Below are positions 1 through 64,000 of a DNA stretch of 64,000 nucleotides, piece by piece. Under the pieces are notes generated by a model. It saw only the letters and a program-made list of their open reading frames with translations. It was not told the DNA's origin and searched no databases. A program made the position numbers and the translations under genes. Source of the DNA: a bacterium BMS3Bbin08 (GTDB lineage Bacteria; Nitrospirota; Thermodesulfovibrionia; UBA6902; BMS3Bbin08); NCBI GenBank assembly GCA_002897775.1, contig BDTR01000042.1:61280-125279 (forward strand), written 5' to 3'. How positions within the stretch are numbered: the first letter of the stretch is position 1; the number at the start of each line of letters is the position of its first letter.

Positions 1-54
1 TTAATATATATTTTTTCATTGAATTCCTCCTTATATTATATATTATAGAAAATA

Positions 55-2112
55 TCAATATTTTTTTGCCCGTTCCCTCACGGGAATTATCTTCGGCGTA
101 ATAAATATCAGCAGTTCGGTCGTGTCCCTGATCTCTTTTTCTTTTTTAAAGAGCCATCCGATCACAGGTATCTTGCTGAGCAAAGGCACGGCATTCACAC
201 TTTTTGAGATATTTGTTTTGAAAATTCCTCCCATGACCAGTGTATCTCCATTATCGACCAGCACCTGTGTCGTGGCCTCCTTGGTATCGATCGTGGGAAC
301 ACCTTCACCGACCGTCTGCGCAAAATCAGCCTCGTTCTTTGTAGTCTTTATGTCCATTACAATGGTCCCGCGCGGCGTTATGTGCGGCGTGACTACAAGC
401 TCCAGTTTAGCGTCAACAAACTCGGTAGACAGACCCTTATCCTGTGAGAAAGTCTGGTAAGGTATCTTTTTCCCCTGTGAGATAGTTGCCTCCTGGTTGT
501 CCATGGTCACGATCCTGGGGTTGGAGACGATCCTGCCGTTACCGGTGCTTTCCATTGCTGAAAGCTGGATGTCCAGATTCCTGAGTTCCTTGGCGCTGAT
601 ATAACCAAAACCAAGTGAACCGCCGGCGCCCGCTCCGACAGCCGCGGGAAGGTTAACCAGCATGGGATTGTTGCCAAAGAAACCATTACCGCCTGAAAGT
701 CCGTTAACACCGCCGACAACTGACTGGGGCGTGGGCTGCCACAAAACCCCCCACTGGATACCCAGGTCCTTCACAAAGTTCGTGGATACCTCCACGATCC
801 TCGCCTCTATACTGACCTGGGGAGTGGCCTTGTCAAGGGCGGCTATGATCTTTTCATATTCCGGCTGTTTTTCTTCGACGTCTTTTATAAGTATTGAACT
901 TGTTCTTTCGTCTGTACCGATAAAGCCCCTGTCGGTCATGACCGAGGCGTCTTCGATCGCGCTTTTTACGTCATCAACATCCGCGTAATCTATCGGGTAG
1001 ATCTTTGTGACGAGGTCCCCCGCCTTCAGGGCGGATTCCTTCATCCTGGCTATTGTCTCTTCTTCCCGGACTATATCCTTGGTCGGGGCCACACGAATAA
1101 TCTTATCCTCAACCCGCTTTGACAGGTTATAGTTTCTGAGGATTATATCAAGGGCCTGGTCCCATGGAATATTGTCAAGCTTCATGGAGAACTTGCCGCT
1201 CACAGCGGGGCTGACAACAATGTTATAACCGCTTACATCGGCAATCAGCCTGAAAATATGTATAAGGTCAGCGTCCTGAAAATCAATGGATATTTTTTCT
1301 CCTGTATATTCTTTCGTAGCGAACGCCCGCATTTTCTGCTCTGCAGGGGGCGCGGAAGCGGGTGTTTTGGCCGCGGCCGCCTTAAATGTAAGAATGACCT
1401 GATTCCCCTCTGTGGACATATCGTGACCGGCAGAATCAGCAACATCAATTACCACCCGGGTTCTATCGGCCTGTTCATTGACCCTGACGCCCATAACAGG
1501 GGGCGCGAATGTTGTCGGGGCTTCGGCGCTGGACGATACATCCGGTATATCAACAACAACCTTATTGCCGTCAAGCTCAAAAACCTCGGGATACATTCTC
1601 CCGTCCCCGGTTATCACAACAAGCGCCCTGTCGGTATACCGGCGCAGTTCAACCTTTTCCACTGTTCCGGCATCCATGTAAGAGGCTGATGAAGCAGTTC
1701 CGGCCTCAGGGTTGCTGAACGCGAGAACAAGCAGGTCTCCCTGTTGCGTGGGTTCAACGTCCGCCGGCACGGTAAGGATAATTTCAAGCCTGGCGTTCTT
1801 TACAGTTCCTCCGGTCGTTGAAGGGATGATCTCCATTACCCCTGCCCTGTCAACCACTATCTTGTCCCTGAACCTGCCAAGGCCGACTTCCTGGAGCTCT
1901 ACCACGACCCTGTAGGGGTCCGCGGGCTTATAAACGGTGTAGGACAAAGGAGCACTGGTGCTGATCTGTATTTCCGTGGTGCCGTCAACCGCCTGCACAC
2001 TTATGTCAGTGATCTCCGACGTGGCGGCCTGTATATCAGATCCGGCGTACTGCACCGTAAAATATGTAAGAAATATCAATATAAAAAATATCAGAGTCCT
2101 CCTGGATGTCAT
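55..2112 (-). CDS. pilQ: Type IV pilus secretin PilQ
   Basis: 685 aa, N-terminal signal peptide, AMIN-like N-domain, and the conserved secretin C-terminal block (...NAVPLLSKIPVIGWLFKKE...LLIFITPKII); last gene of a pilMNOPQ series on the minus strand. Confidence 0.9.
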   Translation of the reverse strand: MTSRRTLIFFILIFLTYFTVQYAGSDIQAATSEITDISVQAVDGTTEIQISTSAPLSYTVYKPADPYRVVVELQEVGLGRFRDKIVVDRAGVMEIIPSTTGGTVKNARLEIILTVPADVEPTQQGDLLVLAFSNPEAGTASSASYMDAGTVEKVELRRYTDRALVVITGDGRMYPEVFELDGNKVVVDIPDVSSSAEAPTTFAPPVMGVRVNEQADRTRVVIDVADSAGHDMSTEGNQVILTFKAAAAKTPASAPPAEQKMRAFATKEYTGEKISIDFQDADLIHIFRLIADVSGYNIVVSPAVSGKFSMKLDNIPWDQALDIILRNYNLSKRVEDKIIRVAPTKDIVREEETIARMKESALKAGDLVTKIYPIDYADVDDVKSAIEDASVMTDRGFIGTDERTSSILIKDVEEKQPEYEKIIAALDKATPQVSIEARIVEVSTNFVKDLGIQWGVLWQPTPQSVVGGVNGLSGGNGFFGNNPMLVNLPAAVGAGAGGSLGFGYISAKELRNLDIQLSAMESTGNGRIVSNPRIVTMDNQEATISQGKKIPYQTFSQDKGLSTEFVDAKLELVVTPHITPRGTIVMDIKTTKNEADFAQTVGEGVPTIDTKEATTQVLVDNGDTLVMGGIFKTNISKSVNAVPLLSKIPVIGWLFKKEKEIRDTTELLIFITPKIIPVRERAKKY

Positions 2113-2642
2113 TCCTCTACCTCCCCTTTGCGGAGCTCCAAAACGATTTTTTTGGGTTTTAGTTCTCCTTTATAATCCTGTATATATTCCTCTATCACTA
2201 ATTTTGTCAGATCGATCTCCTTAACTTTCCCTTCATTCAGGCCAAGCACAGCGCCTTCTTTTACAGTATAAGACTTATTGTCAGGCGCCAGAAGCAGGGC
2301 GGTATACACCTGACCTTTTGAAGCAACCGCTATCAGCCTGAAGTCCGCCGCGGCATAATTCTCAAGCGGGGACAAAGCAGCCCCCCTTTTTGCGCGGTTT
2401 TTCTTTGGAACGGCCTGAACAAGAGCCACGAACGGATCGCGTCTGCCCGCGGGATCATAAATGTATTTCTTTCCCTTCTCCTCTTCCGCGGGAACTTCAA
2501 GGATCACCTTTGGCTCCGGTTTGACCACGGCCTTCGGAGCGGCTGCCTTTGTCCCGGGTTTAACAGGCGCTTTCTTTTTGCAACCCGTAAACACAGGGAA
2601 AATAAATAGGATAACCACCATAATTAAAAACAGTTTTTTCAT
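2109..2642 (-). CDS. pilP: Type IV pilus assembly lipoprotein PilP
   Basis: 177 aa, signal peptide plus lipobox (FTGCKK), RDPF motif typical of PilP; 4-bp overlap with pilQ. Confidence 0.65.
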   Translation of the reverse strand: MKKLFLIMVVILFIFPVFTGCKKKAPVKPGTKAAAPKAVVKPEPKVILEVPAEEEKGKKYIYDPAGRRDPFVALVQAVPKKNRAKRGAALSPLENYAAADFRLIAVASKGQVYTALLLAPDNKSYTVKEGAVLGLNEGKVKEIDLTKLVIEEYIQDYKGELKPKKIVLELRKGEVEE

Positions 2643-2673
2643 CTTGTCCTGTTCCTTCTTTGTCCCTTATCCT

Positions 2674-3303
2674 TTACCTGGACACAGCCGCGCCTGTCGG
2701 AGATCCCTCTGCCGCCGCGTCATATACCGCGGAGAACGTACTCGCGGTAAAACTGGCCTTGATCAGATCAGAGTAATTTCCCCCAGCCTTTTGTATCTTT
2801 ATATTTGAGATATTTACGATCCTTTTTATACGGCTGATATAACTGAAAAAGACCCCCAGGTCATGATACCCGGCCACGATCTCCATTTTTACCGGTATCT
2901 CCGTGTAAACACCTTTGGGGTCAGGCTTTTTGTTCTCTGGTTTCCACAAAAGAATCACCAGCCCCGACTTAAGTCCGAGGTCTGATATCTGTTTAAGCAG
3001 GACCGAGACTTCATTTTCCTCGGGCATTTGCTGCCTCAGCCCCACAAGCAGTACTTTCAGCCTTTCCGCTTCGGCCCTCAGCTCATCCAGCTTCCTTACT
3101 TTGACCTTTGCGGTCGCTATATCATTATCCAGCTTTGCTATGCCGGCCTCCAGGATCTTTATTTCCTTGTTCATCGGAGAATATTTGACCGTCAGGAACA
3201 GCACTACCAGTACCACGGCAGGCACCACTATAATAATGATTTTCAGGAATTGGGGTATATTTCTTGATTTCAGATCAATTGCCATTTTACACCTTGATAT
3301 CAA
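2674..3303 (-). CDS. pilO: Type IV pilus assembly protein PilO
   Basis: Single N-terminal TM helix, coiled-coil, position between pilN and pilP. Confidence 0.65.
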   Translation of the reverse strand: MISRCKMAIDLKSRNIPQFLKIIIIVVPAVVLVVLFLTVKYSPMNKEIKILEAGIAKLDNDIATAKVKVRKLDELRAEAERLKVLLVGLRQQMPEENEVSVLLKQISDLGLKSGLVILLWKPENKKPDPKGVYTEIPVKMEIVAGYHDLGVFFSYISRIKRIVNISNIKIQKAGGNYSDLIKASFTASTFSAVYDAAAEGSPTGAAVSR

Positions 3304-3826
3304 AAGTTAATATGAACTTGTAAACAGAAATATCTCCGATCGCTTCCTTGCGGGACTCAACCAGAGCCACTTCCGACAGGTATTTGGAGCCCTTCAGTTT
3401 CTGAACATAATTAACAAGTTCGTAATTTGAGAACGCGAAACCGCTCACGTTTATTTTCGTTCCGGAGTGGCTCAGCGCTGTAAGCCATACTCCCCTGGGC
3501 AGCTGCGTGCTTACCTCATCAAGAAGCCTGAGAGGGATGTCCTGGTTCTTTTTTAATTGTTTGATGATCTCGGCCTTTTCCTTAAAAGAGGCCACGAGTC
3601 TCTCATAGCTTTCGACCTCTTTGAGCTTTGTCTGCAGCGCGGCCAGTTCCACCTGCCTGGCCGCCTTTTCGGCCTTTAGACCGGTGATCTTGTTGCCGAG
3701 GAAGTACCAGGTAAAACCGATTGCCACACACACGGCGACCGTTACGATAAAAGAAAATATATAATGCGGCGGTATGGGCTGCGCTTTTTTCTTACGTTTT
3801 ACTCCAAGGAGGTTTATTCTTATCAT
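3287..3826 (-). CDS. pilN: Type IV pilus assembly protein PilN
   Basis: 179 aa, N-terminal TM (FIVTVAVCVAIGFTWYF) followed by coiled coil; overlaps pilM stop and pilO start. Confidence 0.7.
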   Translation of the reverse strand: MIRINLLGVKRKKKAQPIPPHYIFSFIVTVAVCVAIGFTWYFLGNKITGLKAEKAARQVELAALQTKLKEVESYERLVASFKEKAEIIKQLKKNQDIPLRLLDEVSTQLPRGVWLTALSHSGTKINVSGFAFSNYELVNYVQKLKGSKYLSEVALVESRKEAIGDISVYKFILTFDIKV

Positions 3827-4884
3827 CTGTCCCCTACCCTCCTTAGCGCCAGCCCGGCGGCAACCGCCATAAGAGGGCCTGTTTTCTTTATATATCCGAT
3901 GTCAAACGAATCCGGGACATGGATGTTCCTGAAGGGTTCAATGACCTTGACATTTATCCCGATCCGCTCCGACAGAAGAGGGACAAAGTCCTTGACAAGG
4001 GCGCAGCCGCCGCTCAGGACGATCTCATTGATCTCCTCCTGGCTCGTGGCCCCTCTGAAATAGTCAAATGACCGGGAGATCTCTGTAATTATATCTTCGG
4101 AAGCAGAGGTTAACACAGACGCGACCTCTTCCAGGGAAACCCCTTCAACCGCCTCTCCCTGCTTCAGCCGTTCAGCATCGTCGAATGAAACGGTAAACCC
4201 TCTCTGAAGGGCCTCTGTGTGAAGGTTGCCTCCGACAGAGCTGTCCCTTGTAAAGATCGATGTGCCTCCCTTAAGGATATTTATATTGATAGTACCTGCC
4301 CCTATATTAACAAGGGCTATATTGTCTTCCGCGTTGATATCATAATTTATCTCATACATGTTCTCCAGGGCAAAAACATCAACATCAACGATCGCGGGAT
4401 TGAAACCGGCCTCGCGGACAACGGATACGTACTCGGTTATCTTGTCCTTCTTGACCGCCACGATCATGACATCCATCTGATTCCCTTCCTCGCGCTGTCC
4501 CAGGATCTGGAAATCAAGGTTCACGTCTTCGATATCAAACGGGATATACTGTTCCGCCTCGAACTTGATGGACTCCTGCAGTTCTTCCTCGGTCATCTGC
4601 GGAAGGGCAACCCTTTTTATAATGACCGAGGAGTGGCCGGATACGCCGAGCGCCACGTCCTTTATACGGAAATTTTTCTCGGCAATAAGTTCTTTGATGG
4701 TATCTACAACCCGGAGGGAGTCAAGGATCGAACCGTCTACGATAAGTTCGGGAAGGATGGGGGCCATACCCAGATTTTCCAGTTCGTATCCGTTCTTGAC
4801 TTCTTTTAGCTGAACGGCTTTGATCTCTCTCGAACCGATATCAAGGCCTATTATTCCCTTGCCGCGTCCTCCGCCAAATAACAT
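3823..4884 (-). CDS. pilM: Type IV pilus assembly ATPase-like protein PilM (actin fold)
   Basis: 353 aa, N-terminus GIIGLDIGSREIKAVQL and actin/FtsA-like fold motifs; first gene of the operon. Confidence 0.85.
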   Translation of the reverse strand: MLFGGGRGKGIIGLDIGSREIKAVQLKEVKNGYELENLGMAPILPELIVDGSILDSLRVVDTIKELIAEKNFRIKDVALGVSGHSSVIIKRVALPQMTEEELQESIKFEAEQYIPFDIEDVNLDFQILGQREEGNQMDVMIVAVKKDKITEYVSVVREAGFNPAIVDVDVFALENMYEINYDINAEDNIALVNIGAGTININILKGGTSIFTRDSSVGGNLHTEALQRGFTVSFDDAERLKQGEAVEGVSLEEVASVLTSASEDIITEISRSFDYFRGATSQEEINEIVLSGGCALVKDFVPLLSERIGINVKVIEPFRNIHVPDSFDIGYIKKTGPLMAVAAGLALRRVGDR

Positions 4885-5088
4885 AGTTCTATCAATATCA
4901 AAAAAGCATTATATTGTCAAGCTTTTTCTGGTACGTCAGAACCGGCGACTGTGTCAGGAAGCGCCGGCCCGCGGCAGGAACCATAAATAAACACAGCGCG
5001 GGCGCCGGGCTTTAATCTCCGGTCCGTTGACAAACCGTTTAAAATAATTTTAAACTTTCCTGTACAACATATTTTAAAATAAAAATAA

Positions 5089-6384
5089 ATGCTCGCGGAA
5101 ATCTTAGAAACAACACCAACAACAAGAAAACTGAAGATAAATATCCCCGCTTCCGTTATCGAAGAGGAGATCGCCGGCGCCTACGGCAGGCTCAGGGCAA
5201 GCGCGAAAATACCCGGCTTCAGGACCGGCAAAGTACCGCAGGCCATCCTTGAGAAGAAATTCAGCAAAGATATCGAAAGCCAGGTCATAGAAAAGATATT
5301 GCCCGAGTTTTACTCAAAGGCCGTCAGGGAAGCGCGGATAATGCCGGTCTCCTACCCTGATATAGACGGCGGGACCGAACTGGTAAAGGACCGGCCCGGC
5401 TCAAACCGTTACAAGCCGCTCTCCTTCACCGTCACCGTTGAAGTAAAGCCCGAAATAAAAGGCCTCAACTACGAGGGCATCGCGCTTAAAGAGCAGCCGT
5501 TCTCTGTAAAAGACGAGGAAGTGGATACGGCCCTTAAGAGCCTGCGGCAAAGCAGGGCTGTGCTGAAAGTTTTTAAAGGGCCTTTAAAAAAAGGGGACAT
5601 GGCTGTCATAGACTGCGATGCCTTTATAAACGGCAAAGAGGTCACAGATCTGCGATCAAAGGATCATCCTTTTATCCTTGGTTCTCAGGCGATGCCCAAA
5701 GAGTTCAGCGATAACCTGGCAGGCAAAAACAAAGAAGACAGCCTTGAGTTCACGATAAATTTCGAGGCCGGCCTGCCGAACAGTACCATTGCCGGGAAAG
5801 AGGTCCTTTTCAAGGTCTCCGTAAAAGAGATAAAAGAGAGCGTGCTCCCTGACCTGGACGACGGGTTCGCGAAGAGTTTCAACTCTGCCGGCATGGAGGA
5901 GCTCAAAAAGAACATAACCGGGAACATAGGCAAACAGAAAAAGGACAAAATAAACAGCGAATACAAAAAAGAGATCGTGGAACACCTGGTCAGTACCCAT
6001 GAAATTGAAGCGCCCGGCTCCATGGTACAGATGGAACTTAGCTCCCTGATGGACGAGGCAAAGCAGAACGCCATGAGCACGGGTAAGGCCGTTAGGACCG
6101 ATGAAGAGCTGAGGAAGGAACTTGAACCGGCGGCGCATAAGAACGTAAAAGTAATGCTGATACTGGATGCTGTCGGCAAAAAAGAAAAGATCGAGGTAAG
6201 CGAAGATGACGTCAGGCAGGCAGTGGAAGAGGTAGCAACCCGGCACAATATAAAACCCGAGGAAGTGAAAAAGCTGTATATAGCCAAAGAGGGTTCTCTG
6301 GAAGGGTTGAAACACAGGCTGTATTCAGGCAAAGTCCTGGAATTCCTGATGTCTAAAGCATCTATTGAAACAACCACAGATTAA
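5089..6384 (+). CDS. tig: Trigger factor (ribosome-associated PPIase chaperone)
   Basis: 431 aa; ribosome-binding N-domain (GFRTGKVP), FKBP-like middle domain; conserved tig-clpP-clpX order. Confidence 0.9.
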   Translation: MLAEILETTPTTRKLKINIPASVIEEEIAGAYGRLRASAKIPGFRTGKVPQAILEKKFSKDIESQVIEKILPEFYSKAVREARIMPVSYPDIDGGTELVKDRPGSNRYKPLSFTVTVEVKPEIKGLNYEGIALKEQPFSVKDEEVDTALKSLRQSRAVLKVFKGPLKKGDMAVIDCDAFINGKEVTDLRSKDHPFILGSQAMPKEFSDNLAGKNKEDSLEFTINFEAGLPNSTIAGKEVLFKVSVKEIKESVLPDLDDGFAKSFNSAGMEELKKNITGNIGKQKKDKINSEYKKEIVEHLVSTHEIEAPGSMVQMELSSLMDEAKQNAMSTGKAVRTDEELRKELEPAAHKNVKVMLILDAVGKKEKIEVSEDDVRQAVEEVATRHNIKPEEVKKLYIAKEGSLEGLKHRLYSGKVLEFLMSKASIETTTD

Positions 6385-6431
6385 CGCGGATAATAAACTA
6401 CAGATTATCGCTGATATTCCTTCCTGCCGTT

Positions 6432-6466
6432 TTACCCGCCTGGTAGTGTGGCGGGCAGGCAGGTCT
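6432..6466 (+). repeat. Family W hairpin (TTACCCGCC-N9-GGCGGGCAGGC) after tig
   Basis: Related copies at 15963-16010 (inverted, after truB) and 24240-24275 (after SemiSWEET). Confidence 0.6.
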
Positions 6467-6525
6467 GTGCAAATCGCGCGGCTAATCTGTGATCATCTGT
6501 GTTTATTAGCAGAAAGGAGTATACA

Positions 6526-7113
6526 TTGAACTTAATACCGATGGTAATAGAACAGACCGGGCGTACAGAACGGGCATATGACATTTATTCCCGTCTCCTT
6601 AAGGACAGGATCGTATTTATCGGGTCCCCTATCGACGATATCGTGGCGAACACGGTCATCGCGCAGCTGCTATTTCTTCAGACAGACGACCCTGACAAGG
6701 ACATACACGTATATATAAACACGCCCGGGGGTACTGTCTCTTCAGGTCTGGCCATTTACGATACCCTGCAGTATGTAAAGCCGGATATCGCCACATACTG
6801 CATTGGACAGGCGACCAGCATGGGGGCCCTGCTTCTCGCGTCAGGCACAAAGGGCAAGCGGTACGCGCTGCCGCACTCCCGGATAATGATACACCAGCCT
6901 CTGGGCGGTTTTTCCGGCCAGGCAGCCGACGTTGAGATACACGCTAAAGAGATCATGAGAATGAAAGAGACATTAAACAGGATACTTGCCAGGCACACGA
7001 ACCAGCCGTTAGACAAGATCAACGTGGACACTGACAGGGACTTCTTTATGTCGAGCGAGGAGGCAAAGGAATACGGCCTTGTCGATGAAGTGATCGTAAC
7101 AATAAAAAAATAA
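6526..7113 (+). CDS. clpP: ATP-dependent Clp protease proteolytic subunit ClpP
   Basis: ClpP catalytic Ser/His/Asp context ([19 protein letters not shown]); probable TTG start at 6526, 6 nt after GAAAGGAG RBS (ORF track M at 6499 is probably upstream of the true start). Confidence 0.9.
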
Positions 7114-7125
7114 CCGGGGAAGAGA

Positions 7126-8379
7126 ATGAAAGAAAAAATAAAGAAAACATACGGCACATCGCTCAGATGTTCCTTCTGCAGCAGGGGACAGGATGAGGTC
7201 AAGAAACTGATAGCTGGACCTGCTGTCTACATATGCGATGAGTGTATCGGGCTTTGTAACGAGATCATGGCAGAGGAGCTTGATACCGCGTTTGATATAT
7301 CGGTCTCAACCGCGATTCCCGCGCCCAAAGAAATAAAGGCGTATCTCGACGACTATGTAATAGGCCAGGAACGGGCAAAAAAGACCATCTCCGTGGCTGT
7401 GCATAATCACTACAAGAGGATAAACAATCCGCATCTGTCTGATGTAGAGCTCCAGAAAAGCAATATACTGCTTATCGGTCCGACCGGCACCGGCAAAACG
7501 CTTCTTGCCCAGACGCTCGCGAAGCTCCTGGATGTTCCATTTACCATCGCCGACGCGACAACCCTGACCGAGGCCGGCTATGTGGGTGAAGACGTTGAAA
7601 ACATAATACTTAAACTGCTTCAGGCAGCGGACCATGATATTGAAAAGGCTCAGCGGGGCATCATCTACATTGACGAGGTGGACAAGATAAGCCGCAAGAC
7701 CGAAAACCCTTCCATAACAAGAGATGTTTCAGGGGAAGGCGTCCAGCAGGCGCTCCTGAAGATCATTGAGGGCACGGTTGCCAATATACCCCCTCAGGGA
7801 GGGAGAAAGCATCCCCAGCAGGAATCTATCCAGGTCAATACAACGAACATACTGTTCATATGCGGGGGTACGTTCATAGGCCTTGAGGATATAATCGAAA
7901 AAAGAACAGGCAGGAAAACCGTTGGTTTCGGTTCGGAGCTGAAAAGCCGGAAGCAGAAGAAGATAGGAGAGACCCTGGCAATAGTCGAGCCTCAGGACCT
8001 GATAAAAAGCGGCCTGATCCCCGAGTTCGTTGGAAGGCTTCCTATTGTGGCGATACTTGACGAGCTGGACGCTCCGGCGCTTGTAAGGATCCTTCAGGAA
8101 CCCAGGAACTCTCTTTTAAAACAATATGAAAAGCTGTTTTCTTTTGATAATGTAAAGCTCTCATTCACCGACGACGCGGTCTCTGCCGTGGCCCGGGAAG
8201 CCATGAGGCGCAAGACCGGCGCCAGGGGCCTGAGGGCCATTCTTGAGGACGTGATGCTTGACGTCATGTATGAGATACCTTCACGGAGCGGGATAAAAGA
8301 GTGCGTTATAAACGGGAGGGTCATCGACAAAAAAGAAAAACCTGTTCTGGTCTACGAAAAACACGTTGAATCCGCATAA
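7126..8379 (+). CDS. clpX: ATP-dependent Clp protease ATP-binding subunit ClpX
   Basis: N-terminal C4 zinc finger ([11 protein letters not shown]...CDEC), Walker A GPTGTGKT, sensor motifs. Confidence 0.95.
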
Positions 8380-8396
8380 ACCGGTTGAGGCGATCG

Positions 8397-9611
8397 TTAC
8401 TGCCGCGCCTGACGCCCGGTGGTTTTGTGCAGATATAATCCAAGGAAATAAGGTTTTTGCGAGGCAAAGGCCTTTGCCTGGCTTTTGAGCAGACCCTCCA
8501 CATGCTTTGAGTCATAACGCCACGTCTTATAATCGAATGTGACAGAGCGGCAGAAATACAGGGGCTTCAGCGCCTCTATTATATCCCTCTTAACCTTTTT
8601 TGACCCCTTTTGAAATGACGATAAAAGCTGGAAAACGACCTGTGTCCACATCAGGATATCCATGCTGTAGAAATCCTGCTCGAACATCGACTCAAGGCTC
8701 AGGACCGAATATTCATTAAGGTGTTTTTTCAGCAGTTTCCTCCTCTGCATATATTCGCCTCTTAACTGCTCTTTCAGGTCCCGGATATCGATCTTCAGCT
8801 CCTGGGGAAGGCCCAGGTTCTTGAGGCCGAACCTCGGTTTCGGCTTCGGGCTTTCAACATGCGAGCTGATCCAGCAGGTCTTTTTTGCCAGTATCAGGTT
8901 AAACAGGGTTGTAACGACCTGGCTGAACATCGGACCCAGCTTCGGGGCGCTTGCCTTGTGTACCTTTGTTCCCAGTCCGGCCTCGCATATTTTAAAACCG
9001 CCCAGGATCGCGTGAAGCGTCATGAAAATATCTACGCCGTAATGCCTGACATTCGTATCCCACTCCTGCTTCAGCCAGTACTTCATCAAAGAGGGTGAAA
9101 AAGCGAACTCCCCGCCTATCGGCTGACGTATGTCCTCACCCAGCAGGCTGTAAAGAAGCGGGTAACAGATATGATTGGTAATAGTGCCGTCAAACTGGTG
9201 CCTTGAATATACAGGCAGGACATAGTCAAATCCATCCATGACCGGCTTTCCCAGGTAGTTCACCCACTCCGGAGTTATGGAGCGAAGGTCCGCGTCAAAC
9301 ACCACCACCGCCTTTAATGTGCCGGCATACTTTTGCGCGAACCTGAACAGGTTCAGAAAGTTATTGCCTTTGCCGCGTACTCCCTTTGGCGTAGTGATAT
9401 AGTGCCTGGGAGTAAGTGTGCCGGTGGACAGGAACGCCTCCTTTGTATTGTCCCCGCTATGATTATCAACGTTAACGATCACGGAATTGAGCTTGCTGAA
9501 ATATCTGGTTATGCCCTTATCCACCTCTCTTACAACAAAAGCAATACGGTCCGCTTCCATATAGGACGGAATGCCGACGATGAATTCTATGTCATTTGGC
9601 GCTTTCTTCAT
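8397..9611 (-). CDS. GT-A fold glycosyltransferase resembling mannosyl/glucosyl-glycerate synthase (GT78/GT81-like)
   Basis: 404 aa; blocks GKGNN, VVFDADL (DXD), QPIGGEF align by eye with mannosylglycerate synthase motifs (GKGDG, FYDADI, QPLGGE). Confidence 0.5.
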   Translation of the reverse strand: MKKAPNDIEFIVGIPSYMEADRIAFVVREVDKGITRYFSKLNSVIVNVDNHSGDNTKEAFLSTGTLTPRHYITTPKGVRGKGNNFLNLFRFAQKYAGTLKAVVVFDADLRSITPEWVNYLGKPVMDGFDYVLPVYSRHQFDGTITNHICYPLLYSLLGEDIRQPIGGEFAFSPSLMKYWLKQEWDTNVRHYGVDIFMTLHAILGGFKICEAGLGTKVHKASAPKLGPMFSQVVTTLFNLILAKKTCWISSHVESPKPKPRFGLKNLGLPQELKIDIRDLKEQLRGEYMQRRKLLKKHLNEYSVLSLESMFEQDFYSMDILMWTQVVFQLLSSFQKGSKKVKRDIIEALKPLYFCRSVTFDYKTWRYDSKHVEGLLKSQAKAFASQKPYFLGLYLHKTTGRQARQ

Positions 9612-9659
9612 AACCTGAATATTATATATGATTTAAGCGCCTGAACGCCCGGCGCGGGG

Positions 9660-10115
9660 TCAGTCCCCTACCCTTTCACTCCTTAACGCGTGTTCAAGAA
9701 GCTCCCTCAGCCTGCGTTTCAGGTCGTCATCCTTAATGCTTTTAACGGTATTTTCTATATACCGCGCGTCTGCCCCGGACAGGGGGCCGGTCTTCAGTAC
9801 CCTGCTGTCATCAGAGCCTTTCAGGGCCGGATCTGCCGCTGGCAGTTTCCCAAGTTTGAACCTTACATCCGTGATCCTGTAACTCCTGAGTTTTTCGCAA
9901 ATATCCTGTTTGTAAAAGCTCAGATGATGCATCCATTGGGGGGTATCGACCGTGATAAAGATCGTATTGCCTTTGACTATATCAGGGTACGTGTGCGCGG
10001 CGATGGTCTCTCCGACCAGTTTTGTCCACTGGTCGCAGATCCTGGTGAATGTAAGGCCCGCTTCAAGCCCGTAATCACCAATAAATTTTTTGAGGATAGT
10101 GCCGGCCCGCTGCAT
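9660..10115 (-). CDS. DUF721 (DciA-like) domain protein
   Basis: 151 aa, pattern L.KFIGDYGLE...W..LVG..IAAHT.P....G.L.I.VD.P.W...L typical of DUF721. Confidence 0.5.
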   Translation of the reverse strand: MQRAGTILKKFIGDYGLEAGLTFTRICDQWTKLVGETIAAHTYPDIVKGNTIFITVDTPQWMHHLSFYKQDICEKLRSYRITDVRFKLGKLPAADPALKGSDDSRVLKTGPLSGADARYIENTVKSIKDDDLKRRLRELLEHALRSERVGD

Positions 10116-10182
10116 AAGTCAACTCATGGTTCGACAAGCTCACCATCGAGAATAGCTGATAGCTGATAGCTAAAAGTTATTC

Positions 10183-10371
10183 CTATACAACCTTTTGAAC
10201 TTTTCCGGAACGCAGACACCTGGTGCAGACATAAACCCTTCTAATTCCACGGCTGGTATTTGTCCTGACCCTTTGAAGGTTGGGCCTGAACACACGCTTT
10301 GTCCTGTTGTTGGCGTGGCTGACGTTATTACCGGAAACTTTTTTCTTTCCACAAACAGAGCATACTGCCAT
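10183..10371 (-). CDS. rpmB: 50S ribosomal protein L28
   Basis: 62 aa; CxxC...C..C; [19 protein letters not shown] matches L28. Confidence 0.85.
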
Positions 10372-10618
10372 TCGCTTTTTTCCTCCTTGCCTGCCTTAAA
10401 GCAACTCCTCTTTTCCTGACCTTATTACGGATCCACAAAGACTTATTTGTCTCTGTACATGAAACGTGAGAGGATTGCATTAACAACAGCGATTATGATA
10501 CCATGTAAAAGTTAAAACTTACAACTCAAAAATTACCCGTGGTCATAATCCTTTATTGACTTTACTTTATCCCTGTGGTTTGCTTTAACTGAACTTAAGA
10601 TCGGAGTTTTGAAAATAA

Positions 10619-13042
10619 ATGGCAAAAAAAAGAGTACATGAACTAGCCAAAGAACTTAACATCACCAGCAAGGAACTGCTGGCAAAGCTTGTCAGGCTTG
10701 GTGTCAAAGCCAGGAGCCACGCGTCCAGTGTAGACGAAAAAGTGGTAAAAAAACTCCTGGCAGCCCCGGCTAAAAAAGCAAAGCCCGCCCCGGCGGGTAA
10801 ACCAACCCCTGCCGCGGCCAAAAAGAAAACCGCAAAACCCCGTGCCGCAAAAAAGAAGGCGGATTTTTCAGCCGCGGCTGAAAAGCCCGCCACAGCGGGC
10901 AAGCCTGCAAAGGCAGCCAAGGCGGGTAAAACCAAAAAAACGATCAAGACCGAGAAAAAACCAGCCGCAGCAGCGGAAGCACCGCCGGTAAAAGGAGTTG
11001 TTGAGAAAAAACCCGCCAAGGTGAAAAAGACTGTCCCACCTGTTGTGGAAGAAGAGAACGAAGAGGTAAAGGTCCCTGACAGGTTCAAAAAAGAACTGGA
11101 CACCGGGAAGCTTATAACGAAGTTCAAGGGGAAACCCGGCATGCAGAGGGCATTCGATACCATCAAGCGGGTGGACACTGAAAAAAGATGGCATGTCTTT
11201 AAAACATCCCATAAAAAACATGAGAGAAAACCGCAGTCTCAGAAAACCGACACAAAGCCCGCGCCGACCACGACCCTGCCAAGGAAACGCGTGCCCAAAT
11301 TCCAGGAAGGCACCACTGTAAAGGAATTCGCGGAACTGCTGGGGCAGAAACTCCCTGACGTCATGAAAAAGTTCATGGAACTGGGCTATATGCCGACGAT
11401 CAACCAGCCGCTCGACGCGGACGCGGCGCAGATCATTGCCGAGGCATTTGGCACAAAACTCGAAATAGTAGATGTTGAGAGCGAAGAGATCCTGCTTGAG
11501 GAAAAAGAGGTCGATACCGCGGCACTCAGCCCGCGTCCCCCGATCGTAACGATAATGGGTCATGTTGACCACGGAAAGACCACCCTGCTCGACGCGATAA
11601 GAAAGACGAATGTGACAGAAATGGAAGCAGGGGGGATAACCCAGCACATAGGCGCTTACAAGGTCAAGCTGAAAGACAGGGAAATAGTATTCCTTGACAC
11701 CCCCGGCCATGAGGCATTTACCATGATGAGGGCAAGGGGAGCAAAGGTAACTGACATTGTGGTCCTTGTAGTGGCTGCCGACGATAGTGTCATGCCCCAG
11801 ACCATAGAAGCGATCGACCACGCCAAGGCCGCGAACGTACCAATAATAGTGGCAATAAACAAGATCGATAAACCTGAAGCAAATGTCGCGAACGTCAAAA
11901 ATGAACTGGCCCAGCACGACGTTGTGGCTGAGGAATGGGGCGGCAAGAACATTATGGTGGAGATCTCGGCAAAGCAGAAACAGGGGCTTGCACAGCTTCT
12001 TGAACTGGTCCTTCTGCAGGCTGATATGCTTGAGCTGAAGGCAAATTATGACAGGCTTGCAAGGGGCACTATTATTGAGGCCAGGCTTGACAAAGGCAAA
12101 GGCCCGGCAGGCACTGTCCTTGTTAATACCGGCACTCTCAGGGTCGGGGACCCCTTTATCGTGGGAACGATCTCAGGAAGGGTCAGGGCCCTTCATGACG
12201 AGAACGGCCTCAGGATCGAAAAAGCGCCTCCTTCAACACCTGTTGAGGTCGTCGGTTTTCCGGATGTTCCAAAGGCAGGCGCCATATTCGTTGTCATGGA
12301 AGACGAGAAAAAGGCAAGGCAGATAGCCATGACACGGCTCCACAAACTTAAAACCGTGGAAGCCGGAAAAACAAGAAAGATAACCCTTGATGACCTGTAC
12401 GACAAAATAAAAGAAGGAGAGATCAAAGATCTCAATATTATCATCAAGGCTGACGTGGGCGGTTCGGCAGAGGCAGTGAAAGACGCCCTTGAAAACCTGA
12501 CCCACCCTGAGGTCCAGGTAAAAGTAATACATGCCTCTGTCGGAGGGATCAATGAATCCGACGTCATGCTCGCGACAGCTTCGAATGCCATAATAATCGG
12601 GTTTAACATACGGCCTGATTCAAATGCCCGCATGCTCGCGGAAAAAGAAGGTGTTGATATAAGGCTCTATAATATAATTTACGAGGCTGTCGGGAGCGTT
12701 AAAAAAGCCCTTGAGGGACTGCTTGAGCCTACTGTTAATGAAAAGATCCTCGGCCGGGTCGAGGTCAGGAATATCTTTACCGTATCCAGGATCGGAACGA
12801 TCGCCGGGTGCTATGTGCTTGAAGGCATGGTCTCAAGGGCCAGTTCAGGGATAAGGGTGATAAGGGATAATGTAGTTATATATGACGGAAAGATATCATC
12901 CCTTAAAAGGTTTAAAGACGACGCAAAAGAGGTCCAGACAGGCTACGAATGCGGTATCACCATAGAGAACTTCAATGACATCAAGGTAGGCGATATACTC
13001 GAGAACTACGTAATGGAAGAAGTAGCGACAAAACTGGAATAA
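10619..13042 (+). CDS. infB: Translation initiation factor IF-2
   Basis: 807 aa; N-terminus [13 protein letters not shown], Lys/Ala-rich linker, G domain [21 protein letters not shown]. Confidence 0.95.
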
Positions 13043-13096
13043 GAACGCAGCAAATAGAGAGCAGCGAGCAGCGAGATACAACTCTCTACTTTCTAC

Positions 13097-13405
13097 TTGC
13101 TACTCTCTACTTTTTTTAAAAAAATGATCGTCGGGATTCTTACTTTAGAGCTTCACCTGCCGGAAGCAAACTCCCTTAAATCAAAACGCATTATCATTAA
13201 AAGTCTCAAAGACAGGATAAAAAATAAATTCAACGTATCTATCGCTGAAGTCGGCGCCAATGATCTCTGGCAGCGGAGCGTGCTCGGGGCCGCCTGCGTG
13301 GCAAATGAAACAAGAATGGCAAATCAGATCCTTGACGGCGTAAGAAACATGGTCATAAGCAATCCTTCAGTTGAGCTGATCAACTCCTCGATGGAAATGC
13401 TATAA
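13097..13405 (+). CDS. DUF503 (YlxP-like) protein
   Basis: About 95 aa; conserved position between infB and rbfA; motif LELHLPEANSLKSKR; true start probably at MIVGIL. Confidence 0.65.
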   Translation: MLLSTFFKKMIVGILTLELHLPEANSLKSKRIIIKSLKDRIKNKFNVSIAEVGANDLWQRSVLGAACVANETRMANQILDGVRNMVISNPSVELINSSMEML

Positions 13406-13580
13406 TAATTCTGTCAAAAGCCCGTTGCCGGTCGTCAGTTGTCCGCAGCTGCTGACTATGGACTACTGACCATTGACCATTTACGAAAATCCAAATAAAA
13501 ATTTGCAATGTTAAATGTTAGTTTTGTCCAGCCTCAGGCGGATCCGCCGGGGCGGACATTTTTTGAATTGAGGAAAGCAC

Positions 13581-13958
13581 ATGCATCCCTATAAACGGTC
13601 AGCCAGGGTCAGCGATCTGATCAGACAAGAAACAGCCGACATTATAATGCGCAAGCTGAAGGACCCCAGGCTCGGGTTTATAACTGTTACCGAGGCCGAT
13701 GTCAGTGACGACCTCAGACACGCGCGTGTCTATGTAAGCGTTCTCGAAGACGCGAAGAAAGCAGAAACCTTAAAGATACTGTCCTCGTCAGCAAAGTTCA
13801 TAAGGGGCGAACTGGGCAAGAGGATAAAGATGAAGTTCATTCCCAGCCTTGCTTTTAAACTTGACAGTTCCATTGAATACGGCTCAAAGATCGACAGGAT
13901 ATTCGACAAGATCAGATCAACAAAAGAGGGATCAGGGAACAATGAAAGTTCCAGTTAG
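13581..13958 (+). CDS. rbfA: Ribosome-binding factor A
   Basis: RVSDLIRQE..., GFITVTEADVSDDLRHARVYVSV motif. Confidence 0.85.
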   Translation: MHPYKRSARVSDLIRQETADIIMRKLKDPRLGFITVTEADVSDDLRHARVYVSVLEDAKKAETLKILSSSAKFIRGELGKRIKMKFIPSLAFKLDSSIEYGSKIDRIFDKIRSTKEGSGNNESSS

Positions 13959-14892
13959 CCTGCTGAAGCTGATAAAGGAAAACAGGAGATTCCTGATCGT
14001 AAGCCACATCAATCCTGACGGCGACGCGGCAGGCTCGGTTATTGCCCTGGCGATGGGACTTAAAAAACTGGGGAAATCAGTGTACGCGCTTTGCAAGGAC
14101 CCGGTTCCTCATATCTACAGGTTTCTGCCGGGTTCTGACCTGATAAAAAGCAGGGTCCCTTCGTCAAAGTTCGATGCTGTCCTGCTGTTGGACTGTAATT
14201 CATTTAAAAGGACCGGCTTCAAAGAACTTCAGGCAGAAGCGATCGGTGTTATAGACCACCATTTAACCGCTGGAAAAGACCCCTGGCGCGTCAATTTTCT
14301 TGACCCTGATGTGTCAGCAACAGCAGAGCTTGTGTACGCGCTTCTGAAGGCGCTGCGCGTTCCCATAGACAAAAAAATGGCTTTAAACCTTTACACCGCG
14401 ATATTTACTGATACCGGCGGTTTCAGGTATTCCAACACAAACGTCAAAACATTGGAAATAGCGTCCGAGCTTATGAAAAAAGGCGTAAACGCGTGGGAGA
14501 TATCAAAAGAAGTATATGAGAGCTACCCGTACAAGCGTCAGAAGCTCCTGATCCTTGTGCTCGCGACACTTGAAAAAAGGGGCAGAATAGCCTCGGTAAC
14601 AGTCACCAGGAACATGTACAAAAAAACCAACACAACCGCGGAGGACACAGAGGACTTTGTGAACCACGCCAGAAAGATAAAAGGCGTTGAAGTGGGTATA
14701 CTCTTCCGTGAGACCGGAAAGAACAAATATAAAATAAGCCTTCGTTCAAAAGGCAGTATCGATGTCGCGAATGTCGCGAAAGGCTTTGGCGGAGGAGGCC
14801 ACGCCAGCGCGGCGGGGCTGACTGTGGACGGCACCCTGAAAGAGGTCAAAAGCCGGGTCTTCAAAGCAGTAAGGAAAGCTATCAAAGAATGA
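13942..14892 (+). CDS. nrnA: DHH-family bifunctional oligoribonuclease / pAp phosphatase NrnA
   Basis: DHH motif (SHINPDGDAAGS), DHHA1 C-terminus GGGHASAAG; start at ATG 13942 (MKVPVSLL) overlapping rbfA end. Confidence 0.75.
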   Translation: MKVPVSLLKLIKENRRFLIVSHINPDGDAAGSVIALAMGLKKLGKSVYALCKDPVPHIYRFLPGSDLIKSRVPSSKFDAVLLLDCNSFKRTGFKELQAEAIGVIDHHLTAGKDPWRVNFLDPDVSATAELVYALLKALRVPIDKKMALNLYTAIFTDTGGFRYSNTNVKTLEIASELMKKGVNAWEISKEVYESYPYKRQKLLILVLATLEKRGRIASVTVTRNMYKKTNTTAEDTEDFVNHARKIKGVEVGILFRETGKNKYKISLRSKGSIDVANVAKGFGGGGHASAAGLTVDGTLKEVKSRVFKAVRKAIKE

Positions 14893-14943
14893 TTACACTG
14901 ATTAAACACCAGATTACACAGATAAAATCTATGTGATCTTTTT

Positions 14944-15948
14944 TTGACATCTGTGAAAAAGACGTTCCGCCTTTACAATATCCCTATTCCGGACAGATAT
15001 GAAATGGACTTTATAATCAATCTTAACAAACCTGCAGGTATCACATCCCAGGACGCGGTAACAAAGGTAAAAAAAACGATAAAGGCGAAAAAGGCCGGGC
15101 ATGCCGGAACACTTGACCCCGCGGCCACCGGGGTCCTGCTTGTCTGCACGAACAGGGCGACCAGGCTTGCCTCGTACTTCTCAGACCTGGACAAGGAATA
15201 CAGGGCTGTGATAAAGCTTGGCGAGGTCACTGACACGCAGGACGCCCAGGGTAAAGTAATAGAAAAAAGCGACAGCATTGATGTTGATGAGAGCGCGATA
15301 AAGAGCGCCCTTGGCGCTTTTGAAGGTGAAACACTTCAGCAGCCTCCAATGTACTCAGCGCTTAAACATGAAGGTAAGCCTCTGTATAAATACGCGAGAC
15401 AGGGGATAGATGTCCCGAGGAAGCAAAGAAAGATCAGCATTCATAAAATCGAACTATTGGACATAGACCTTCCTTTTGCCGGCTTTACAGTGGTATGTTC
15501 CAAAGGCACATACATAAGAACACTCTGTCATGATATAGGCAAAAAACTGGGCACAGGCGCCCACCTTTTTAAACTTGAACGCACTGCGATAGGCCCATTC
15601 AGCATAAAAGACAGCTTAAGTTTGGAAGAGTTGAGTCCCCTTAGGAAGCAGGAAGGCTTCCTGAACAAGGGGATGTACCCCGATAGGAAGCAGGAAGGCT
15701 TCCTGAACAAGGGGGTGTACACAATGGACAGTGCGCTTTCATGGATGCCTGAATACAGGGTAACAGACTCCCAGGTCGGGGATGTTCAGAACGGAGTACC
15801 GGTCAGCATAAGCGGCTCACAGGACTTTCTTGACAGCCTTGCGGCCAGCAGCGGCATAAGGGTTAAATCTCCTGAAGGCCTGCTTCTTGCGATAGGCAGT
15901 TTTCAACCAATTAGAAAAACAGTTAAAATGGACGTTGTGTTCGGCTGA
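14944..15948 (+). CDS. truB: tRNA pseudouridine(55) synthase TruB
   Basis: Catalytic motif GHAGTLDP, PUA C-domain; alternative start at 15000 (MDFIINLNKP) possible. Confidence 0.9.
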   Translation: MTSVKKTFRLYNIPIPDRYEMDFIINLNKPAGITSQDAVTKVKKTIKAKKAGHAGTLDPAATGVLLVCTNRATRLASYFSDLDKEYRAVIKLGEVTDTQDAQGKVIEKSDSIDVDESAIKSALGAFEGETLQQPPMYSALKHEGKPLYKYARQGIDVPRKQRKISIHKIELLDIDLPFAGFTVVCSKGTYIRTLCHDIGKKLGTGAHLFKLERTAIGPFSIKDSLSLEELSPLRKQEGFLNKGMYPDRKQEGFLNKGVYTMDSALSWMPEYRVTDSQVGDVQNGVPVSISGSQDFLDSLAASSGIRVKSPEGLLLAIGSFQPIRKTVKMDVVFG

Positions 15949-16075
15949 TCATTCAGTCCCGTAACGCGTTACCCGCCTGACCGCCACACTAAAAGGCGGG
16001 TAAACCGGCAGGTTTACATACCGCAGGTATGCAGGAATAAACACAATAATGACTACTTAAAGATTTAATCTAAAC

Positions 16076-16936
16076 ATGAGACCTGTTGATATCCTTACAT
16101 TCGGTTTTATCTTATTACTTTCCGCGGTCACGATAATTTTCATCAGGCAGATACCGGACGCGCATATTATTCTGTCTGTTTACACTGCCCTGGCAGTCAC
16201 CCTTGTTATTCTTATTCTCCTAAAAAAACGTTATAACGGAAAGGCCCTGACCTTCACATACCATCTTGTTTATCCGTACCTGGCGGTAGTGCTGATCTTT
16301 GACAGCCTGGGCAGGCTGATCCGTTACATAAACCCCGCGACTTATGACCACCTGCTGATACGCCTTGATTACATGATATTTGGCGCGCACCCGACAGTAC
16401 TGTTTGAAAGCGTCACATCTCCAATAATTACCGAACTCCTTCAGTACGCCTATATATCCTATTACTTTCTGCCGATAATCCTTGGGACGGCATTAATAGT
16501 AAAGAATAAGGACGCAGAGCTTGAGAGGTCCATCTTTCTTGTTGTTCTTTGTTTCTATCTCTCATACGTCGGGTATATCCTTGTGCCTGCAATAGGTCCG
16601 AGGTTCACAATGCACCATCTTCAAAGCTTTGATCTGCACGGTGTACTGCTCAGAGACATTATCGACAGCACTCTTAGTGTGCTTGAAGGCATAAAAAGGG
16701 ACGCCTTCCCCAGTGGACACACTGCCGTGACCCTTGTGGTGCTTTCCCTTGCGTTCAGGTTTCAAAGACCGCTGTTCTGGATTTTTCTTCCGTTCGTACT
16801 TGGGTTGATAGTGTCAACAGTATATCTGCGCTATCACTATGTTGTTGACATTATCGGCGGGATCCTGCTTTTTTTATTTACCATGTATATCGGTGAGAAA
16901 TACTATGATTACTGGGAAAAGAAACAAAGACAGTAA
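16076..16936 (+). CDS. PAP2-superfamily integral membrane protein
   Basis: About 8 TM helices; PSGH and RYHYVVDIIGG resemble PAP2 motifs 2 and 3. Confidence 0.45.
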   Translation: MRPVDILTFGFILLLSAVTIIFIRQIPDAHIILSVYTALAVTLVILILLKKRYNGKALTFTYHLVYPYLAVVLIFDSLGRLIRYINPATYDHLLIRLDYMIFGAHPTVLFESVTSPIITELLQYAYISYYFLPIILGTALIVKNKDAELERSIFLVVLCFYLSYVGYILVPAIGPRFTMHHLQSFDLHGVLLRDIIDSTLSVLEGIKRDAFPSGHTAVTLVVLSLAFRFQRPLFWIFLPFVLGLIVSTVYLRYHYVVDIIGGILLFLFTMYIGEKYYDYWEKKQRQ

Positions 16937-17000
16937 CCACTGAGGACACTGAAAAAACCGTGAATAGAGAATCGAGAATAGTGAATTGCAAATAATTAAC

Positions 17001-17120
17001 TATGAGCTACAAGCTATGTATTTACCCCAGCCTGTCCCGTGGTCCAAGTCCAATTGGACTTTACGGGATAGTTTTAGGTTCGCCCTTTTTAAGAAGAACC
17101 TTACGGGGAGCTATGAGCTA
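17001..17120 (+). repeat. Interspersed hairpin repeat family X, full copy 1 (core CCCCGTGGTCCAAGTCCAATTGGACTTTACGGG)
   Basis: About 105 bp, about 98% identical to 49687-49789; contains palindrome GTCCAATTGGAC inside a CCCGT...ACGGG stem. Confidence 0.85.
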
Positions 17121-17145
17121 TTATCGATGGTGAGCTTGTCGAACC

Positions 17146-17394
17146 ATGAGCGATGAACTTATTATCAACATTAAAGTAGCGCCCCGCTCTTCAAGACCGG
17201 GAATTGCCGGCCCCTATAAGGACGGCCTGAAGGTTAAGCTGTCCTCCCCTCCTGTCGAAGGCAGGGCTAATAAGGAACTTATAGCGATACTTGCCAAAGA
17301 GTTCAGGATACCTAAAAAGAATGTTGAGATAATCAGGGGTAAGAGATCGAAGAACAAAGTTGTGAGATTAACTGGAGTGACCGGCAATCGGTAA
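17146..17394 (+). CDS. DUF167 (YggU-like) protein
   Basis: 82 aa; I.VAPRSSR..I.G..D.LKVKL...P.EG.AN.ELI..LAK pattern. Confidence 0.7.
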   Translation: MSDELIINIKVAPRSSRPGIAGPYKDGLKVKLSSPPVEGRANKELIAILAKEFRIPKKNVEIIRGKRSKNKVVRLTGVTGNR

Positions 17395-17464
17395 CAAGTA
17401 ACGGGTTACAAGTTACGTGTCACTATTATCCATGAGCTATGAACTATGAGCCATCAGCTACGAG

Positions 17465-18184
17465 TTACTTCCCCTGCGGGAACTTCACATACCTGTTCCA
17501 GTAATTAAACAGCTCTGCGGTTGCGTACAGGTCTCCAACGCAGTATCTGGCGATGTCCGCGTATTTTCGCTCTTTAAAAAGGTCGTTGACCATCAGCCCT
17601 GTAATACCCTCTTCTTTCGGGCTTTTTATGCCGAATGCCTTGCACCACATATGAAGGCTGAATTTTCTCCTTACTGAGCCGTAGAACGTAAGCTGGTCAA
17701 AAAGGTCGGCATGCGTTGTACTGTTGAAGCGGTTGGGCATCAGGTCCCTGGTTGGTTTTATCTTATGTACTGCCGAGCGTATCAATAGATAGGGAGCGTC
17801 AAACCCCCTGCCGTTAAAGGTTATTACCTGGTCATAGTGTTTGACCGCCTCCCAAAAACTTTTAAGTATGCCCTCTTCTGTGTCAGGCACAAACCTGATG
17901 TCATTTTCCTCAAACTCTTCAACCAGACTTCCAGGCGCCTGAAAATACACTGCGCCCTTGTTCGTATCAGGGTTCAGCATGCCTATGGCCACGATCTCGC
18001 CTGTAAGAGGTGAAAATCCCAGGCCGTCCTTAACCTCTTTTATCTGTTCCTCGGTCTCTGCGAATTTCAGCAGGTATTCTCTGGAGATCTCATCAAAGGA
18101 CTCAAAATCCCTGCCTATTGTCTCGATATCGACTACAATTTTTTTCGATGCGAATCTCTGACCGGACATGACAGTTTTTAACAC
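17465..18184 (-). CDS. RNase H-like fold predicted 3'-5' exonuclease
   Basis: 239 aa; IVVDIETIG (DEDD-like exo I), FNGRGFDAPYL (exo II). Confidence 0.45.
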   Translation of the reverse strand: MLKTVMSGQRFASKKIVVDIETIGRDFESFDEISREYLLKFAETEEQIKEVKDGLGFSPLTGEIVAIGMLNPDTNKGAVYFQAPGSLVEEFEENDIRFVPDTEEGILKSFWEAVKHYDQVITFNGRGFDAPYLLIRSAVHKIKPTRDLMPNRFNSTTHADLFDQLTFYGSVRRKFSLHMWCKAFGIKSPKEEGITGLMVNDLFKERKYADIARYCVGDLYATAELFNYWNRYVKFPQGK

Positions 18185-18421
18185 TTTTCAATCAAAAGTG
18201 CAAGCCCTTTCAACAAATTATTACCAATTAGGCTCTGAATATTTTAAATAATACGAATAACAATTAACGGTCTTTTTATGGTAGTTACTATTAACGCTTA
18301 ACGAATAACGAATAACGGTCTTTATAAACCCCTTGAAAATGGCACTGATTTTAGGATATATTAATTGCTCGCATCATTCACTGATAACCGTAAAATAAAT
18401 ACCATATTTCGGAGGAATGAG

Positions 18422-18997
18422 ATGGCAAAAGCAATTGAAATTCGATGGCACGGCCGCGGCGGACAGGGCACGGTCACTGCTGCCAAGGTCCTGGCTGACG
18501 CGTGCCTGAGCGGCGGAGGATATGTACAGGCTTTCCCGGAGTACGGTCCTGAGAGAGCGGGGGCCCCGATCAGGGCGTTCAACAGGGTAAGTGAGAAGGT
18601 GATAAGGATGTACGGACCTGTTCTTCACCCCAGGGTGATCAGTATCGCGGACGCTACATTGATAGACACTGTCAATGTAACTGAAGGCGCGCCGGATGAC
18701 GCGATCTATATTGTGAACACATCAAAGGACCCCAAAGAGGTCAGGAAAAAGCTCAAGGCAAAAGACTCCCAGGAAGTATATGCCGTTGACGCCACAAAGA
18801 TCGCTGTAGATTCTTTCGGAAGACCTCTCCCTAATTCATCGATGCTTGGCGCGATATGCAAAGTAACGGAAATTGTGAACATGGACACACTTCTGGATAG
18901 CATCAAAAAGAGCTTTGGAAAGAAATTCGCCCAGAAGATCATTGACGGCAACCTTGAAGCGGCAAAGCGCGGATATGAGGAGGTAAAACAGGGATGA
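18422..18997 (+). CDS. porG: Pyruvate:ferredoxin oxidoreductase gamma subunit
   Basis: Start MAKAIEIRWHGRGGQGTVTAAK..., typical POR/KOR gamma N-terminus. Confidence 0.85.
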   Translation: MAKAIEIRWHGRGGQGTVTAAKVLADACLSGGGYVQAFPEYGPERAGAPIRAFNRVSEKVIRMYGPVLHPRVISIADATLIDTVNVTEGAPDDAIYIVNTSKDPKEVRKKLKAKDSQEVYAVDATKIAVDSFGRPLPNSSMLGAICKVTEIVNMDTLLDSIKKSFGKKFAQKIIDGNLEAAKRGYEEVKQG

Positions 18998-19091
18998 GCC
19001 CCATACACTCGGTTATTCTGCGTAACAAGGTTATTTTTCAGCAAATTAATAAATTAAAATATGTGAGATACACGGAAGGAGGGTTTACGGG

Positions 19092-19388
19092 GTGAACAAA
19101 AAATTTTGGGAAAAACTTCCTCAGGGCTCTGTTGTACTGGAGGCCGGGAGTTCAGTTAAATTCAAGACTGGCGGATGGAGGTCCATGAGGCCCAGATGGA
19201 TAAAAGAGAACTGTATCCAGTGCCTGTTCTGCTGGATATACTGTCCGGACATGGCTGTTAAGGTAAATAAAGAAGGCAAAAGAGAAGATTTTGATTTTGA
19301 TTACTGCAAGGGCTGTGGCATCTGCGCCCTCGAATGCCCGGGTAAAAAGGGCAACAAAGCAATAGTAATGGAAGAGGAGGGCAAATAA
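19092..19388 (+). CDS. porD: Pyruvate:ferredoxin oxidoreductase delta subunit (2x[4Fe-4S] ferredoxin)
   Basis: Two CxxCxxCxxxCP motifs (CIQCLFCWIYCP, CKGCGICALECP); probable GTG start. Confidence 0.85.
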   Translation: MNKKFWEKLPQGSVVLEAGSSVKFKTGGWRSMRPRWIKENCIQCLFCWIYCPDMAVKVNKEGKREDFDFDYCKGCGICALECPGKKGNKAIVMEEEGK

Positions 19389-20567
19389 ATGGGTAAGATA
19401 GTCGCGGTTACCGGTAACGAGGCCTGCGCGCAGGCCCTGAAGCAGATCAATCCTGATGTATGCGCCGCATACCCGATCACACCTGCCACTGACCTTATGC
19501 AGAGGTTCTCAGGCTTTGTCAATGACGGCAAAGTGGATACAGAGCTGGTGCTTGTAGAGAGCGAGCACAGCGCCATGAGCGCCTGCATAGGCGCTGCCGC
19601 GGCAGGCGGAAGGGTTGCCACAGCCACATCCTCGCAGGGCCTTGCCCTGATGTGGGAAATGCTTCACATAGCGGCAGGCACAAGGCTTCCGATAGTCATG
19701 CCTCTTGTGAACAGGGCGTTGTCAGCTCCCCTTAACATTCACGGCGACCATTCCGACGGTATGGGCGCGAGGGACACAGGCTGGATCCAGTTCTATTCAG
19801 AGAACGCGCAGGAGGCATATGACAACACCATCCAGGCGTTCAGGATCGCGGAGCACCTGGACATCAGACTGCCTGCCATGGTCTGCATGGACGGTTTTAT
19901 AGTCAGTCACTCTATTGAGAGGGTCGAATATATTGATGACGCGGATGTAAAGAATTTCGTGGGAAAATTTGAGGCTGTAAATCCCCTGCTTGATCTGGAC
20001 AACCCCAAAAGCTACGGTCCTCTGATCCTGACCGACCTTTATCACGAGTATAAAAGGGCACAGCACGAAGTTATGACCAAAGTGCCGGGTGTCGTGCTTG
20101 AGATTGCGGCTGAATTCGAAAAAATGACCGGCAGGAACTACGGCCTCTTTGAGACATACAGGCTTGAAGACGCTGAAATAGCTGTCGTTGTCATGAGTTC
20201 TGCCGCAGGCACGACCAAGGACATAATCGACCAGTACAGGGACAAGGGCGTAAAGGTCGGCCTTTTAAAGCCCCGGATGTTCAGGCCTTTCCCGTTCCAG
20301 GAAGTAGCTGACGCGCTTAAGCACGTTAAGGCAATAGCAGTGCTTGACAGGGCTGATTCATTCGGCGGCTATGGACCGCTGTACTCAGAGATCACAGGCG
20401 CGGCAATGTCGATGAACAGTAAGCCCGCGATGATAAACAAGATCTTCGGCCTTGGCGGAAGGGATTACCTCCCCGACCAGGCAGAGTATGTACTTGATGA
20501 GCTGGCAGAAATCGCGAAAACAGGAAAAGTAAAGACCATTAAAGAATATATAGGAGTCAGAGAATAA
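19389..20567 (+). CDS. porA: Pyruvate:ferredoxin oxidoreductase alpha subunit
   Basis: 392 aa, POR domain I/VI architecture, adjacent to delta and beta. Confidence 0.9.
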   Translation: MGKIVAVTGNEACAQALKQINPDVCAAYPITPATDLMQRFSGFVNDGKVDTELVLVESEHSAMSACIGAAAAGGRVATATSSQGLALMWEMLHIAAGTRLPIVMPLVNRALSAPLNIHGDHSDGMGARDTGWIQFYSENAQEAYDNTIQAFRIAEHLDIRLPAMVCMDGFIVSHSIERVEYIDDADVKNFVGKFEAVNPLLDLDNPKSYGPLILTDLYHEYKRAQHEVMTKVPGVVLEIAAEFEKMTGRNYGLFETYRLEDAEIAVVVMSSAAGTTKDIIDQYRDKGVKVGLLKPRMFRPFPFQEVADALKHVKAIAVLDRADSFGGYGPLYSEITGAAMSMNSKPAMINKIFGLGGRDYLPDQAEYVLDELAEIAKTGKVKTIKEYIGVRE

Positions 20568-20654
20568 ATAGCTCATGGCTCGTAGCTCATTGTTGATAGT
20601 AAAAAACTATGAGCTATCAGCTAAGAACTATGAACTAATTCCGGAGGAATTATT

Positions 20655-21629
20655 ATGACAACTGAAACTAAGAAACAGCCGTTAAGATTAAAGGAGTTTG
20701 CAAAGAAGCCTGACCGGTTCGTTCACGGCCACAGGATGTGCTCCGGATGCGGCGCTCCTATCATTGTTAAACAGGTGCTCATGGCAACTGACTATCCCAT
20801 TATCGCGTCCAATGCCACAGGATGCCTTGAGGTCTCCTCTTGCATTCAGGAGTACACCGCGTGGAAGATCCCCTGGATACACAGCGCGTTTGAGAACGCC
20901 GCGGCAACAATATCAGGCGTTGAGGCAATGTACAGGTCCCTTGTAAAACAGGGGAAAATAGATGACAGGCAGGTGAAGTTCATCGCATTCGGCGGAGACG
21001 GCGGCACGTATGATATCGGTTTCCAGAGCCTTTCCGGCGCAATGGAGCGCGGACATGACATGATGTATATATGCTATGACAACGGCGCCTACATGAACAC
21101 AGGCATTCAGCGCTCAAGCGCGACCCCGTTCGGCGCGAACACCACAACCTGCCCTGCGGGTGATGTTATACCCGGCAAGCCCCAGCACAGAAAAGACCTG
21201 ACAAGGATAATGGCTGCCCACGGTATCCCTTACGCGGCCCAGGCATCGCCAGGACACTGGATGGACCTGGTGAGAAAAGTGCAAAAGGCCTTTGAAATAA
21301 AAGGCCCAAAGTTCATGAATATTATCTCACCCTGCAACCGCGGGTGGAGAAGCAAAACAAATGACGCCATCGCTCTTTCCAAACTGGCAGTTCATACCTG
21401 TTACTGGCCTCTGTATGAGGTCGAGAACGGAGTCACAAGGATCACAGTTAAGCCTAAGGATAAGAAACCTATTACAGACTTCCTGAAACCCCAGGGCAGA
21501 TTCAAACACATGTTTGCGCCCGGAAAAGAATGGATGCTTAAGCAGGCTCAGGAATATGTAGACACTCAGTGGGAACGCCTTCAGCAGGAGGCCGCGTGCT
21601 GGGCAGAGGACACTGAAGAAAGCAAATAA
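20655..21629 (+). CDS. porB: Pyruvate:ferredoxin oxidoreductase beta subunit (TPP-binding)
   Basis: Cys ligands (C..C..C) and TPP-binding GDG...N motif (GGDGGTYDIG...YDNGAYMNTG). Confidence 0.9.
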   Translation: MTTETKKQPLRLKEFAKKPDRFVHGHRMCSGCGAPIIVKQVLMATDYPIIASNATGCLEVSSCIQEYTAWKIPWIHSAFENAAATISGVEAMYRSLVKQGKIDDRQVKFIAFGGDGGTYDIGFQSLSGAMERGHDMMYICYDNGAYMNTGIQRSSATPFGANTTTCPAGDVIPGKPQHRKDLTRIMAAHGIPYAAQASPGHWMDLVRKVQKAFEIKGPKFMNIISPCNRGWRSKTNDAIALSKLAVHTCYWPLYEVENGVTRITVKPKDKKPITDFLKPQGRFKHMFAPGKEWMLKQAQEYVDTQWERLQQEAACWAEDTEESK

Positions 21630-21654
21630 GTACAGCTGATCATTATTTATTAAA

Positions 21655-21707
21655 TAAAAAAAGCCCTTGGTTCGATATGCTCTTCATAAACCAAGGGCTT
21701 TTTTTAT
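21655..21707. terminator. Bidirectional rho-independent terminator shared by convergent porB and rhodanese genes
   Basis: A-run, perfect 12-bp stem AAGCCCTTGGTT/AACCAAGGGCTT, T-run. Confidence 0.55.
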
Positions 21708-21713
21708 ATTTAT

Positions 21714-22178
21714 CTAATAGCTATATCCCTTGGGATACACAGGATATCCCTCATATATCCAGCGCTTGAGACCGCCAAGCAGGGCATAGACACGGCTGTA
21801 TCCATGTTCGTACATTACAAGCGCCGCACGGACGCTTTTGTGCTCATTCGGTCACGTTCAATAAAAGATAATATCTTTGTCGCGGGGAAATTCCTTGATG
21901 CGGGCCTCTATCTCATTGACAGGAATCGAGCGAGCGCCGATTATGCGCCTGGCATTATACTCTGCAAAGGAGCGGACATCCACGATCATGATATCCTCAC
22001 CCTTGTACAGAAGGTCCATGACCTGTTTTGGGGTGATCCTGGGGACTTCAGGTTCTTTTTCCAGGACAGAAGGAGGAACGGGTTTCTGCGCTTCCTGTGC
22101 CAAGGCCAGGTTCCAGGCAGGAACCAGCAGGCACGTAACCAGGATAATAAGCTTTTTTAAGAAATTCATATCTCTCAT
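21714..22178 (-). CDS. Periplasmic single-domain rhodanese (sulfurtransferase) with two in-frame TGA codons in the catalytic loop: candidate selenoprotein or recently inactivated gene
   Basis: Signal peptide, then rhodanese N-half (IMIVDVRSFAEY...IPVNEI...DKDIIFY). ORF stops at TGA at 21858-21860, but the same frame continues Y-TGA-T-TGA-PNEHKSVRAALVMYEHGYSRVYALLGGLKRWIYEGYPV with clear rhodanese C-terminal homology to a TAG at 21714. Confidence 0.55.
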
Positions 22179-22238
22179 AGCGCTCTAAAATTATAACAGA
22201 CTGTGATGTGAAGTCAAGCAGGCCTGCCCTTGCCCTTA

Positions 22239-22268
22239 TTGAATTTAAGGGTGCTAATTCTTTATAAT
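22239..22268 (+). promoter_or_regulatory. Sigma-70-like promoter (TTGAAT-N18-TATAAT) upstream of tRNA-Asn
   Basis: TTGAAT at 22239-22244, TATAAT at 22263-22268, about 100 nt upstream of the tRNA 5' end. Confidence 0.4.
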
Positions 22269-22402
22269 GTATTGCTTAGTTCGTTATTTGTATTCCGGGC
22301 AGCCCAGCCATCACGAAAGGTCTGGCAGGTGGCTGTTCAGGATTTGTTCTTTGAAATCATTTTATATTCCCGGGTAGCTCAGCTGGCAGAGCAGGTGGCT
22401 GT

Positions 22403-23035
22403 GCGAGCTCCGACAAGTCGGAGCGAGCAGTGAATTTGCAATGTTTCGTCTTTAACAGTGGCGAGCAACGAAAAGCAGGTGACCCTTGGCTAAGCGTGAA
22501 ACTCGACGCTACGCAGACCGCAGACAGTACTTAATTAAGGCGGTTCATAAGCGCCGCAAGAAAATCCGCCAGATGGCCGTTGATTATAAAGGCGGATGTT
22601 GTGAAGTCTGCGGTTATGATCGTTGTATCGAGGCATTAGACTTTCACCACAATAATTCTTCCGGGAAAGACTTTAGCATCTCAGATAAAGGCTATACGAG
22701 AAGCTGGGCTAAAGTTCAGGAAGAATTAGATAAGTGTAAGTTGCTTTGTGCCAATTGTCACCGCGAAATTCATGCTCAAAGTGCAGCTTTCCCGAGAAAT
22801 CGGGATTGAAAAATCGGGTGAATTCAGGGAAGCCTAAATGGTGAGTTAATCGCACCGTATGGTAATCCTGAGCGAAGTCCGCTGAAGGGTACAAAGTAAG
22901 CGGAAACGTGCAGAGACTAAGGAGTGAGGAACCCAACCAATAAACTCCTATTAGCGCCCGATCCCTAAACCCCGCACAAAAGCGGGATATGGGAATGAGA
23001 TAGTCCAGGCCTTGTGGAAACATAAGGAGCTCTTG
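22403..23035 (+). mobile_element. Group I intron (ORF-containing) in tRNA-Asn
   Basis: 5' exon ends in U and intron ends in G (omega G). Conserved catalytic-core elements: R-like GTGCAGAGACTAAGG (about 22908-22922) and S-like GAGATAGTCC (about 23000-23010) forming P7. HNH ORF sits in a 5' peripheral loop. Confidence 0.7.
22486..22809 (+). CDS. HNH homing endonuclease encoded within the group I intron
   Basis: 107 aa; CCEVCGY...LDFHHNN...CKLLCANCHREIH = HNH (beta-beta-alpha metal) motif with flanking Cys zinc ligands. Confidence 0.8.
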   Translation: MAKRETRRYADRRQYLIKAVHKRRKKIRQMAVDYKGGCCEVCGYDRCIEALDFHHNNSSGKDFSISDKGYTRSWAKVQEELDKCKLLCANCHREIHAQSAAFPRNRD

Positions 23036-23085
23036 TAACCACCCTGTCGGGGGTTCGAATCCCTCCCCGGGAGCCAATAAAAAAA

Positions 23086-23117
23086 TCCCTCGCCTTTTAC
23101 GGCGGGGTTTTTTTATT
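23086..23117 (+). terminator. Rho-independent terminator after tRNA-Asn
   Basis: CCCTCGCC-TTTTA-CGGCGGGG followed by TTTTTTT. Confidence 0.5.
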
Positions 23118-23220
23118 CTATGTTTCAAGGGGGATTTGGATGAGAACCCGAGTGAGTTTACCCTGAGGCGTGAAACAACGAAGGGAATCCCTCTTTGAGA
23201 ATCCGATTAATTTTGCAATC

Positions 23221-23442
23221 ATGTGGTATTTATATATTATTCAAAAAAAAGATCGGTATTACACAGGGATCACTACAAACATTGAAAACCGCTTGCGCCA
23301 GCACGGAAACCAGCCGTTACTCTATATTGAAAACCATGAAAACAAATTCCAGGCAGCAAAGCGGGAAAGAGAGATCAAGGGCTGGTCAAAGCTAAAAAAA
23401 GAAGAGCTGATTGCAAAATTTAACAAGGTGAGTTTACCCTGA
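23221..23442 (+). CDS. Small GIY-YIG nuclease-domain protein (UPF0213/YhbQ-like)
   Basis: WYLYIIQKKDRYYTGITTNIENRLRQH...YIE...EIKGWSKLKKEELI = GIY-YIG core; ORF track starts at 23170 but M at 23221 fits the family. Confidence 0.65.
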   Translation: MWYLYIIQKKDRYYTGITTNIENRLRQHGNQPLLYIENHENKFQAAKREREIKGWSKLKKEELIAKFNKVSLP

Positions 23443-23482
23443 GGAGTGAAACGACGATGGGAACCCCGAGGGTGGTTTAGAC

Positions 23483-23881
23483 ATGCCATTACTAAGAGGA
23501 CATCACCTAATTTGTCTGCACTTCTTTAATGGCGAAGGATATGATGAGGCATTTATAAAAAACCTCAGGCATACGTTAAGCCAGGCAGACAAGGAGATGA
23601 TCACTATATCTTCCGGCGCTGATAATGTATGCGCTGGCTGTCTCCATCTTAAACAGAATAAATGCCAGTATGAAGACAATGCCGAAGAATTAATTAAGGA
23701 AATGGACGCAAAAGCCCTGGCGCTCCTCGGGCTTTTATGTAACGATCAGATCGGATGGGATACGCTTAAAAAAAGGATCCCGGAAATGTTTTCCGAATGG
23801 TTTAACTTGTACTGCAAGGAATGCAATTGGCGCGGGGCTTGTGAGAAGGATGAGTTTTTTCGGGAGTTGGCAGAGAAGTGA
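23483..23881 (+). CDS. DUF1284-like cysteine-rich protein
   Basis: 132 aa; N-terminus M.LLRGHHLICLHFFNGEGY and CAGC/CxxC pairs resemble DUF1284. Confidence 0.4.
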   Translation: MPLLRGHHLICLHFFNGEGYDEAFIKNLRHTLSQADKEMITISSGADNVCAGCLHLKQNKCQYEDNAEELIKEMDAKALALLGLLCNDQIGWDTLKKRIPEMFSEWFNLYCKECNWRGACEKDEFFRELAEK

Positions 23882-23969
23882 ATAGCGTCCCTGCCCTCTT
23901 TGAGCATTGTTCGAGATCAAACTTTTCCCCTGAAAATACGAACTTGCGCGGCTACTGTGATATTCTATT

Positions 23970-24233
23970 ATGATGGATATAAACTATATAACGATCATTG
24001 GCCTGCTTGCCGGGACATGTACGATCATCTCTTTTTTGCCCCAGGTTATTAAAACCGCCAAAACAAAAAAAACAAAAGACATTTCTTTGGCAATGTATGC
24101 TGTGCTTGCGGTGGGCCTGTTCATGTGGGTTATTTACGGCGTATTATTAAACAGTTATCCAATAATTCTTGCGAACTCGGTCAGTTTTATTCTTGCTGTA
24201 ACTATATTAGTCCTTAAGATCAGATACGGATAA
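23970..24233 (+). CDS. SemiSWEET (PQ-loop, 3-TM) sugar transporter
   Basis: 87 aa, three TM helices, PQ motif FLPQVIKTAKTKKTKDIS in loop 1. Confidence 0.65.
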   Translation: MMDINYITIIGLLAGTCTIISFLPQVIKTAKTKKTKDISLAMYAVLAVGLFMWVIYGVLLNSYPIILANSVSFILAVTILVLKIRYG

Positions 24234-24393
24234 TCGGAATGGTGAGTTTACCCGCCTATCAGTGTGGCGGGCCTGCCGTATTTTAATGGTGAGCCTGGAT
24301 GCTACTGAAGCATAGTCGAACCGGAATGATGAGCTTGTCGAACCACCCCTCATACCCCTCAACCTCCTACCAAATCTACAAAAACAGCCCCAA

Positions 24394-24416
24394 CTATGGA
24401 AGTCCGACTTCCATAG
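24394..24416. repeat. Palindrome CTATGGAAGTCCGACTTCCATAG in 550-bp noncoding region
   Basis: Perfect 23-bp palindrome; larger relative at 24575-24615 (TATGAATAATTATGGAAGTCCGACTTCTATAATTATTCATA). Confidence 0.7.
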
Positions 24417-24732
24417 TTTTCCCCCGATATTACTCCTAACTATTTGTTTTATAAATAAATTTTGAGATTAAGAGTTGTAAACTCCTCCTATCCAGAAGGC
24501 TCGCAAAATAGCGTAACAGTGAATAATCATTCGACAACTCATTGAAAATAAAGAATAATATCTCCATTACCCAACTATGAATAATTATGGAAGTCCGACT
24601 TCTATAATTATTCATACGGATAAATCTTCAAACCACGCCTAGGGCGGATGAACTTCACTTAACCCTCACTCTACTCAAAACTCCACCCCAAACTCCTTAC
24701 CAAAACGACAAAAATGTTATAATCTACTTTTT

Positions 24733-24778
24733 TGCCCTGCCTGCCCCGTGGTCCAAGTCCATTTGGACTTTACGGGAA
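24733..24778 (+). repeat. Family X partial copy
   Basis: TGCCCTGCCTGCCCCGTGGTCCAAGTCCATTTGGACTTTACGGGA. Confidence 0.75.
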
Positions 24779-24790
24779 GGAACTATCGAT

Positions 24791-25720
24791 ATGGATCAAC
24801 TGCGTAAAAGCGTCAAAGACTTTGTAGCACTTGAGCGCCACATAACTGATGGCAGTTCCCAGCTTTTCCACAAGGTCGCTGCCGGCATGCATGACCTGTG
24901 CTTTTACATATTAGAGGCTGAAAAGAACGGCATGTCCCGCGAAAAGATAGACGAGATCATAAAACCTGCCAGGGACATCCACAGCCGCTCGGTCTTTGTT
25001 AAGCGCCTGCAGGAATGGCCCAGGGAATATCCCGGTGACTTTGAGACCATTGAATACATCTGTAACCTTGAGAACCTTTCGCAGTACGGAAAGATCGAAT
25101 ACTACATTGAGGATTACGCCCTTAATTCCGCGATGGCACAACAGCATAGAAACAAGATACAGCGCCAGTCTGAGATCATCTTAAATAAACTGTTAAACGG
25201 CAAGACCGAACAAAAGATCCTTTCAGTCGGGTGCGGGGGCTGCCGCGACATATTAAAGATCACAAAATTAATCTCTGATATCCAGTTCGACCTGGTCCTT
25301 TACGATATAGACAACGACGCCCTGGAACTGTCAAAGCAAAGGCTTAAAGACCTTAAGGCTAATATTCAGCCGATCAGCGGCAATTTCCTGCATTCACTCA
25401 GGATCATGGAAAAATCAGGGCCCTTTGACCTGATACTTGCCGGCGGCCTGTTTGATTATATATCTGACAAGCACATCTCTTTTTTCCTTAAATACGCGCT
25501 TAATAAACTTCTAAAACCGGACAGCATTCTGTTCTTTACAAACATCAAAAAAGACAACCCTTACAAGGTATGGCAGGAATACCTGGCTGACTGGAAACTT
25601 GTTTACAGGTGTGAAGAGGACATTCTTGCGCTTCTGGCGGCCGCTGGTTTTCCGGACAACGCGATCAAGCTTGAAAAGGATGAAACAGGGCTGACTTTTT
25701 TAGTAACAGTGAAGAAATAG
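24791..25720 (+). CDS. Class I SAM-dependent methyltransferase
   Basis: Motif I ILSVGCGGCRD, acidic beta2 end (VLYDID), post I-III blocks; no DNA-MTase (D/N)PPY motif. Confidence 0.7.
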   Translation: MDQLRKSVKDFVALERHITDGSSQLFHKVAAGMHDLCFYILEAEKNGMSREKIDEIIKPARDIHSRSVFVKRLQEWPREYPGDFETIEYICNLENLSQYGKIEYYIEDYALNSAMAQQHRNKIQRQSEIILNKLLNGKTEQKILSVGCGGCRDILKITKLISDIQFDLVLYDIDNDALELSKQRLKDLKANIQPISGNFLHSLRIMEKSGPFDLILAGGLFDYISDKHISFFLKYALNKLLKPDSILFFTNIKKDNPYKVWQEYLADWKLVYRCEEDILALLAAAGFPDNAIKLEKDETGLTFLVTVKK

Positions 25721-25734
25721 CAAAAGATCGCTGC

Positions 25735-26055
25735 TTACTGATCAACATCATCTTTTTTTAACTGCTCCAGATAATCCTCCCATTCGATCGGAAGAAGGTT
25801 TTTTTTCCTGTTGTTGCACTCCTTGCAGGAAGGCACGACATTGTTCTTTGTTGACCTGCCTCCCCTTATAAGCGGCACAACATGGTCCATGGTCAGGTCC
25901 CTGGGCAGTACTTCCCTTTTGCAGTAATAACACTTTCCTTTGGCGCGTTTCTGCTTCCACCACTGCGTTTTCCTGAGGTCCCGCGCCCTGTTCTTTTCCC
26001 TGCTGATCTGCTGATCATCAACAGCCGGCACAAATCGATCCATTCTCTTCCTCAT
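25735..26055 (-). CDS. Stand-alone HNH endonuclease
   Basis: CYYCKREV...DHVVPLIRGG...NNVVPSCKECNNRK = classic HNH with two CxxC pairs. Confidence 0.75.
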   Translation of the reverse strand: MRKRMDRFVPAVDDQQISREKNRARDLRKTQWWKQKRAKGKCYYCKREVLPRDLTMDHVVPLIRGGRSTKNNVVPSCKECNNRKKNLLPIEWEDYLEQLKKDDVDQ

Positions 26056-26078
26056 AGCAGATATATATTACTCCTCCC

Positions 26079-26109
26079 CCATCTATCGAGGTTGAACCTC
26101 GATAGATGG
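26079..26109. repeat. REP palindrome copy 1 (CATCTATCGAGGTTGAACCTCGATAGATG)
   Basis: Near-perfect 29-31 bp palindrome with TTGAA centre, immediately 3' of the RAYT gene. Confidence 0.85.
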
Positions 26110-26112
26110 GCC

Positions 26113-26853
26113 TTAATCAATAACCACATCCTGCATCAGCTCTTTATTCTGACTAAAAAACCTTTCTTTTAAAATACTTACAGCATCTTTCTTGTATTGC
26201 TTCTCTCCAGCAAACATATCAAGGAGATACTCCCTGTGGGTCACTGAAGGAAAATTAGCCTTTCCGATATAATCAGGAAAGCTGCTCCACCGATAGTCCT
26301 CCAAAGACTTTATTTTCCCCCGCCAATCTATCGAGGTTGAACCTCGATAGATGAGCTCCAGGGGGTTGAGATGGATATAATGGGGCAGATACTCAAAATG
26401 CTCCTGACTGATTATTAGTACCCCTTTAAATCTTCCCTGAAAAAGCCCGCCAACCCGCTTATATTTCTGATTGAAATACATGGTGTAACCAGTTCCTAGT
26501 TTCTGCATAAATCTTACAATCCCGTCTCTTGCCTTTTGTCTGATCAGCAAATGGAAATGGTTCGGCATAAGTGTAAAAACCAGGATTTCTACTAAGCGCT
26601 TCCTCGGCGGTCTTTCCTTTTTCAGAGCGCGGGTCGCGCGGAACTCAACATTCATACTGCGAGGATTAAAAAAATATCCGAAATTAGTAACAGGATTTTC
26701 ATCATTAAACTCATACAGGTTTTGTATAAATCGAAAATAATCATCGTCATCCATGAAAATCTTTCTTTTTTCAACTCCCCTGTTAAAGAGATGATAGACG
26801 TAATCATTTACAAATTGAGGTTTTCGCATTGCTTTAAATCTTACCACAGTCAT
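26113..26853 (-). CDS. IS200-like Y1 (HUH) transposase of the REP-associated tyrosine transposase (RAYT) type
   Basis: HUH motif MPNHFHLLI; catalytic Tyr region GTGYTMYFNQKYKRVGGLFQGRFK; flanked by palindromic REPs; start codon lies inside a REP. Confidence 0.8.
   Translation of the reverse strand: MTVVRFKAMRKPQFVNDYVYHLFNRGVEKRKIFMDDDDYFRFIQNLYEFNDENPVTNFGYFFNPRSMNVEFRATRALKKERPPRKRLVEILVFTLMPNHFHLLIRQKARDGIVRFMQKLGTGYTMYFNQKYKRVGGLFQGRFKGVLIISQEHFEYLPHYIHLNPLELIYRGSTSIDWRGKIKSLEDYRWSSFPDYIGKANFPSVTHREYLLDMFAGEKQYKKDAVSILKERFFSQNKELMQDVVID
26325..26353. repeat. REP palindrome copy 2, located in-frame inside the RAYT coding sequence
   Basis: Same palindrome (TTGAA centre) encodes LIYRGSTSIDWR within the transposase ORF. 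Confidence 0.8.
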
Positions 26854-26880
26854 CTATCGAGGTTCAACCTCGATAGATGG
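26851..26880. repeat. REP palindrome copy 3 (inverted centre TTCAA) overlapping RAYT start codon
   Basis: CATCTATCGAGGTTCAACCTCGATAGATGG; opposite orientation to copies 1-2. Confidence 0.85.
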
Positions 26881-26955
26881 ACCCGCCTTCCTCAATTATA
26901 TGTTCGGTTTTTTTGAGCGGAAATGTTAAAATTATGAACCAATCAAAGGAAAGGC

Positions 26956-27291
26956 TTGAGCGTGGAACGAAGGCAGCAGGATAGAAAGGTCCTAAGTTTA
27001 AAAGCAGAGCTTGTCTCAGGTAAACGCCGCTACTCCTGCTTTATAAAGAATTTAACCGCGGCAGGCGCGTATATTGAGACCGTTCCTTCATCAGTGCCAA
27101 TGGAGCTTTCTCCCCAGTCAAAGGTGGAACTGACATTTCAGACCTCCGCTGGAAAGGTACTGAACCTTCCGGGTGTAGTGAAGTGGTCAAGCGCTGACAG
27201 TAAATCAGTCAGCCGCTGCACAAACTGCCTTGGCATTGAGATCCTTGTACAGTCCTCAGGACTCAAAGAGTTCCTGAAGACCCTTCCGTAA
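26956..27291 (+). CDS. Stand-alone PilZ-domain (c-di-GMP binding) protein
   Basis: RRQQDRKV (RxxxR) and NLTAAGAYIE (D/NxSxxG) motifs. Confidence 0.6.
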   Translation: MSVERRQQDRKVLSLKAELVSGKRRYSCFIKNLTAAGAYIETVPSSVPMELSPQSKVELTFQTSAGKVLNLPGVVKWSSADSKSVSRCTNCLGIEILVQSSGLKEFLKTLP

Positions 27292-27434
27292 ATCATTCCG
27301 AATCAAGTGATATTGGCAAAGATCTCTTCCCTGTCCTGTACTGCATCAGGAGCCAGGGGTTGCGGCCTGGCCGCCCTGATCAGGTGTTCAAAGGGATAAT
27401 CTTGTTCGGGGATCAAGCCTCAGGAAGAACATCA

Positions 27435-28094
27435 TTAATCCGGCCATATCTGGGATCGGGTATAATCAACGGCTATTTCCGATTTCCCCTCAACGAGAAA
27501 ACCCACTCTCTTGCCAAAAAGGGATATATCCGAAACTCCATCGACATAATAATTGTTTATGTAAAAACGTATCTTACTGCCCAGTTTTTCCATCTTAAGA
27601 GTATTAAAGGAATCTTTCTGGAAAACCATTCTCCTTATCTTTCCGCCGGACAGCTCCTCTGAAATACCCTTTTGATACTTCTTAATCGAATAGGTCTCAT
27701 CTCCTATGATCTGAAACACATAACTATTGCTGGCATCACTGGCGCCCATCACAAATCCATAAGAGTGTTTACCTGAAGCCTTTACTGTTTTGATAGAAGT
27801 CTCTATTACGAACTCTCTGCCAAGTGGGAAATCCTGATAATACAGTATGAAGAGTTCACCTACCTCGCTTTTGTTCTCGATATAATACTTCCCGTTTTCT
27901 ATTCGCGCAGAAGCCATGGTTGTATTGAATATTTCCCAGTTATTGGCATTATTATCGAATTGTTCTTCGGTGCGCATGAACTTTTCTTCCTGAGGTCCGG
28001 AAGCTGCTTTTTCACTTGGAGATTCCGCATAAACTAATTGAATGTTTGAAACAAAAGTCGCAATCGCTAATAGAATAATAAATATATTTTTCAT
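27435..28094 (-). CDS. Secreted beta-rich domain protein, paralog of the C-terminal domain of the downstream PilZ/J-domain protein
   Basis: Signal peptide MKNIFIILLAIATFVSNIQLVYA; about 190-aa domain about 65% identical to residues about 540-734 of ORF 28257-30461; DNA-level similarity too. Confidence 0.5.
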   Translation of the reverse strand: MKNIFIILLAIATFVSNIQLVYAESPSEKAASGPQEEKFMRTEEQFDNNANNWEIFNTTMASARIENGKYYIENKSEVGELFILYYQDFPLGREFVIETSIKTVKASGKHSYGFVMGASDASNSYVFQIIGDETYSIKKYQKGISEELSGGKIRRMVFQKDSFNTLKMEKLGSKIRFYINNYYVDGVSDISLFGKRVGFLVEGKSEIAVDYTRSQIWPD

Positions 28095-28256
28095 AGCTGC
28101 TCCTTTCAGTACCAAAAAACTCTTAATTTCCCGAATACCATATTCGTCCAAATTCTATCTCAGGCATTCATGCCATGGGGTCAGAATGTCAGGACTTAAC
28201 CCAAATGTCAATAGTCAAGCCTGCCTACCGGCAGGCAGGTCTGACCCTGTTTTGTT

Positions 28257-30461
28257 CTATTTAGACCACATTTGCGTACGGGTATAATCAACAGCTACTT
28301 CCGATTTCCCCTCAACGATAAAACCCATTCTTTTGCCAAGAGGGGATAAATCCGAAACTTCACCGAGATAATTATCGTTTAAGTAAAAGCGCATCGTAGT
28401 ACCCTGTTTTTCCAACTTAAGAGTATTGAAGGAATTTTTCTGGAAAACCATGTCCTTTATCTTTCCGCTGGCCAGTTCCTGTGGAACGCCTTTGTAATAC
28501 CTCTTGATAAAATATAACCCATTTGAGCTGATCTGAAACGTATAATTATTGCCGGCATCTTTAGCGCCCATCACATATCCATAAGAGTGGTTGCCAGAAG
28601 CCCTCACTGTTTTCATAGCAACCTCTACTATGAACTTCCTGTCAAGAGGAAAATCATAAGCATTCAGCGTGACGTATTTGCCTCTCTCGCTTTTGTTCTC
28701 GATATAATACTTCCCGTTTTCTATCCGTGCAGAAGCCATGGTTGTATTGAATGTCTCCCAAGTCTTATCCTCATTATTATCGAATTGAGTCTTATATAGC
28801 ATGAACATTTCGCTCGGAGACTTGGAAGTTGGTTTTTCAGGTTTAAGGCTAGCGAGAAGTTCTTTAGCAGCCTCTTCCTCGGCAAGCTTTGCAGCCTTTT
28901 TCCTGGCAGCCTCTTCCTCGGCAAGCTTTGCAGCCTTTTCTTTGGCAGCCTCTTCCTCAGCAAGCTTTGCAGCCTTTTCTTTAGCAGCCTCTTCCTCGGC
29001 AAGCTTTGCAGCCTTTTCTTTGGCAGCCTCTTCCTCGGCAAGCTTTGCAGCCTTTTCTTTGGCAGCCTCTTCCTCGGCAAGCTTTGCAGCCTTTTCTTTG
29101 GCAGCCTCTTCTATCTCAACAGCCTCAGGTAAAAGTGTCCTGTCATATTCAGCCTTCCTGCCCGGATCAGACAGGTGTTCATGCGCCTCTGTAATATATG
29201 AGAATATTGCGGTCAGTTTCCCCTTCAGGTCGTCCTGGTCGTCAGACGGCAGGGCAAAGTGCCTGTCCGGGTGGAACTCCTTTGATTTGCTGTAGTATGC
29301 CTTGCTGATCTCTTCAGCAGACGCGTTTTTTTCAGTGCCGAGTATACCGTAATATCCTATGGACCACAGCTTTTTAAGTATGTCTTCCACTTTATTCAGG
29401 AACTCAGGCGTGATCTCTTCAGCCGGTTCTTTTATGATCTCTTCAACGTCTTCGATCTTGAGCTCCGCAGGCGCTCTTTCTTCTTTCCTGACAGCGATCA
29501 TCCCTATGCTGAGAAGGGCGCAGATGGTTTTGAGGGTATCGGGTTCAGGCAAAAGTGAAAGCGACAACACGGTTTTTAATGAACGTTTGCCATCTATACA
29601 GGAAAGGATCGCCTTGTCAGATCCATCAAGTTTGACATCCTGAAAGATGTTCATCGGGCTGGGCGAAAGATCAAGCACTGCCGTCAGAGGCGGGATTACC
29701 TTTTTTATGTGAAGGATATTATTAACGTTTTTGATACCGTTGCATATAATATTTGCGGCACTGATCCTGAGAGTTATCAAATCGTCTGAAGAAAGAGAGC
29801 CTTCATGGAACCTGAACTTGCCGGTTTCCATGGCAAAAAGACTGAGTATGATCTCCTCTATCTGATGCTGTACCGCGACAAAGACCTCTTTTGGTTTTAG
29901 GCATCCGAGCTCTACAAGGACCTTGCCCAGCTTGCTCCCGCTTTCTTCAGATAAACCGCGCGCCTTGTCAAATTCTTCCTGGCTGATCCTTTTTTGCCTT
30001 ACAAGAAGTTCTCCAAACCCATCCTCTTTGTAATTGGACGAGGCAAATATCATGTCCCCGTTCCTTATGAAGACCTCCTTGATTACCGAGCCGCTCGCAA
30101 CCCTGAGAACCCCTGTTTTTGTGCTCCTCTGCAGGCCGATCAGCACATCTGCCAGTGCAAAGCTCTTTAAAGAGCCCTGAAGGCTGTCCAGTCTTTTGAA
30201 CCCCACCCTGAGTTCATCGTCTGTTTTGTTTACCCATGCGACCTCGCCCCTAAACTGTATCTCAGGGTCAAAGACCTTTACATCCGCCTGTGTGCCGACA
30301 GTAAGCTTCGGGGCATTCTCAAAAACCGCGCCAAGCCCGTCCGAATAGTCAAGTACTCTGCCTCTATAGGTCTCTGAGCCTACCTTTACCTCACACTCAG
30401 ACCGGCTTTCATATCTTTTAAAATGTCTTCTGTCCTCATCGCTCATAATTAAATTATACAA
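28257..30461 (-). CDS. Multidomain PilZ - DUF4388 - J-domain (DnaJ) protein with EEAAKEKAAKLAE x7 coiled-coil repeats and C-terminal beta-domain
   Basis: N-terminal PilZ (RRHFKR...DYSDGLG), DUF4388 (SLKSFALADVLIGLQRSTKTGVLRV), J-domain with HPD (YYGILG...EFHPDRH), seven 13-aa repeats, C-terminal jellyroll-like domain. Confidence 0.7.
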   Translation of the reverse strand: MYNLIMSDEDRRHFKRYESRSECEVKVGSETYRGRVLDYSDGLGAVFENAPKLTVGTQADVKVFDPEIQFRGEVAWVNKTDDELRVGFKRLDSLQGSLKSFALADVLIGLQRSTKTGVLRVASGSVIKEVFIRNGDMIFASSNYKEDGFGELLVRQKRISQEEFDKARGLSEESGSKLGKVLVELGCLKPKEVFVAVQHQIEEIILSLFAMETGKFRFHEGSLSSDDLITLRISAANIICNGIKNVNNILHIKKVIPPLTAVLDLSPSPMNIFQDVKLDGSDKAILSCIDGKRSLKTVLSLSLLPEPDTLKTICALLSIGMIAVRKEERAPAELKIEDVEEIIKEPAEEITPEFLNKVEDILKKLWSIGYYGILGTEKNASAEEISKAYYSKSKEFHPDRHFALPSDDQDDLKGKLTAIFSYITEAHEHLSDPGRKAEYDRTLLPEAVEIEEAAKEKAAKLAEEEAAKEKAAKLAEEEAAKEKAAKLAEEEAAKEKAAKLAEEEAAKEKAAKLAEEEAARKKAAKLAEEEAAKELLASLKPEKPTSKSPSEMFMLYKTQFDNNEDKTWETFNTTMASARIENGKYYIENKSERGKYVTLNAYDFPLDRKFIVEVAMKTVRASGNHSYGYVMGAKDAGNNYTFQISSNGLYFIKRYYKGVPQELASGKIKDMVFQKNSFNTLKLEKQGTTMRFYLNDNYLGEVSDLSPLGKRMGFIVEGKSEVAVDYTRTQMWSK
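28858..29112. repeat. Seven near-perfect 39-bp tandem repeats (coding EEAAKEKAAKLAE)
   Basis: GCAGCCTCTTCCTCGGCAAGCTTTGCAGCCTTTTCTTTG repeated head-to-tail on the plus strand. Confidence 0.85.
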
Positions 30462-30577
30462 AAACCAGCCCCATAAAAGGAAATTTTTTATTATGAAACT
30501 GAACCCGTACCATAATCAAAGCCGCATATCTGCGTTTTTCAGGCTTTATTTCCTTAATTAACCGTTTATAATCAACT

Positions 30578-31396
30578 ATGGACAAACATGGGATTAAATA
30601 TAAATCCGTTAAAGGGAAAACCTACTCCCTGTACGGTGAAACTCATGAAATATCAGGATATTACCGTCTCATTAAAGGCATAACAGATTTATTTCTTAAG
30701 AAATGCCCTGACGAAAAGAAACTGCTTGCCCAGATCCAGAACGCGGGCAGCAACAGGTCCTTCATAAAAAAGCTTTCAAGAAAATATGTCGATAAACCGC
30801 TGGTTTCCTTTATAAAAAAGACCCTCTCGGAAAACCTGTCACTCTATACCACAGGCGTTAAAAGGCATTTACAGACCCTGCCCCTCTCACAGAGATTCGA
30901 CCCGGTCATTCGTACAAAAGAGGCACAGTACCACCTGTACATGACCGAGATCGAACTGATAAACAGGATATATAAGCATGTATTTACGAGCAGCAAATAT
31001 AAGTTCGCCCTTATTGCCCACTGCCTGCGTGATTTCAGGCCTGACTGCCGGGCTGTTGCCGGTGATATTGAATCCATCTGCAGGGGATGCACTAAAGAGT
31101 GTTTTGTGAACCTTGGAAGCCTTCTGTTGAAAAAATATGATATCCACCCCCATATTTCTGTTTCAATGGAACTTGAAAAACTTTTTAAGAAGATCAAGGC
31201 CGGACATCACAGCGTCGGAGCCCTGGGCATTGCGTGCGTGCCCGAGCTTGCCCAGGGAATGAGACTATGCATTAAACTGGGGATCCCGCCTGTCGGTATC
31301 CCGCTTGACGCTAACCGCTGCTCCAGGTGGATGAAACAGTGCCGGGAAAGCTCGTTCAATCTTGAGGAGCTTGAGGAGCTTATAAAGGATCAGTAA
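30578..31396 (+). CDS. Hypothetical protein (Cys-containing, possibly DUF116-like)
   Basis: 272 aa, CRGCTKEC and GIACVPELAQG blocks; no confident family. Confidence 0.3.
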   Translation: MDKHGIKYKSVKGKTYSLYGETHEISGYYRLIKGITDLFLKKCPDEKKLLAQIQNAGSNRSFIKKLSRKYVDKPLVSFIKKTLSENLSLYTTGVKRHLQTLPLSQRFDPVIRTKEAQYHLYMTEIELINRIYKHVFTSSKYKFALIAHCLRDFRPDCRAVAGDIESICRGCTKECFVNLGSLLLKKYDIHPHISVSMELEKLFKKIKAGHHSVGALGIACVPELAQGMRLCIKLGIPPVGIPLDANRCSRWMKQCRESSFNLEELEELIKDQ

Positions 31397-31541
31397 CGGT
31401 TGGCAACTGACCATTCGTTTACTACTGACTATCGGCTGTGTGCCATGAGCTATGAGCGTCTTTCAGGACAATTCAAGGCTGGACAAAACACAAAAAATAT
31501 CTTAGTCTTAAACTGATATATTCTTTCCCCCGAATACTCTT

Positions 31542-33608
31542 ATGGCTGAAAATAAAAAAACATCTGGAAACAGAGAAAAACCGGAAAATAACACCGGAAA
31601 ACCCTCAGCGTCAGACCACCATCACGGCAGCATGCAGACAGAAGAGGAATTAGAAAAGCACCGCGGATACCTTGAAATTTTAGTGGAGGAACGCACTGTT
31701 GAATTAAGAAAACTCAATGAACAGCTTCAGGAGGAGATCGTTGAGCGAAAATGGGCGCTGCATGAACTGGAAGAAAGTGAAAGGCGGTACCGGGAGCTGT
31801 TCAATTATATGAGCAGCGGGGTCGCTGTATATGAGGCTACTTCAGACGGAAAAGACTTTGTATTAAGGGATTTCAACAAAGCAGGAGAAAAAATAGATTC
31901 GATCAAAAAGGAAAAAATTATAGGGGAGAAAGTAACAGAAGTATTTCCCGCTGTCAGGGAGTTCGGGCTTCTGGACGTATTCCGGCGCGTATGGAAGACC
32001 GGAAAACCCGAACATCTCCCCGCTACTCTATATAAAGATAACAGGATCTCAGGCTGGCGGGAAAACTATGTCTATAAACTGCCTTCGGGCGAAATAGTTG
32101 CTGTTTATGATGACATCACCGGACTCATGCAGACAGAGGAAACCCTCAGGATCTTCTCAACAGCGGTTGAGAACGCCCCGGACGGCGTGCAGATCGTGGG
32201 GCTCGACGGCCATATTATCTACTCGAACAAGGCCGTAGCAAATATATACGGCTTTTCAGTTGAAGAATTCAGGGGAAAACATGTCAATGAACTGAACGTA
32301 GACCCTGATATTGCCGGTAAAGAGATAATGCCGAAAGTAATGGAGACAGGCCGGTGGACCGGGGAACTTATGGTCAGGCACAAGAAAGGGCGCATCTTCC
32401 CCGTCTGGCTGACGACATCAGTAGTTAACAACACAAAAGGCGAGCCCGTTGCCAGGATAGGAATAATCAGGGATATTACAGAGCGCAAAAAAATCGAGGA
32501 GGAAATACTGCGGACAAGGCAGTTCTACGCTGATATCCTGAACAGCATTGTCAATGGCGTCTGGGTAACTGACAAAGATGATATAATCAATTACATTAAT
32601 AAAGGAATGGAAAAGATCGCCGGGATCCCCTTCACTCAAATTCTGGGAACTCATGTGCTTACAAGGCTTGAAGAAAAGAGCATGAGATCCTTCGGCCCTT
32701 ATTATCTGGAAGCTAAAGATCTGCTGAAACCGGTCCATTACGACGCGGTCCCCCTAATGACCCATGCAGGCAGACAGAGTTTTCAGAGCGGATGGCTTAT
32801 CCCGATAACAAGAGAGGGGAGTTTCGACGGCATGATCTGTACAGTTGAGGACATCACTGAAAGTAAACTGGCCAGGGAAGAGGCCCAGCGCGCGGGCCAC
32901 CTGGCGGCTTTAGGCGAACTGGCCGCGGGTGTGGCACATGAGATCAATAACCCCCTGAACGGCATTATAAACTACGCGCAGATCCTGGCCAACATGTATG
33001 AGCAGAACGAAAAAGAACGTGATATTACCGGCAGAATAATAAACGAAGGCAACCGCATCGCGAATATCGTAAAAAACCTCCTTTCTTTTGCCCGTGACAG
33101 TAAAGAGGCAAAACACCCTGTACTGGTCAATGAAATATTTAGCACAGTACTTAGCCTGGTTGAAACGCAATTAAAAAGAGACCGGATCACTCTAAAAAAG
33201 CACATACCGCCTGACCTGCCCAAAATTCTGGCCCAGCCGCAACAGATCGAACAGGTCCTCCTGAACATAATAAGCAATTCACGGCATGCCCTGAACCAGA
33301 AATACGAGGGGGCGCATAAAGATAAAATAATTGAACTCCTTGGAGAAAAGGTGATAATCGAAAAAAAACCCTTCCTGCGGATAGCGGTCCTTGATCACGG
33401 CAGCGGAATCCCCACTGATATGCTGGATAAGGTCCTGAACCCGTTCTTTTCATCCAAACCAGCTGACCAGGGGACCGGGCTGGGGCTTAGCATCAGTCAT
33501 GGTATCATCACTGACCATAACGGCAAGATGTCCATTGAAAGCATGGAAGGTAAATTTACCAGGGTTGTGATCGATCTGCCCGCAGATGAAAAAGGGAATG
33601 AAGAATGA
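31542..33608 (+). CDS. Cytoplasmic multi-PAS sensor histidine kinase
   Basis: Coiled coil plus at least three PAS/PAC repeats, HisKA H-box HEINNPLNGI, HATPase_c G-boxes (DHGSGIP, GTGLGLSISHGII). Confidence 0.85.
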   Translation: MAENKKTSGNREKPENNTGKPSASDHHHGSMQTEEELEKHRGYLEILVEERTVELRKLNEQLQEEIVERKWALHELEESERRYRELFNYMSSGVAVYEATSDGKDFVLRDFNKAGEKIDSIKKEKIIGEKVTEVFPAVREFGLLDVFRRVWKTGKPEHLPATLYKDNRISGWRENYVYKLPSGEIVAVYDDITGLMQTEETLRIFSTAVENAPDGVQIVGLDGHIIYSNKAVANIYGFSVEEFRGKHVNELNVDPDIAGKEIMPKVMETGRWTGELMVRHKKGRIFPVWLTTSVVNNTKGEPVARIGIIRDITERKKIEEEILRTRQFYADILNSIVNGVWVTDKDDIINYINKGMEKIAGIPFTQILGTHVLTRLEEKSMRSFGPYYLEAKDLLKPVHYDAVPLMTHAGRQSFQSGWLIPITREGSFDGMICTVEDITESKLAREEAQRAGHLAALGELAAGVAHEINNPLNGIINYAQILANMYEQNEKERDITGRIINEGNRIANIVKNLLSFARDSKEAKHPVLVNEIFSTVLSLVETQLKRDRITLKKHIPPDLPKILAQPQQIEQVLLNIISNSRHALNQKYEGAHKDKIIELLGEKVIIEKKPFLRIAVLDHGSGIPTDMLDKVLNPFFSSKPADQGTGLGLSISHGIITDHNGKMSIESMEGKFTRVVIDLPADEKGNEE

Positions 33609-35311
33609 GCGCCAATATTCTGGTTATTGACGACGAGGAAAGTATCTGTTATACCTTTGAAAGCTTTCTTGCTAATGCAGGGCATAATGTCGTTACGGCC
33701 CTGGATTTTGAGTCAGCTCTCAAAAAAACAGATGAAAGCAATTTTGATCTGATATTCGTGGACATTATTCTGGGAGGAAAGACAGGCCTTGACCTTCTGC
33801 AGGAGGTCAGAAAAAAAAATCTGAGATGCCCTGTTGTCATGATCACAGGAGCTCCGGACGTTGAAACAGCAGCCGAGGCCCTTAGACTCGGAGCCTTTGA
33901 GTACATTCCCAAACCGATCCGGCAGAACACCCTGCTTCACGTCACTGATATCGCCCTGCAGCACAAGGCCCTGCAGGACAAGGCGGAAAAATACCGGTCC
34001 AATCTTGAGGCTATTTTCAGGAGCGTAAAAGAGGCAATAATTACAGTGGATAATGACCTTAAGGTGCTTGAGATCAACAGGTCCGCTGAAAAAATATGCG
34101 GATATTTCCGGGATGTCATTGGCAGGGATCTCCGAACCCTGCCCAAACATTGCAACAGCTGGTGCGTTGAGGCGCTTTTAAAGACCATCAGCACGAAAAA
34201 GTCCGTCGAACTGCACCGCCTTGAATGCCGGCGCAGGAACAGGCCGTCACAGATCGTGAACCTGAAAACCGCCCCGCTTCTTGACAATGAGGGAAGGTTC
34301 TCCGGAGCTGTCCTGGTCATCAGTGATGAAACACGGCTGGAAAGCCTGGAAAAACATTTAAAAGACCGCCGGGAATTGCATAACATAATCGGCAAAAACA
34401 AGAAAATGCAAAATATCTACTCCCTTATAGAAGACCTTGCAGATATTCAAACAACCGTGCTGATCACCGGTGAAAGCGGAACCGGCAAAGAGCTTGTAGC
34501 AGACGCGATCCATTACAGGGGAAATCGCGGCACTAAACCCTTTGTCAAGGTGAACTGTTCGGCCCTGTCTGAGAACCTGCTTGAAAGTGAGCTGTTCGGC
34601 CATGTCAAAGGCGCGTTCACAGGCGCTGACAGGGACAGGATCGGCAGGTTTCAAAAGGCACACACAGGCACCATTTTTCTTGATGAGATTGGAGATGTTT
34701 CTACCGGACTGCAGTCGCGGCTTTTGAGGGTACTGCAGGAAAAAGAATTCGAGCGCGTTGGAGAGTCAAACCCGATCAAAGTGGATGCGCGTGTAATAGC
34801 AGCCACCAATCATGGTCTTATGGACAAGGTCAAGAGCGGCAAGTTCAGGGAAGACCTGTATTACCGCCTGAAGGTCGTTGAGATCGAGATGCCGCCGCTC
34901 AGGGAACGAAAAGACGATATCCCCCTTCTTATTAATCATTTTCTGAAGAAGTTCAACAAGAAATTCAATAAGAATATAGTTGCAGTCTCCAGAGACGTCC
35001 AGCAGGTTTTCATGGAATATTCCTGGCCCGGCAACATCAGAGAGCTGGAAAATGTCCTGGAACATGCCTTTATCCTCTGTTTTCATGACACTATTACTGT
35101 CCATCAGATCCCGGCCTACATGAATGCGGCTCAGGAAGAAGCGTCCGCGCAGGCAGGTGAGAAAAAAGGGGCTGGCCCTGACATCCTGCTTCAGGCACTT
35201 GAGAAATCCGGGTGGAACAAGTCCAAAGCAGCGCGTCTTCTTGGCATCAACGTGCGCACGATCTTCAGGAAGATCGAAAAGTATGGACTCACAGAACCGA
35301 ATTTGAAATAA
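33605..35311 (+). CDS. Sigma-54-dependent response regulator (REC-PAS-AAA+-HTH, NtrC family)
   Basis: REC (ILVIDDE...DLIFVDI), internal PAS, sigma-54 activator Walker A GESGTGKE, GAFTGA motif, ESELFGH, C-terminal Fis-type HTH; 4-bp overlap with kinase. Confidence 0.9.
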   Translation: MSANILVIDDEESICYTFESFLANAGHNVVTALDFESALKKTDESNFDLIFVDIILGGKTGLDLLQEVRKKNLRCPVVMITGAPDVETAAEALRLGAFEYIPKPIRQNTLLHVTDIALQHKALQDKAEKYRSNLEAIFRSVKEAIITVDNDLKVLEINRSAEKICGYFRDVIGRDLRTLPKHCNSWCVEALLKTISTKKSVELHRLECRRRNRPSQIVNLKTAPLLDNEGRFSGAVLVISDETRLESLEKHLKDRRELHNIIGKNKKMQNIYSLIEDLADIQTTVLITGESGTGKELVADAIHYRGNRGTKPFVKVNCSALSENLLESELFGHVKGAFTGADRDRIGRFQKAHTGTIFLDEIGDVSTGLQSRLLRVLQEKEFERVGESNPIKVDARVIAATNHGLMDKVKSGKFREDLYYRLKVVEIEMPPLRERKDDIPLLINHFLKKFNKKFNKNIVAVSRDVQQVFMEYSWPGNIRELENVLEHAFILCFHDTITVHQIPAYMNAAQEEASAQAGEKKGAGPDILLQALEKSGWNKSKAARLLGINVRTIFRKIEKYGLTEPNLK

Positions 35312-36562
35312 ATCCCGTTAGAATTCCTTCACCCACACCTTAGGCCTATAAACTACTTGTGCGGGAAGTCCTGCCTACCGGTTTGCATGCCGTATGCAGG
35401 GCAGGCCCATAAAGTCGATGCGACTCCCGATGCGGGTCTACACTGAGGGTCGCTTCGACTTCGCGAGACTCGCTTCGAGCCACAGGGTTTTGTTATAGGA
35501 TAAAACCATGGCATGTCATGGTTTCGTGACATCATGCTTTTATGACATGTCATGGTTTTTGCCTGTTTATGTTTGCTCTTCAGCACCCCTGGATCCGGTC
35601 TTCTTAACAACTTTTTTTCATTAATAAAAAAGCGCCTTCATGAACCTACAAGCAAAAATCCACGCCACAACTTCCTGTTTTTATTGTATTTTTTTATTGA
35701 TATAACTTTTCCTTCCTTAGCGGCCTTCCCTGTTAAGGGCTCCCCGACTGATCAAAAAAAAATAACTACAACATTTACTAACAAAACTGGCACATTTCTT
35801 GTTACACATTCTATCATGGTAAGGCCTTCACATGTGAAATGTCCCAAATTGGCAGATACCATAGACTGGATAATATTGGTGGCGGGGACGAGCCTTACCT
35901 CCCCAGCCCTTTTCAGCTTCAGGAATACTGCCTGAATAAAGACCATTACAGGTGCCCTTTCCTGTTGAAGCCGAAAAATAGCGGCTATACGGAAACAATT
36001 TAACAGACCTTAACGTTGGGAGGTCATAAGAAAAGCAGTGTTTAGCGTAAATAATAACATATTAGAGGCCACCACTAAATGCAGGAGCGGGTTTTCCTGT
36101 TTGTCCGGGGAGCGGGATTGTCTTTGTGAACCTGAGGATCATTTTTCGGACAGGATCATTTTTATCAGGTCAGGTGATTGCGGCTTTTGCGAGTACAGGC
36201 TTTCATTCGGATACTCCTTTATTTGCACATGTCCCACAAGGAAGGAGATCTACAGCCGCTATAAGATCTGATCTTTACTTTGACGGAAATTTAGAAGACA
36301 CTGTACGGTCAGCGAAATACCAGATTATGCCCTTTTATTATGAAGCCTTTTAAGGACTGTTATAGCGTTAATCCAAGCAGTACGAACATCAGCTTCTTAA
36401 TGCGTTATTGCCGAAATGATTTTGGATCGCGCGTGATCTATAAAAAAACGGCGCCGGGTCAGCCCGGACCTGATGTGAAAAAACTGAACGATATTGTCGA
36501 TCACTAATTGAGATTAATAATTAAAAAAAGGCGGGGTCATAAGCAAAACCCTTGATAACACC

Positions 36563-36859
36563 ATGAACATCGACCTTGAACAGTCAGGGCATATAGGGAT
36601 ATTGACGATTGACGGCGCACTAACTTCAGAACACCATGCTGAACTGAAGGTCCAGTTAATGAAGGCTTTTCATAACTTTGATCTTATTGTTCTTAACCTT
36701 AATAAGGTACGCGGGATCGATATGACGTGCAACCGGCTGCTCTGCTCTGCATACAGGAAATCTTTAAGATTAAAAAAACCCTTAAAAATCATAGGGATCG
36801 CTCCTGAAGAATTTAACTGCGGCAACGGCGCCGGGGACCTGAATTATTTAAAGATATGA
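36563..36859 (+). CDS. STAS-domain protein (anti-sigma factor antagonist-like)
   Basis: 98 aa; SpoIIAA-like pattern (GILTIDGALTSEHHAELK...LIVLNLNKVRGIDMTCNRLL). Confidence 0.6.
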   Translation: MNIDLEQSGHIGILTIDGALTSEHHAELKVQLMKAFHNFDLIVLNLNKVRGIDMTCNRLLCSAYRKSLRLKKPLKIIGIAPEEFNCGNGAGDLNYLKI

Positions 36860-36900
36860 CGGAAATCATATGAAACTTATCAAAATTTATTTATTATTAA

Positions 36901-37212
36901 ATGAACGGATCTGGTCATTCAATGCTGTCACCAACTAAAACAATGGCTTCAGGAAAAAACGCGGAAATGTCCGGAAACCGGAAAAAACATTGCCGGAGAA
37001 AGCTCAGAAGCAACGGAAGTCTTAAGGGCCTGAAGAGTCTTTCAGAGGCGATCATACTTCAGTCCATCGAAGACATGTTTAGCCCTGATCACAGGAATGA
37101 AAGCCTGGAATTCTTCTCAGGTAACAGCTTTAAAGTCTGTTCAAAACTGGCCGGGCTGGACACAAAAAAACAATCTGAAATACTTTTTCTCATGGGAGGC
37201 AATAAAAAATGA
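36901..37212 (+). CDS. Hypothetical basic protein translationally coupled to rpoD
   Basis: 103 aa, stop overlaps rpoD start (ATGA); no recognisable family. Confidence 0.3.
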
Positions 37213-38690
37213 CAGCACACCTTGATTATGAAAGCCTTAGAGACGGCGAGTACGGCAAAGCCCTCACAAAAGACACGGATAAGTTCACTGAAGAGATCAA
37301 AGGCAGAACCGGTGAAGCGGGACTCGCGACAGCAGACCCCCTTAAGATGTACCTCCGGGAGATGAGGGCCTACCCTCTGATCTCAAGAGAACGTGAAGTT
37401 GAGATAGCCAGAGAAATAGACGAAAGAAAACGGGACGCGTTAAGAACCGTCCTTTCCATGCCCTTTGCAGTAAAAAAAGTACTATCCTTTTCTGACGCGC
37501 TCAGGAAAAAACAGATCTCGACAAAAGACGTGATCATAATGAAGGAAGACATATCAGACGCAGAACAAAAAAAGATCCTGGACAAGTTCCTGAAAGATAC
37601 CAGGTCATTAAGAAACCTGCTGTCAAGAAGGAACGGTCATAATGGAAAGCGCAACACAGCAAAACTGAAGGCTGTGAGGGATAAACTGGAAAAAAACAAA
37701 CTGACAACAATTGACAGGATGTTCGGACTCAACCTCAGGGAAGCAAAAATTACGGCTTTTCTGGGGCAGTTCAAAGAGTATACCTCGGCATACAACAACA
37801 TCATCACGCAGACCGGCAATAAAAACAACGGCAAAAGCGGAAAACCGTACGGTGATCCCGTAAAATTGGCCGGGGAAAAAAGGTTCATCGAATCCGAGCT
37901 CGGGCTTAAGGGAAAAGAAGCAGCAAAAGCGCTCGAGACCTGCGTGAGCAATGAGGAAAAAGCATTAAGCGCAAAAAAACTGCTTGTGGAGGCAAACCTG
38001 CGGCTTGTGGTGAGCATAGCAAAAAAATACATGGGAAAAGGTCTGAGTCTGTCAGACCTTATACAGGAGGGCAACATAGGCCTGATGAAGGCTGTTGATA
38101 AATTTGATTATACAAAGGGGTATAAGTTCAGCACCTACGCGAACTGGTGGATACGCCAGTCTATTACTCGCTCGCTGGCAGACCAGGCACGGACCATAAG
38201 GATCCCGGCGCATATGGTAGAAACCATGAACAGGTTAAAACGGGTTACCGGTGACCTTGTGCAGGAACTGGGCAGAGAACCAAATCCGGAAGAGATCAGC
38301 CAAAGAATGGGACTGCCACTGAACAAGGTGCGGGTGATCCTTAAGATCTCCAAAGAGCCTGTGTCACTGGAAACCCCGCTGGGCAGGGAAGAGGACAGCA
38401 TTCTCGGAGACTTTATTGAGGACAAGACCGCGCCTTCGCCGCTTGAAGAGGTCATGAAGAACGACCTGCAGAGTCAGATAAAGGCCATTATAGGCTCCCT
38501 CGACACAAAAGAGGCAGCGATCATCAAAAGGCGCTTCGGCATTGAAAGTGAAGATTCATTTACTCTTGAAGAAGTCGGGCAGCAATTCAATGTCACCAGG
38601 GAGCGCATAAGACAGATCGAGGTAAGGGCACTCAGAAAACTGCGGTATCCGTTAAAAAACCAGGCTATCAAAGAGATCGCCAAATTATAG
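37209..38690 (+). CDS. rpoD: RNA polymerase primary sigma-70 factor RpoD
   Basis: Regions 1.2 ([10 protein letters not shown]), 2 ([34 protein letters not shown]), 3, 4 (rpoD box). Confidence 0.9.
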
Positions 38691-38821
38691 AGCGTTCCGA
38701 AAAGCCGGTTCGTCAACAACCGAATTGATCATAAGGGTCGGGTATATGGGCGATAAGTCCCGCTCTCTTCGTATAAGGGACGCGATCAGGAAACATTTAT
38801 AATTTCCCCTTTATCTTTTTA

Positions 38822-38854
38822 CCCCGTTAGAAGGGCTGAGGTGTTCTAACGGGG
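38822..38854 (+). terminator. CCCCGTTAGAA...TTCTAACGGGG hairpin (repeat family T) after rpoD
   Basis: Perfect 11-bp stem; same consensus recurs at 42425-42457, 44524-44557, 57132-57166, each just 3' of a stop codon. Confidence 0.55.
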
Positions 38855-38940
38855 TTTATCAGGATCAAGCCTGCAATACAAATGTATTTCATTCTGAAGG
38901 CACTTCAGTGATCATCTGTGTTATTTTAGGGGGGGGGATT

Positions 38941-39168
38941 ATGGCGACCTTATCATTCAAGATCGGCCATGTTTATTGTTATGACTGCGTAAAAGCAGTG
39001 GGAAAGTTTGTGGGTAAAATGAAGGGTGTACTCTCGGTCGAGGTAAAAAATAATGACAGCGCTGTTATTGAGTATGATCCCTCCAGGATCGAGTTCAGCG
39101 AGGAAAAGTTCAGGCGGATCGTCATGGACTGCATAGACAGGCTCGGATTTAGAATAAAAAAAACTTGA
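38941..39168 (+). CDS. Small HMA-like (ferredoxin-fold, CxxC) protein
   Basis: SFKIGHVYCYDCVKAV...VEVKNNDSAVIEYD resembles heavy-metal-associated domain topology. Confidence 0.35.
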   Translation: MATLSFKIGHVYCYDCVKAVGKFVGKMKGVLSVEVKNNDSAVIEYDPSRIEFSEEKFRRIVMDCIDRLGFRIKKT

Positions 39169-39292
39169 AGGACTAACTTTGTTTTTCAGCCTTTTTCAAC
39201 GATCAGCCCATACAGCTATAAATATAAATAAATTGACAAAGACTTTTTCAAACAAATATAATTTATAAAATTTGAGGAGGAGGATATGAATT

Positions 39293-39622
39293 ATGTCTGA
39301 AGGTGTTACAAATGTTACTCAGGACTCGTGGGACGCGGAAGTTCTTCAGTCACCTGACCTGATACTGGTCGATTTTTGGGCGGCGTGGTGCGGTCCCTGT
39401 AAAATGGTTGCTCCAATGGTGGAAGAATTGGCCAGGGAATATGAAGGTAAAGCCAGGTTTGTCAAACTCAATACTGACGAGAACCCCGATCTTGCGAGTC
39501 GTTATAAGATCCGGGGGATACCCACTCTGATGTTTTTCAAAAAAGGCGAGATAGTGGAGCAGATAGTCGGCGTAGTTCCCAAGGCACAGCTCAAGGCGAA
39601 GATCGACTCGCTCCTTGGATAA
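39293..39622 (+). CDS. trxA: Thioredoxin
   Basis: WAAWCGPCK active site. Confidence 0.9.
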   Translation: MSEGVTNVTQDSWDAEVLQSPDLILVDFWAAWCGPCKMVAPMVEELAREYEGKARFVKLNTDENPDLASRYKIRGIPTLMFFKKGEIVEQIVGVVPKAQLKAKIDSLLG

Positions 39623-40558
39623 ATGCTTTTTGATACTGTAATTATCGGCGGAGGTCCCGCGGGGCTCACGGCAGGACTTTATACTTCAAGGGCCAGACTA
39701 AAAACCCTGCTTATAGAAAGAGGCCTTCCAGGCGGTCAGGTCATGACCACTGAGCTGGTGGAGAACTACCCGGGGTTTGAGGAAGGGATCATGGGCCCGG
39801 AACTTTCCGCCAAAATGGAAAAACAGGCCAGAAAGTTCGGCCTTGAGATAGTTCAGGATTCTGTCCGCGAGATCTCCCTTGATGGAAAAACAAAAAAAAT
39901 AATTCTGGAGGAAGGCCGGCAGTACGAGGCAAAGAGCGTTATCCTGTGTACCGGCGCCCATCCAAGGCTTCTGGGTGTTAAAGGAGAAGCAGAACTCAGG
40001 GGAAAAGGTGTTTCATACTGCGCGACCTGTGACGGCGCCTTTTTCAAGGGGCAGAAAATCGCGGTCGTGGGCGGTGGGAATTCAGCGGTGGAAGAGGCTC
40101 TGTTTTTAACGAAGTTCGCCAAGGAAGTTCACGTGATCCACAGGAGAGACCAGCTAAGGGCTGACAGGATAGTCCAGGAACGCGCCTTTGCCAATGAAAG
40201 AATAAAGTTTATCTGGGACTCTGTCGTAGAGGAGATAAGAGGGGATGAAGAGGTCACCTCTTTACTTATAAAGAACAGGAAAACACAGCAGGAATCAGTG
40301 CTTGATGTTCAGGGCATTTTTATCTATGTTGGTTATATCCCGAACACCGAGTTTCTCAGCGGCTTTATTACCCTTGACGAGGAAGGCTATATAGTTACCG
40401 ACCATAATATGGCCACTTCCGTACCGGGAGTTTTTGCGGCAGGCGACGTAAGGGCCAACTCTGTGAAACAGATCTCGGTTGCCGTTGGAAGCGGGACGAC
40501 AGCCGCCATATCAGCGGCAAAATATATTGAGGAAAACTTCCAAGAGAGATTAAAATAA
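39623..40558 (+). CDS. trxB: Thioredoxin reductase (NADPH)
   Basis: FAD GxGxxG (IIGGGPAGL), redox-active CATCDG, NADPH GGGNSA. Confidence 0.9.
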   Translation: MLFDTVIIGGGPAGLTAGLYTSRARLKTLLIERGLPGGQVMTTELVENYPGFEEGIMGPELSAKMEKQARKFGLEIVQDSVREISLDGKTKKIILEEGRQYEAKSVILCTGAHPRLLGVKGEAELRGKGVSYCATCDGAFFKGQKIAVVGGGNSAVEEALFLTKFAKEVHVIHRRDQLRADRIVQERAFANERIKFIWDSVVEEIRGDEEVTSLLIKNRKTQQESVLDVQGIFIYVGYIPNTEFLSGFITLDEEGYIVTDHNMATSVPGVFAAGDVRANSVKQISVAVGSGTTAAISAAKYIEENFQERLK

Positions 40559-40595
40559 ATCTTACTCTCTTTAGTCAGTGATTTTAAAATCACCC

Positions 40596-41912
40596 ATGTT
40601 TGAAGCATTATCAGAGAAATTAGACGGCATACTGAAAAAACTGAAGGGACGCGGGTTCCTTAGGGAAGAGGATATAGTGTCCGCCCTTAAGGAGATCAAA
40701 ATGGCCCTTCTTGAGGCAGACGTTAATTTTAAGGTTGTCAAGGATTTCGTGGAAAAAGTCAGGGTAAAGGCTGTCGGCAAGGAGGTCACTGACAGCATTA
40801 CCCCTGGACAACAGGTAGTGAAAATAGTCCATGACGAACTCTGCAGTCTCATGGGCGGCGGCCATAGCAAGATAAAGCTTGCTCCTAACCCTCCAACCAT
40901 TATCATGCTGGTCGGCCTTCACGGCTCGGGTAAGACAACTTCAGCGGCAAAACTCGCGAAAAGCTTTAAAAAAGACGGCAGAAGACCGCTGCTTGTACCC
41001 CTTGACACAGCCCGGCCTGCCGCCATTGATCAGCTGATCACCCTGGGCGCTCAGATAGATACCCCGGTGTACGCGACAAAACCTGGGGAAAACCCTGTAA
41101 ACATCTGGCCCGAAGCTGTCAAACAGGCTAATTCCGAAGGAAGGGATGTTCTTATACTTGATACGGCAGGCAGGCTCCATATAGACGAGCAGTTAATGAA
41201 AGAACTGGAAGAAATAAAAGAACAGGCAAAACCGGCTGAGATCCTGCTTGTTGCCGACGCCATGACAGGACAGGACGCTGTCAACATCGCGAAGTCTTTT
41301 AACGACAAACTGAGCCTGGACGGCATTATTCTCACCAAAATGGACGGTGACGCCAGAGGCGGCGCGGCGCTCTCTATGGTCTCTGTTACCGGCAAGCCGG
41401 TCAAATTCATTGGAGTCGGCGAAAAAATTGATTTGCTTGAGCCGTTCCATCCGGACCGCATGGCCTCGAGAATTCTGGGCATGGGTGATGTTTTAAGCCT
41501 TGTGGAAAAGGCCCGGGATACTATGGATATGGAAGAAGCGCTTAAGCTGCAGAAAGGCATCAGCAAGAACAGGTTCACGTTTGAGGACCTCAAAACCCAG
41601 ATAAAACAGATAAAGAAAATGGGTCCGCTTGAGAACATACTGGGGATGATACCGGGCATGGGCAAGCAGCTTAAAGGTATTTCTGTGGACAACAAACAGT
41701 TTCAAACGATCGAGGCCATCATCAATTCCATGACCAGGCAGGAAAGAATGAATTATGTTATAATTAACGGCAGTCGCAAGAGGAGAATAGCCGCTGGAAG
41801 CGGTACCGCAGTGCCCGACGTGAACAGGTTGCTAAAGCAGCATCTCGCGATGAAAAAGATGCTTAAAAAGTTCAAAGGCGGGAAACTCAAGTTCGGTAAT
41901 TTTTTTAATTAG
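40596..41912 (+). CDS. ffh: Signal recognition particle protein Ffh
   Basis: MFEALSEKL start, NG domain [15 protein letters not shown] domain; ORF track start 40578 is slightly upstream. Confidence 0.95.
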
Positions 41913-41925
41913 GAGGAGAACTGAT

Positions 41926-42162
41926 TTGGTAAAAATAAGACTTACACGAAAAGGCGCCAAAAAGAAGCCTTTCTATAGAGTGATTGCAGCTGACTCAAGG
42001 GCGAGGAGAGACGGGCCGTTCCTGGAGATCCTGGGGACTTATAATCCTTTAACAGACCCTTCAGAGATAAAAATAAACACGGACAGGGCCAAATATTGGC
42101 TTAGTCACGGGGCACAACCAACTGCCACTGTTAAGAAACTCTTGAAAATCGCGGGCTTGTAA
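41926..42162 (+). CDS. rpsP: 30S ribosomal protein S16
   Basis: [30 protein letters not shown]. Confidence 0.9.
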
Positions 42163-42192
42163 TATCCGGTCCAGGATCGCATGGAGGTGGAG

Positions 42193-42423
42193 ATGAGAGA
42201 ACTAATCGAACAAATGGCCAAGGCTCTGGTTGACAAACCTGAAGATGTTTCTGTCTCTGAAGTGCAAGGAGAAAGGACAACCGTCTATGAGCTGCGTGTC
42301 GCACAGAGTGATCTCGGCAAGGTCATAGGAAAGCAGGGCAAGACAGCAAGGTCTATGAGGACCATCCTGAGTGCCGCCGGAACAAAGCTTGGCAAGAGAT
42401 GCGTACTTGAGATATTAGAGTAA
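42193..42423 (+). CDS. KH-domain RNA-binding protein (YlqC-like)
   Basis: [16 protein letters not shown] GxxG-type KH core; conserved position after rpsP. Confidence 0.7.
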
Positions 42424-42424
42424 A

Positions 42425-42457
42425 CCCCATTAGAAGGGCAAAGGTCTTTTAACGGGG
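42425..42457 (+). terminator. Family T hairpin after KH-protein gene (where rimM would normally lie)
   Basis: CCCCATTAGAAGGGCAAAGGTCTTTTAACGGGG. Confidence 0.5.
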
Positions 42458-42579
42458 TAATGAGTAAAATTTAAAATAATTTTTTTAAATTCAAGAGTCC
42501 TGAATACAGATTAGAGTTTAGGATTTAGACCTGTCCGCCTTATAGGGTTTTGGCAGGCGGGTATTAGGATTTATATCCC

Positions 42580-43326
42580 GTGAAATGTGATGTCCTGACC
42601 CTCTTTCCTGATATAATAACCGCCTATCTTAAAGAGAGTATTTTAAAAAGGGCTCAGAAAAAAAAACTCCTTGAGGTCAAGACGTATAACATCAGGGATT
42701 TTGAGCCGGGTAAACATAAGTCTGTTGACGATTATCCTTTCGGGGGCGGCGCGGGAATGGTAATAAAGCCTGAGCCTCTCTTTAAGGCGATCGATTTTAT
42801 TAAAAAAGACGGGGAACCGAGAAAAATAATTCTCTTAAGCCCCCAGGGGAAACCCTTTGATCAGTCAGTCGCGGAAGAGTTCTCCCGAGAGAAAAAGCGG
42901 CTTGTGTTCATATGCGGGCGCTATGAAGGCATTGATGAAAGGGTCAGAGCAGTCCTGGTCGATGAGGAGGTCTCGATCGGTGATTATGTCATGACTGGCG
43001 GAGAACTGGCCGCACTTGTTATAATTGATGCCTCGGTCAGGCTTATTAAGGGAGCCCTTGGTGACGAAAGGTCTGCTGAGGAGGATTCTTTTTCGCGGGG
43101 ATTGCTTGACTATCCCCATTACACAAGACCAAGGGAATTCAGGGGATTCAGCGTCCCTGACGTGCTTTTGTCCGGGAACCATAAGGAAATATTACGCTGG
43201 AGGAGAAAAGAGGCGTTGAGAAAGACCCTTGAGAAAAGGCCTGACCTGATCGAAAAGATACATCTTACTGATGAAGATAAAGAAATAATAGCAGAAATAA
43301 AGGCATCCTCTAAAGAGGATGCCTGA
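42580..43326 (+). CDS. trmD: tRNA (guanine37-N1)-methyltransferase TrmD
   Basis: [12 protein letters not shown]..., SPOUT trefoil-knot motifs ([22 protein letters not shown]). Confidence 0.9.
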
Positions 43327-43395
43327 TTTCACAGATAAAAAATACAGATAACCGGCGTAATTAATTTAATAGAATTAAACAGGAGGAGTACTACA

Positions 43396-43749
43396 ATGGA
43401 TGCCGTAAAAATAGTAGAAGAGGGTTTCAAAAAGAAGATCCCGCCGTTCAGCATTGGTGACACGGTTAAAGTGAGCATGAAGATCAAAGAAGGCGACAAG
43501 GAAAGGATCCAGGCATATGAAGGGATCGTGATAGCCAGAAGAGGCGGCGGTATTCGCGAGACTTTCACTGTGAGAAAGATATCCTACGGCATCGGGGTGG
43601 AGAGGATCATACCCCTTCATTCTCCTTTGATCGACAAGATACAAGTAGTAAAAGAAGGGGCCGTAAGAAGGGCCAAGCTGTACTACCTGAGAGACAGGAA
43701 AGGCAAGGCGGCAAAAGTGAAAGAAAAGGGATTTAAAAGGTCCAGATAG
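43396..43749 (+). CDS. rplS: 50S ribosomal protein L19
   Basis: FSIGDTVKV...[16 protein letters not shown]...TFTVRKIS. Confidence 0.9.
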
Positions 43750-43781
43750 AATTTAACCGATCTAAATTTATTTTCTGTGGG

Positions 43782-44504
43782 GTGGTACCCCGGTTATTAG
43801 CAGTTAGTTTTCCGCTATGGCGAAACTCGCTCAAGCGGTTTATCTATCAACTAACAACTATCAACTGGCTAATGTCTCCTCCCAAAATTCTACGAACACT
43901 GTTCTCACACGATGAAAAGGTAAGAAAAAATTACCCTGTTACCTGCGGTATCGATGAGGCAGGCAGGGGGCCGCTTGCAGGCCCGGTAGTAGCTGCTGCC
44001 GTAATACTTCCGGCACGACTTGTCATTGAAGACCTCAGAGATTCAAAGCAGATACCTGAAAACAGGCGTATAAGGCTCTTCTGGGACATTGTAATCAGTT
44101 GTCCGGATATCGGGATTGGAATTGTTGATGAAAATACGATAGACAGGACAAATATACTTAAAGCCACAAAACTCGCAATGCAGATGGCTGTTAAGGACCT
44201 GAGCCGCAAGCCGGACATGCTGTTGATAGACGCGGTCAGCCTGCCTGAGCTCAATATTAGCCAGAAACCAATAATCAAAGGCGAATCAGTGAGCGCCTCG
44301 ATCGCCGCCGCGTCTATTGTAGCGAAAACAGTGAGGGACCATATCATGACCGCTTACCACGAAGAGTATCCTGTTTATAATTTTAAAGGACATAAAGGCT
44401 ATCCCACAAAAGAGCATGTTGAACTTATACGCCTGCATGGGCCCTGCCCGATCCACAGGAAGAGTTTCAGAAAGGTAATGGGCATGGAACTACCGTTTAA
44501 ATAA
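43782..44504 (+). CDS. rnhB: Ribonuclease HII
   Basis: CGIDEAGRGPLAGPVVAAAVIL catalytic N-motif; true start probably downstream of ORF-track start. Confidence 0.8.
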   Translation: MVPRLLAVSFPLWRNSLKRFIYQLTTINWLMSPPKILRTLFSHDEKVRKNYPVTCGIDEAGRGPLAGPVVAAAVILPARLVIEDLRDSKQIPENRRIRLFWDIVISCPDIGIGIVDENTIDRTNILKATKLAMQMAVKDLSRKPDMLLIDAVSLPELNISQKPIIKGESVSASIAAASIVAKTVRDHIMTAYHEEYPVYNFKGHKGYPTKEHVELIRLHGPCPIHRKSFRKVMGMELPFK

Positions 44505-44523
44505 AAAAGTAGAGAGTAGCAAT

Positions 44524-44557
44524 CCCCGTTAGATTCTGATGAATCTGGACAACGGGG
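44524..44557 (+). terminator. Family T hairpin after rnhB
   Basis: CCCCGTTAGATTCTGATGAATCTGGACAACGGGG. Confidence 0.5.
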
Positions 44558-44596
44558 TAAATACATAGCTCATAGTAAAATTCCAAAGAAGAAATA

Positions 44597-44712
44597 ACAT
44601 TAAATCTATAAATGCACAGCGAGCGGTTAGTAAGCGAATATAATAATAATTATTCCTTACATTGTGCTTACCCTCCAGTTTTTGTGGAGGGTGATCACTA
44701 ATCTAAAATTTG
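44597..44712. repeat. Family Z repeat, left arm of a 4.8-kb inverted pair
   Basis: Reverse complement matches 49474-49640 (which carries two extra hairpin insertions), about 80% identity; contains CCCTCCAGTTTTTGTGGAGGG hairpin. Confidence 0.75.
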
Positions 44713-44729
44713 CAATTTAAAATGTATCT

Positions 44730-45110
44730 GTGTTCTATAAAATAATTGCTGACATTGTTGTTCTGCTTCATTTCCTGTGGATAATATTCCTTGTCTTCGG
44801 TGCGCTTATCGGCAGGCGGCACAAAGTGGTAAAAGTCCTGCATATCCTGGGAATGGGATTTGCAATTATCATTCAGATCTTTGGATGGTACTGCCCCCTG
44901 ACATATCTTGAGGTCTGGCTCAGGCGGACGTATGATCCATTACACGGATATGCCGGCTCATTCATAATAAATTACGTCCAGAAGCTTGTATATATTGAGC
45001 TACCGGGAAATACGATCCTCTTAGCTACAATTTTCCTTGTACTGGGGTCTGCCTTTATTTATATGTACCCCCCCCCCGTTAGATCCGGTGAGAAAACACC
45101 CCGCATCTAA
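44730..45110 (+). CDS. DUF2784-like small membrane protein
   Basis: 126 aa, 4 TM, HFLWIIFLVFGAL...CPLTYLE pattern. Confidence 0.4.
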   Translation: MFYKIIADIVVLLHFLWIIFLVFGALIGRRHKVVKVLHILGMGFAIIIQIFGWYCPLTYLEVWLRRTYDPLHGYAGSFIINYVQKLVYIELPGNTILLATIFLVLGSAFIYMYPPPVRSGEKTPRI

Positions 45111-45200
45111 GAATACAGATCACGGGGCTGGCGCCGTTAGATCCGGTGAGAAAACACCCCGCATCTAAGAATACAGATCACGGGGCGGACGCCGTAAGAT
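45065..45200. repeat. Tandem direct repeat, about 62 bp x 2.2, each unit with CCCCG...CGGGG hairpin
   Basis: CGCCGTTAGATCCGGTGAGAAAACACCCCGCATCTAAGAATACAGATCACGGGGC repeated; overlaps 3' end of the DUF2784 ORF. Confidence 0.7.
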
Positions 45201-45268
45201 CCAGAAAAAAATAGACAGTCCCGGACTTTAGGGCAAGGGTAAAAAACAAGGTGGGAGAGGGTTCGGTC

Positions 45269-45661
45269 TTAATCTTTTAACGCTTCGGCTACACGCATCC
45301 TGTTATATTCCTTAAGGTTGTCTATGAGCTCATCATGTGACAGTACCCTGGTTTTCACAAGGGCCTCGCCGAAAAAAATATAGCTGTCAGGCTGTTCTTT
45401 CAAAAGTTCATCAACCTGGCTCTTTGTCAGAAAATTTTCCCTGACCGCTATGGCGCCGAATTTTTCATGTGTCTCTTCCTGAATGATCAGGACCCTTTCA
45501 ATATCCTCTTCTGTCAGCCAGCCTTTTTTTTTGGCCAGCTGCCCTATCCTGAGGTTGATCTCTTTCTGCAGCAGCCTGGCCTTAAAAACACCTTCCCTGT
45601 CTATAAGGCCTTTACCCATCAAAAACTGCCCGAAAAGCATGTGATATCTGGATTTTCCCAT
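45269..45661 (-). CDS. Small protein with tandem T2SS-E N-terminal (MshEN-like, putative c-di-GMP binding) motifs
   Basis: Three about 25-aa repeats of FG.FLM.KGLI....V..A.LLQKE form (FGQFLMGKGLIDREGVFKARLLQ; FGAIAVRENFLTKSQVDELLKEQ; FGEALVKTRVLSHDELIDNLKE). Confidence 0.35.
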   Translation of the reverse strand: MGKSRYHMLFGQFLMGKGLIDREGVFKARLLQKEINLRIGQLAKKKGWLTEEDIERVLIIQEETHEKFGAIAVRENFLTKSQVDELLKEQPDSYIFFGEALVKTRVLSHDELIDNLKEYNRMRVAEALKD

Positions 45662-45843
45662 TTTTTTTATTTTAGCAGATAAGATTTTATAAGTAAAATA
45701 ATTTAGTATTGATTTTTGCTTTTTATATATGATATAACAATAGACTCTTTGTTCTTACGGCTGTACAGAGTAAGGACTGGTTCCTGCGCTTATGTTGGGG
45801 TAATGCAGCAGGCGGGAATACTAATCCATAAGGAGACAGAAAG

Positions 45844-46221
45844 ATGAATTTTTATGAAAATTTGGTAATTTTCGAATCCAGCCTTGATGATAAAGCAATC
45901 GAAGGCTCGGTCGAACGGATCAAGGGACTGATCGTCAAAAAGGGCGGTGAAATCCTCAAGACAGAAAATTGGGGGCAGAAAAAACTGGCTTATGTCCTCA
46001 AAAAGCAGAAAAAAGGCATTTACGTCCTCCTGATCTTCAAGGCCCTCCCGAACACCATTGCTGAACTTGAAAAGTTTTACAAGGTATTTGACCCTGTTTT
46101 CAAATTCCTGATCATAAAATTAACAAAGAAACAGATAGAGGTTTTTCTGACTGCTATGGCAGAAGAAGAAAATAAAGAAACAGAACCCGCTCCGTCACAA
46201 GAGGAGAATAAGAATGTTTAA
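45844..46221 (+). CDS. rpsF: 30S ribosomal protein S6
   Basis: MNFYENLVIFESSLDDK...ENWGQKKLAY. Confidence 0.9.
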   Translation: MNFYENLVIFESSLDDKAIEGSVERIKGLIVKKGGEILKTENWGQKKLAYVLKKQKKGIYVLLIFKALPNTIAELEKFYKVFDPVFKFLIIKLTKKQIEVFLTAMAEEENKETEPAPSQEENKNV

Positions 46222-46606
46222 CAAAATAATTTTAATAGGCAACCTTACAAGAGACCCTGAGGTGCGATACACTCCGCAGGGCACATCAGTCTGTAACTTT
46301 GGAATCGCCGTTAACCGCAAATATAAACAGGGGGACGAGCTAAAAGAAGAGGTTACTTTTATTAATGTGGCTGTTTTTGGCAAACAGGCGGATACTTGCG
46401 GCCAGTACTTAAACAAGGGCAGCAGTGTCCTTGTAGAGGGCCGGTTACAGGAGCGGCGCTGGGAAACGGAAGAGGGACAGAAGAGGAGCAAGTATGAGGT
46501 AGTTGCCCAGACTGTCAGGTTCCTCTCCAGGAAAGCCGATTCTGCCGGTACTACGGGCGGCAGTGCGCCGCCTCCTGACGAAACAACGGATTTGGAGCCA
46601 TTTTAA
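46214..46606 (+). CDS. ssb: Single-stranded DNA-binding protein
   Basis: OB-fold block NKIILIGNLTRDPEVRYTPQG, acidic C-terminal tip DLEPF. Confidence 0.9.
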   Translation: MFNKIILIGNLTRDPEVRYTPQGTSVCNFGIAVNRKYKQGDELKEEVTFINVAVFGKQADTCGQYLNKGSSVLVEGRLQERRWETEEGQKRSKYEVVAQTVRFLSRKADSAGTTGGSAPPPDETTDLEPF

Positions 46607-46882
46607 ATGATGAACAGAAAATTTAGAAGTTCAGGGGACAAGCCGAGAGGACAGAGAGGGCCGTACAGGAGATTTCAGGTAAGACGGTACTGCAAATTTT
46701 GCGCTGACAAGACACCGTTCATAGACTACAAAAATGTCAAAGTGCTAAAAAGCTACCTTTCTGAAAAAGGCAAAATTACCGCGGCTAGAATGACAAATAC
46801 CTGTGCAAAGCACCAGAGAGCGCTGTCTGCCGCAATTAAAAGGGCAAGAAACATAGCTCTACTGCCATTCGTGGAAAAATAA
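46607..46882 (+). CDS. rpsR: 30S ribosomal protein S18
   Basis: [30 protein letters not shown]. Confidence 0.9.
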
Positions 46883-47163
46883 TGCGGGTTCCGAAAGGGT
46901 GGATATCTGTCCTCGCTAAAGAGATCATCAAGGGGCTTTGCGAGAAAAAACTTGTCGATCTGAACAAACCTGAAGAAGAAGTTGTCCGGTCAACCGACAA
47001 ATTAATACTTGACGAACTTATGGCAGAAGATATCATTAACAAAGAAGTCAGAGAGATGTTAAGTGAATATGACACGCAGATAGAGAGAGGCAATCTCGAC
47101 TATCGCAGGCTCTTTGAGCTTACAAAGCGGAAGCTCGTCAGGGAACGGGATATAATTCTGTGA
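46882..47163 (+). CDS. DUF507 family protein (paralog 1)
   Basis: 93 aa, paralogous to next ORF; MR..K.KI..LAK.II.GL pattern of DUF507. Confidence 0.5.
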   Translation: MRVPKGWISVLAKEIIKGLCEKKLVDLNKPEEEVVRSTDKLILDELMAEDIINKEVREMLSEYDTQIERGNLDYRRLFELTKRKLVRERDIIL

Positions 47164-47438
47164 GGCTCTCGGACGATAAAATAACTCATACAACTCACGT
47201 CTTGCTCAAGGGTCTTCTGGAGCAGGGGCTGATAATGCCGCTGGCTGAAGACGGAGAAATAAGGCGCGAGATGAGGAGGATATTTACAAAAGAGCTGATG
47301 CTCGTAGATGAGATAGACGCCGGGATCCGTACCAAATTACAGTCGTATTCAAAGAAAATACACGAAGGAAGCCCTGAATGGGAGGTCCTCTATCAAAAGT
47401 TTTTCCACGAAGAGGCAGCCAAAAAAGGTAGAGCTTAA
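47160..47438 (+). CDS. DUF507 family protein (paralog 2)
   Basis: MRLSDDKITHTTHVLLKGLLEQGLI; tandem pair with overlapping stop/start. Confidence 0.5.
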   Translation: MRLSDDKITHTTHVLLKGLLEQGLIMPLAEDGEIRREMRRIFTKELMLVDEIDAGIRTKLQSYSKKIHEGSPEWEVLYQKFFHEEAAKKGRA

Positions 47439-47553
47439 AGGGATCATCTTCCCGTCTGTTCTAGTACTCCTCTATACTGTATTTGTTTTTCCGCCTGATC
47501 TTATAAAAACGACCCCGGTTCTGACAGGATGGTTCATTGCGCTCTGTATAGCA

Positions 47554-49461
47554 TTGGGTACCGGTCTATTCAGGTATATAAAGGCCCGGCCTCATGTTCC
47601 TGAATGGAAAAGCCTTGAATTCCTGCTGCCGCTGCTGCTCATTGTTGAAAGTGTGATTCAGTTCCTGGGCGCGCCTTTGCTCCACCTTATATATATACCT
47701 TTTATCGTGGTCATAACAGGTTATTTCCCCCTGAAAATAATAGTAAGCTGCGTTATTGCCATTCTGCTTCTGGGCGCCCCTACCCTGTGGTGGATCGATA
47801 TCTATCCTTTTCAGACAGTTCATTTAGTATCGTCGGTACATCCAGGTCCGGATTCCCTGATATGGGTTTACCTGTCAATAGTGACGACCGGGATCCTGTC
47901 TTATTCCATTTTTTACTGGAAAACAAAAATATCAAAAAAAGCCCTTGCTGAGCTTGAACAGCTTAAAAGCAGCGCGATCAACCTCGAGTCTTCCATTGAG
48001 AGTGATATTTTTCACGAGGACAGGTTTTCCCATGCTGTCAAGTCCATCCTGGAAACACAGGAAGAATTAAGCGCTATGCTTATCTTGGTGAAAAAAGCTT
48101 TAAATACAGACTCCGCGACGCTTTTTACCCTCGAACAGGATGAACTCGTCATAAAAACATCTACAGAAGACATAAAGGCACAACCAACTTACGCTGAAAA
48201 AGGGTATTTATCAGGAATTATAAAAGAAAAGACCCCGGTTATTCAGACAAAACTGAAAGGCGGCTTTTTCGGCCTGCGTTATCGCCATTCAGATGAGGCA
48301 GGATCCTTTCTTTGCGTGCCTGTACTTGATGGCAACGTTCCCCTCGGAGCCATTGTAGTGGACAGCCACAGAGGAGACGCCTTCGGGGACAGGGAAAAAG
48401 ACATCGTCAGTGAATTCGCGGTCCAGACAAAACAGATACTGAAAAGAACACGCCTTTATGTTGAAGTGGAGAGATTCACAAAAGGGTTCAAGGCGCTGCA
48501 TGACGCTAGCAGGACCCTGAGCACCTCTTTAAAGATCGAGGAGATAGCGGATGCGTTCGTTGACCTTATTTCCGGGATGGTGAGTTCATCTGCCGTCGGG
48601 TTCTTTGTCGTGGATAAAGGAAAGCTCAGGATACTGTCAAAAAAAGGTTTTGAACCTGAAAAAAACTCCTTCTACACAAAAGGCACTTTCTTTGATTTCA
48701 TCGTCAGGAACAAACAGACCATGCACCTGTCCCGTCTGGACGGGAAAGAAGGCGTACTCCCCTTCAGGATAAATGAGACCAGGACCTTTCTTGGGATACC
48801 TATCATCCCGGGAGATGAACTGTTCGGGGTCCTTGCCGTAACATCAAGAGAGCCTGACGCTATAAGTTCATTCCAGGCACACCTCATGCAAACAGTAGCT
48901 GACCAGGCAACGATGTATATCAACAACGCTCAGCTTCACAATAAAGTCGAAAAACTGGCAATAACCGACGGCCTGACCAGCCTTTATAATCACAAGCATT
49001 TTCAGGAAAGACTGAATGACGAGTTTGACAGGATCAAGAGGATCCCCCAGACCCTGTCTCTGATGTTGATAGATATTGACCATTTCAAAAAAATAAATGA
49101 CACTTACGGACATCCGGTAGGAGACAGTGTACTTAAAAACATCGCACAGCTTCTTAGGAAAACCCTGAGGGGGATAGATATCATAGCCAGGTACGGCGGG
49201 GAAGAGTTCGCCGCTGTACTGATGGGCACCGGAAGCGGCGGCGCCAGGAAAATGGCGGAAAGACTGAGGTCATCCATAATGAACACGCCTTTTTTTATAG
49301 CTGACCATAAAATATCAGTAACTCTTAGCCTGGGAATAGCTGTATACCCTAACGACGCTGAAACCAGGGAAGAACTCATCGACAAGGCTGACAAAGCGCT
49401 TTATCACGCCAAGGAAAGCGGAAGAAACCTGGTATGCGAATGGAAAGACATAAAAAGATAA
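47554..49461 (+). CDS. Membrane-anchored GAF-GAF-GGDEF diguanylate cyclase
   Basis: About 4 N-terminal TM helices, two GAF domains, GGDEF domain with intact GGEEF and RxxD I-site context. Confidence 0.85.
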   Translation: MGTGLFRYIKARPHVPEWKSLEFLLPLLLIVESVIQFLGAPLLHLIYIPFIVVITGYFPLKIIVSCVIAILLLGAPTLWWIDIYPFQTVHLVSSVHPGPDSLIWVYLSIVTTGILSYSIFYWKTKISKKALAELEQLKSSAINLESSIESDIFHEDRFSHAVKSILETQEELSAMLILVKKALNTDSATLFTLEQDELVIKTSTEDIKAQPTYAEKGYLSGIIKEKTPVIQTKLKGGFFGLRYRHSDEAGSFLCVPVLDGNVPLGAIVVDSHRGDAFGDREKDIVSEFAVQTKQILKRTRLYVEVERFTKGFKALHDASRTLSTSLKIEEIADAFVDLISGMVSSSAVGFFVVDKGKLRILSKKGFEPEKNSFYTKGTFFDFIVRNKQTMHLSRLDGKEGVLPFRINETRTFLGIPIIPGDELFGVLAVTSREPDAISSFQAHLMQTVADQATMYINNAQLHNKVEKLAITDGLTSLYNHKHFQERLNDEFDRIKRIPQTLSLMLIDIDHFKKINDTYGHPVGDSVLKNIAQLLRKTLRGIDIIARYGGEEFAAVLMGTGSGGARKMAERLRSSIMNTPFFIADHKISVTLSLGIAVYPNDAETREELIDKADKALYHAKESGRNLVCEWKDIKR

Positions 49462-49473
49462 GTTATATTTTAC

Positions 49474-49640
49474 ATTTTAGATTAGTGCCCGCCCGCCAGT
49501 CTGTTTGGCGGGGTCACCCTCCACAAAAACTGGAGGGCAAGCCCTCCACAAGAACCGGCGGGTAAACACAATGTAAGAATTTACTTATTATCATATTCGC
49601 TCACTAAACGTTCACTGTGCATTCATAGATTGAAGAATTT
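49474..49640. repeat. Family Z repeat, right (inverted) arm with nested CGCCCGCCAG...GGCGGGG hairpin
   Basis: See left arm. Confidence 0.75.
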
Positions 49641-49680
49641 AGATTTAATCTTTTAGATTATTTCTCTCTTGGAACTGTAC

Positions 49681-49792
49681 TATGAACTATGTATTTACCC
49701 CAGCCTGTCCCGTGGTCCAAGTCCAATTGGACTTTACGGGATAGTTTTAGGTTCGCCCTTTCAAGAAGAACCTTACGGGGAGCTATGATTTG
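49681..49792 (+). repeat. Family X full copy 2
   Basis: See copy 1; abuts the family Y inverted repeat. Confidence 0.85.
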
Positions 49793-49912
49793 CATTTATG
49801 GAATTGTTTGCGATTAACGAATAACTATTAACCCCGTAAAGTCCACAATTGTCGTGACTAGACTACGGGGCAGGCGTATAACGGTCATTTTGTCTATGAG
49901 CCATGAGCTATC
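49784..49912. repeat. Family Y repeat, left arm of a 9.3-kb inverted pair
   Basis: About 125 bp; reverse complement at 59085-59208 is about 97% identical; core CCCCGTAAAGTCCACAATTGTCGTGACTAGACTACGGGG related to family X. Confidence 0.85.
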
Positions 49913-50011
49913 AACTACTGAGGACACTGAATACACAGAGACTGCAAATTTTAGATTTTAGAATTCAGGTTTTAATCTCTCTACTTTCTACTCTCTACTT
50001 TTTAAGGAGCT

Positions 50012-52000
50012 ATGAATCGTTTCAAACTAACTTCTGACTTCAGGCCCGAAGGAGATCAGCCCCAGGCTATAGAAGAGCTTACAGAGGGCGTTCAAAAGGG
50101 CCTGAGACATCAGGTACTGCTTGGCGTCACAGGCTCGGGCAAGACATTTACCATTGCCAATACAGTCGCAAATGCGAACAAGCCGACCCTGGTCATAGCC
50201 CATAATAAGACCCTTGCCGCGCAGCTCTATGGAGAGTTCAGGGCATTTTTCCCTGAGAACGCGGTGGAATACTTTGTCAGCTATTACGACTACTACCAGC
50301 CCGAGGCTTACCTGCCCTCATCAGACACATACATTGAAAAAGATTCGTCGATCAACGAAGACATTGACAGGATGAGGCATTCGGCAACCCGCGCTGTTCT
50401 TGAAAGAAGCGATACCATAGTGGTCGCGTCTGTTTCATGCATATACGGCATCGGCTCGCCTGAAGATTATCTCGGCATGCACCTTTTTATTGAAGAGGGT
50501 ATGCATATTGAAAGAGACGCGTTCCTGAGAAGGCTTGTGGACATGCTCTACGAACGCAGGGAGGACTTCACAAGGGGCGTGTTCAGGGTAAGAGGGGATA
50601 TAGTCGAGATATTCCCTTCTTTTTCAGTTGATAACGCGATCAGAGTCGAGTTCTTCGGTGACGATATTGACGCGATCTACGAATTTGATTCTTTAACAGG
50701 CAGGGTCATCAAACAATTTTCAAAGTTCGCCCTGTTCCCCAACAGTCACTGGATCACTCCAAGATCAAGGCTTGACGCGGCCATGACCTCGATCAATGAC
50801 GAACTCGAGCAAAGGATCGATTTTTTCATTAGAGAGAATAAACAGCTTGAGGCTCAAAGGATCGAGCAAAAAACCAGGTTTGACCTGGAAATGTTAAAGG
50901 AATTCGGCTACTGTCACGGGATTGAGAATTATTCAAGACATCTGAGCGGCAGGGCTTCGGGTGAACCATCGTTCTGCCTGATAGATTATTTTCCGGAGGA
51001 CTTTCTAATAATAATAGACGAGTCCCACGCAACCATACCACAGATCGGCGGTATGTATCAGGGAGACCGCTCAAGAAAACAGACCCTTATTGACTTCGGC
51101 TTCAGGCTTCCGTCAGCGCTTGATAACAGGCCCCTTAAGTTCAGGGAATTTGAGCAACGCATAAACAATGCGATATACATATCCGCAACCCCTTCCGAGT
51201 ATGAGATCAGGAAGTCAAACCACAGGGTGATCGAGCAGATAGTCAGGCCTACCGGCCTTACAGACCCTTCTGTGGATGTAAGACCTGTAAGGGGCCAGCT
51301 CGATGACCTGCTGGGAGAGATCAGGGAAAGGGCTGATAAAGGTGAAAGAGTACTGGTAACCACCCTGACCAAGAAAATGGCAGAAGACATTACCGAATAC
51401 TATAAAGAACTTGGGCTTAAGGCGAGGTATCTGCATTCCGATATTGATACTATAGAGAGGGTTGAAATACTTAGAGACCTCAGACTCGGAGAGTTTGATG
51501 TACTCATCGGTATTAACCTGTTAAGAGAAGGACTTGATCTTCCTGAAGTCTCACTCGTCGCTGTCCTTGACGCGGACAAGGAAGGTTTCCTGCGCTCTGC
51601 CCGCTCCCTTATTCAGACCTCAGGCCGTGCCGCGAGGAATGTAAACGGCAAAGTCATTTTTTATGCTGACACAATCACCGGATCCATGCAGACAGCTATT
51701 GATGAATCAAACAGGCGGCAGAAGATCCAGCTGGAATATAACAAAAAGAATAAAATAACTCCTAAATCAATCATCAAAGATATAACTAACGTCCTCAGTT
51801 CAATATACGAGGCTGACTACTGGACAGTCCCGGCGGTTGCAGACGAGAAGGTTGAATACACGGACGAAACAGGCATTAAACAGCTTGAAGATGAGATGAA
51901 ACAGGCGGCTGATAAACTCGAATTCGAAAAGGCAGCGGAACTGAGAGACAGGATAAAGGCAATCAGGAACAGGCAGATTGAGGTAGGGATAAAGACATAG
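50012..52000 (+). CDS. uvrB: Excinuclease ABC subunit B
   Basis: Walker [11 protein letters not shown], beta-hairpin, helicase motifs, C-terminal UVR domain. Confidence 0.95.
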
Positions 52001-52126
52001 TTGAAAGGATAACCCTTCACAATTTTGCTTTTGCACCAGCTCCTGTCTACCGACAGGAAGACGCAGGGGCAAGCAAAATGAACCGTGAGGGCTGAAGGAG
52101 TTGAAAGTTGCCTTGATTCGACCTTA

Positions 52127-52852
52127 TTATGGATTAAAAGTCTTAATATGCGCATGGCAACTTGATTTTGTGCACGTTCTTCCCCATTGATGGCTGTGCC
52201 CGCCACCACCGCCTCCACCGCCGCCTCCACCGCCGCCACCACCGCCGCCTCCGCCTCCGCCGCCGGAGGTGTTGCGATGCCTCGCGGTTTGTGTATGGCA
52301 GGTGTCACAGACACTGTCGTAGTACCCGTTGCCATCCTGGTCACGATCGCAGAAAGAATGCAGGGTTGGATCCCCAACATCCGTGCCGCGGTTTTCAAAA
52401 ACCACATGTCGGATCCCGCTGTTAGGGGTGTTAATTTTTGTATAGCCGGAGGCGTCCAGGTCTGAATCCCCCACCATCTTGATATTAGTGCCGGTTCCAT
52501 TACCATTACAGTTGCCCGGACACCAGTTGTCAAAGGCCAAAACTTCCCCTTCATGCGGGTTGTGGCATTCTCTGCACGTTATCTGCCACACACCATAATC
52601 AGGAGAACTGTCATTCGGGTCGTTCTCATGGACTTCCACCTGGGTAGCGTTTCCTCCGGGCCCGTGACAGCTCATGCACAGGGCTTCTATAGATGCGGGT
52701 GATCCCGTTAACAGAAAATAAGACGGGCTGCCGCCATGAATGTCATGGCAAAAATCACATTCATGAACCCGGGCATTACCAATACCCGGCAGGAAAAAAA
52801 CAATGCCCGATAAAACAAATGTAAAAACTAATGACCGGAGAAGATACCTCAT
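52127..52852 (-). CDS. Secreted tetraheme c-type cytochrome with 23-residue poly-glycine tract
   Basis: Signal peptide; four CxxCH (CDFCH, CMSCH, CRECH, CDTCH); G23 linker encoded by mixed GGN codons; 4-bp overlap with upstream NHL gene. Confidence 0.65.
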   Translation of the reverse strand: MRYLLRSLVFTFVLSGIVFFLPGIGNARVHECDFCHDIHGGSPSYFLLTGSPASIEALCMSCHGPGGNATQVEVHENDPNDSSPDYGVWQITCRECHNPHEGEVLAFDNWCPGNCNGNGTGTNIKMVGDSDLDASGYTKINTPNSGIRHVVFENRGTDVGDPTLHSFCDRDQDGNGYYDSVCDTCHTQTARHRNTSGGGGGGGGGGGGGGGGGGGGGGHSHQWGRTCTKSSCHAHIKTFNP

Positions 52853-53826
52853 GGTATCACACCTCCCCCTGGATACGCCTCTATCCGTCTGGGACGGTTA
52901 TTCGTGACAAAAACATCTTCTGTCGCCGGGTCAATTATAATATCCAGGGGCAAAAACAGCTGTCCGGGGTTAGAACCAAAGCTGCCAATTGTCTTTACGC
53001 CGGCAAATGTCCCGCGGTTGAACACAAGGATCTTACCCAAAACGGATTCCACCATAAAGATGTAGTTATCACTTACTGCAATACCCTGCGGACTTGCGAA
53101 TTCATAGCCACTGGCCACATCTTCTGCTGAAAACCCGCCGAGGTAGTTGCCCGCATAATTGTAAATCTTTAATCGCGCGGGGATTTCAGCAGAGTCAGAC
53201 GGGTTACCGAAATCCGTTACAAATATCTCCTGGGCATTTTCATCTACTGCTATGCCTCTCGGGCTAACCAGAAGTTCAGGATCTGCCCCTGTCCCGCCTA
53301 TTGAGTACAGAAATTGTCCATCTGTTCTGAAGACCTTTATAAGCCCGTCATTGCTATCCACAACAAATACCATATTCTGTGTTTTATCAATTGCGATATC
53401 ATTCGGCTTTTTTACATTCCCTTTGGTGCCGCCCAGATCGTATAGCCACCAGCCCTGCAAGGTGTAAGCTTCAACTGTTCCGGTTGATTCATTGCCGACA
53501 AAAACAATGTCAAAAAAAAGACTGTCCAAAAAAGCGACTGCCAGCGGTCTCCCCGCGACGGGAAAAGAACTGATCATCTTAAGATCTGAGCTGTCAATTA
53601 TGTATATTCTCTTCCGGAAATAATCAGAAACAAGGAGGTTGCCGTCTGAGGTAAAATCAATCCTGACAGGAGAGCGTATGGATATTGGTTTATCACCAAT
53701 ACCGCCTTCCCCGGTCATGCTGTCGTCGCTTCGGCATGATTGAAGGCCTGCGGCCAGGAATAAAACAAGAGGAACAAACAAAACCAGAAGCCAGGCATGA
53801 AAGTTCCCTTTAAATGTCCGCTTCAT
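52849..53826 (-). CDS. Secreted NHL-repeat beta-propeller protein
   Basis: Signal peptide; repeated (S/P)xGIAVD...IFV(V/T)D NHL blades x about 6. Confidence 0.7.
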   Translation of the reverse strand: MKRTFKGNFHAWLLVLFVPLVLFLAAGLQSCRSDDSMTGEGGIGDKPISIRSPVRIDFTSDGNLLVSDYFRKRIYIIDSSDLKMISSFPVAGRPLAVAFLDSLFFDIVFVGNESTGTVEAYTLQGWWLYDLGGTKGNVKKPNDIAIDKTQNMVFVVDSNDGLIKVFRTDGQFLYSIGGTGADPELLVSPRGIAVDENAQEIFVTDFGNPSDSAEIPARLKIYNYAGNYLGGFSAEDVASGYEFASPQGIAVSDNYIFMVESVLGKILVFNRGTFAGVKTIGSFGSNPGQLFLPLDIIIDPATEDVFVTNNRPRRIEAYPGGGVIP

Positions 53827-53967
53827 ATCAGCCCCTTTTATTTAGTTTAACCTTATAAAACAATATGAGTCAACAAATCTTAATTCTTATCAGGGTCTTA
53901 ATGATAGGAAGGCGGTATTATGCGGGGTCTAACTATACGTTTTTTCAGCTTTTATTTATACTTAATC

Positions 53968-54519
53968 TTATTCCTCAAGCAGTTTTCTCAGTTCTTTGGT
54001 CTCTTCCTCAGTCAGCTGCATTGAAGACTCTTTACCTTTCATCATCGCCATGGCCTTGTCAAACTGTGTCCTGAAAATCCCGGCGGTATCTGCAAAGCCC
54101 TGCGCAACAGCCTCGGAGTATGTCAGGGCGGTCCTGATGCTCTTTGTTGCTTCTTCTTCATTGCCTCTATGGGCATAGGCGGTTCCCCTTCCGAAAAAGG
54201 CCGCGCCGTGGTCTGGTTTCAGCTTTATAACTCTGTCAAAATCGGCTATCGCCTTTTCATATTCCTCTTTTGCCAGAAGTGCTATGCCGCGATAGTAATA
54301 GGCCCTGTAGTTCTGGTCGTTCAGACCTGTTACAGCGCCAAAATCCTTAACAGCATTATCATATTCGTTCATTTTAAAATATGCCGCGCCGCGGCTCAGG
54401 CACGCGATCTCCGTGTGCTCTCCCGCATCTATGATCTTTGTAAAAACCTCCACACTCTCTTTGTATTTGCCCTCCAGGAAAAAACGCTGAGCATCGCCTA
54501 ATAATTCCTTTATGTCCAT
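53968..54519 (-). CDS. TPR-repeat protein
   Basis: Four or five TPR units (W-LG-Y-A-F-P patterns: AYYYRGIALLAKEEYEKAIADFDRVIKLKPDH...). Confidence 0.65.
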   Translation of the reverse strand: MDIKELLGDAQRFFLEGKYKESVEVFTKIIDAGEHTEIACLSRGAAYFKMNEYDNAVKDFGAVTGLNDQNYRAYYYRGIALLAKEEYEKAIADFDRVIKLKPDHGAAFFGRGTAYAHRGNEEEATKSIRTALTYSEAVAQGFADTAGIFRTQFDKAMAMMKGKESSMQLTEEETKELRKLLEE

Positions 54520-54697
54520 TTACAAACCTCCTTAAAGACCAGCCATGCCGAAAACAGATTTATTCTTTTCTATGAAAACACAGCGTTTCCCATTAAAGCA
54601 AGCTGATATGTAAGGCCAATGATCACATATACTGGTTTTGATGTTATAATCTGGAAAAAGAATTGCGTATTAAAGCAAAAGCGCAAAAACACTGAAA

Positions 54698-54772
54698 TGA
54701 TAAAAGCGGTTATGTTTGACTTTGGAGGGGTCCTGGCAGAAGAATGTCTCAGCCTGATCGAACAGTCATAAT
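54698..54772 (+). pseudogene. Remnant of a HAD-family hydrolase gene (motif I only)
   Basis: Encodes MIKAVMFDFGGVLAEEC then stops after 24 codons; HAD motif I DxDGxL-like context without remainder of gene. Confidence 0.25.
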
Positions 54773-54828
54773 AAGACGCGGGCATTCAGTCAGGTGATCC
54801 AGCAGGTTCTTAAACTCTTCTCAGGCTT

Positions 54829-55137
54829 TTATTCCTTTGGTACATACGGTCCGGGTGTGAATGCAGGGTCAATGAAATAGGCCTCTTCAAAATACTTTAT
54901 TGCCTCATCGTGCCTTCCAAGCTTATAGAGCGCGTAGCCCAGGCGGTAATACGCGGGTGCTGCAGGGTGCTCCTCGACATACTCTTCAAAATATTTTATT
55001 GCCTCTTCGAATTTTCCGGTGTTGTAGTACTTCAGCCCTTCTTCATATGAATCATCGATCTGGGCAAGAGCCGCAGCTGACAGCATGAACAGCATTAAGA
55101 ACATTGAAATTATAAAAACCCATGTTTTCATAAACAC
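54829..55137 (-). CDS. Small secreted TPR-like protein
   Basis: Signal peptide, two TPR-like units (YYNTGKFEEAIKYFEEY.., YYRLGYALYKLGRHDEAIKYFEEA). Confidence 0.5.
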   Translation of the reverse strand: MFMKTWVFIISMFLMLFMLSAAALAQIDDSYEEGLKYYNTGKFEEAIKYFEEYVEEHPAAPAYYRLGYALYKLGRHDEAIKYFEEAYFIDPAFTPGPYVPKE

Positions 55138-55284
55138 CTCCTGAAATGATGTTTTAATATAATTTCTTAAATATTACCACATAATCATAATATATCATAT
55201 AACAAAATAACCCCGGCCAATATAACGAATTTTCGGCCCTTTGACCGCCGGAACTTTAAACTGGAACTGGGTTATAATCTTTTT

Positions 55285-57123
55285 ATGGATATCAGGGGAA
55301 AATTACAGCAGGCGCCCTCTTCTCCCGGTGTTTACGTCATGAAAGCCGCCGGGGACCGTGTTATTTACGTCGGCAAGGCAAAAAACCTGAAAACCAGGCT
55401 GAGGTCATATTTCCAGAAGTCCGCTTCTCTTGACGCCCGGAAAAAAAGAATGGTCAGGGAGATACGGGATTTTGACTGTATCGTAACCAGGAACGAGCTT
55501 GAGGCGCTGGTGCTCGAGGCAAACTTCATAAAAAGGTCAAAGCCCAGATACAACATAATCCTCAGGGACGACAAAAACTATCCTTATCTCAAGCTGACAA
55601 TAAACGAAAAATGGCCGAGGCTTGAAGTAGTCAGGAGGATCGCCAAAGACAGGGCGGTTTATTTTGGCCCATATGTACCGTCAGGCAGTATGTGGGAGAT
55701 ACTGAGGTTCATAAGGCGCAATTTCCCCCTCAGGACATGCAAATTTAATCTCGATAAGCCCTTCAGGCCGTGCGTCCAGTACCAGATAGGAAGATGTCTC
55801 GCGCCGTGCGGAAAAGATTTTCGAAAAAAGGCGGATGAAGACAGGTACAGGGAAGTGGCCGACGAGGCAAAACTTTTTCTGCTCGGACACAAAAAAGAAC
55901 TCCTTTCAGGCCTTGAGGACAAAATGAGAACATATTCGGATAATCTGAAGTTCGAGCGGGCCGCAGCCATAAGGGACAGGCTCCGGGCAATTGAGCGGGC
56001 GTGGGAGTCACAGCGCGTAATATCACCTGAACTTGGAGATATGGATGTCATAGGCCTTCACATGGAAGACAATGAAGCCTCCGTGTTCCTGCTCTTCATA
56101 AGAAACAACATGGTTATCGGACAGAAAGATTTTTTGCTGAAAAAGACGGCGGGCTTAAGTAACAGCGAGCTTATTGAGGGCTTTATAGAGCAGTTTTATT
56201 CAAAGGAGATGATCCTTCCTCCAAAGATACTGCTTCCCTTTAAAGCAAAGCTTGATACACAGAGACGCTGGCTAAACGAAAAACGGAAAGATAAGGTCGT
56301 AATTGCAGACACAAAAAGCAGGGCAGAGAAAGAGATCATGAAAATGGCTCTGGACAATGCCTGTCACTCCTTTATAAGGCATAGGGAGTTAAAGGCCTCT
56401 CCGGCTGTAAAACAGGCCCTTCTGTCGCTTAAAGACCTTTTGAAGCTGAAAACCGTTCCGCGCAGGATCGAGGCTGTCGATGTTTCAAATCTGTCCGGTT
56501 CAGAAGCGGTCGGAGCTGTTGTTGTATGGGAGGACGGGGTCTTTATCAGGGATGACTACAGGCTCTATAAAATAAAAACAGTAACAGGGATCGATGATTT
56601 TGCTATGATAGAAGAAGTATTGATAAGATATTTCAAAAAACTTTCTGATGGAGAAAGAAAATTGCCTGACCTGATACTTATAGACGGCGGCAAAGGACAG
56701 CTCGGGTCCGCTTTAAACGCGATGAAACAGTTCAAACTGCCTGTGATGATCGCTGCCATTGCAAAAGCAAAGACAGGCAGGGCCGCAATGGCAGCCGCGC
56801 AGAAAGACAGGATATTTTTACCCCGTGAGAAAGAAAAACGATTGGAACCTTTTCTGGCCTCAACTCACCTGCTCCAGAAAATAAGGGATGAAGTGCACAG
56901 ATCTGCCATAACGTTCCACAAAAAACTACGCGCCAGGAGGGTGCTTGAATCCCCGCTGGAAAAGATCAGGGGCATAGGCAAGAAAAGGAGGCTCCTGCTA
57001 TTAAGGCACTTTGGGAGTTTAAGCGCCATTAAAAAGGCGTCGGTCGATGAAATAGCGTCTTTAAAAGGCATGAACAAAAAAATCGCTGAAATTTTAAAGT
57101 CGTCCCTGCAGGGGATGAAATAA
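55285..57123 (+). CDS. uvrC: Excinuclease ABC subunit C
   Basis: N-terminal GIY-YIG (GVYVMKAAGDRVIYVGKAKNLKTRLRSY), UVR domain, RNase H-like and C-terminal HhH domains. Confidence 0.95.
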   Translation: MDIRGKLQQAPSSPGVYVMKAAGDRVIYVGKAKNLKTRLRSYFQKSASLDARKKRMVREIRDFDCIVTRNELEALVLEANFIKRSKPRYNIILRDDKNYPYLKLTINEKWPRLEVVRRIAKDRAVYFGPYVPSGSMWEILRFIRRNFPLRTCKFNLDKPFRPCVQYQIGRCLAPCGKDFRKKADEDRYREVADEAKLFLLGHKKELLSGLEDKMRTYSDNLKFERAAAIRDRLRAIERAWESQRVISPELGDMDVIGLHMEDNEASVFLLFIRNNMVIGQKDFLLKKTAGLSNSELIEGFIEQFYSKEMILPPKILLPFKAKLDTQRRWLNEKRKDKVVIADTKSRAEKEIMKMALDNACHSFIRHRELKASPAVKQALLSLKDLLKLKTVPRRIEAVDVSNLSGSEAVGAVVVWEDGVFIRDDYRLYKIKTVTGIDDFAMIEEVLIRYFKKLSDGERKLPDLILIDGGKGQLGSALNAMKQFKLPVMIAAIAKAKTGRAAMAAAQKDRIFLPREKEKRLEPFLASTHLLQKIRDEVHRSAITFHKKLRARRVLESPLEKIRGIGKKRRLLLLRHFGSLSAIKKASVDEIASLKGMNKKIAEILKSSLQGMK

Positions 57124-57131
57124 AAAATGAG

Positions 57132-57166
57132 CCCCGTTGTCCAGAAAGTATAACTTTCTAACGGGG
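57132..57166 (+). terminator. Family T hairpin after uvrC
   Basis: CCCCGTTGTCCAGAAAGTATAACTTTCTAACGGGG. Confidence 0.5.
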
Positions 57167-57182
57167 GAAACAGAGGGGTTAA

Positions 57183-58124
57183 ATGAGCATGCATATTTAT
57201 GTTTCAGGTTCAATGGCGTATGACAGGATAATGGATTTTCCCGGCAAATTCTCCGACCACATCCTGCCTGACAAGATACACATTCTGAACGTGTCTTTTA
57301 CTGTTAATGGAATGGTTGAAAAATTCGGAGGCACCGCGGGAAACATTGCCTATTCATTAAGCCTGCTAAAAGAAAATTCCGTGATACTTGCCACCATAGG
57401 AAAGGACCACGCGCGTTATTTTGACTGGCTCAAAGGCAACGGGATCTCGGCAGAGGGCATAAAAGTAATACATGAAGAGTTCACTGCCGGCGCTTATATA
57501 ACAACTGACAAGGCTGATAACCAGATAACAGGTTTTAACCCGGGTTCCATGAAGCACCAATCCGGGTACAAATTCAATAACGTAAAGCCTGAGGATTCAA
57601 TAGCGGTTATCGCAGCCGGAAACCTCCAGGACATGATCGAATACGCAGCGACATATAAGAGCAGGGGGATCAATTATATATGCGACCCGGGCCAGTCCCT
57701 GACGTCGTGGGAAGGCAAAGACCTTGCAGACTGGATCAAGGGTTCGATAATGCTTATCTCAAATGACTATGAACTTGATATGATCATGCGGAAAACAGGG
57801 TTGGACAAAAAAAACCTTCTAAAAAAGACAAAAACCATTATCACGACCCTGGGAGAAAAAGGTTCTGTTATAAGTACATCTGAAGGCGACACCAGCATAC
57901 CTGCGGCAAAGATCATAAATATCCTTGACCCCACAGGCGCGGGCGACGCGTACAGGGCAGGCCTTGTAAAAGGAATTGTGATGGGCAAGGATATTGAAAC
58001 ATCGGCAAAGATAGGGGCTGTCGCGGCGACATACGCGATAGAGCACTACGGGACCCAGGAGCACTACTACACATACGAAAACTTCGTAAAGAGATACAAA
58101 ACCAATTTCGGGGATCTGGAATAG
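57183..58124 (+). CDS. PfkB-family carbohydrate/nucleoside kinase
   Basis: GG dipeptide (KFGGTAGN), C-terminal DPTGAGDAYRAG anion hole. Confidence 0.8.
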   Translation: MSMHIYVSGSMAYDRIMDFPGKFSDHILPDKIHILNVSFTVNGMVEKFGGTAGNIAYSLSLLKENSVILATIGKDHARYFDWLKGNGISAEGIKVIHEEFTAGAYITTDKADNQITGFNPGSMKHQSGYKFNNVKPEDSIAVIAAGNLQDMIEYAATYKSRGINYICDPGQSLTSWEGKDLADWIKGSIMLISNDYELDMIMRKTGLDKKNLLKKTKTIITTLGEKGSVISTSEGDTSIPAAKIINILDPTGAGDAYRAGLVKGIVMGKDIETSAKIGAVAATYAIEHYGTQEHYYTYENFVKRYKTNFGDLE

Positions 58125-58291
58125 TAAGTGTACAAAATAGTTCATCCCGACGTTTCGGGACAAACCGTTTAAAAAATCTAAAAAAAGGCGGGATGGCGAG
58201 GAAACACAATAACAGCTCGATTCATGATATATGTTCAATTATAACCAGTTAACGATTCACTATTCACCATTCACAATTCACGTTTTTACAA

Positions 58292-59083
58292 ATGAACATT
58301 GAAACTCTCAGAAATATCGGAAAACAGCTGAGACAGGAGATCCCTCCCCTTGCAGTAAAACCTCACGGCACCGCTCCGATCGGCAAGGGTGCGGGCGGTG
58401 ACATGACCTTTGCGGTTGATAAAAAAGCTGAAGAGATCATTTTTAAGGAGATAGAAAAACTCAATGAGCCGGTCACCCTGGTGTCAGAAGAACACGGCAT
58501 TAAGGATATAAAAGGCGGCGGTCCAAATATCCTCATAGACCCCATAGACGGCAGTAAGAACGCCGTATCAGGCATACCTTTTTTCTCAACATCCATCGCG
58601 ATCGTGAATGGGGACACGCTGGGTCATATATCCATGGGTTATGTGATAAACCTTATTAACGGCGATGAGTTCTGGGCTGAAAAAGGTAAAGGAAGCTTTT
58701 TAAACGGCGTCCCTGTAAGAACACAGGAGGATGAGGTTCTTAATGTTATTGCGTACGAGGCTCAGACGCCAAAAGTGCACATACCTGAAATTCTCCCTCT
58801 GCTTTCACTTTTCAGAAGAACAAGGTGTCTTGGTTCAACAGCACTTGACCTGGCGCTCCTGGCAGCCGGGGCTGTAAGCGTGTTCGTTGCCCCTGCCCCT
58901 TCAAGGAGCTTTGACCATGCCGCTGGATATTTGCTGGTAAGAGAGGCGGGCGGGATCATTACTGACCTCAATGGAGAAGATATTGACAGTGTTCCCGTTG
59001 GGATAAAAAGGACGGTCGCGCTTCTTGCCTCAGGGAATAAAAAACTGCATTTTAAGGCCCTGGCGGCCTTAAAACGCTCATAG
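58292..59083 (+). CDS. Inositol monophosphatase / fructose-1,6-bisphosphatase family protein
   Basis: Metal-binding motifs EE..., IDPIDGSKN, WDHAAG-like (FDHAAGYLLVREAGG). Confidence 0.8.
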   Translation: MNIETLRNIGKQLRQEIPPLAVKPHGTAPIGKGAGGDMTFAVDKKAEEIIFKEIEKLNEPVTLVSEEHGIKDIKGGGPNILIDPIDGSKNAVSGIPFFSTSIAIVNGDTLGHISMGYVINLINGDEFWAEKGKGSFLNGVPVRTQEDEVLNVIAYEAQTPKVHIPEILPLLSLFRRTRCLGSTALDLALLAAGAVSVFVAPAPSRSFDHAAGYLLVREAGGIITDLNGEDIDSVPVGIKRTVALLASGNKKLHFKALAALKRS

Positions 59084-59084
59084 C

Positions 59085-59208
59085 TGATAGCTCATAGACA
59101 AAATGACCGTTATACGCCTGCCCCGTAGTCTAGTCACGACAATTGTGGACTTTACGGGGTTAATAGTTGTTCGTTAATCGTAAACAATTCCATAAATGCA
59201 AATCATAG
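59085..59208. repeat. Family Y repeat, right (inverted) arm
   Basis: Reverse complement of 49784-49912. Confidence 0.85.
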
Positions 59209-59254
59209 TTCATATTCTCTCTACTCTCTACTTGCTACATGCTACTTTATTAAG

Positions 59255-59620
59255 TTACGGCATTTGCACATTTAAGTCATAGCTTCCCACAGCTGTTCTA
59301 TCCGCAATGCCTTTTTTCCATAACAGGTCTATGACCTTTGCCTTTGACGCCCTGGGGATCATGATGATCAATTTTACTCCAGGGCCTGTCCCGACCATTC
59401 GGGACCATTCATCCGCCTTTTCAGAGGTTATGCCTTCAATAGTTTCAACCTCCACAACAGCAAGCTCCAGGCCGTGGTTGCTTAGTATCAGGTCAGGATA
59501 ATGCCCTTTGAACTCATGTTTTTGTTCCCCCTCAAGATTGATTTTAACTTCGTCATACTCTCTTGAGAGTTTTTGTTTCAGATGGTTTATCATCCAGTCA
59601 TGGATCGGATTTTTATTCAT
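59255..59620 (-). CDS. Hypothetical protein (possible PD-(D/E)xK-like fold)
   Basis: 121 aa; YPDLIL...ELAVVEVET...K spacing reminiscent of restriction-endonuclease-like core; weak. Confidence 0.25.
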   Translation of the reverse strand: MNKNPIHDWMINHLKQKLSREYDEVKINLEGEQKHEFKGHYPDLILSNHGLELAVVEVETIEGITSEKADEWSRMVGTGPGVKLIIMIPRASKAKVIDLLWKKGIADRTAVGSYDLNVQMP

Positions 59621-59623
59621 ATC

Positions 59624-60625
59624 TTATAATCTCCTCTTGTAAGAGAGGTTTATTATAAAATCAGGCGCGGCTGATTCATTGACATCCTCTGTTAAAGAAA
59701 GTTCGAACACATCATCTCCAGTGTCATACCTTCCGCCGAACGCAAGAAGGTACCCCGGCCTGTCAACCGCCTTCAGGTCTGTCTCAGGATATATAGATGA
59801 CTGCACCTGGATCTGCGTAAGCACAGAGAAATTCCTGCCCGCGTCCACTTCTATTGCGGCACCGCCATACACAAAATTCTTTAGATCTATTTTTTGGTAT
59901 CCACTGACATCGCCTGGAAATACAGCGCCGAAATTCCAGTATGTCATAATGAATTCGCCGATATTTTTATCAAGCAGCACAGAAATCCCCGCATCCACCC
60001 TTCCGTTACCATAACCTTTTTCAGCGTTTCCTGTGGGCAGTTCCAGGTCTCCTTTTAGAGCTAAATTGAACCCGTTCTCTGAGACAAGAGGTTTTTTAAG
60101 CGTAAGCCTGATATCGCCAAGCCCTATGCCTGTCTCACCCTTTATAATTAAAACATCATTCTGTCTTATCTCGTAAAGAAATTCGTTCCTTGGTCTCGCA
60201 TCCCTTCCATAGCCGCGAAAACCAAAAGTATCATGATAGTTTATGAGAAAGCCGTCCATAAAACCATCGCTAAACCACAACACAGGAACATCCAGGCCGA
60301 ATTCAACAACATCCCTTATGATCCTCTTGTACCTTAGATTAACCTCTGTAATTTCCATGTCAAGGGCAATAAGCCATGAGCCTGAAGACTGCACAGTATA
60401 AGTGCCTGAATGGGAAAGGCTGGCTGAAAAGGAGTTCTCCATCCGCGCCTTTTCCAGATACGGCTGGCCGGCATGGAGGAATATGGGGTACTGGTTCTTT
60501 ACCTGAAGAGGCCCGTCAAATGAATATGCCAATGAGGGAAGAACAAAGAGAGTGATTATCAGTATGAGAGATCTGACGCAGATTTTCATTGCGTCTAAAA
60601 TAACAGAGGGGAAGATGGATGTCAA
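59624..60625 (-). CDS. Secreted/outer-membrane hypothetical protein
   Basis: Signal peptide (MKICVRSLILIITLFVLPSLA), beta-strand-rich alternating pattern. Confidence 0.35.
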   Translation of the reverse strand: MTSIFPSVILDAMKICVRSLILIITLFVLPSLAYSFDGPLQVKNQYPIFLHAGQPYLEKARMENSFSASLSHSGTYTVQSSGSWLIALDMEITEVNLRYKRIIRDVVEFGLDVPVLWFSDGFMDGFLINYHDTFGFRGYGRDARPRNEFLYEIRQNDVLIIKGETGIGLGDIRLTLKKPLVSENGFNLALKGDLELPTGNAEKGYGNGRVDAGISVLLDKNIGEFIMTYWNFGAVFPGDVSGYQKIDLKNFVYGGAAIEVDAGRNFSVLTQIQVQSSIYPETDLKAVDRPGYLLAFGGRYDTGDDVFELSLTEDVNESAAPDFIINLSYKRRL

Positions 60626-60652
60626 ATGATGCTTATTCCGGAACGGCCGGTT

Positions 60653-63600
60653 TTAAAGCCCCTCTTCTTTGAGCTGATACCACTTAATTTCCCACCATTT
60701 GAGAAGTTCATCTGTCATTATCCTTATTGATCCCACGTCCAGTGTTGTCACTTTACTTAGACTTTGGGCGGCTTTGATTATATCTTTAATATTCTTCTCA
60801 ATGTCTTCACTTGATATAACATTTCTATTCAAGACTTTTTCGAGGCTGTTTACCGCATCATAAATCCTGACCAGGTCATCACCTTCAGCGTTTAAAGCAT
60901 TAAGTTGGGCTACAATCTCTTCCGCCATGCCCGGCAAATCTTCCTCTATACTTAATACGATCTCATCAGTGCTGTATTCAGAATATGATCCATTCTCTAA
61001 ATTCGACAATACTGTTTCGAGTGTATATGAGCCTTCAATATCCGGAAGCTGCAGTAAGTAACTGAAAATAACCGATGTATCAGCATCCAGATACTCCTGC
61101 CAGGTTATTGTGTCGCCTTCCAGAATGCCACCCTCTGAAATCCCAAGTATCTCCACTTCAGAAGGTACTGTCTCCTCCACTTTAATATCAAAAGCACCAT
61201 CCACAGCATCTACCTTTATTTGAACCTCAAGAATACTGCCGGGATATTGAGTGTATTCTATTGGAGCCGCATAATTTATAGAGTTTTCGAATATGTCTGC
61301 CATCAGGGACTCTTCCTCTATATCTATCGGATTGAAAACGAAAAGAACAGTTCTACCGGCCCCAAAATCATTGGCTGTTATAGCAGGCAAATCTGACCCT
61401 TCAAAATACCCAATAACAGACGCAGTTGTCGTGTCTATCTTCACAGAATTACCTGCAAGATTTATCAGACCGCTGCCGGCTATTTCTGTATCAAGCGTTA
61501 CTATCACGTTGTCTTCATTGTTCACGCCGTAGGAATGAACTCCGAGAGCTTCCTTAAGATATGAGAGTTCCGATGGGTGAGTTTTTATAAAAACTATTCC
61601 TTCCCCTCGATATACTGCCTCTCTGAGCTCTTTCTGGAGTTCAGGATGAATTGATATATGATGGCCATGGGATTTATAGCTATGTAAATCAACAATAATA
61701 TAAGTGTTATAGATGCCGGATCTGAGTTCAAGGTAGAAATCATCCTCCTCTGTTACAACCTTATACAGGGCACCCATATCTTCAAGGGCGCTCTCTATAA
61801 ATTCTTTTGTCTGAACTATAGTTGGATCATCACCCTTATGCTTACCACACTGGTGATTTTCATCTCCAATCCATACAAGGGTATTTAATGCCGCGAATAC
61901 GGATTTAGACAGTTCCAGTTCTCCTATAGACAATGTAAGAGTGTATCTGTTTTGTTCGCTTTCATTTCCAACGTTATCAGCCGCTGTAAAAATAAAGATA
62001 TTTTCGCCGGGGATCAGATTGACATTGCTGAAAATAAACTCGCCCGTCACTGAATCGGCCTGTGTTGTAAAGATATTGATAAAGCCCATTTCAACTGTTG
62101 AGCCGGGTTCTGCCTGGCCGATTATATCAACTGTTTCTGTATCAACTGTTGAACCTTCAGGAGGTGATGTAATAACCGGCGGAAGCGGGGGAGTCATATC
62201 AATTGTAAAACTTATGGTTACGCCTGAAGCATTGCCGGCTCTGTCTGTGGCAGTTACGTCAAGTATGTGCTCACCCTCTGCTGTTATCACTGTTCCGCTT
62301 GCAAACTCCTCATTATTAAGCTTAATTATCAGTATATCCGGATTTTCGTCTATAACAGTGACTACAGGCGTTACATCAACATTATGGTACTGCCCGTCCT
62401 CAACACCGCTTATTTCTATAACAGGCGGTGTAAGGTCAACTATGACTGTAGTTGATACAGGCTCACATGTATTTCCAGTCTTATCTGTTGCCCTGAAGCT
62501 TATTGTATGTATGCCTTCATCAGTGCCTTCAGGAGTCCATGATGTTGAATATTTCCCCAAAGATGGATCTGAGGCCCGCAGCAGTTTCCAGGAGCCGTCA
62601 TCCATTTTGTATTCTACCTTCTCAATGCCTGACGCATTGTCCGCAGCCAGAACTGCAATATTTACCATTGAATTATGATAACTGCCTGAGACAGGTGAAA
62701 GTATTGATACCACCGGCGGCGTACCGTCTATTACTGTAAAAGATGAGCTTGATACGCTTCCGCTATCCTCTCCATATATATACTTAAGGCTTACTGTGTA
62801 GGTCTTAAGTCCATAACCTTCTGTCGGAATTATAAATTCTCCGTTCTGAACACCGCCGATCAAAAGGTCTGCTATCTCCTCATATGTTTTCATTACTGCC
62901 TGTGTAGCAGGATCTGTTACCAGAACTCTCAATACAAGACCGCTTGCATCAGCATTGCCATTGTTCTGTATGTCGTATTCGACGTTAACATTGTTTCCAA
63001 GGTCCACTACTGCCGGTGCGGCCTTGATACTTCCGGTGATTATTATGGACTCATTAACGCTGAACGCCGATGATTCGCTCGTAACGAGCTGTCCGTCAAC
63101 AAATATGTCCACGACTGCCGTATAATCTCCCGGCGTATTAAGCCCGGTATTCCATACAGAAGCAAGAGCGCTTGTTACACCGGGCAGAAGGTTTGTCAGT
63201 ATCCTGTTATCCGTGAATTTTTCAATGCCGTCAGAGTCAGTGATACTTACCGCAGCTGTCAGTTCAGGAATAATGTAATTAATTCCGTTATTTGTAACAT
63301 TAAAGCTAACTGTTACATCCTCGTTGGCATCATATCGAGTCTTGTCAGTCGCCGCAGTGAGGCCTATATCAACATCAGCCAGGATCTCAAAAGGTACAAT
63401 ATCCTCAGCCATTACATCAGGCGGATTCTTAAGGAGCGCATGCACGCTGTACGGGCCCGCGTACGTTGAACGCGTGTTCCACACAAAACTGTAATTTTCC
63501 AGTGCTCCATAAGCAAGATGGGTACTAATAATATCAATCGAAGTTACTTTATATCCATTCACATCTTCTACAAATATTTCTAAAACAACATCCCTTTCCA

Positions 63601-64000
63601 TACCGCTGTTGATAATTTCTATATTGATATTCACATCATCGTTGCTTGTGTATACATTAGAGTCAAGAGTGGTTGTCATTGACAGCCCCTCTTCTTCTAC
63701 TACTACAAAATCCCTCGTCGCGTAGTTGTTGGCTTCAGACTGCTCAACTATCTTATCCTCAGGATCAATAACAACAATTACCGTATTTATACCAACCTTG
63801 CCATCCGTATCCCAGCTAAATCCTACGGTTTCGCTTGAGGCGGCCCCCATATACGGAATCGTTTCCGACTTCACAAGTTCCAGATTGCCTGAGAAATCCC
63901 AGACATAAATATCAACATCCACATTCTCAGCCTCGCTTCCGCCTGTATTACGAACAACTACATTTATTGCTGCCTGTTCTCCTGTCAACGGATAAACAGG
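60653..64000 (-). CDS. Large extracellular Ig-like/CARDB multi-domain surface protein (5' end outside window)
   Basis: Over 1111 aa open to the window edge; repeated about 100-aa beta-sandwich modules rich in T/V/D/N (CARDB-like DVDIYVWDFSGN). Confidence 0.5.
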   Translation of the reverse strand, partial: PVYPLTGEQAAINVVVRNTGGSEAENVDVDIYVWDFSGNLELVKSETIPYMGAASSETVGFSWDTDGKVGINTVIVVIDPEDKIVEQSEANNYATRDFVVVEEEGLSMTTTLDSNVYTSNDDVNINIEIINSGMERDVVLEIFVEDVNGYKVTSIDIISTHLAYGALENYSFVWNTRSTYAGPYSVHALLKNPPDVMAEDIVPFEILADVDIGLTAATDKTRYDANEDVTVSFNVTNNGINYIIPELTAAVSITDSDGIEKFTDNRILTNLLPGVTSALASVWNTGLNTPGDYTAVVDIFVDGQLVTSESSAFSVNESIIITGSIKAAPAVVDLGNNVNVEYDIQNNGNADASGLVLRVLVTDPATQAVMKTYEEIADLLIGGVQNGEFIIPTEGYGLKTYTVSLKYIYGEDSGSVSSSSFTVIDGTPPVVSILSPVSGSYHNSMVNIAVLAADNASGIEKVEYKMDDGSWKLLRASDPSLGKYSTSWTPEGTDEGIHTISFRATDKTGNTCEPVSTTVIVDLTPPVIEISGVEDGQYHNVDVTPVVTVIDENPDILIIKLNNEEFASGTVITAEGEHILDVTATDRAGNASGVTISFTIDMTPPLPPVITSPPEGSTVDTETVDIIGQAEPGSTVEMGFINIFTTQADSVTGEFIFSNVNLIPGENIFIFTAADNVGNESEQNRYTLTLSIGELELSKSVFAALNTLVWIGDENHQCGKHKGDDPTIVQTKEFIESALEDMGALYKVVTEEDDFYLELRSGIYNTYIIVDLHSYKSHGHHISIHPELQKELREAVYRGEGIVFIKTHPSELSYLKEALGVHSYGVNNEDNVIVTLDTEIAGSGLINLAGNSVKIDTTTASVIGYFEGSDLPAITANDFGAGRTVLFVFNPIDIEEESLMADIFENSINYAAPIEYTQYPGSILEVQIKVDAVDGAFDIKVEETVPSEVEILGISEGGILEGDTITWQEYLDADTSVIFSYLLQLPDIEGSYTLETVLSNLENGSYSEYSTDEIVLSIEEDLPGMAEEIVAQLNALNAEGDDLVRIYDAVNSLEKVLNRNVISSEDIEKNIKDIIKAAQSLSKVTTLDVGSIRIMTDELLKWWEIKWYQLKEEGL

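Follow-up and report, generated by a model that had tools for sequence, protein, structure and literature searches.

How can one and the same type of domain belong to a cytoplasmic protein and, in the adjacent gene, to an exported one? This question is raised by two genes in the 64-kb window, i.e. the whole stretch of 64,000 nucleotides that was analysed. The first-pass annotation of the window had described a 734-aa open reading frame (ORF) that combines PilZ, DUF4388 and J-domain motifs with a C-terminal beta-rich domain, and a 219-aa ORF that carries a twin of this domain behind a signal peptide, and had concluded that the two are in topological contradiction. Both ORFs are present as noted, on a common strand and separated by a gap of 162 nt (Table 1). 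The start of the large ORF is likely ATG 30446 (MSDEDRR), giving 729 aa, and an AAGGAG ribosome-binding site lies upstream of ATG 28094 of the small ORF. A scan of the surroundings of the two genes for promoters and terminators yielded no more candidates than shuffled sequence did. As outlined below, the large frame is probably incomplete, an in-frame-collapsed version of a 1036-aa gene, and that the domain seems to occur on both sides of the membrane is most likely the product of an assembly error.

Table 1. Features of the locus, in coordinates of the window; residue numbers refer to the ORFs as assembled.
Feature	Position	Strand	Basis
Stand-alone PilZ gene	26956..27291	+	profile match; motifs RQQDR and NLTAAG
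ORF, 219 aa, secreted paralogue of the beta domain	27435..28094	-	ORF call, orthologues
Beta domain of the 219-aa protein	27438-27989	-	alignment
Signal peptide of the 219-aa protein, aa 1-23	28026-28094	-	Sec-type N-terminus
ORF, 734 aa as assembled	28257..30461	-	ORF call
Predicted ConA-like (lectin/CBM-like) beta-sandwich, aa 551-734	28260..28811	-	fold comparison
Putative collapse junction	28839..28916	-	comparison with L001
39-bp tandem repeat encoding EEAAKEKAAKLAE, 6.5 copies, 94% matches	28860..29111	-	repeat search
J-domain, aa 370-440; HPD aa 397-399 (29265-29273)	29142..29354	-	Pfam PF00226
PATAN (DUF4388/PatA_N, PF14332), aa 95-246	29724..30179	-	Pfam, AF2
Helical insert of PATAN, aa 148-200, homologous to MshEN	29862..30020	-	profile comparison, motifs
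PilZ domain, aa 10-89	30195..30434	-	Pfam PF07238, AF2 fold, motifs

The most informative comparison is with a second contig, L001 (ENA ERZ1742237, 61.5-kb contig cov_47), another assembly of the window's own organism, its flanks being 99.8-99.9% identical to the window on both sides. L001:2728-5838 encodes 1036 aa with N- and C-termini identical to those of the window ORF and contains 921 extra nt (307 codons) between array 1 and the end of array 2. Here, the 39-bp array occurs twice, as direct repeats of about 250 bp each that are 97-99% identical, around approximately 680 bp of unique sequence including the coding region of a transmembrane (TM) helix; the repeat counts in L001 may themselves be inexact. 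The unique middle part of the extra segment has no match anywhere in the 64-kb window. Seven perfect repeats had been counted at first; in the window, EEAAKEKAAKLAE is repeated perfectly five times and is accompanied by a variant (EEAARKKAAKLAE) and a partial unit. The RKK unit of the window (28878-28916), whose L001 counterpart immediately precedes the divergence of array 1, is joined directly to the last unit of array 2 (28839-28877). This arrangement most likely reflects a fusion of two separate arrays, with array 1 joined to the end of array 2, and the merging is best ascribed to short-read assembly collapse. At least five other contigs of the species end within the arrays (P0010, L002-L005), the contig L012 carries a 100-N gap at this position, and after the RKK unit three assemblies continue in three different ways. 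Because the RKK units of window and L001 differ by C/T at one base, the sequence exactly identical to L001 at the junction is only about 19 nt long, and a collapse therefore needs strain variation or a small k-mer.

The missing segment matters for topology. At face value the window ORF is devoid of a hydrophobic helix, the maximum 19-residue Kyte-Doolittle mean being 1.41. Residues 300-325 (TLKTICALLSIGMIAV) were considered as a membrane helix and dismissed, as their hydropathy is sub-threshold and they belong to a conserved helical region that precedes the J-domain. In L001, a single helix is found in the context ...EEDRIKKRR-LYIPVGITIAVVLFFALFFTF-KNSG..., with positive charges on the J-domain side. 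Likewise, all four full-length orthologues with the beta domain (P0011-P0014) have one hydrophobic helix between HPD and beta domain. The TM segment is also kept in the nearest relative, L093 (86% identity in the beta domain), which was found by a DNA-level scan and shows repeats, TM helix, linker, repeats and beta domain in one uninterrupted frame, and it is present in L012. A search for homologues of the middle segment that contains the TM helix gave no matches but missed even P0001, which carries the region; this search is uninformative because Ala/Lys/Glu-rich words almost certainly swamped candidate selection. The 1036-aa protein is thus predicted to be bitopic, N-in and C-out, with one TM helix. 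Since the helix is present in L001 and in every full-length orthologue with the domain, both beta-domain copies would be extracytoplasmic (periplasmic), and the contradiction seen in the window disappears. The wider family of the domain gives the same picture. Among its relatives (2728 at E <= 1e-3), those inspected carry it after a signal-peptide-like N-terminus or a single TM helix, and none except apparent fragments lacks both.

Taken jointly, a collapsed gene of about 1036 aa, a bitopic c-di-GMP/J-protein and a periplasmic location of both beta domains form the best explanation, which we regard as quite probable. The junction could instead represent a genuine allele, in which recombination between the direct arrays deleted the TM region in frame and left a soluble cytoplasmic PilZ-PATAN-J protein with a lectin-like domain. 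Near-identical direct repeats are a good substrate for an exact in-frame deletion by a RecA-type process or slippage, and the RKK unit, one base off that of L001, hints at a different strain rather than identical reads. The reading frame is uninformative either way, since the 39-bp period puts any inter-array collapse in frame. Such an allele nevertheless appears quite unlikely: its 729-aa product has no exact record in any assembly of the collection, the TM helix is kept in all full-length orthologues with the domain, many assemblies fail at exactly this point, and in every relative inspected the domain is preceded by a TM helix or a signal-peptide-like N-terminus. In an extension of this reading, the arrays could act as a reversible or one-way topology switch. 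That recombination between them turns a J-protein that spans the envelope and is tipped by a lectin into a soluble protein of the cytoplasm, the contig being the deleted allele from a mixed population, we consider highly unlikely. The same four observations weigh on the original proposal of a ligand-binding jellyroll used deliberately on both sides of the membrane, cytoplasmic when fused and exported when free. It takes the helix-free window ORF literally, and in the relatives inspected, apparent fragments aside, a signal-peptide-like N-terminus or a TM helix always precedes the domain; we hold it to be very unlikely. More generally, the case cautions that a membrane helix can vanish unnoticed from a MAG contig at in-frame tandem repeats, which inverts the inferred biology.

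The remaining alternative concerns the role of the domain alone and is compatible with the collapse explanation. In the AF2 model, which is of moderate confidence (pLDDT 71), a two-sheet beta-sandwich superposes on known members of the ConA-like lectin/glucanase fold (CBM66, galectins, legume lectins, DUF1080); CBM66 and DUF1080 (PF06439), both of this fold, share 12-17% sequence identity with the beta domain. Rather than a passive lectin, the periplasmic domain might act as an enzyme, either a 3-keto-disaccharide hydrolase of the DUF1080 type or a glycan lyase/hydrolase, which would couple c-di-GMP to the processing of glycans in the periplasm. The PF06439 profile matches two of nine family members at E <= 1 (best 8e-6) and reaches 15.4 bits on the window domain, below its cut-off of 26.8. 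An enzymatic role is rather unlikely on balance.

The secreted copy is clearly related to the fused one. The C-terminal domain and the 219-aa ORF share 62% aa identity over 191 aa (E 7e-82) and 78.7% nt identity, so that the clear likeness in DNA noted before is borne out, and the protein identity is below the roughly 65% given before. The signal peptide assigned to the small ORF stands as well: the N-terminus is classic Sec-type (MKNIFIILLAIATFVSNIQLVYA followed by ES), and its orthologues P0003-P0009 all have a signal peptide. The duplication had been thought recent but is not: secreted and fused copies sort into separate cross-species groups, and the 219-aa protein is an older paralogue of the fused beta sandwich.

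On the cytoplasmic side, the PilZ, DUF4388 and J-domain calls are all confirmed by profile searches with scores above the Pfam cut-offs (40.2 versus 22.5 bits for PilZ, 75.9 versus 25 for PATAN/DUF4388 and 53.3 versus 27.8 for DnaJ). J-domains with an HPD motif stimulate the Hsp70 ATPase. Of 80 related loci, 77 have HPD in the extracted ORF, and in Foldseek the J-domain model matches many J-domains. The TIGR02349 profile for canonical DnaJ scores 41 bits against a cut-off of 377. As only the J-domain aligns to it, the name CbpA given by JGI to some homologues is an over-annotation; the window protein does not appear to be a class A/B DnaJ/CbpA with G/F, zinc-finger and C-terminal substrate-binding domains.

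The PilZ beta-barrel is modelled by AF2 with a pLDDT of 80-89 over aa 17-85, and Foldseek matches of this model include the BcsA PilZ domain, VCA0042, MapZ and PA0012. The RxxxR motif (RHFKR, aa 12-16) precedes the barrel, and nearly all family members scanned have an RxxxR match near the N-terminus. The second motif, DYSDGLG (aa 38-44), is a variant of (D/N)xSxxG. Throughout the window clade (DYSDG[LI]G) the glycines are at +4 and +6, not +5; canonical DYSLGG or DYSADG is seen in more distant family members. PATAN is modelled with a pLDDT of 80-90 and includes four helices (aa 144-204) within the domain. Scored by the definition of the MshEN motif in PMC5013675, this insert matches the spacing of the 53-residue MshEN module exactly (24+5+24). 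Of its two half-sites, the second (KLGKVLVELGCLKPKEVFVAVQHQ) is close to canonical and the first (GFGELLVRQKRI...) degenerate, with GFG for RLG and K at a conserved Gly; in motif 1 of the window protein (GFGELLVRQKRISQEEFDKARGLS), Arg, the conserved Gly-10 and the last Gln are missing, and relatives such as P0015 and P0032 retain RLGELLLKEGKI. NCBIfam NF053729 scores 31.6 bits on the insert, under its cut-off of 38. A family profile of the insert matches PilF (6f8l, E 2e-17), MshE (5htl, E 5e-6) and PilB (E 1.6e-5), which argues for homology to the c-di-GMP-binding MshEN domains. Both PilZ and MshEN domains bind c-di-GMP (PMC5013675). In the window protein, the PilZ domain and possibly the MshEN-like insert would bind the ligand, a prediction against which the non-canonical PilZ motif 2 and the degenerate MshEN half-site 1 weigh.

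The PilZ-PATAN-DnaJ core is not the rarity that it had seemed, recurring at no fewer than 100 loci in Nitrospirota genomes. It is a Thermodesulfovibrionia-specific expansion with variable C-termini, the others being TM plus SPOR, TM plus a short tail, or soluble TPR. The earlier impression that the architecture resembles no described family is shared by us: an experimental study of it was not found in the literature searched, and a PilZ review (preprint) mentions no DnaJ or PATAN fusions. When the neighbourhoods of 80 related loci were compared, two genes were seen repeatedly, one for a secreted SPOR+TPR protein (11 loci) and one for RodZ (5 loci); all others are housekeeping genes, and no operon partner pointing to a pathway is conserved. 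We therefore rejected a conserved operon, including the suggested c-di-GMP module made up of the stand-alone PilZ gene, the PAS kinase and the sigma-54 regulator, as this neighbourhood is not kept in relatives. The stand-alone PilZ gene itself is real.

From these features we propose that the true gene encodes about 1036 aa and that its two near-identical arrays of 39-bp units flank about 680 bp of unique sequence, which would encode further Ala/Lys/Glu-rich helix, one TM helix and a linker; merging of the arrays in the contig would remove 307 codons in frame. In the cytoplasm, PilZ, PATAN with its MshEN-type helical insert, the J-domain and a long charged helix would follow one another; beyond the TM helix, a second charged helical spacer would lead to the ConA-like lectin/CBM-type beta sandwich in the periplasm. 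PilZ, and possibly the MshEN-like insert, would bind c-di-GMP, and the J-domain would recruit and stimulate DnaK at a membrane site. The periplasmic lectin-like domain might bind an envelope glycan and thereby position or inform the protein, and the free 219-aa paralogue might bind the ligand of the fused domain as competitor or partner. The protein would thus be a class-C J-protein that responds to c-di-GMP and is localised by its variable C-terminus, and, in the branch represented here, presumably an envelope-anchored Hsp70 co-chaperone.

E. coli DjlA, a class-C J-protein whose cytoplasmic HPD J-domain is anchored in the inner membrane by a single N-terminal helix, has been tied to the regulation of envelope polysaccharide (capsule) via DnaK. 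The full-length protein resembles it in the cytoplasmic J-domain with HPD and the single-helix tether. Neither has a G/F or zinc-finger region, and specificity should therefore come from the non-J parts. In contrast to DjlA, the full-length protein would be anchored C-terminal to the J-domain, with the helix leading to a large periplasmic lectin-like domain. DjlA is not known to have a periplasmic domain, PilZ or PATAN, or any sequence relationship to the window protein outside the J-domain. A direct fusion of the c-di-GMP receptor domain PilZ to the Hsp70 machinery is known from the soluble CsdK1/CsdK2 of Myxococcus xanthus, in which PilZ is joined to DnaK itself (PMC10313047), whereas its partners here are a J-domain co-chaperone, PATAN and, in the full-length protein, a TM helix with a periplasmic domain. 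PATAN with a two-repeat helical insert is shared with PatA-type regulators (bioRxiv 10.1101/2021.06.11.447907), and the insert profile matches the solved MshEN domains of PilB/MshE/PilF ATPases with their 24+5+24 spacing (PMC5013675). Unlike these systems, the window protein has neither a receiver domain nor an ATPase, its first half-site is degenerate and pil genes are not adjacent. In this uncharacterised family, an Hsp70-recruiting J-domain is combined with c-di-GMP receptor modules of two kinds, PilZ and the MshEN-like insert of PATAN. One branch would add a membrane helix and, beyond it, a lectin-like domain in the periplasm, of which there is also a free, secreted paralogue. If the proposed mechanism holds, this would be a second route from c-di-GMP to Hsp70 after the Myxococcus PilZ-DnaK fusions, located at the cell envelope.

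The order PilZ, TM helix, periplasmic domain is also mentioned for Alg44-like receptors (bioRxiv 10.1101/814665), in which a cytoplasmic PilZ is likewise connected via one membrane helix to a periplasmic polysaccharide-related domain. The periplasmic part of Alg44, however, is HlyD-like and encoded in the alginate operon, whereas the window protein carries a ConA-like sandwich, has no adjacent polysaccharide synthase and contains the J-domain and PATAN in addition. Among the relatives of the beta domain there are dozens in which it stands behind PilZ and one TM helix. This combination of PilZ, one TM helix and a ConA-like domain is a common architecture and may interest those who catalogue c-di-GMP effectors.

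The raw observation on this locus is sound apart from minor numerical points. Both ORFs and the PilZ, DUF4388 and J-domain calls of the first-pass annotation were borne out by the ORF coordinates and by Pfam matches above gathering scores (see table); DUF4388 is named PatA_N in newer Pfam releases and corresponds to the PATAN domain of the literature. The repeat array is also present, as a 39-bp tandem unit in 6.5 copies (28860-29111, Tandem Repeats Finder), but the seven perfect units counted earlier are five perfect EEAAKEKAAKLAE units, one variant (EEAARKKAAKLAE) and one partial unit at the protein level. Likewise, the C-terminus of the large ORF does resemble the small ORF, with a measured identity of 62% instead of about 65% (last 184-190 residues, E 7e-82); the nucleotide identity of the two beta-domain copies is 78.7%. 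The small ORF has an AAGGAG ribosome-binding site and the N-terminus MKNIFIILLAIATFVSNIQLVYA/ES, a type shared by every orthologue. Two long ORFs in other frames over the repeat, 28721-29080 (-) and 28801-29295 (+), were rejected as repeat by-products rather than genes, their products being rich in PRKRLPKKRLQS or SSSASFAAF.

Features of the locus in the window and in contig L001 (another assembly of the same organism)
Feature	Position	Strand or side	Basis
Large ORF, 734 aa	28257-30461	(-)	
Small ORF, 219 aa	27435-28094	(-)	
PilZ	residues 10-89 of large ORF		Pfam, above gathering score
DUF4388	residues 95-246 of large ORF		Pfam, above gathering score
DnaJ	residues 370-440 of large ORF, HPD at 397		Pfam, above gathering score
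Array 1	L001:4063-4360	cytoplasmic side of TM helix	
Array 2	L001:4984-5235	periplasmic side of TM helix	

Other assemblies of the locus were retrieved by exact-sequence look-up of the small protein. L001, a 61.5-kb contig (name cov_47, ENA ERZ1742237), shares 99.8-99.9% identity with the window on either side and calls a gene of 1036 aa as against 734 aa. Its translation runs from the J-domain into array 1 of EEAAKEKAAKLAE, whose last unit is RKK, through about 170 more Ala/Lys/Glu-rich helical residues to the transmembrane (TM) segment ...EEDRIKKRR-LYIPVGITIAVVLFFALFFTF-KNSG..., across a linker of about 60 residues into array 2 with the identical EEAAKEKAAKLAE unit, and via ...EEAAKELLASLKP into the beta domain. 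The 39-bp units of the two arrays are 97-99% identical in DNA. Unit by unit, the window tracks array 1 (one unit short) up to the RKK unit, from where it jumps to the final unit of array 2; its repeat at 28860-29111 is a fusion of both arrays. Relative to L001 it is without 921 nt (307 codons), the unique middle part of which occurs nowhere else in the window.

The TM helix recurs in relatives. The closest other organism (L093, beta domain 86% identical) keeps the segment ...KKRRLYIPVGITIAVVLFFALFFIFRNSG..., as does scaffold L012, and in L093 an unbroken frame leads from cytoplasmic repeats through the TM helix and periplasmic repeats to the beta domain. Each of the orthologues P0011, P0012, P0013 and P0014 (855-998 aa) contains just one strongly hydrophobic 19-mer after HPD and before the beta domain; no such stretch exists in the window ORF (hydropathy maximum 1.41). 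Judged by these sequence comparisons, the large ORF of the window is probably incomplete. With the helix restored the protein would be bitopic, and KKRR ahead of the helix with one Lys behind it places the J-domain side in the cytoplasm. PilZ, PATAN, J-domain and a charged helix would then lie inside the cell, a charged helical spacer and the beta domain outside. Both the fused domain and its secreted paralogue then lie outside, so that the proposed topological contradiction between a cytoplasmic fusion and its exported twin dissolves.

The shorter gene could reflect an assembly error or a genuine recombinational deletion allele that has lost the TM segment. As the period is 39 nt, any collapse between repeats stays in frame, and the intact frame of the window is thus no argument for biology. 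Assemblies break at these arrays: a 98% identical NCBI protein (P0010) terminates within array 1, contigs L002-L005 begin within array 2, a gap of 100 N interrupts L012 at the arrays, and after the RKK unit three assemblies give three differing continuations. The arrays, at about 235-270 nt, would exceed a typical short read. No record of the 729-aa window product was found in a large assembly collection. On the most economical reading, the window contig has skipped from one copy of a repeat to the other; the eye-catching claim of a domain used on both membrane sides is most likely an artefact of this collapse, and a true deletion allele is improbable. In L093 the two Ala/Lys/Glu-rich stretches are not identical repeats, and the arrays were therefore recently homogenised or expanded in the window species. 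On L012, the nearest relative's scaffold, PATAN (...SICALLSIGMII) runs directly into Ala/Lys/Glu repeats without a J-domain before the 100-N gap (L012:600-1790), either a real loss or a second assembly error.

For the cytoplasmic part, an AF2 model of residues 6-445 gave a confident PilZ barrel, a PATAN domain with a four-helix insert and a J-domain, and Foldseek matched c-di-GMP-bound PilZ structures and many J-domains. A PATAN-segment profile built from 17 family members significantly matched solved MshEN-type c-di-GMP-binding domains (T. thermophilus PilF, E 2e-17; V. cholerae MshE 5htl, E 5e-6; PilB, E 1.6e-5). The MshEN motif comprises two half-sites of 24 residues each, set 5 residues apart (PMC5013675). 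The insert of the window protein has exactly this spacing, with half-site 1 degenerate and half-site 2 near-canonical; several relatives retain RLGELLLKEGKI. In PilZ the RxxxR motif is present and the second motif is the variant DYSDGLG. Binding of c-di-GMP via PilZ is plausible on these motifs, and the PATAN insert possibly binds it too.

No Pfam or NCBIfam model reached threshold for the beta domain. At a relaxed threshold it matched nearly the whole of PF06439 (DUF1080, 3-keto-disaccharide hydrolase) with 15.4 bits (cut-off 26.8), and some relatives matched PF06439 or Laminin_G_3 weakly; the earlier by-eye guess of a LamG/DUF1080-like jellyroll was correct. Searched with a profile, 1.84 billion cluster representatives yielded 2728 relatives (E ≤ 1e-3). 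In those inspected, the domain follows a signal-peptide-like N-terminus, often with up to five tandem copies and a caspase (Peptidase_C14) domain, or a single TM helix; dozens of the latter are PilZ, TM, domain, and some have PATAN-TM or TPR-TM ahead. The domain behaves as a binding module outside the cytoplasm; an enzymatic role is less probable. P0060, P0062, P0067, P0074, P0075, P0077-P0082 and others combine an N-terminal PilZ, one TM helix at about residue 200 and, at the C-terminus, this same ConA-like domain, a widespread and apparently undescribed architecture.

With one genome per species, at least 100 loci carry the PilZ-PATAN-DnaJ core. The 80 listed come nearly all from MAGs labelled Nitrospirae, Nitrospirota or Thermodesulfovibrionia, and a single genome has as many as three paralogues. 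Soluble proteins of about 560 aa, TPR-tailed where Pfam matches were seen, account for 66 of the 80; a TM helix follows the J-domain at 11, and the beta domain occurs at two (in L014 on a separate overlapping ORF). One member with a TM helix (P0032) ends in a SPOR domain. HPD is present at 77. The only conserved neighbours across the 80 loci are a secreted SPOR+TPR protein (11 loci, e.g. L073:3869-4999) and RodZ (five, e.g. L036:5153-5914), which together with the SPOR fusion softly hint that peptidoglycan or cell division is involved. The stand-alone PilZ, DUF116 and PAS kinase/sigma-54 genes of the window do not recur beside relatives, and the idea of a c-di-GMP module framed by the PilZ and kinase genes was not upheld. 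The DUF116 protein gene (30578-31396, (+)) is divergent from the large gene and holds the same position in L001. At 25735-26853 (-), a small HNH endonuclease gene adjoins a homologue of IS200-like Y1 transposases (246 aa, partial Y1_Tnp match), with the stand-alone PilZ gene on one side and a methyltransferase gene on the other; this may be a mobile or REP-associated element.

Public names of homologues are limited to 'DUF4388 domain-containing', 'DnaJ domain-containing' and 'CbpA', the last unjustified by NCBIfam profiles. A literature search found no publication on the architecture, in agreement with the earlier statement that it is not a described family. The large gene brings known domains together in a new way, within a lineage-specific and so far unstudied family; its interest for specialists in c-di-GMP and chaperones is moderate. 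The conserved core, we infer, is probably a c-di-GMP-responsive class-C J-protein that would act at a site or on a target chosen by its variable C-terminus (TPR, TM+SPOR or TM+lectin-like). In the window branch, a periplasmic lectin-like domain on a long charged helix may bind an envelope glycan, and the free paralogue would compete for that ligand or bind it as a partner. DjlA, a membrane J-protein tied to capsule regulation, is similar as a J-protein at the membrane, with homology confined to shared domains. The same limit applies to three analogous systems: Alg44-type receptors (PilZ, TM helix, periplasmic domain), the Nostoc DnaK1/DnaJ3 system, which couples the pilus motor to polysaccharide secretion (PMC9239167), and the PilZ-DnaK fusions of Myxococcus (PMC10313047).

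The duplication had been called recent. This dating is contradicted by a neighbour-joining tree that groups the secreted copies of several organisms together and places the window fused copy with those of its nearest relatives (P0001, P0002); dS and dN between the window's two copies are 0.36 and 0.23. A more distant relative (L009, GCA_006243175.1, 1388-8788) carries two PilZ-PATAN-DnaJ-TM-beta-domain genes (859 and 985 aa) with a PAS protein between them, followed by a small secreted paralogue, i.e. three beta-domain copies in 7.4 kb. PMT_2 and GT2 glycosyltransferases and a VTT/DedA protein lie downstream. Within the window, the stretch NTTMASARIENGKYYIENKS (28692-28751 versus 27873-27932, beta-domain codons 21-40) is 97% identical in nucleotides versus 78.7% overall, and these 20 codons may be a small gene-conversion tract or reflect codon-level constraint.

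Follow-up and report, generated by a model that had tools for sequence, protein, structure and literature searches.

Within a 64,000-nucleotide stretch of the genome of the bacterium BMS3Bbin08, a member of an uncultured marine lineage of Nitrospirota (Thermodesulfovibrionia), a block of genes running from uvrB to IMPase is bracketed by two long inverted repeats. The whole stretch is referred to here as the window. This geometry raises the question of whether the enclosed block can invert, whether it can move, or whether the repeats arrived around it by coincidence. According to the analysis presented below, the last answer is favored, with a probability of roughly 80%: the arms are two later, incidentally inverted copies of a REP/BIME-like repeat around a static, ancestral block.

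The inverted arms and the enclosed genes

As seen in Table 1, the two arms obtained by a repeat search are reverse complements of 132 nt with 9168 nt between them. They agree at 127/132 bases, and blastn of the pair gave 96.2% identity with an E value of 1e-58. The five mismatches fall at left-arm positions 49782, 49810, 49822, 49902, and 49905; the arms match without interruption over at most 79 nt. Each arm is a copy of the same unit, Y, in which an imperfect hairpin of about 43 nt (CCCGTAAAGTCCA...ACGGGGCAGGC) is set within 7-bp tandem repeats. The left arm runs from a AGCTATGA heptamer through an AT-rich spacer with CGATTAA-type heptamers to the clamp hairpin core, its tail, and finally CTATGAG-type heptamers. 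Because the 132-nt identity reaches far past the 43-nt core, the copied unit is larger than the hairpin. Direct AGCTATG-type heptamers occur on both sides of the unit, which has no inverted termini of the kind that define a MITE. The Y core folds at -8.5 kcal/mol (z -1.8). This core was seen only twice, once in each arm, with the source genome missing from the collections scanned.

The right arm lies in a convergent 3' region and begins at the final base of the last sense codon of IMPase, so the TAG stop codon of that gene (59081-59083) comes from the arm. Eight genes are enclosed. Neither a transposase nor a recombinase domain was found among them by Pfam, and no recombinase is present in the neighboring genes either.

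Table 1. Coordinates of repeat elements and genes, counted from the first base of the window
Feature	Position	Strand	Basis or remark
Second full X unit	17014..17116	-	convergent intergenic region
Bare X-like core hairpin, weaker copy	24739..24776	-	CCCGTAAAGTCCAAATGGACTTGGACCACGGGGCAGGC
Clamp hairpin, third subtype	44525..44556	+	part of a mosaic of about 180 nt
X unit	49687..49788	-	98% identical to 17014-17116 over 103 nt
REPIN-like doublet (X core and Y core, inverted, about 92 nt apart)	49703..49875	.	predicted single-strand fold
Left arm (Y unit copy)	49780..49911	+	repeat search, blastn
Y core hairpin, left arm	49833..49875	+	CCCGTAAAGTCCACAATTGTCGTGACTAGACTACGGGGCAGGC
Enclosed 9.2-kb block (uvrB, cytochrome, NHL, TPR, TPR, uvrC, pfkB, IMPase)	49912..59079	.	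Pfam
Heptamer tandem tracts, ATTTTAG and TCTCTAC types	49948..50001	+	between left arm and uvrB start
uvrB	50012-52000	+	Pfam
CXXCH cytochrome	52127-52852	-	Pfam
NHL propeller	52849-53826	-	Pfam
TPR protein 1	53968-54519	-	Pfam
TPR protein 2	54829-55137	-	Pfam
uvrC	55285-57123	+	Pfam
Clamp hairpin within the enclosed block	57133..57165	+	CCCGTTGTCCAGAAAGTATAACTTTCTAACGGG, 10 nt past uvrC stop
pfkB	57183-58124	+	Pfam
IMPase	58292-59083	+	Pfam
Right arm (Y unit, opposite orientation)	59080..59211	-	repeat search
Y core hairpin, right arm	59116..59158	-	same sequence as left Y core
TCTCTAC tract, similar to the 49948..50001 tract	59213-59247	direct orientation	immediately outside right arm

Gene order in relatives and orientation in near-identical strains

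Three related genomes, L079, L082, and L114, were compared with the window (UvrB identity 87%, 85%, and 82%, respectively). All of them display the order GGDEF-(Macro)-uvrB-...-TPR(-)-uvrC-pfkB-IMPase-~120aa(-)-DUF3187(-), in the same orientation as in the window, and both arms are absent from all three. The same order and orientation in relatives without arms indicate that the block is ancestral and that the arms arrived later. Among the same genomes, the gene rnhB is found on the plus strand in the window and L114 and on the minus strand in L079 and L082. This difference was considered as a precedent for repeat-mediated inversion and rejected, since no inverted repeat flanks the region around 43.4-45.4 kb.

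Of contigs from near-identical strains, eight cross the right junction, six cross the left, and five span both arms, all in the reference orientation; an inverted junction was seen in none of the 14 junction-crossing contigs, a count that rests on assemblies, which report majority paths. The arms are base-identical across strains, including the five arm-specific mismatches, while a neighboring intergenic region has been wholly replaced between strains. The preliminary description had preferred an invertible chromosomal segment, and it had named a single orientation in all reads, together with relatives that keep the gene order and lack the repeats, as what would speak against that view. The synteny comparison supplies this second half, and every junction-crossing contig is in the reference, ancestral orientation; the invertible segment is therefore not supported.

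A family of clamp hairpins in intergenic DNA

The left arm adjoins a unit of a second type, X, and the two overlap by 9 nt (GAGCTATGA). Within this unit lie the X core (49703-49740, its minus-strand side carrying the tail) and another small hairpin, closed by a CCCC/GGGG outer stem. The X core is a stable fold (-11.3 kcal/mol, z -3.8; none of 200 shuffles equally stable). In the predicted fold of the left locus, the X and Y cores pair with each other as an inverted doublet at -37 kcal/mol (z -5.3), a stability that 0/200 shuffles attain. Unlike this doublet, the right arm and most other core copies are singlets.

The larger set of hairpins to which the X and Y cores belong is marked by a clamp (CCCGT/ACGGG), a bulge with the motif xGAC, and GGGRCAGGC as its conserved tail. 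In the window, 5 matches to CCCGTAAAGTCCA-N(10-40)-ACGGGRCAGGC are found where 0.00 are expected. For the general clamp, CCCGT-N(15-45)-ACGGG, there are 9 matches compared with an expectation of 0.71, and 0/100 shuffles reach 9. All nine clamp hairpins are intergenic, lying between ORFs or called genes, and seven start no more than about 400 nt past a stop codon, for example 10 nt past that of uvrC and 21 nt past that of rnhB.

These hairpins are combined into mosaics. The mosaic of about 180 nt at 44520-44700 is an inverted copy of 49540-49745, and the region 49540-49911 consists of overlapping modules common to 44520-44700 (inverted), 17014-17116 (direct), and 59080-59211 (inverted). It can be seen that the 550-nt region upstream of uvrB has different, overlapping pieces in common with loci at 17.0 kb, 44.5 kb, and 59.1 kb. 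The heptamer unit of the surrounding tracts differs among sister species: the window has AGCTATG/TCTCTAC, L079 and L082 have TAGATTG/CAATTGT, and L114 has GTTACTC.

Three sister metagenome records (VAPA, VAPB, and VAPC) contain relatives of the core, on 18 contigs. The flanks of these 18 loci are mostly unrelated, apart from three pairs in which one locus appears in two records; heptamer tracts surround most of the copies. One site was compared with and without the element: L082 has a bare 38-nt core, its sister L079 has none at that site, and the sequence on both sides aligns. Since the flanks of the core are heptamer arrays, apparent direct repeats are uninformative as target-site duplications. 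In L084, L090, and L092, units are nested or in tandem with one common clamp. A scan of 185,579 species-representative genomes, with the source genome not among them, for a 17-base core gave 72 single matches in unrelated taxa. By our estimate, this is about the number that chance would give for a 17-mer in 596 Gb, and the collection holds no carrier of the family.

Most of the layout given by the preliminary description is borne out by these results. Its arms, placed at 49784-49912 and 59085-59208 with about 97% identity, are correct within a few bases, and its gene content of housekeeping genes agrees with Pfam. The full family-X element that it saw adjoining the left arm was recovered, and the dispersed hairpin-element family to which it assigned the repeats is evident from the excess of intergenic clamp hairpins.

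Search for a cognate transposase

A Y1 transposase gene of RAYT-like type lies at 26113-26853 in the window (match to NCBIfam REP_Tyr_transpos with E 1e-9, under the curated cutoff) and is flanked by its own palindromes, different from the X and Y hairpins. Its presence indicates that the lineage carries REP/RAYT machinery. By tblastn and a search for the HUH...YxxxNP motif, no Y1/RAYT gene was found beside X cores at the 18 related loci; the same search found only the RAYT of the unrelated palindrome and its L101 homologue. A homologue search of the RAYT at 26113-26853 led into a family of more than 6,000 members, among which no copy flanked by X or Y was reached. Judged from sequence, the X and Y hairpins thus appear to have no cognate RAYT among the loci searched.

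Origin of the arms

Taken together, these findings favor Y as a small non-coding unit of a lineage-specific superfamily of REP/REPIN/BIME type, which would fill the DNA between genes in this marine Thermodesulfovibrionia genome. Copies of Y would have been inserted at two separate intergenic sites, upstream of uvrB and just past IMPase, and would thereby have come to flank a pre-existing block. The inverted orientation of the arms would be incidental, the block being neither mobile nor inverted. The hairpins may have spread as single-stranded DNA handled in trans by an HUH/Y1 enzyme (RAYT- or IS200-like), and/or through ectopic recombination between heptamer-rich intergenic mosaics. For the large copied unit and its direct terminal heptamers, ectopic recombination or patch conversion is no worse an explanation than transposition.

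A recurrent switch, in which a RecA- or recombinase-dependent crossover flips the block from uvrB to IMPase and possibly alters expression of the nucleotide-excision-repair genes, is suited by the geometry of 132-bp inverted repeats with 96% identity and a 79-bp perfect core. The arms also exceed the minimal pairing length of RecA recombination, approximately 25-30 bp. Chromosomal inversions between inverted copies of IS elements, rRNA operons, or REP sequences are known, and as in those cases, inverted homologous repeats around ordinary genes here form a RecA substrate; however, the repeats in the known cases range from hundreds of bp to several kb, with both orientations on record, whereas the present repeats measure 132 bp and a single orientation is seen. 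The orientation shared with the three armless relatives and the arm-specific mismatches kept in every strain also argue against recurrent flipping. The Hin, Gin, Fim, and shufflon switches each have a dedicated recombinase; no such gene lies in or beside the block, and one orientation is present among the assembled contigs. Moreover, about 100 nt of upstream sequence would move together with uvrB, and the inverted gene would be co-directional with a 121-aa gene, which leaves no evident on/off logic. Such a switch is therefore very improbable. As a formal substrate, the repeat makes rare RecA-dependent inversion possible but unobserved, and RecA may occasionally invert the block at a frequency below what assemblies reveal.

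The inverted-repeat geometry is the sole point in favor of a composite transposon or mobile island, which would carry the 9.2-kb block with the arms as its two ends. No ORF is present in the 132-nt arms, and there are no terminal IS copies with a transposase. No target-site duplication or other direct repeat was found at the outer arm ends, where the flanks CCTTACGGG and ATATTCTCT differ. GC inside the block (0.44-0.52) matches that of the flanks, and the block has not been relocated, since it lies between the same neighbors in all three armless relatives. This explanation is effectively refuted, in agreement with the earlier judgment that a mobile island was unlikely. Intramolecular replicative transposition classically leaves two inverted copies around an inverted segment; a single transposition event that made the second copy of Y and inverted the DNA between is hardly credible, because three outgroups have the segment in the orientation of the window, two successive inversions would be required, and a target duplication is missing.

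A different possibility concerns function rather than geometry and overlaps with the favored explanation, as the inverted arrangement would still be incidental. The arms may primarily be functional RNA or DNA elements retained by selection, for example mRNA-stabilizing 3' ends, terminator-like structures, or protein-binding sites as proposed for REP and BIME. The frequent position of clamp hairpins shortly after stop codons, the convergent 3' setting of the right arm, and the invariance of the arms across strains beside a wholly replaced intergenic region are consistent with such a role. Against it, Rfam assigned no RNA family to the arms, either at gathering thresholds over the whole window or at E <= 1 on both arm regions (best E 0.28). 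Promoter and terminator scans around both arms gave nothing that would assign a function to the Y hairpin, which lacks a T-run and was missed by the terminator scan, and the left arm folded alone is no more stable than shuffles (z -0.76). A primarily functional role of the arms is rather unlikely. It is quite unlikely, though conceivable, that the clamp hairpins (conserved GCCTGYCCCGT foot, bulged xGAC, variable stem-loop) and the fast-evolving, species-specific heptamer tracts hosting them together represent a class of intergenic elements in marine Thermodesulfovibrionia that propagate themselves and have so far gone undescribed. Their mobilization would depend on an HUH enzyme or on templated patch recombination, not on a flanking RAYT, and the uvrB-uvrC block would, as a by-product, invert at low frequency in natural populations.

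Comparison with known repeat systems

In Pseudomonas and E. coli, REP/REPIN sequences, which are associated with RAYT transposases, are known as dispersed, imperfect extragenic palindromes of 20-45 nt, often located just 3' of genes (PMC3116915, PMC3337134, PMC3733652); one end has an unpaired tag, GTAG or CGTC, that is conserved (PMC3733652). The X and Y hairpins resemble them as short extragenic stem-loop palindromes, present as singlets and, at the left locus, as an inverted doublet folding into a long hairpin; both cores are stem-loops of the length, about 20-40 nt, by which REP palindromes are recognized. A GT(A/G)G motif is also present at the 5' foot, and the genome has a Y1 gene of RAYT-like type. 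The motif reads GTAG in Y, as it does in about 7 metagenome copies (CCCGTAGTC), and GTGG in X, but here it is base-paired within the clamp stem instead of forming an unpaired tag. Further differences are that no RAYT flanked by X or Y hairpins was found, that the 3' tail GGGRCAGGC is conserved across otherwise different hairpins, and that units are nested or in tandem on one clamp and embedded in heptamer tracts.

The BIMEs of E. coli are intergenic mosaics of palindromic units in alternating orientation, together with other short conserved motifs. The intergenic mosaics of the window fit this organization, a resemblance of layout and not of sequence homology; the sequence families and the phylum are different, and heptamer tandem repeats are added here. 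The STRR of heterocystous cyanobacteria are 7-bp tandem arrays that occur solely between genes, and a genome has several types of unit. The heptamer tracts of the window are likewise short intergenic 7-bp arrays of several types, although they differ in phylum and unit sequence, the unit changes between sister species, and the tracts host hairpins.

Implications for genome comparison

As a candidate for an invertible or mobile segment, the block is of little consequence, since the evidence points to static ancestral genes and two later repeat insertions. The value of the locus lies in a dense REP/BIME-like repeat system, documented here for an uncultured lineage of Nitrospirota that is dominant in inactive deep-sea sulfide deposits. 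The repeats cause turnover of intergenic regions between strains of 99.9% identity and could seed rearrangements. In binning, scaffolding, and comparing these MAGs, contig breaks and apparent 'inversions' should be expected at repeat elements. Such repeats break short-read assemblies, as exemplified by Logan contigs, which terminate exactly within the arms.

Hairpin family and inverted repeats

The X and Y hairpins constitute a family that is new in sequence but belongs to a known class, the repetitive extragenic palindromes of mosaic intergenic regions, and the inverted pair around the uvrB-IMPase block is incidental, arising from the abundance of such repeats. The preliminary description had reported inverted repeats bracketing this block, a family-X element beside the left one, their membership in a dispersed hairpin family, and a gene content of uvrB, uvrC, pfkB and IMPase with a cytochrome/NHL/TPR cluster between uvrB and uvrC; all of these were confirmed, the last by Pfam, which shows two TPR genes. 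The arms, two opposite copies of the Y unit, form the longest inverted repeat of the window in a repeat search (132 nt, 96% complementary, spacing 9168 nt), with 96.2% identity in blastn (E 1e-58) and a 79-nt perfect block in the centre, between the 5 mismatches. The X unit, a 103-nt hairpin element, abuts the left arm with an overlap of 9 nt, GAGCTATGA.

Features of the window, with positions
Feature	Position	Remark
Left arm	49780-49911	mismatches at 49782, 49810, 49822, 49902, 49905
Right arm	59080-59211	contains IMPase stop codon (59081-59083)
X unit beside left arm	49687-49788	98% identical to 17014-17116
Bare X core	24739-24776	
Clamp hairpins (pattern search)	17036, 24745, 38823, 44525, 45075, 49709, 49833, 57133, 59122	57133-57165 inside block, 10 nt 3' of uvrC
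Heptamer arrays, examples	10152-10171, 13081-13113, 16962-16986, 17426-17460, 20568-20637, 49948-50001, 58255-58281, 59213-59247	
Tandem 58-nt clamp hairpin	45076-45191	3' of DUF2784
Tandem 42-nt hairpin	15637-15720	CCCCTTAGGAAGC...GGGG
Replaced intergenic region	44505-44730	
Second inverted repeat pair	44520-44700 / 49540-49745	about 180 nt
Cytochrome and NHL genes	52127-53826	between uvrB and uvrC
RAYT-like ORF	26113-26853	minus strand; locus with flanking palindromes 26066-26882
Internal palindrome copy	26311-26356	
RNase HII gene	43872-44504	plus strand
Group I intron	22761-23027	79.5 bits (Rfam); region 22486-23442
tRNA-like 3' half	about 23047-23077	ends in CCA
ORF overlapping intron 5' end	22486-22809	
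Small ORF downstream	23170-23442	
Large ORF	28257-30461	minus strand; 39-nt tandem repeat at 28860-29111
Large ORF	60653-63988	minus strand

The centre of the Y unit is an imperfect hairpin of about 43 nt, CCCGTAAAGTCCACAATTGTCGTGACTAGACTACGGGGCAGGC, and the X core reads CCCGTAAAGTCCAATTGGACTTGGACCACGGGACAGGC. Both cores have a common 5' part, CCCGTAAAGTCCA, and a common 3' part, ACGGGRCAGGC, around differing middles, and both are predicted to fold into a CCCGT/ACGGG clamp around a variable stem-loop, with a 3'-side bulge of 4-5 nt (GGACC or AGAC). Outside the core, both sides of the arm consist of degenerate 7-bp tandem repeats of the CGATTAA and CTATGAG types; the Y unit lacks inverted termini and has direct AGCTATG-type heptamers at both ends. 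At the left locus, the X and Y cores lie inverted relative to each other with about 92 nt between them, as in a REPIN doublet; the right arm is a singlet. The predicted single-strand fold, in which the two cores pair, has -37 kcal/mol (z -5.3), a stability that none of 200 shuffles reached.

The window holds 5 copies of the shared-ends core pattern, where chance would give 0.00, and 9 of the looser clamp CCCGT-N(15-45)-ACGGG, where chance would give 0.71 and where 0 of 100 shuffles reached 9. By gene position, all 9 clamp hairpins are intergenic, most of them shortly 3' of a stop codon. Scanning species-representative genomes for this core returned only singletons at chance level; a metagenome contig scan found it in 18 stretches, all in VAPA/VAPB/VAPC records, 2 of which also carry an 87%-identical UvrB. 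In these copies the 38-nt core is conserved, the flanks are mostly unrelated, and most are embedded in heptamer tracts built from other units, GTTCAAGC or TGAAACA; the GGGCAGGC tail is also seen on other hairpin types. Three loci (L084, L090 and L092) contain nested or tandem units with one common 3' clamp. Additionally, a bare core in the relative L082 is missing from its sister L079 at the orthologous site, where both sides align, indicating that the small core hairpin was gained or lost on its own. Two hairpin units of the window are duplicated whole in tandem, suggesting that such units can multiply locally too.

Tandem arrays of 7-bp units are found in most intergenic regions of the window, often beginning at or within the stop codon. 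They resemble cyanobacterial STRR repeats, and the intergenic organisation is most like that of E. coli BIMEs. The 550-nt region upstream of uvrB has overlapping pieces in common with 17.0 kb, 44.5 kb (inverted) and 59.1 kb (inverted), and one intergenic region is wholly replaced between strains with 99.9%-identical flanks. The heptamer unit after IMPase changes between sister species: CATAGCT in the window, TAGATTG in L079 and L082, and GTTACTC in the relative L114.

Orientation and mobility of the uvrB-IMPase block

A protein that matches the UvrB of the window in every residue is encoded on contigs of GCA_002897755.1 (BDTC01000063), ERZ1742235, ERZ1742236 and ERZ1742237, and also in GCA_011040835.1 and a Logan assembly; the DNA of these contigs has 99.85-99.96% identity to the window. 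The annotation of UvrB homologues is Nitrospirae/Thermodesulfovibrionia, and the literature reports BMS3Abin-type MAGs (a name taken from a homologue in a different MAG) from inactive vent chimneys and from deep-sea sulfide deposits.

Both arms lie on one and the same contig in five cases: BDTC01000063, ERZ1742237 NODE_206, ERZ1742236 NODE_130, ERZ1742235 NODE_766 and ERZ909564 k127_8611. Among assembled contigs, which give majority paths and come from assemblies several of which share overlapping read sets, the 121-aa gene outside the right arm was located in 10 places, and all 8 that cross the arm are collinear with the window and run into IMPase; the GGDEF gene beyond the left arm was located in 9, and all 6 that cross the arm region run into uvrB at the same spacing. 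Neither look-up returned a contig in which GGDEF is joined to IMPase, or uvrB to the 121-aa gene. Across all strains, no base differs in the arms or in the entire region upstream of uvrB. Short Logan contigs end inside repeats, either in the arms or in the repeated module that lies upstream of X, as is expected of de Bruijn assemblers, and these ends are uninformative on orientation. Contig L078 corresponds exactly to 49872-59119, both ends being reverse-complement-equivalent positions in the 79-nt perfect block.

The relatives L079, L082 and L114 (UvrB 87, 85 and 82% identical) share the neighbourhood of the window, S6-SSB-S18-DUF507-DUF507-GGDEF-(Macro)-uvrB-...-TPR(-)-uvrC-pfkB-IMPase and then an approximately 120-aa gene(-) and DUF3187(-), with the block in the same orientation. 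Neither arm was found in these three, and the corresponding intergenic regions contain nothing but heptamer tracts of their own. Variation within the block is confined to its middle: the cytochrome and NHL genes are missing in the relatives, where a single longer TPR gene (with a DUF5684 match in L079 and L082) occupies the place, and this slot is therefore variable within a conserved block.

The preliminary description had favoured an invertible chromosomal segment over a mobile island. With 132 bp and 96% identity, the repeat could be used by RecA recombination but would be a poor substrate, and a rare inverted subpopulation may exist below the assembly level; no evidence of inversion was found in the assembled contigs, and with every junction-crossing contig collinear the invertible segment is unsupported. 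That description had named two findings that would together count against inversion, a single orientation in all reads and conserved gene order in relatives lacking the repeats; the second is what the comparison gave. Its doubt about a mobile island was well placed: a mobile block is excluded by the same place and orientation in three arm-less relatives, no transposase or recombinase in the block (Pfam), no target-site duplication in its outer flanks, and a GC content equal to that of the surroundings. Intramolecular replicative transposition would invert the intervening segment, and since the segment is oriented as in the outgroups, the arm pair is not the footprint of such an event. A hairpin-plus-heptamer propagation system of an undescribed kind, inverting the block at low frequency as a by-product, is considered rather improbable.

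Possible routes of spread

Two routes appear compatible with the data. Hairpins could be mobilised in single-stranded form by a trans-acting HUH/Y1 enzyme, the mechanism put forward for REP/REPIN elements and RAYTs (PMC3116915, PMC3337134). Heptamer-rich intergenic mosaics might also exchange sequence by ectopic recombination or patch conversion. In keeping with this second route, the copied Y unit is three times the hairpin size, the region upstream of uvrB has pieces in common with three different partners, and the 44505-44730 region is replaced between strains.

REP/RAYT-type machinery exists in this lineage. A RAYT-like Y1 transposase ORF carries an HUH motif (HFHLL) and YIHLNP, and matches NCBIfam REP_Tyr_transpos at E 1e-9, under the curated cutoff. 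The palindrome CATCTATCGAGGTTGAACCTCGATAGATG flanks the gene on both sides, and a third copy lies in frame within the coding sequence, directly after YIHLNP. A 59%-identical homologue at locus L101 (4400-5230) is organised in the same way around another palindrome, AACTATGGGAGTCGAACTCCCATAGTT, which stands at both its flanks and at the same internal position, and the peptide encoded there is conserved across 16 RAYT-like family members (consensus IYGGSTSID). Because the RAYT palindromes differ from X and Y, and no Y1 gene adjoins an X core in any locus examined, X and Y are only candidate REP/RAYT members.

Other features of the window

The second inverted repeat pair brackets 5 kb that begin with DUF2784, include the S6-SSB-S18 genes and end with GGDEF. 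The repeat is a mosaic in which a clamp hairpin is combined with a GGGGTAAATACATAG tail, a conserved motif of 31 nt, AATGCACAGYGARCGNTTAGTRAGCGAATAT, and a CCCTCCAC hairpin; the 31-nt motif is also present upstream of uvrB in L114, in opposite orientation. The 44.5-kb copy is missing in strains L074 and L077, with flanks 99.9% identical.

The RNase HII gene lies on the plus strand in L114, as in the window, and on the minus strand in L079 (3547-4173) and L082 (3663-4289), a one-gene inversion in otherwise conserved synteny. No inverted repeat flanking it was found in the window. The DUF2784 gene that adjoins RNase HII in the window is missing in L079 and L082.

The group I intron is directly followed by an apparent tRNA 3' half; ARAGORN called no tRNA in the window. 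The ORF overlapping the intron 5' end terminates in a CxxC...H HNH-like motif, and the small ORF just downstream has a weak GIY-YIG match. Additionally, the two large ORFs vary among near-identical strains: the first encodes 734 aa in the window and 1036 aa in L113, and the second no longer aligns with L073 and L075 past 60694.

Follow-up and report, generated by a model that had tools for sequence, protein, structure and literature searches.

A coupled NHL β-propeller and pentaheme cytochrome gene pair, and a 22-glycine tract that is probably a tolerated repeat expansion

What is a long, unbroken run of glycines doing inside a small c-type cytochrome, and why is that cytochrome encoded directly behind a secreted β-propeller? 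A sequence-only reading of this locus, which lies in a 64-kb stretch of DNA (64,000 nucleotides, referred to here as the window), had answered that the glycines may tether one heme module of a tetraheme cytochrome to a second module, with the propeller as a partner in electron transfer. We reexamined the locus by comparing both proteins with their relatives and the tract with its counterparts in other assemblies.

The cytochrome gene spans positions 52127 to 52852 on the minus strand and encodes 241 amino acids, as indicated by its open reading frame, Pfam matches, and relatives. The frame carries the signal peptide and the four CxxCH motifs that had been described for it. The putative signal peptide, read by eye at amino acids 1 to 27 (MRYLLRSLVFTFVLSGIVFFLPGIGNA; 52772 to 52852, minus strand), could instead be an uncleaved N-terminal anchor; on inspection, all aligned homologs have an equivalent hydrophobic N terminus. 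The four motifs, all on the minus strand, are CDFCH (site 1, amino acids 32 to 36; 52745 to 52759), CMSCH (site 2, amino acids 59 to 63; 52664 to 52678), CRECH (site 3, amino acids 93 to 97; 52562 to 52576), and CDTCH (site 4, amino acids 182 to 186; 52295 to 52309). The sequence-only reading had depended on these motifs being conserved in relatives, and they are: each site is invariant across 85 sequences (C32, C35, and H36 in the case of site 1). The protein is a pentaheme rather than a tetraheme cytochrome, since the four CxxCH motifs are joined by a fifth heme site that is likewise conserved, CTKSSCH (Cx4CH, amino acids 227 to 233; 52154 to 52174, minus strand), with the invariant H235 after it. 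In this segment, C227, H233, and H235 show no variation among the 85 sequences, and C232 is conserved in ≥90% of them; in the homolog alignment, all ten Cys/His residues of the heme motifs are conserved. The overlapping frame at 51817 to 52554 is spurious, as had been proposed, although it is not strand inverted but a different frame of the strand that encodes the cytochrome. The plus-strand frames 52162 to 52425 and 52187 to 52465 are likewise spurious.

The spacing of the fifth site varies in the family, with Cx2CH in 71 of 87 relatives, Cx3 in 5, Cx4 in 10, and Cx5 in 1. In the tetraheme cytochrome c3 of Desulfovibrio, heme c can be attached at sites with CxxxxCH (Cx4CH) spacing. The family shares this spacing, interchangeably with Cx2, Cx3, and Cx5 forms at one position, but it differs from cytochrome c3 in the number of sites (five), in size, and in architecture. 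Five further histidines are conserved in the family (H39, H75, H100, H221, and H235), and, judged from the alignment, these would suffice to give all five hemes bis-His ligation.

By score, conserved motifs, and export signal, the cytochrome belongs to the doubled-CXXCH multiheme class (PF09699, Paired_CXXCH_1, 29.4 bits versus a cutoff of 20.6; TIGR01905, 27.5 bits versus 25.2). It falls outside the class III cytochromes c3 (PF14537/PF02085), with a Cytochrom_c3_2 score of 22.1 bits that is below the cutoff of 25, and it scores far under the cutoffs of the DmsE family (17.9 versus 192 bits) and the GSU2203 family (18.6 versus 325 bits). TIGR01904, the Geobacter CxxxxCH...CXXCH domain, is absent among its NCBIfam matches at E ≤ 1. 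Some relatives are labeled "cytochrome c3 family protein" in public records.

The relatives form an uncharacterized family of ~190 to 215 amino acids, labeled "predicted CXXCH cytochrome family protein," of which 46 full-length members were gathered at first and >90 later. The family spans >8 phyla and was found only in uncultured bacteria, the genome scan returning metagenome-assembled genomes (MAGs) and one single-cell genome only. No named protein of Geobacter, Desulfovibrio, or Tenderia emerged from the profile searches as a relative over the full length, and a profile that included the Desulfuromonadales members recovered unnamed metagenomic proteins but no named Geobacter protein (e.g., Gmet_0557). 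The next-best matches beyond the family were DmsE-family decahemes, with local similarity. Longer family forms have 11 to 15 hemes, with the pentaheme unit as their N-terminal module and a propeller gene preceding them; long homologs such as L028 have C-terminal "CSNVYCH"-type units that the window cytochrome lacks. Several low-complexity phmmer matches to the glycine run (P0083, P0147, P0154, P0189, and others) were rejected as spurious because they contain no CxxCH motif. An AlphaFold2 (AF2) model of the cytochrome was of moderate confidence (mean pLDDT, 62.9; 60 to 76 outside the glycine tract), and a structure search with it matched no solved fold.

The gene directly upstream (52849 to 53826, minus strand) encodes a 325-amino-acid, six-bladed NHL β-propeller, identified by Pfam and PDB profile matches. 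The two frames overlap by 4 nt at its stop codon and the cytochrome start codon (ATGA, 52849 to 52852), which bears out the overlap noted from the sequence alone, and 9 nt before its ATG the cytochrome has a Shine-Dalgarno sequence (GGAGG; 52862 to 52866, minus strand), which falls within the 3′-terminal part of the NHL gene. A σ70-like promoter match (TTGACT-18-TAAACT; 53844 to 53873, minus strand) precedes the NHL start by 18 nt. This weak match, which agrees with the consensus at 9 of 12 positions in a region with 8 such sites against 5.3 expected, suggests that the pair may form its own transcription unit. An Rfam scan of positions 51000 to 56000 returned nothing.

This arrangement is conserved. 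Of 44 genome loci in which upstream sequence is present and most of the cytochrome is covered by the match, ~42 have an NHL ortholog as the gene immediately before that of the cytochrome; in all eight loci that were looked up, the NHL gene is directly upstream with stop and start codons overlapping or adjacent. In at least three cases (P0033, L028, and L030), propeller and cytochrome are fused in one reading frame. The pairing and the fusions support the earlier suggestion that the propeller is the likely partner of the cytochrome. Both genes are under purifying selection, with dN/dS values of ~0.30 for the cytochrome, measured relative to the closest relative, and 0.35 for the NHL gene. The pair occurs in Nitrospirota, Myxococcota, Acidobacteriota (including Aminicenantes), Planctomycetota, Gemmatimonadota, Hydrogenedentota, Desulfuromonadales, and Proteobacteria; in the Aminicenantes loci, a gene for a multiheme plus cytochrome b (Ni_hydr_CYTB) protein lies directly downstream.

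In the window, the pair stands by itself among housekeeping genes (uvrB, uvrC, and a GAF-GGDEF gene), with two TPR genes also flanking it. The TPR genes had been described as following the cytochrome, one of them as lipoprotein-like. Both in fact lie upstream on the minus strand, and the description as a lipoprotein fits neither of them: the 183-amino-acid protein (TPR183; 53968 to 54519), which is also found in contigs of the same species, has no signal peptide, and the 102-amino-acid protein (TPR102; 54829 to 55137) has a cleavable signal peptide (ending AALA/Q) with no lipobox Cys. Since the pair has no TPR gene beside it in any of the eight homologous loci for which genes were called, both were rejected as part of the system and are regarded as neighbors outside the conserved unit. 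Taken together, these data define the locus, as read from its sequence, as a two-gene cassette predicted to encode an NHL propeller followed by a translationally coupled, small periplasmic or envelope pentaheme cytochrome.

The propeller assignment itself is well supported, and the earlier description of a secreted six-blade NHL protein stands. The protein scores 47.4 bits against NHL (PF01436; cutoff, 20) and 51.6 bits against DUF5128, "6-bladed beta-propeller" (cutoff, 22.9). Six blade motifs (hydrophobic-x-D/N) were located at amino acids 66 to 68, 110 to 112, 155 to 157, 203 to 205, ~252, and 307 to 310, most positions of which are conserved in ≥85% of 45 orthologs. Its signal peptide ends in a lipobox-like LQSC (Cys31), and the propeller is therefore probably a lipoprotein. 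An identical protein has been deposited as GBE06736.1, "NHL repeat protein [bacterium BMS3Abin10]."

Could the propeller be an enzyme, of the lactonase/SGL or PQQ type, that the pentaheme serves as an electron carrier? The tight translational coupling and the fusions would suit an enzyme-cytochrome pair equally well, and the propeller family gives faint Pfam matches to SGL, Lactonase, and Arylesterase, albeit with scores under the cutoffs. The 45 orthologs, however, have no conserved His or Cys and no obvious metal or cofactor ligand set; of the 35 residues conserved in ≥85% of them, 26 are Gly, Pro, or Asp. Moreover, the best matches in the PDB are the noncatalytic NHL domains of TRIM3 and TRIM71 (E = 2.5e-21 to 4e-20). 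We therefore consider a catalytic propeller rather unlikely. These TRIM-NHL domains are binding domains and, as the nearest relatives of known structure, instead support a scaffold role, in which the propeller would be a noncatalytic scaffold or anchor that keeps the cytochrome at the membrane surface. The five probably bis-His hemes could then serve as an electron relay, with periplasmic or quinol-linked donors on one side and an outer or insoluble partner on the other. The multiheme plus cytochrome b gene downstream of the Aminicenantes pairs and the existence of 11- to 15-heme forms are in keeping with such an electron transfer setting.

Propellers of this kind have precedents in extracellular electron transfer, where NHL or β-propeller proteins are tied to outer multiheme cytochromes (Gmet_0556, DFE_0451/0463, and UetH/I) and are regarded as protein-protein interaction or stabilizing partners. 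By analogy, the pair resembles the pairings of these known clusters. As in Gmet_0556-0558 of G. metallireducens, DFE_0451/DFE_0463 of D. ferrophilus, UetH/I of "Ca. Tenderia," and the omcE clusters, a propeller gene is adjacent to a multiheme gene, and the shared elements are a secreted or lipoprotein six-bladed propeller and secreted multiheme c-type cytochromes. Unlike those clusters, the locus consists of two genes with one small pentaheme, and the 64 kb contain no porin or β-barrel, no PPIase, and no further cytochrome; indeed, no other CxxCH protein was found in the window.

The cytochrome also shares with the MtrA/DmsE decahemes (PF09699/TIGR01905) the doubled motif H-x-C-x-x-C-H-x-x-H...C-x-x-C-H-G, and the family profile matches the MtrA-type protein 6r2q chain A in the PDB (E = 1.3e-8). 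This similarity spans ~30% of the cytochrome, which has five hemes rather than ten and no porin partner, and its β-rich middle (NIKLVG...VVFESRG...LHSF.D.D.DGNG) is absent in MtrA. Given that no porin-like or extra cytochrome gene is adjacent, the locus is not a porin-cytochrome conduit of the MtrCAB or Pcc type.

A second precedent raises the possibility that the cytochrome is a polymerizing nanowire subunit like OmcE, with the propeller lipoprotein as an assembly or anchoring part. The family profile matches OmcE (7tfs, E = 4e-6) and the OmcE filament of D. soudanensis (9yuq, E = 1.6e-6), the cytochrome is of similar size (~200 amino acids) and heme number, OmcE homologs occur in Nitrospirota, and omcE clusters encode β-propeller lipoproteins. 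The OmcE matches, however, cover ~30 residues around the paired CXXCH motif rather than the full length, and MtrA scores better over the same stretch. No structural match of the cytochrome model was obtained. omcE clusters encode a large outer membrane β-barrel, two further multiheme cytochromes, and two β-propeller lipoproteins; a second cytochrome, a β-barrel, and a second propeller are said to be always present, whereas at this locus one propeller is encoded, none of the flanking genes is a β-barrel or a second propeller, and no other CxxCH frame occurs in 64 kb. A nanowire subunit is thus highly improbable.

Against this background, what is the glycine tract? It comprises 22 glycines at amino acids 197 to 218 (66 nt; 52199 to 52264, minus strand) between heme sites 4 and 5. 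The sequence-only reading had counted 23 and placed them between heme motifs 3 and 4; all four CxxCH motifs (starting at amino acids 32, 59, 93, and 182) in fact precede the run, and CTKSSCH follows it. A run this long is beyond chance, since nowhere else in the 64 kb does a (GGN)≥6 stretch occur, and 24 long frames of the window lack any amino acid run of ≥5. Its codons (11 GGC, 6 GGT, 4 GGA, and 1 GGG) are mixed, as had been noted, but this mixture does not speak against a repeat origin: Tandem Repeats Finder identified a degenerate 12-nt tandem repeat (4.9 copies, 89% matches) whose unit on the coding strand, AGGCGGCGGTGG, is four GGN glycine codons. Since glycine codon usage in the tract does not differ from that of genomic glycine codons (P = 0.24), the codon mix is uninformative either way. 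The repeat structure is compatible with slippage.

Because the tract is a GC-rich, low-complexity stretch, it might reflect an error of assembly or sequencing, and two observations point in that direction. The contig of one NCBI MAG (GCA_011041435.1) stops 179 nt short of the tract, and the window differs from every other assembly at three consecutive tract codons (synonymous differences at CDS positions 609, 612, and 615; codons 203 to 205 read GGC GGT GGT in the window and GGA GGC GGA in the common allele), which leaves the exact repeat order uncertain. On the other hand, the 66-nt in-frame tract is present with identical flanks in seven other public assemblies that derive from at least three separate sequencing runs and from different pipelines, and the reading frame and conserved C-terminal heme site are intact. 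The identical 241-amino-acid protein is encoded on 12 contigs, including those of the Logan assemblies SRR7787013, SRR7787324, and DRR093002, ENA assembly ERZ1742235, and three NCBI MAGs. An artifact is therefore extremely unlikely, in line with the earlier view that the tract is not a simple one: it is a genuine in-frame expansion of a 12-nt GGN repeat.

The same assemblies bear on the age of the tract. They differ from one another at 3 to 4 positions in 5.6 to 6.7 kb, with three of these differences inside the tract, and they are 99.9% identical overall. Given that the assemblies are near-clonal, the constant length of the tract says little about selection, and a search of JGI metagenomes for length variants (flanking anchors with a 48- to 78-nt gap) gave no match. 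None of ~130 other family members has a glycine run of ≥6, and the closest relative, at 78% protein identity, reads SSRGMYHSH at the position of the tract. The tract is thus recent and confined to a single population of Nitrospirota, which is near-clonal and comes from deep-sea sulfide deposits. The sequence-only reading had named two outcomes that together would undo its idea, namely, that homologs universally lack the tract and that the tract is an assembly error; the first was observed, whereas the sequence proved real.

The position of the tract speaks to its function. It is inserted at the family's conserved "SGG," immediately before the invariant His221, such that its end lies two residues from this histidine. 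It is followed by only 23 residues, which include heme site 5 along with a pair of invariant histidines. The spacer between sites 4 and 5 measures 19 to 26 residues in 45 of 45 scorable loci, with a mode of 21 among 87 proteins, in comparison to 40 residues in the window protein. In one relative (P0077), this loop is also enlarged, to a spacer of 34 amino acids, by an unrelated insertion.

The strongest form of the tether idea is that the tract is a selected flexible leash, which would let the heme 5 peptide leave hemes 1 to 4 to contact the propeller, another cytochrome, or a mineral as its partner, or else pass through a narrow channel. It is consistent with this idea that the tract is real, in frame, constant in length, and altered by synonymous differences only and that it is predicted to be disordered (pLDDT, 30 to 40). 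Furthermore, poly-Gly linkers have been discussed for LapA, the type I-secreted adhesin of P. fluorescens that is anchored in an outer membrane pore. Like LapA, the cytochrome is a secreted envelope protein with a long, unbroken glycine run; unlike in that giant and unrelated adhesin, the run is inside a 200-amino-acid heme domain and is missing in all relatives. The other evidence argues against a leash. Since the 23-residue C-terminal segment is integral to a conserved single-domain fold whose spacer is short in homologs, there is no second module to tether, as the earlier proposal of a flexible tether would require. About 130 members, including the 78% identical relative, do without the tract, its length is shared only among assemblies that are 99.9% identical, and its repeat structure is consistent with slippage. 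We consider a selected leash unlikely.

A broader version of the same idea is that the cassette is a widespread, minimal, porin-independent heme-wire device to which this lineage has added an adaptive 22-Gly "heme on a string." If true, the tract would free the heme 5 peptide to reach a partner or mineral up to several nanometers away, in a Nitrospirota lineage from metal-sulfide deposits. We regard this combination as very unlikely.

Most likely, the tract is tolerated as a disordered, putatively surface-exposed loop and is not a selected tether between modules. An effect on heme 5 is possible because the tract ends two residues from His221, which is likely to be a distal heme ligand. On balance, we favor as the probable explanation of the locus as a whole a cassette of scaffold propeller and pentaheme cytochrome in which the tract is a tolerated repeat expansion.

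The glycine tract is thus mainly a curiosity, albeit one with two uses. It is a natural experiment showing that a disordered insert of 22 residues is tolerated by the loop beside a putative heme ligand, and it is a warning that glycine tracts in metagenome assemblies can be genuine. The gene pair itself is the more general finding. NHL β-propeller proteins recur beside outer multiheme cytochromes in Geobacter, Desulfovibrio, Tenderia, and omcE nanowire clusters, and the two-gene cassette is the simplest form of this pairing; with a coupled pair and natural fusions, it offers a tractable system for defining what the propeller contributes to the cytochrome.

The minus-strand stretch at 52127 to 53826 carries two overlapping open reading frames (ORFs), the downstream of which (52127 to 52852) encodes a 241-aa c-type cytochrome. 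The signal-type, hydrophobic N-terminal segment and the four CxxCH motifs (aa 32, 59, 93, and 182) reported in the sequence-only reading are present, but its description of the protein as tetraheme overlooked a fifth motif, CTKSSCH (aa 227 to 233), C-terminal of the glycine run. All five motifs are kept across an 85-sequence family alignment, as are further histidines (H39, H75, H100, H221, and H235) sufficient for five bis-His hemes. Since the position of CTKSSCH is CxxCH in 71 of 87 family members, and Cx3CH, Cx4CH, or Cx5CH in the remainder, site 5 is probably a true heme site whose spacing varies; cytochrome c3 is known to have CxxxxCH sites. The glycine run lies between motif 4 and the fifth motif, rather than between motifs 3 and 4, and comprises 22 glycines, not 23 (aa 197 to 218; 52199 to 52264). 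The original observation stands for the most part, apart from the miscounted and misplaced motifs and tract. ORF 51817 to 52554, dismissed earlier as a strand-inverted artifact, is indeed a spurious translation of the GGN repeat, albeit on the same strand in another frame; plus-strand ORFs 52162 to 52425 and 52187 to 52465 are likewise spurious other-frame translations.

The upstream ORF (52849 to 53826, minus strand) encodes a 325-aa canonical six-bladed NHL propeller, with Pfam scores of 47.4 bits (NHL) and 51.6 bits (DUF5128) and a PDB match to TRIM-NHL domains (E = 2.5e-21). Its signal peptide ends in a lipobox-like LQSC. Its stop codon and the cytochrome start codon overlap in ATGA, and a GGAGG sequence precedes the start codon by 9 nt. 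The proposal of a secreted six-blade protein whose stop overlaps the cytochrome start is borne out. The protein is identical to a deposited "NHL repeat protein [bacterium BMS3Abin10]" and to Nitrospirae/Nitrospirota MAG proteins; the BMS3A sample is from a sub-seafloor massive sulfide deposit. Across 45 orthologs of the propeller, most of the positions conserved at 85% or more (26/35) are Gly, Pro, or Asp, and none is His or Cys, which points to scaffolding or binding more than to catalysis.

The exact 241-aa cytochrome is encoded by 12 contigs of public assemblies, including Logan SRR7787013, SRR7787324, and DRR093002, ENA ERZ1742235, and NCBI MAGs GCA_011040835.1, GCA_011041285.1, and GCA_011040335.1. 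These assemblies are 99.92 to 99.95% identical to the window across 4.9 to 6.7 kb, and all carry a 66-nt tract with identical flanks. Three of the only 3 to 4 mismatches fall inside the tract, as synonymous third-position differences in three consecutive codons (CDS positions 609, 612, and 615), making it the sole variable spot of an otherwise clonal locus. These differences could reflect a single intra-repeat conversion, a slippage event, or an assembler resolving the repeat differently; whichever the cause, tract length and reading frame are reproducible. As the sequence-only reading had held, the tract is no artifact; public assemblies contain a tract of the same length between the same flanks, and it is genuine DNA. 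One otherwise 100% identical MAG contig (L064; GCA_011041435.1, DRCE01000255.1) stops at window position 52443, 179 nt before the tract, so that the public record has only a partial 136-aa protein, ENG75_05650.

An initial search returned 46 relatives of the cytochrome and a profile search more than 90 full-length ones, about 190 to 215 aa long, every one from metagenomes or MAGs and with no more specific label than "predicted CXXCH cytochrome family protein" or "cytochrome c3 family protein." Around the tract, the family consensus reads ...C-E/D-T-C-H-T-x-T-x-x-H-R-N-x-x-S-G-G-H-x-H-x-x-G-x-T-C-T-x-C-H, and the tract stands in place of "SGG," directly before the invariant His221. In the window protein, 40 residues separate sites 4 and 5, versus 19 to 26 in 45/45 scorable loci (mode, 21; range, 9 to 34, among 87 proteins). 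Gly runs of at least 6 are absent from the cytochrome family; library proteins with such runs lack CxxCH and were rejected as low-complexity noise. The closest relative (P0001, locus L005), 78% identical at the protein level, aligns closely in DNA on both sides of the tract and has TCT TCC AGG GGT ATG TAC (SSRGMY) in its place. The homologs, this one included, all lack the tract, which is thus unique within its family and a recent, lineage-specific expansion.

Other family members carry insertions of their own. P0077 has an unrelated one in the same loop (34-residue spacer). In the loop after heme site 3, the window protein has an extra Cys pair, CPGNC (aa 111 to 115; 52508 to 52522), in common with P0003 (CPDNC), and P0001 has a different Cys-rich insertion, 17 residues longer (SSACATSAPRTPFCNKCWDTNECNQGVGQPGEG), so that the family has a second hypervariable site in this loop. 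The insertions in P0077 and P0001 indicate that the loops of these cytochromes accept them. In an AF2 model that is not confident, pLDDT is 30 to 40 for the tract and 60 to 76 for most of the remainder.

At the DNA level, Tandem Repeats Finder resolves the tract into a 12-nt unit (CCACCGCCGCCT, plus strand), equal to four Gly codons, with 4.9 copies and 89% matches. The mixed Gly codons noted earlier are present, but they do not argue against a repeat origin, since a degenerate longer unit explains them; Gly codon usage in the tract shows no difference from that of the genome (P = 0.24). The tract is the sole (GGN)≥6 stretch of the 64-kb window. The suggestion of a tether between a heme module and a second module fails for want of that module: the tract is followed by just 23 residues (HSHQWGRTCTKSSCHAHIKTFNP), which include heme site 5 as well as two invariant histidines. 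In every relative this segment belongs to the domain itself, at close spacing, making the tract a loop insertion within a single domain. A mobile heme-5 peptide or another functional role is conceivable, because the insert and a probable heme ligand are two residues apart; nothing but the existence of the tract speaks for such a role, and the tract's constant length carries little weight because the assemblies are near-clonal. The best explanation of the tract is that a repeat expanded in frame, and was tolerated, in a variable loop of this pentaheme cytochrome.

The window holds other repeats. A second, much stronger coding repeat (28860 to 29111; 39 nt, 6.5 copies, 94% matches, TRF score 462) lies in frame within the 734-aa minus-strand ORF 28257 to 30461. 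A 58-nt repeat (45076 to 45202; 2.2 copies, 95% matches) falls mostly in the gap between ORFs 44730 to 45110 and 45269 to 45661, with 35 nt inside the 3' end of the former. An intergenic stretch between a GGDEF gene and uvrB is 97 to 98% identical to two other intergenic places, one inverted (49687 to 49911, 59080 to 59208, and 17014 to 17116); 7-nt periodic runs occur nearby, and the stretch could represent a small REP/MITE-like element.

A genome scan for the cytochrome found 50 loci in Nitrospirota, Myxococcota, Acidobacteriota (including Aminicenantes), Planctomycetota, Gemmatimonadota, Hydrogenedentota, Desulfuromonadales, Desulfobulbaceae, beta- and gammaproteobacteria, Spirochaetota, and Flavobacteriales. 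In about 42 of the 44 loci where the match spans most of the cytochrome and upstream sequence is present, the gene directly upstream, on the same strand, encodes an ortholog of the window NHL protein (30 to 46% identity), and in 8/8 loci looked up, the NHL gene ends at, or a few bases from, the cytochrome start. NHL and cytochrome share a single reading frame in P0033, L028, and L030, Rosetta-stone evidence for a physical partnership. In L028 (2561 to 5626) and L030 (1 to 2082), dockerin-like repeats (DVD.SG..DAVDVQLV.N.ALGL) and a hydrophobic segment separate the two parts, and the cytochrome part runs on into further heme domains with CSNVYCH-type motifs. Relative to the closest relative, dN/dS is about 0.3 for both genes. 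DNA identity to L005 is 95.4% over the NHL 3' half and cytochrome 5' half (52544 to 53391) and 83.4% over the adjacent uvrB 3' end (51757 to 52009); this uneven divergence might reflect recombination or cassette transfer between lineages.

In many lineages the pentaheme unit is the N-terminal module of 540- to 1,000-aa, 11- to 15-heme proteins, still preceded by the propeller gene. In Aminicenantes, a multiheme membrane protein with a cytochrome b (Ni_hydr_CYTB) domain is encoded directly downstream, which suggests a link of the pair to the quinol pool; in L001 (8767 to 10740) and L007 (6719 to 8680), this gene, with multiheme c motifs, encodes about 655 aa, with an Rnf/Nqr-like cluster beyond it on the downstream side. 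Roughly half of the loci, like the window, have the pair isolated among housekeeping genes; the 64 kb of the window encode no other CxxCH protein. Two TPR genes upstream of the pair, separated from the NHL gene by a weak promoter-like site, also occur on contigs of the same species; none adjoins the pair in eight homologous loci with called genes.

NHL/beta-propeller proteins beside outer multiheme cytochromes have already been described: Gmet_0556 adjoins Gmet_0557/0558, the latter two required for Fe(III) oxide reduction and DIET; D. ferrophilus has DFE_0451 and DFE_0463, and Tenderiales and Gallionella have UetH/I; and beta-propeller lipoproteins are constant members of omcE nanowire clusters. 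The cassette would work like these pairings and is not demonstrably a member of any. Profile matches to MtrA (6r2q), OmcE (7tfs), the D. soudanensis OmcE filament (9yuq), and OmcS are limited to the paired-CXXCH motif (about 30 to 70 residues), the cytochrome scores far under the cutoffs of the DmsE and GSU2203 family models, and the window cassette comes with no porin, beta-barrel, PPIase, or further cytochrome. Neither the genome scan nor the profile search placed a named protein of a cultured organism among the cytochrome's relatives. The cassette is a minimal version of a known pairing that has no mechanistic explanation, and this widespread, uncharacterized NHL-propeller/pentaheme unit is a more generally useful result than the glycine tract.
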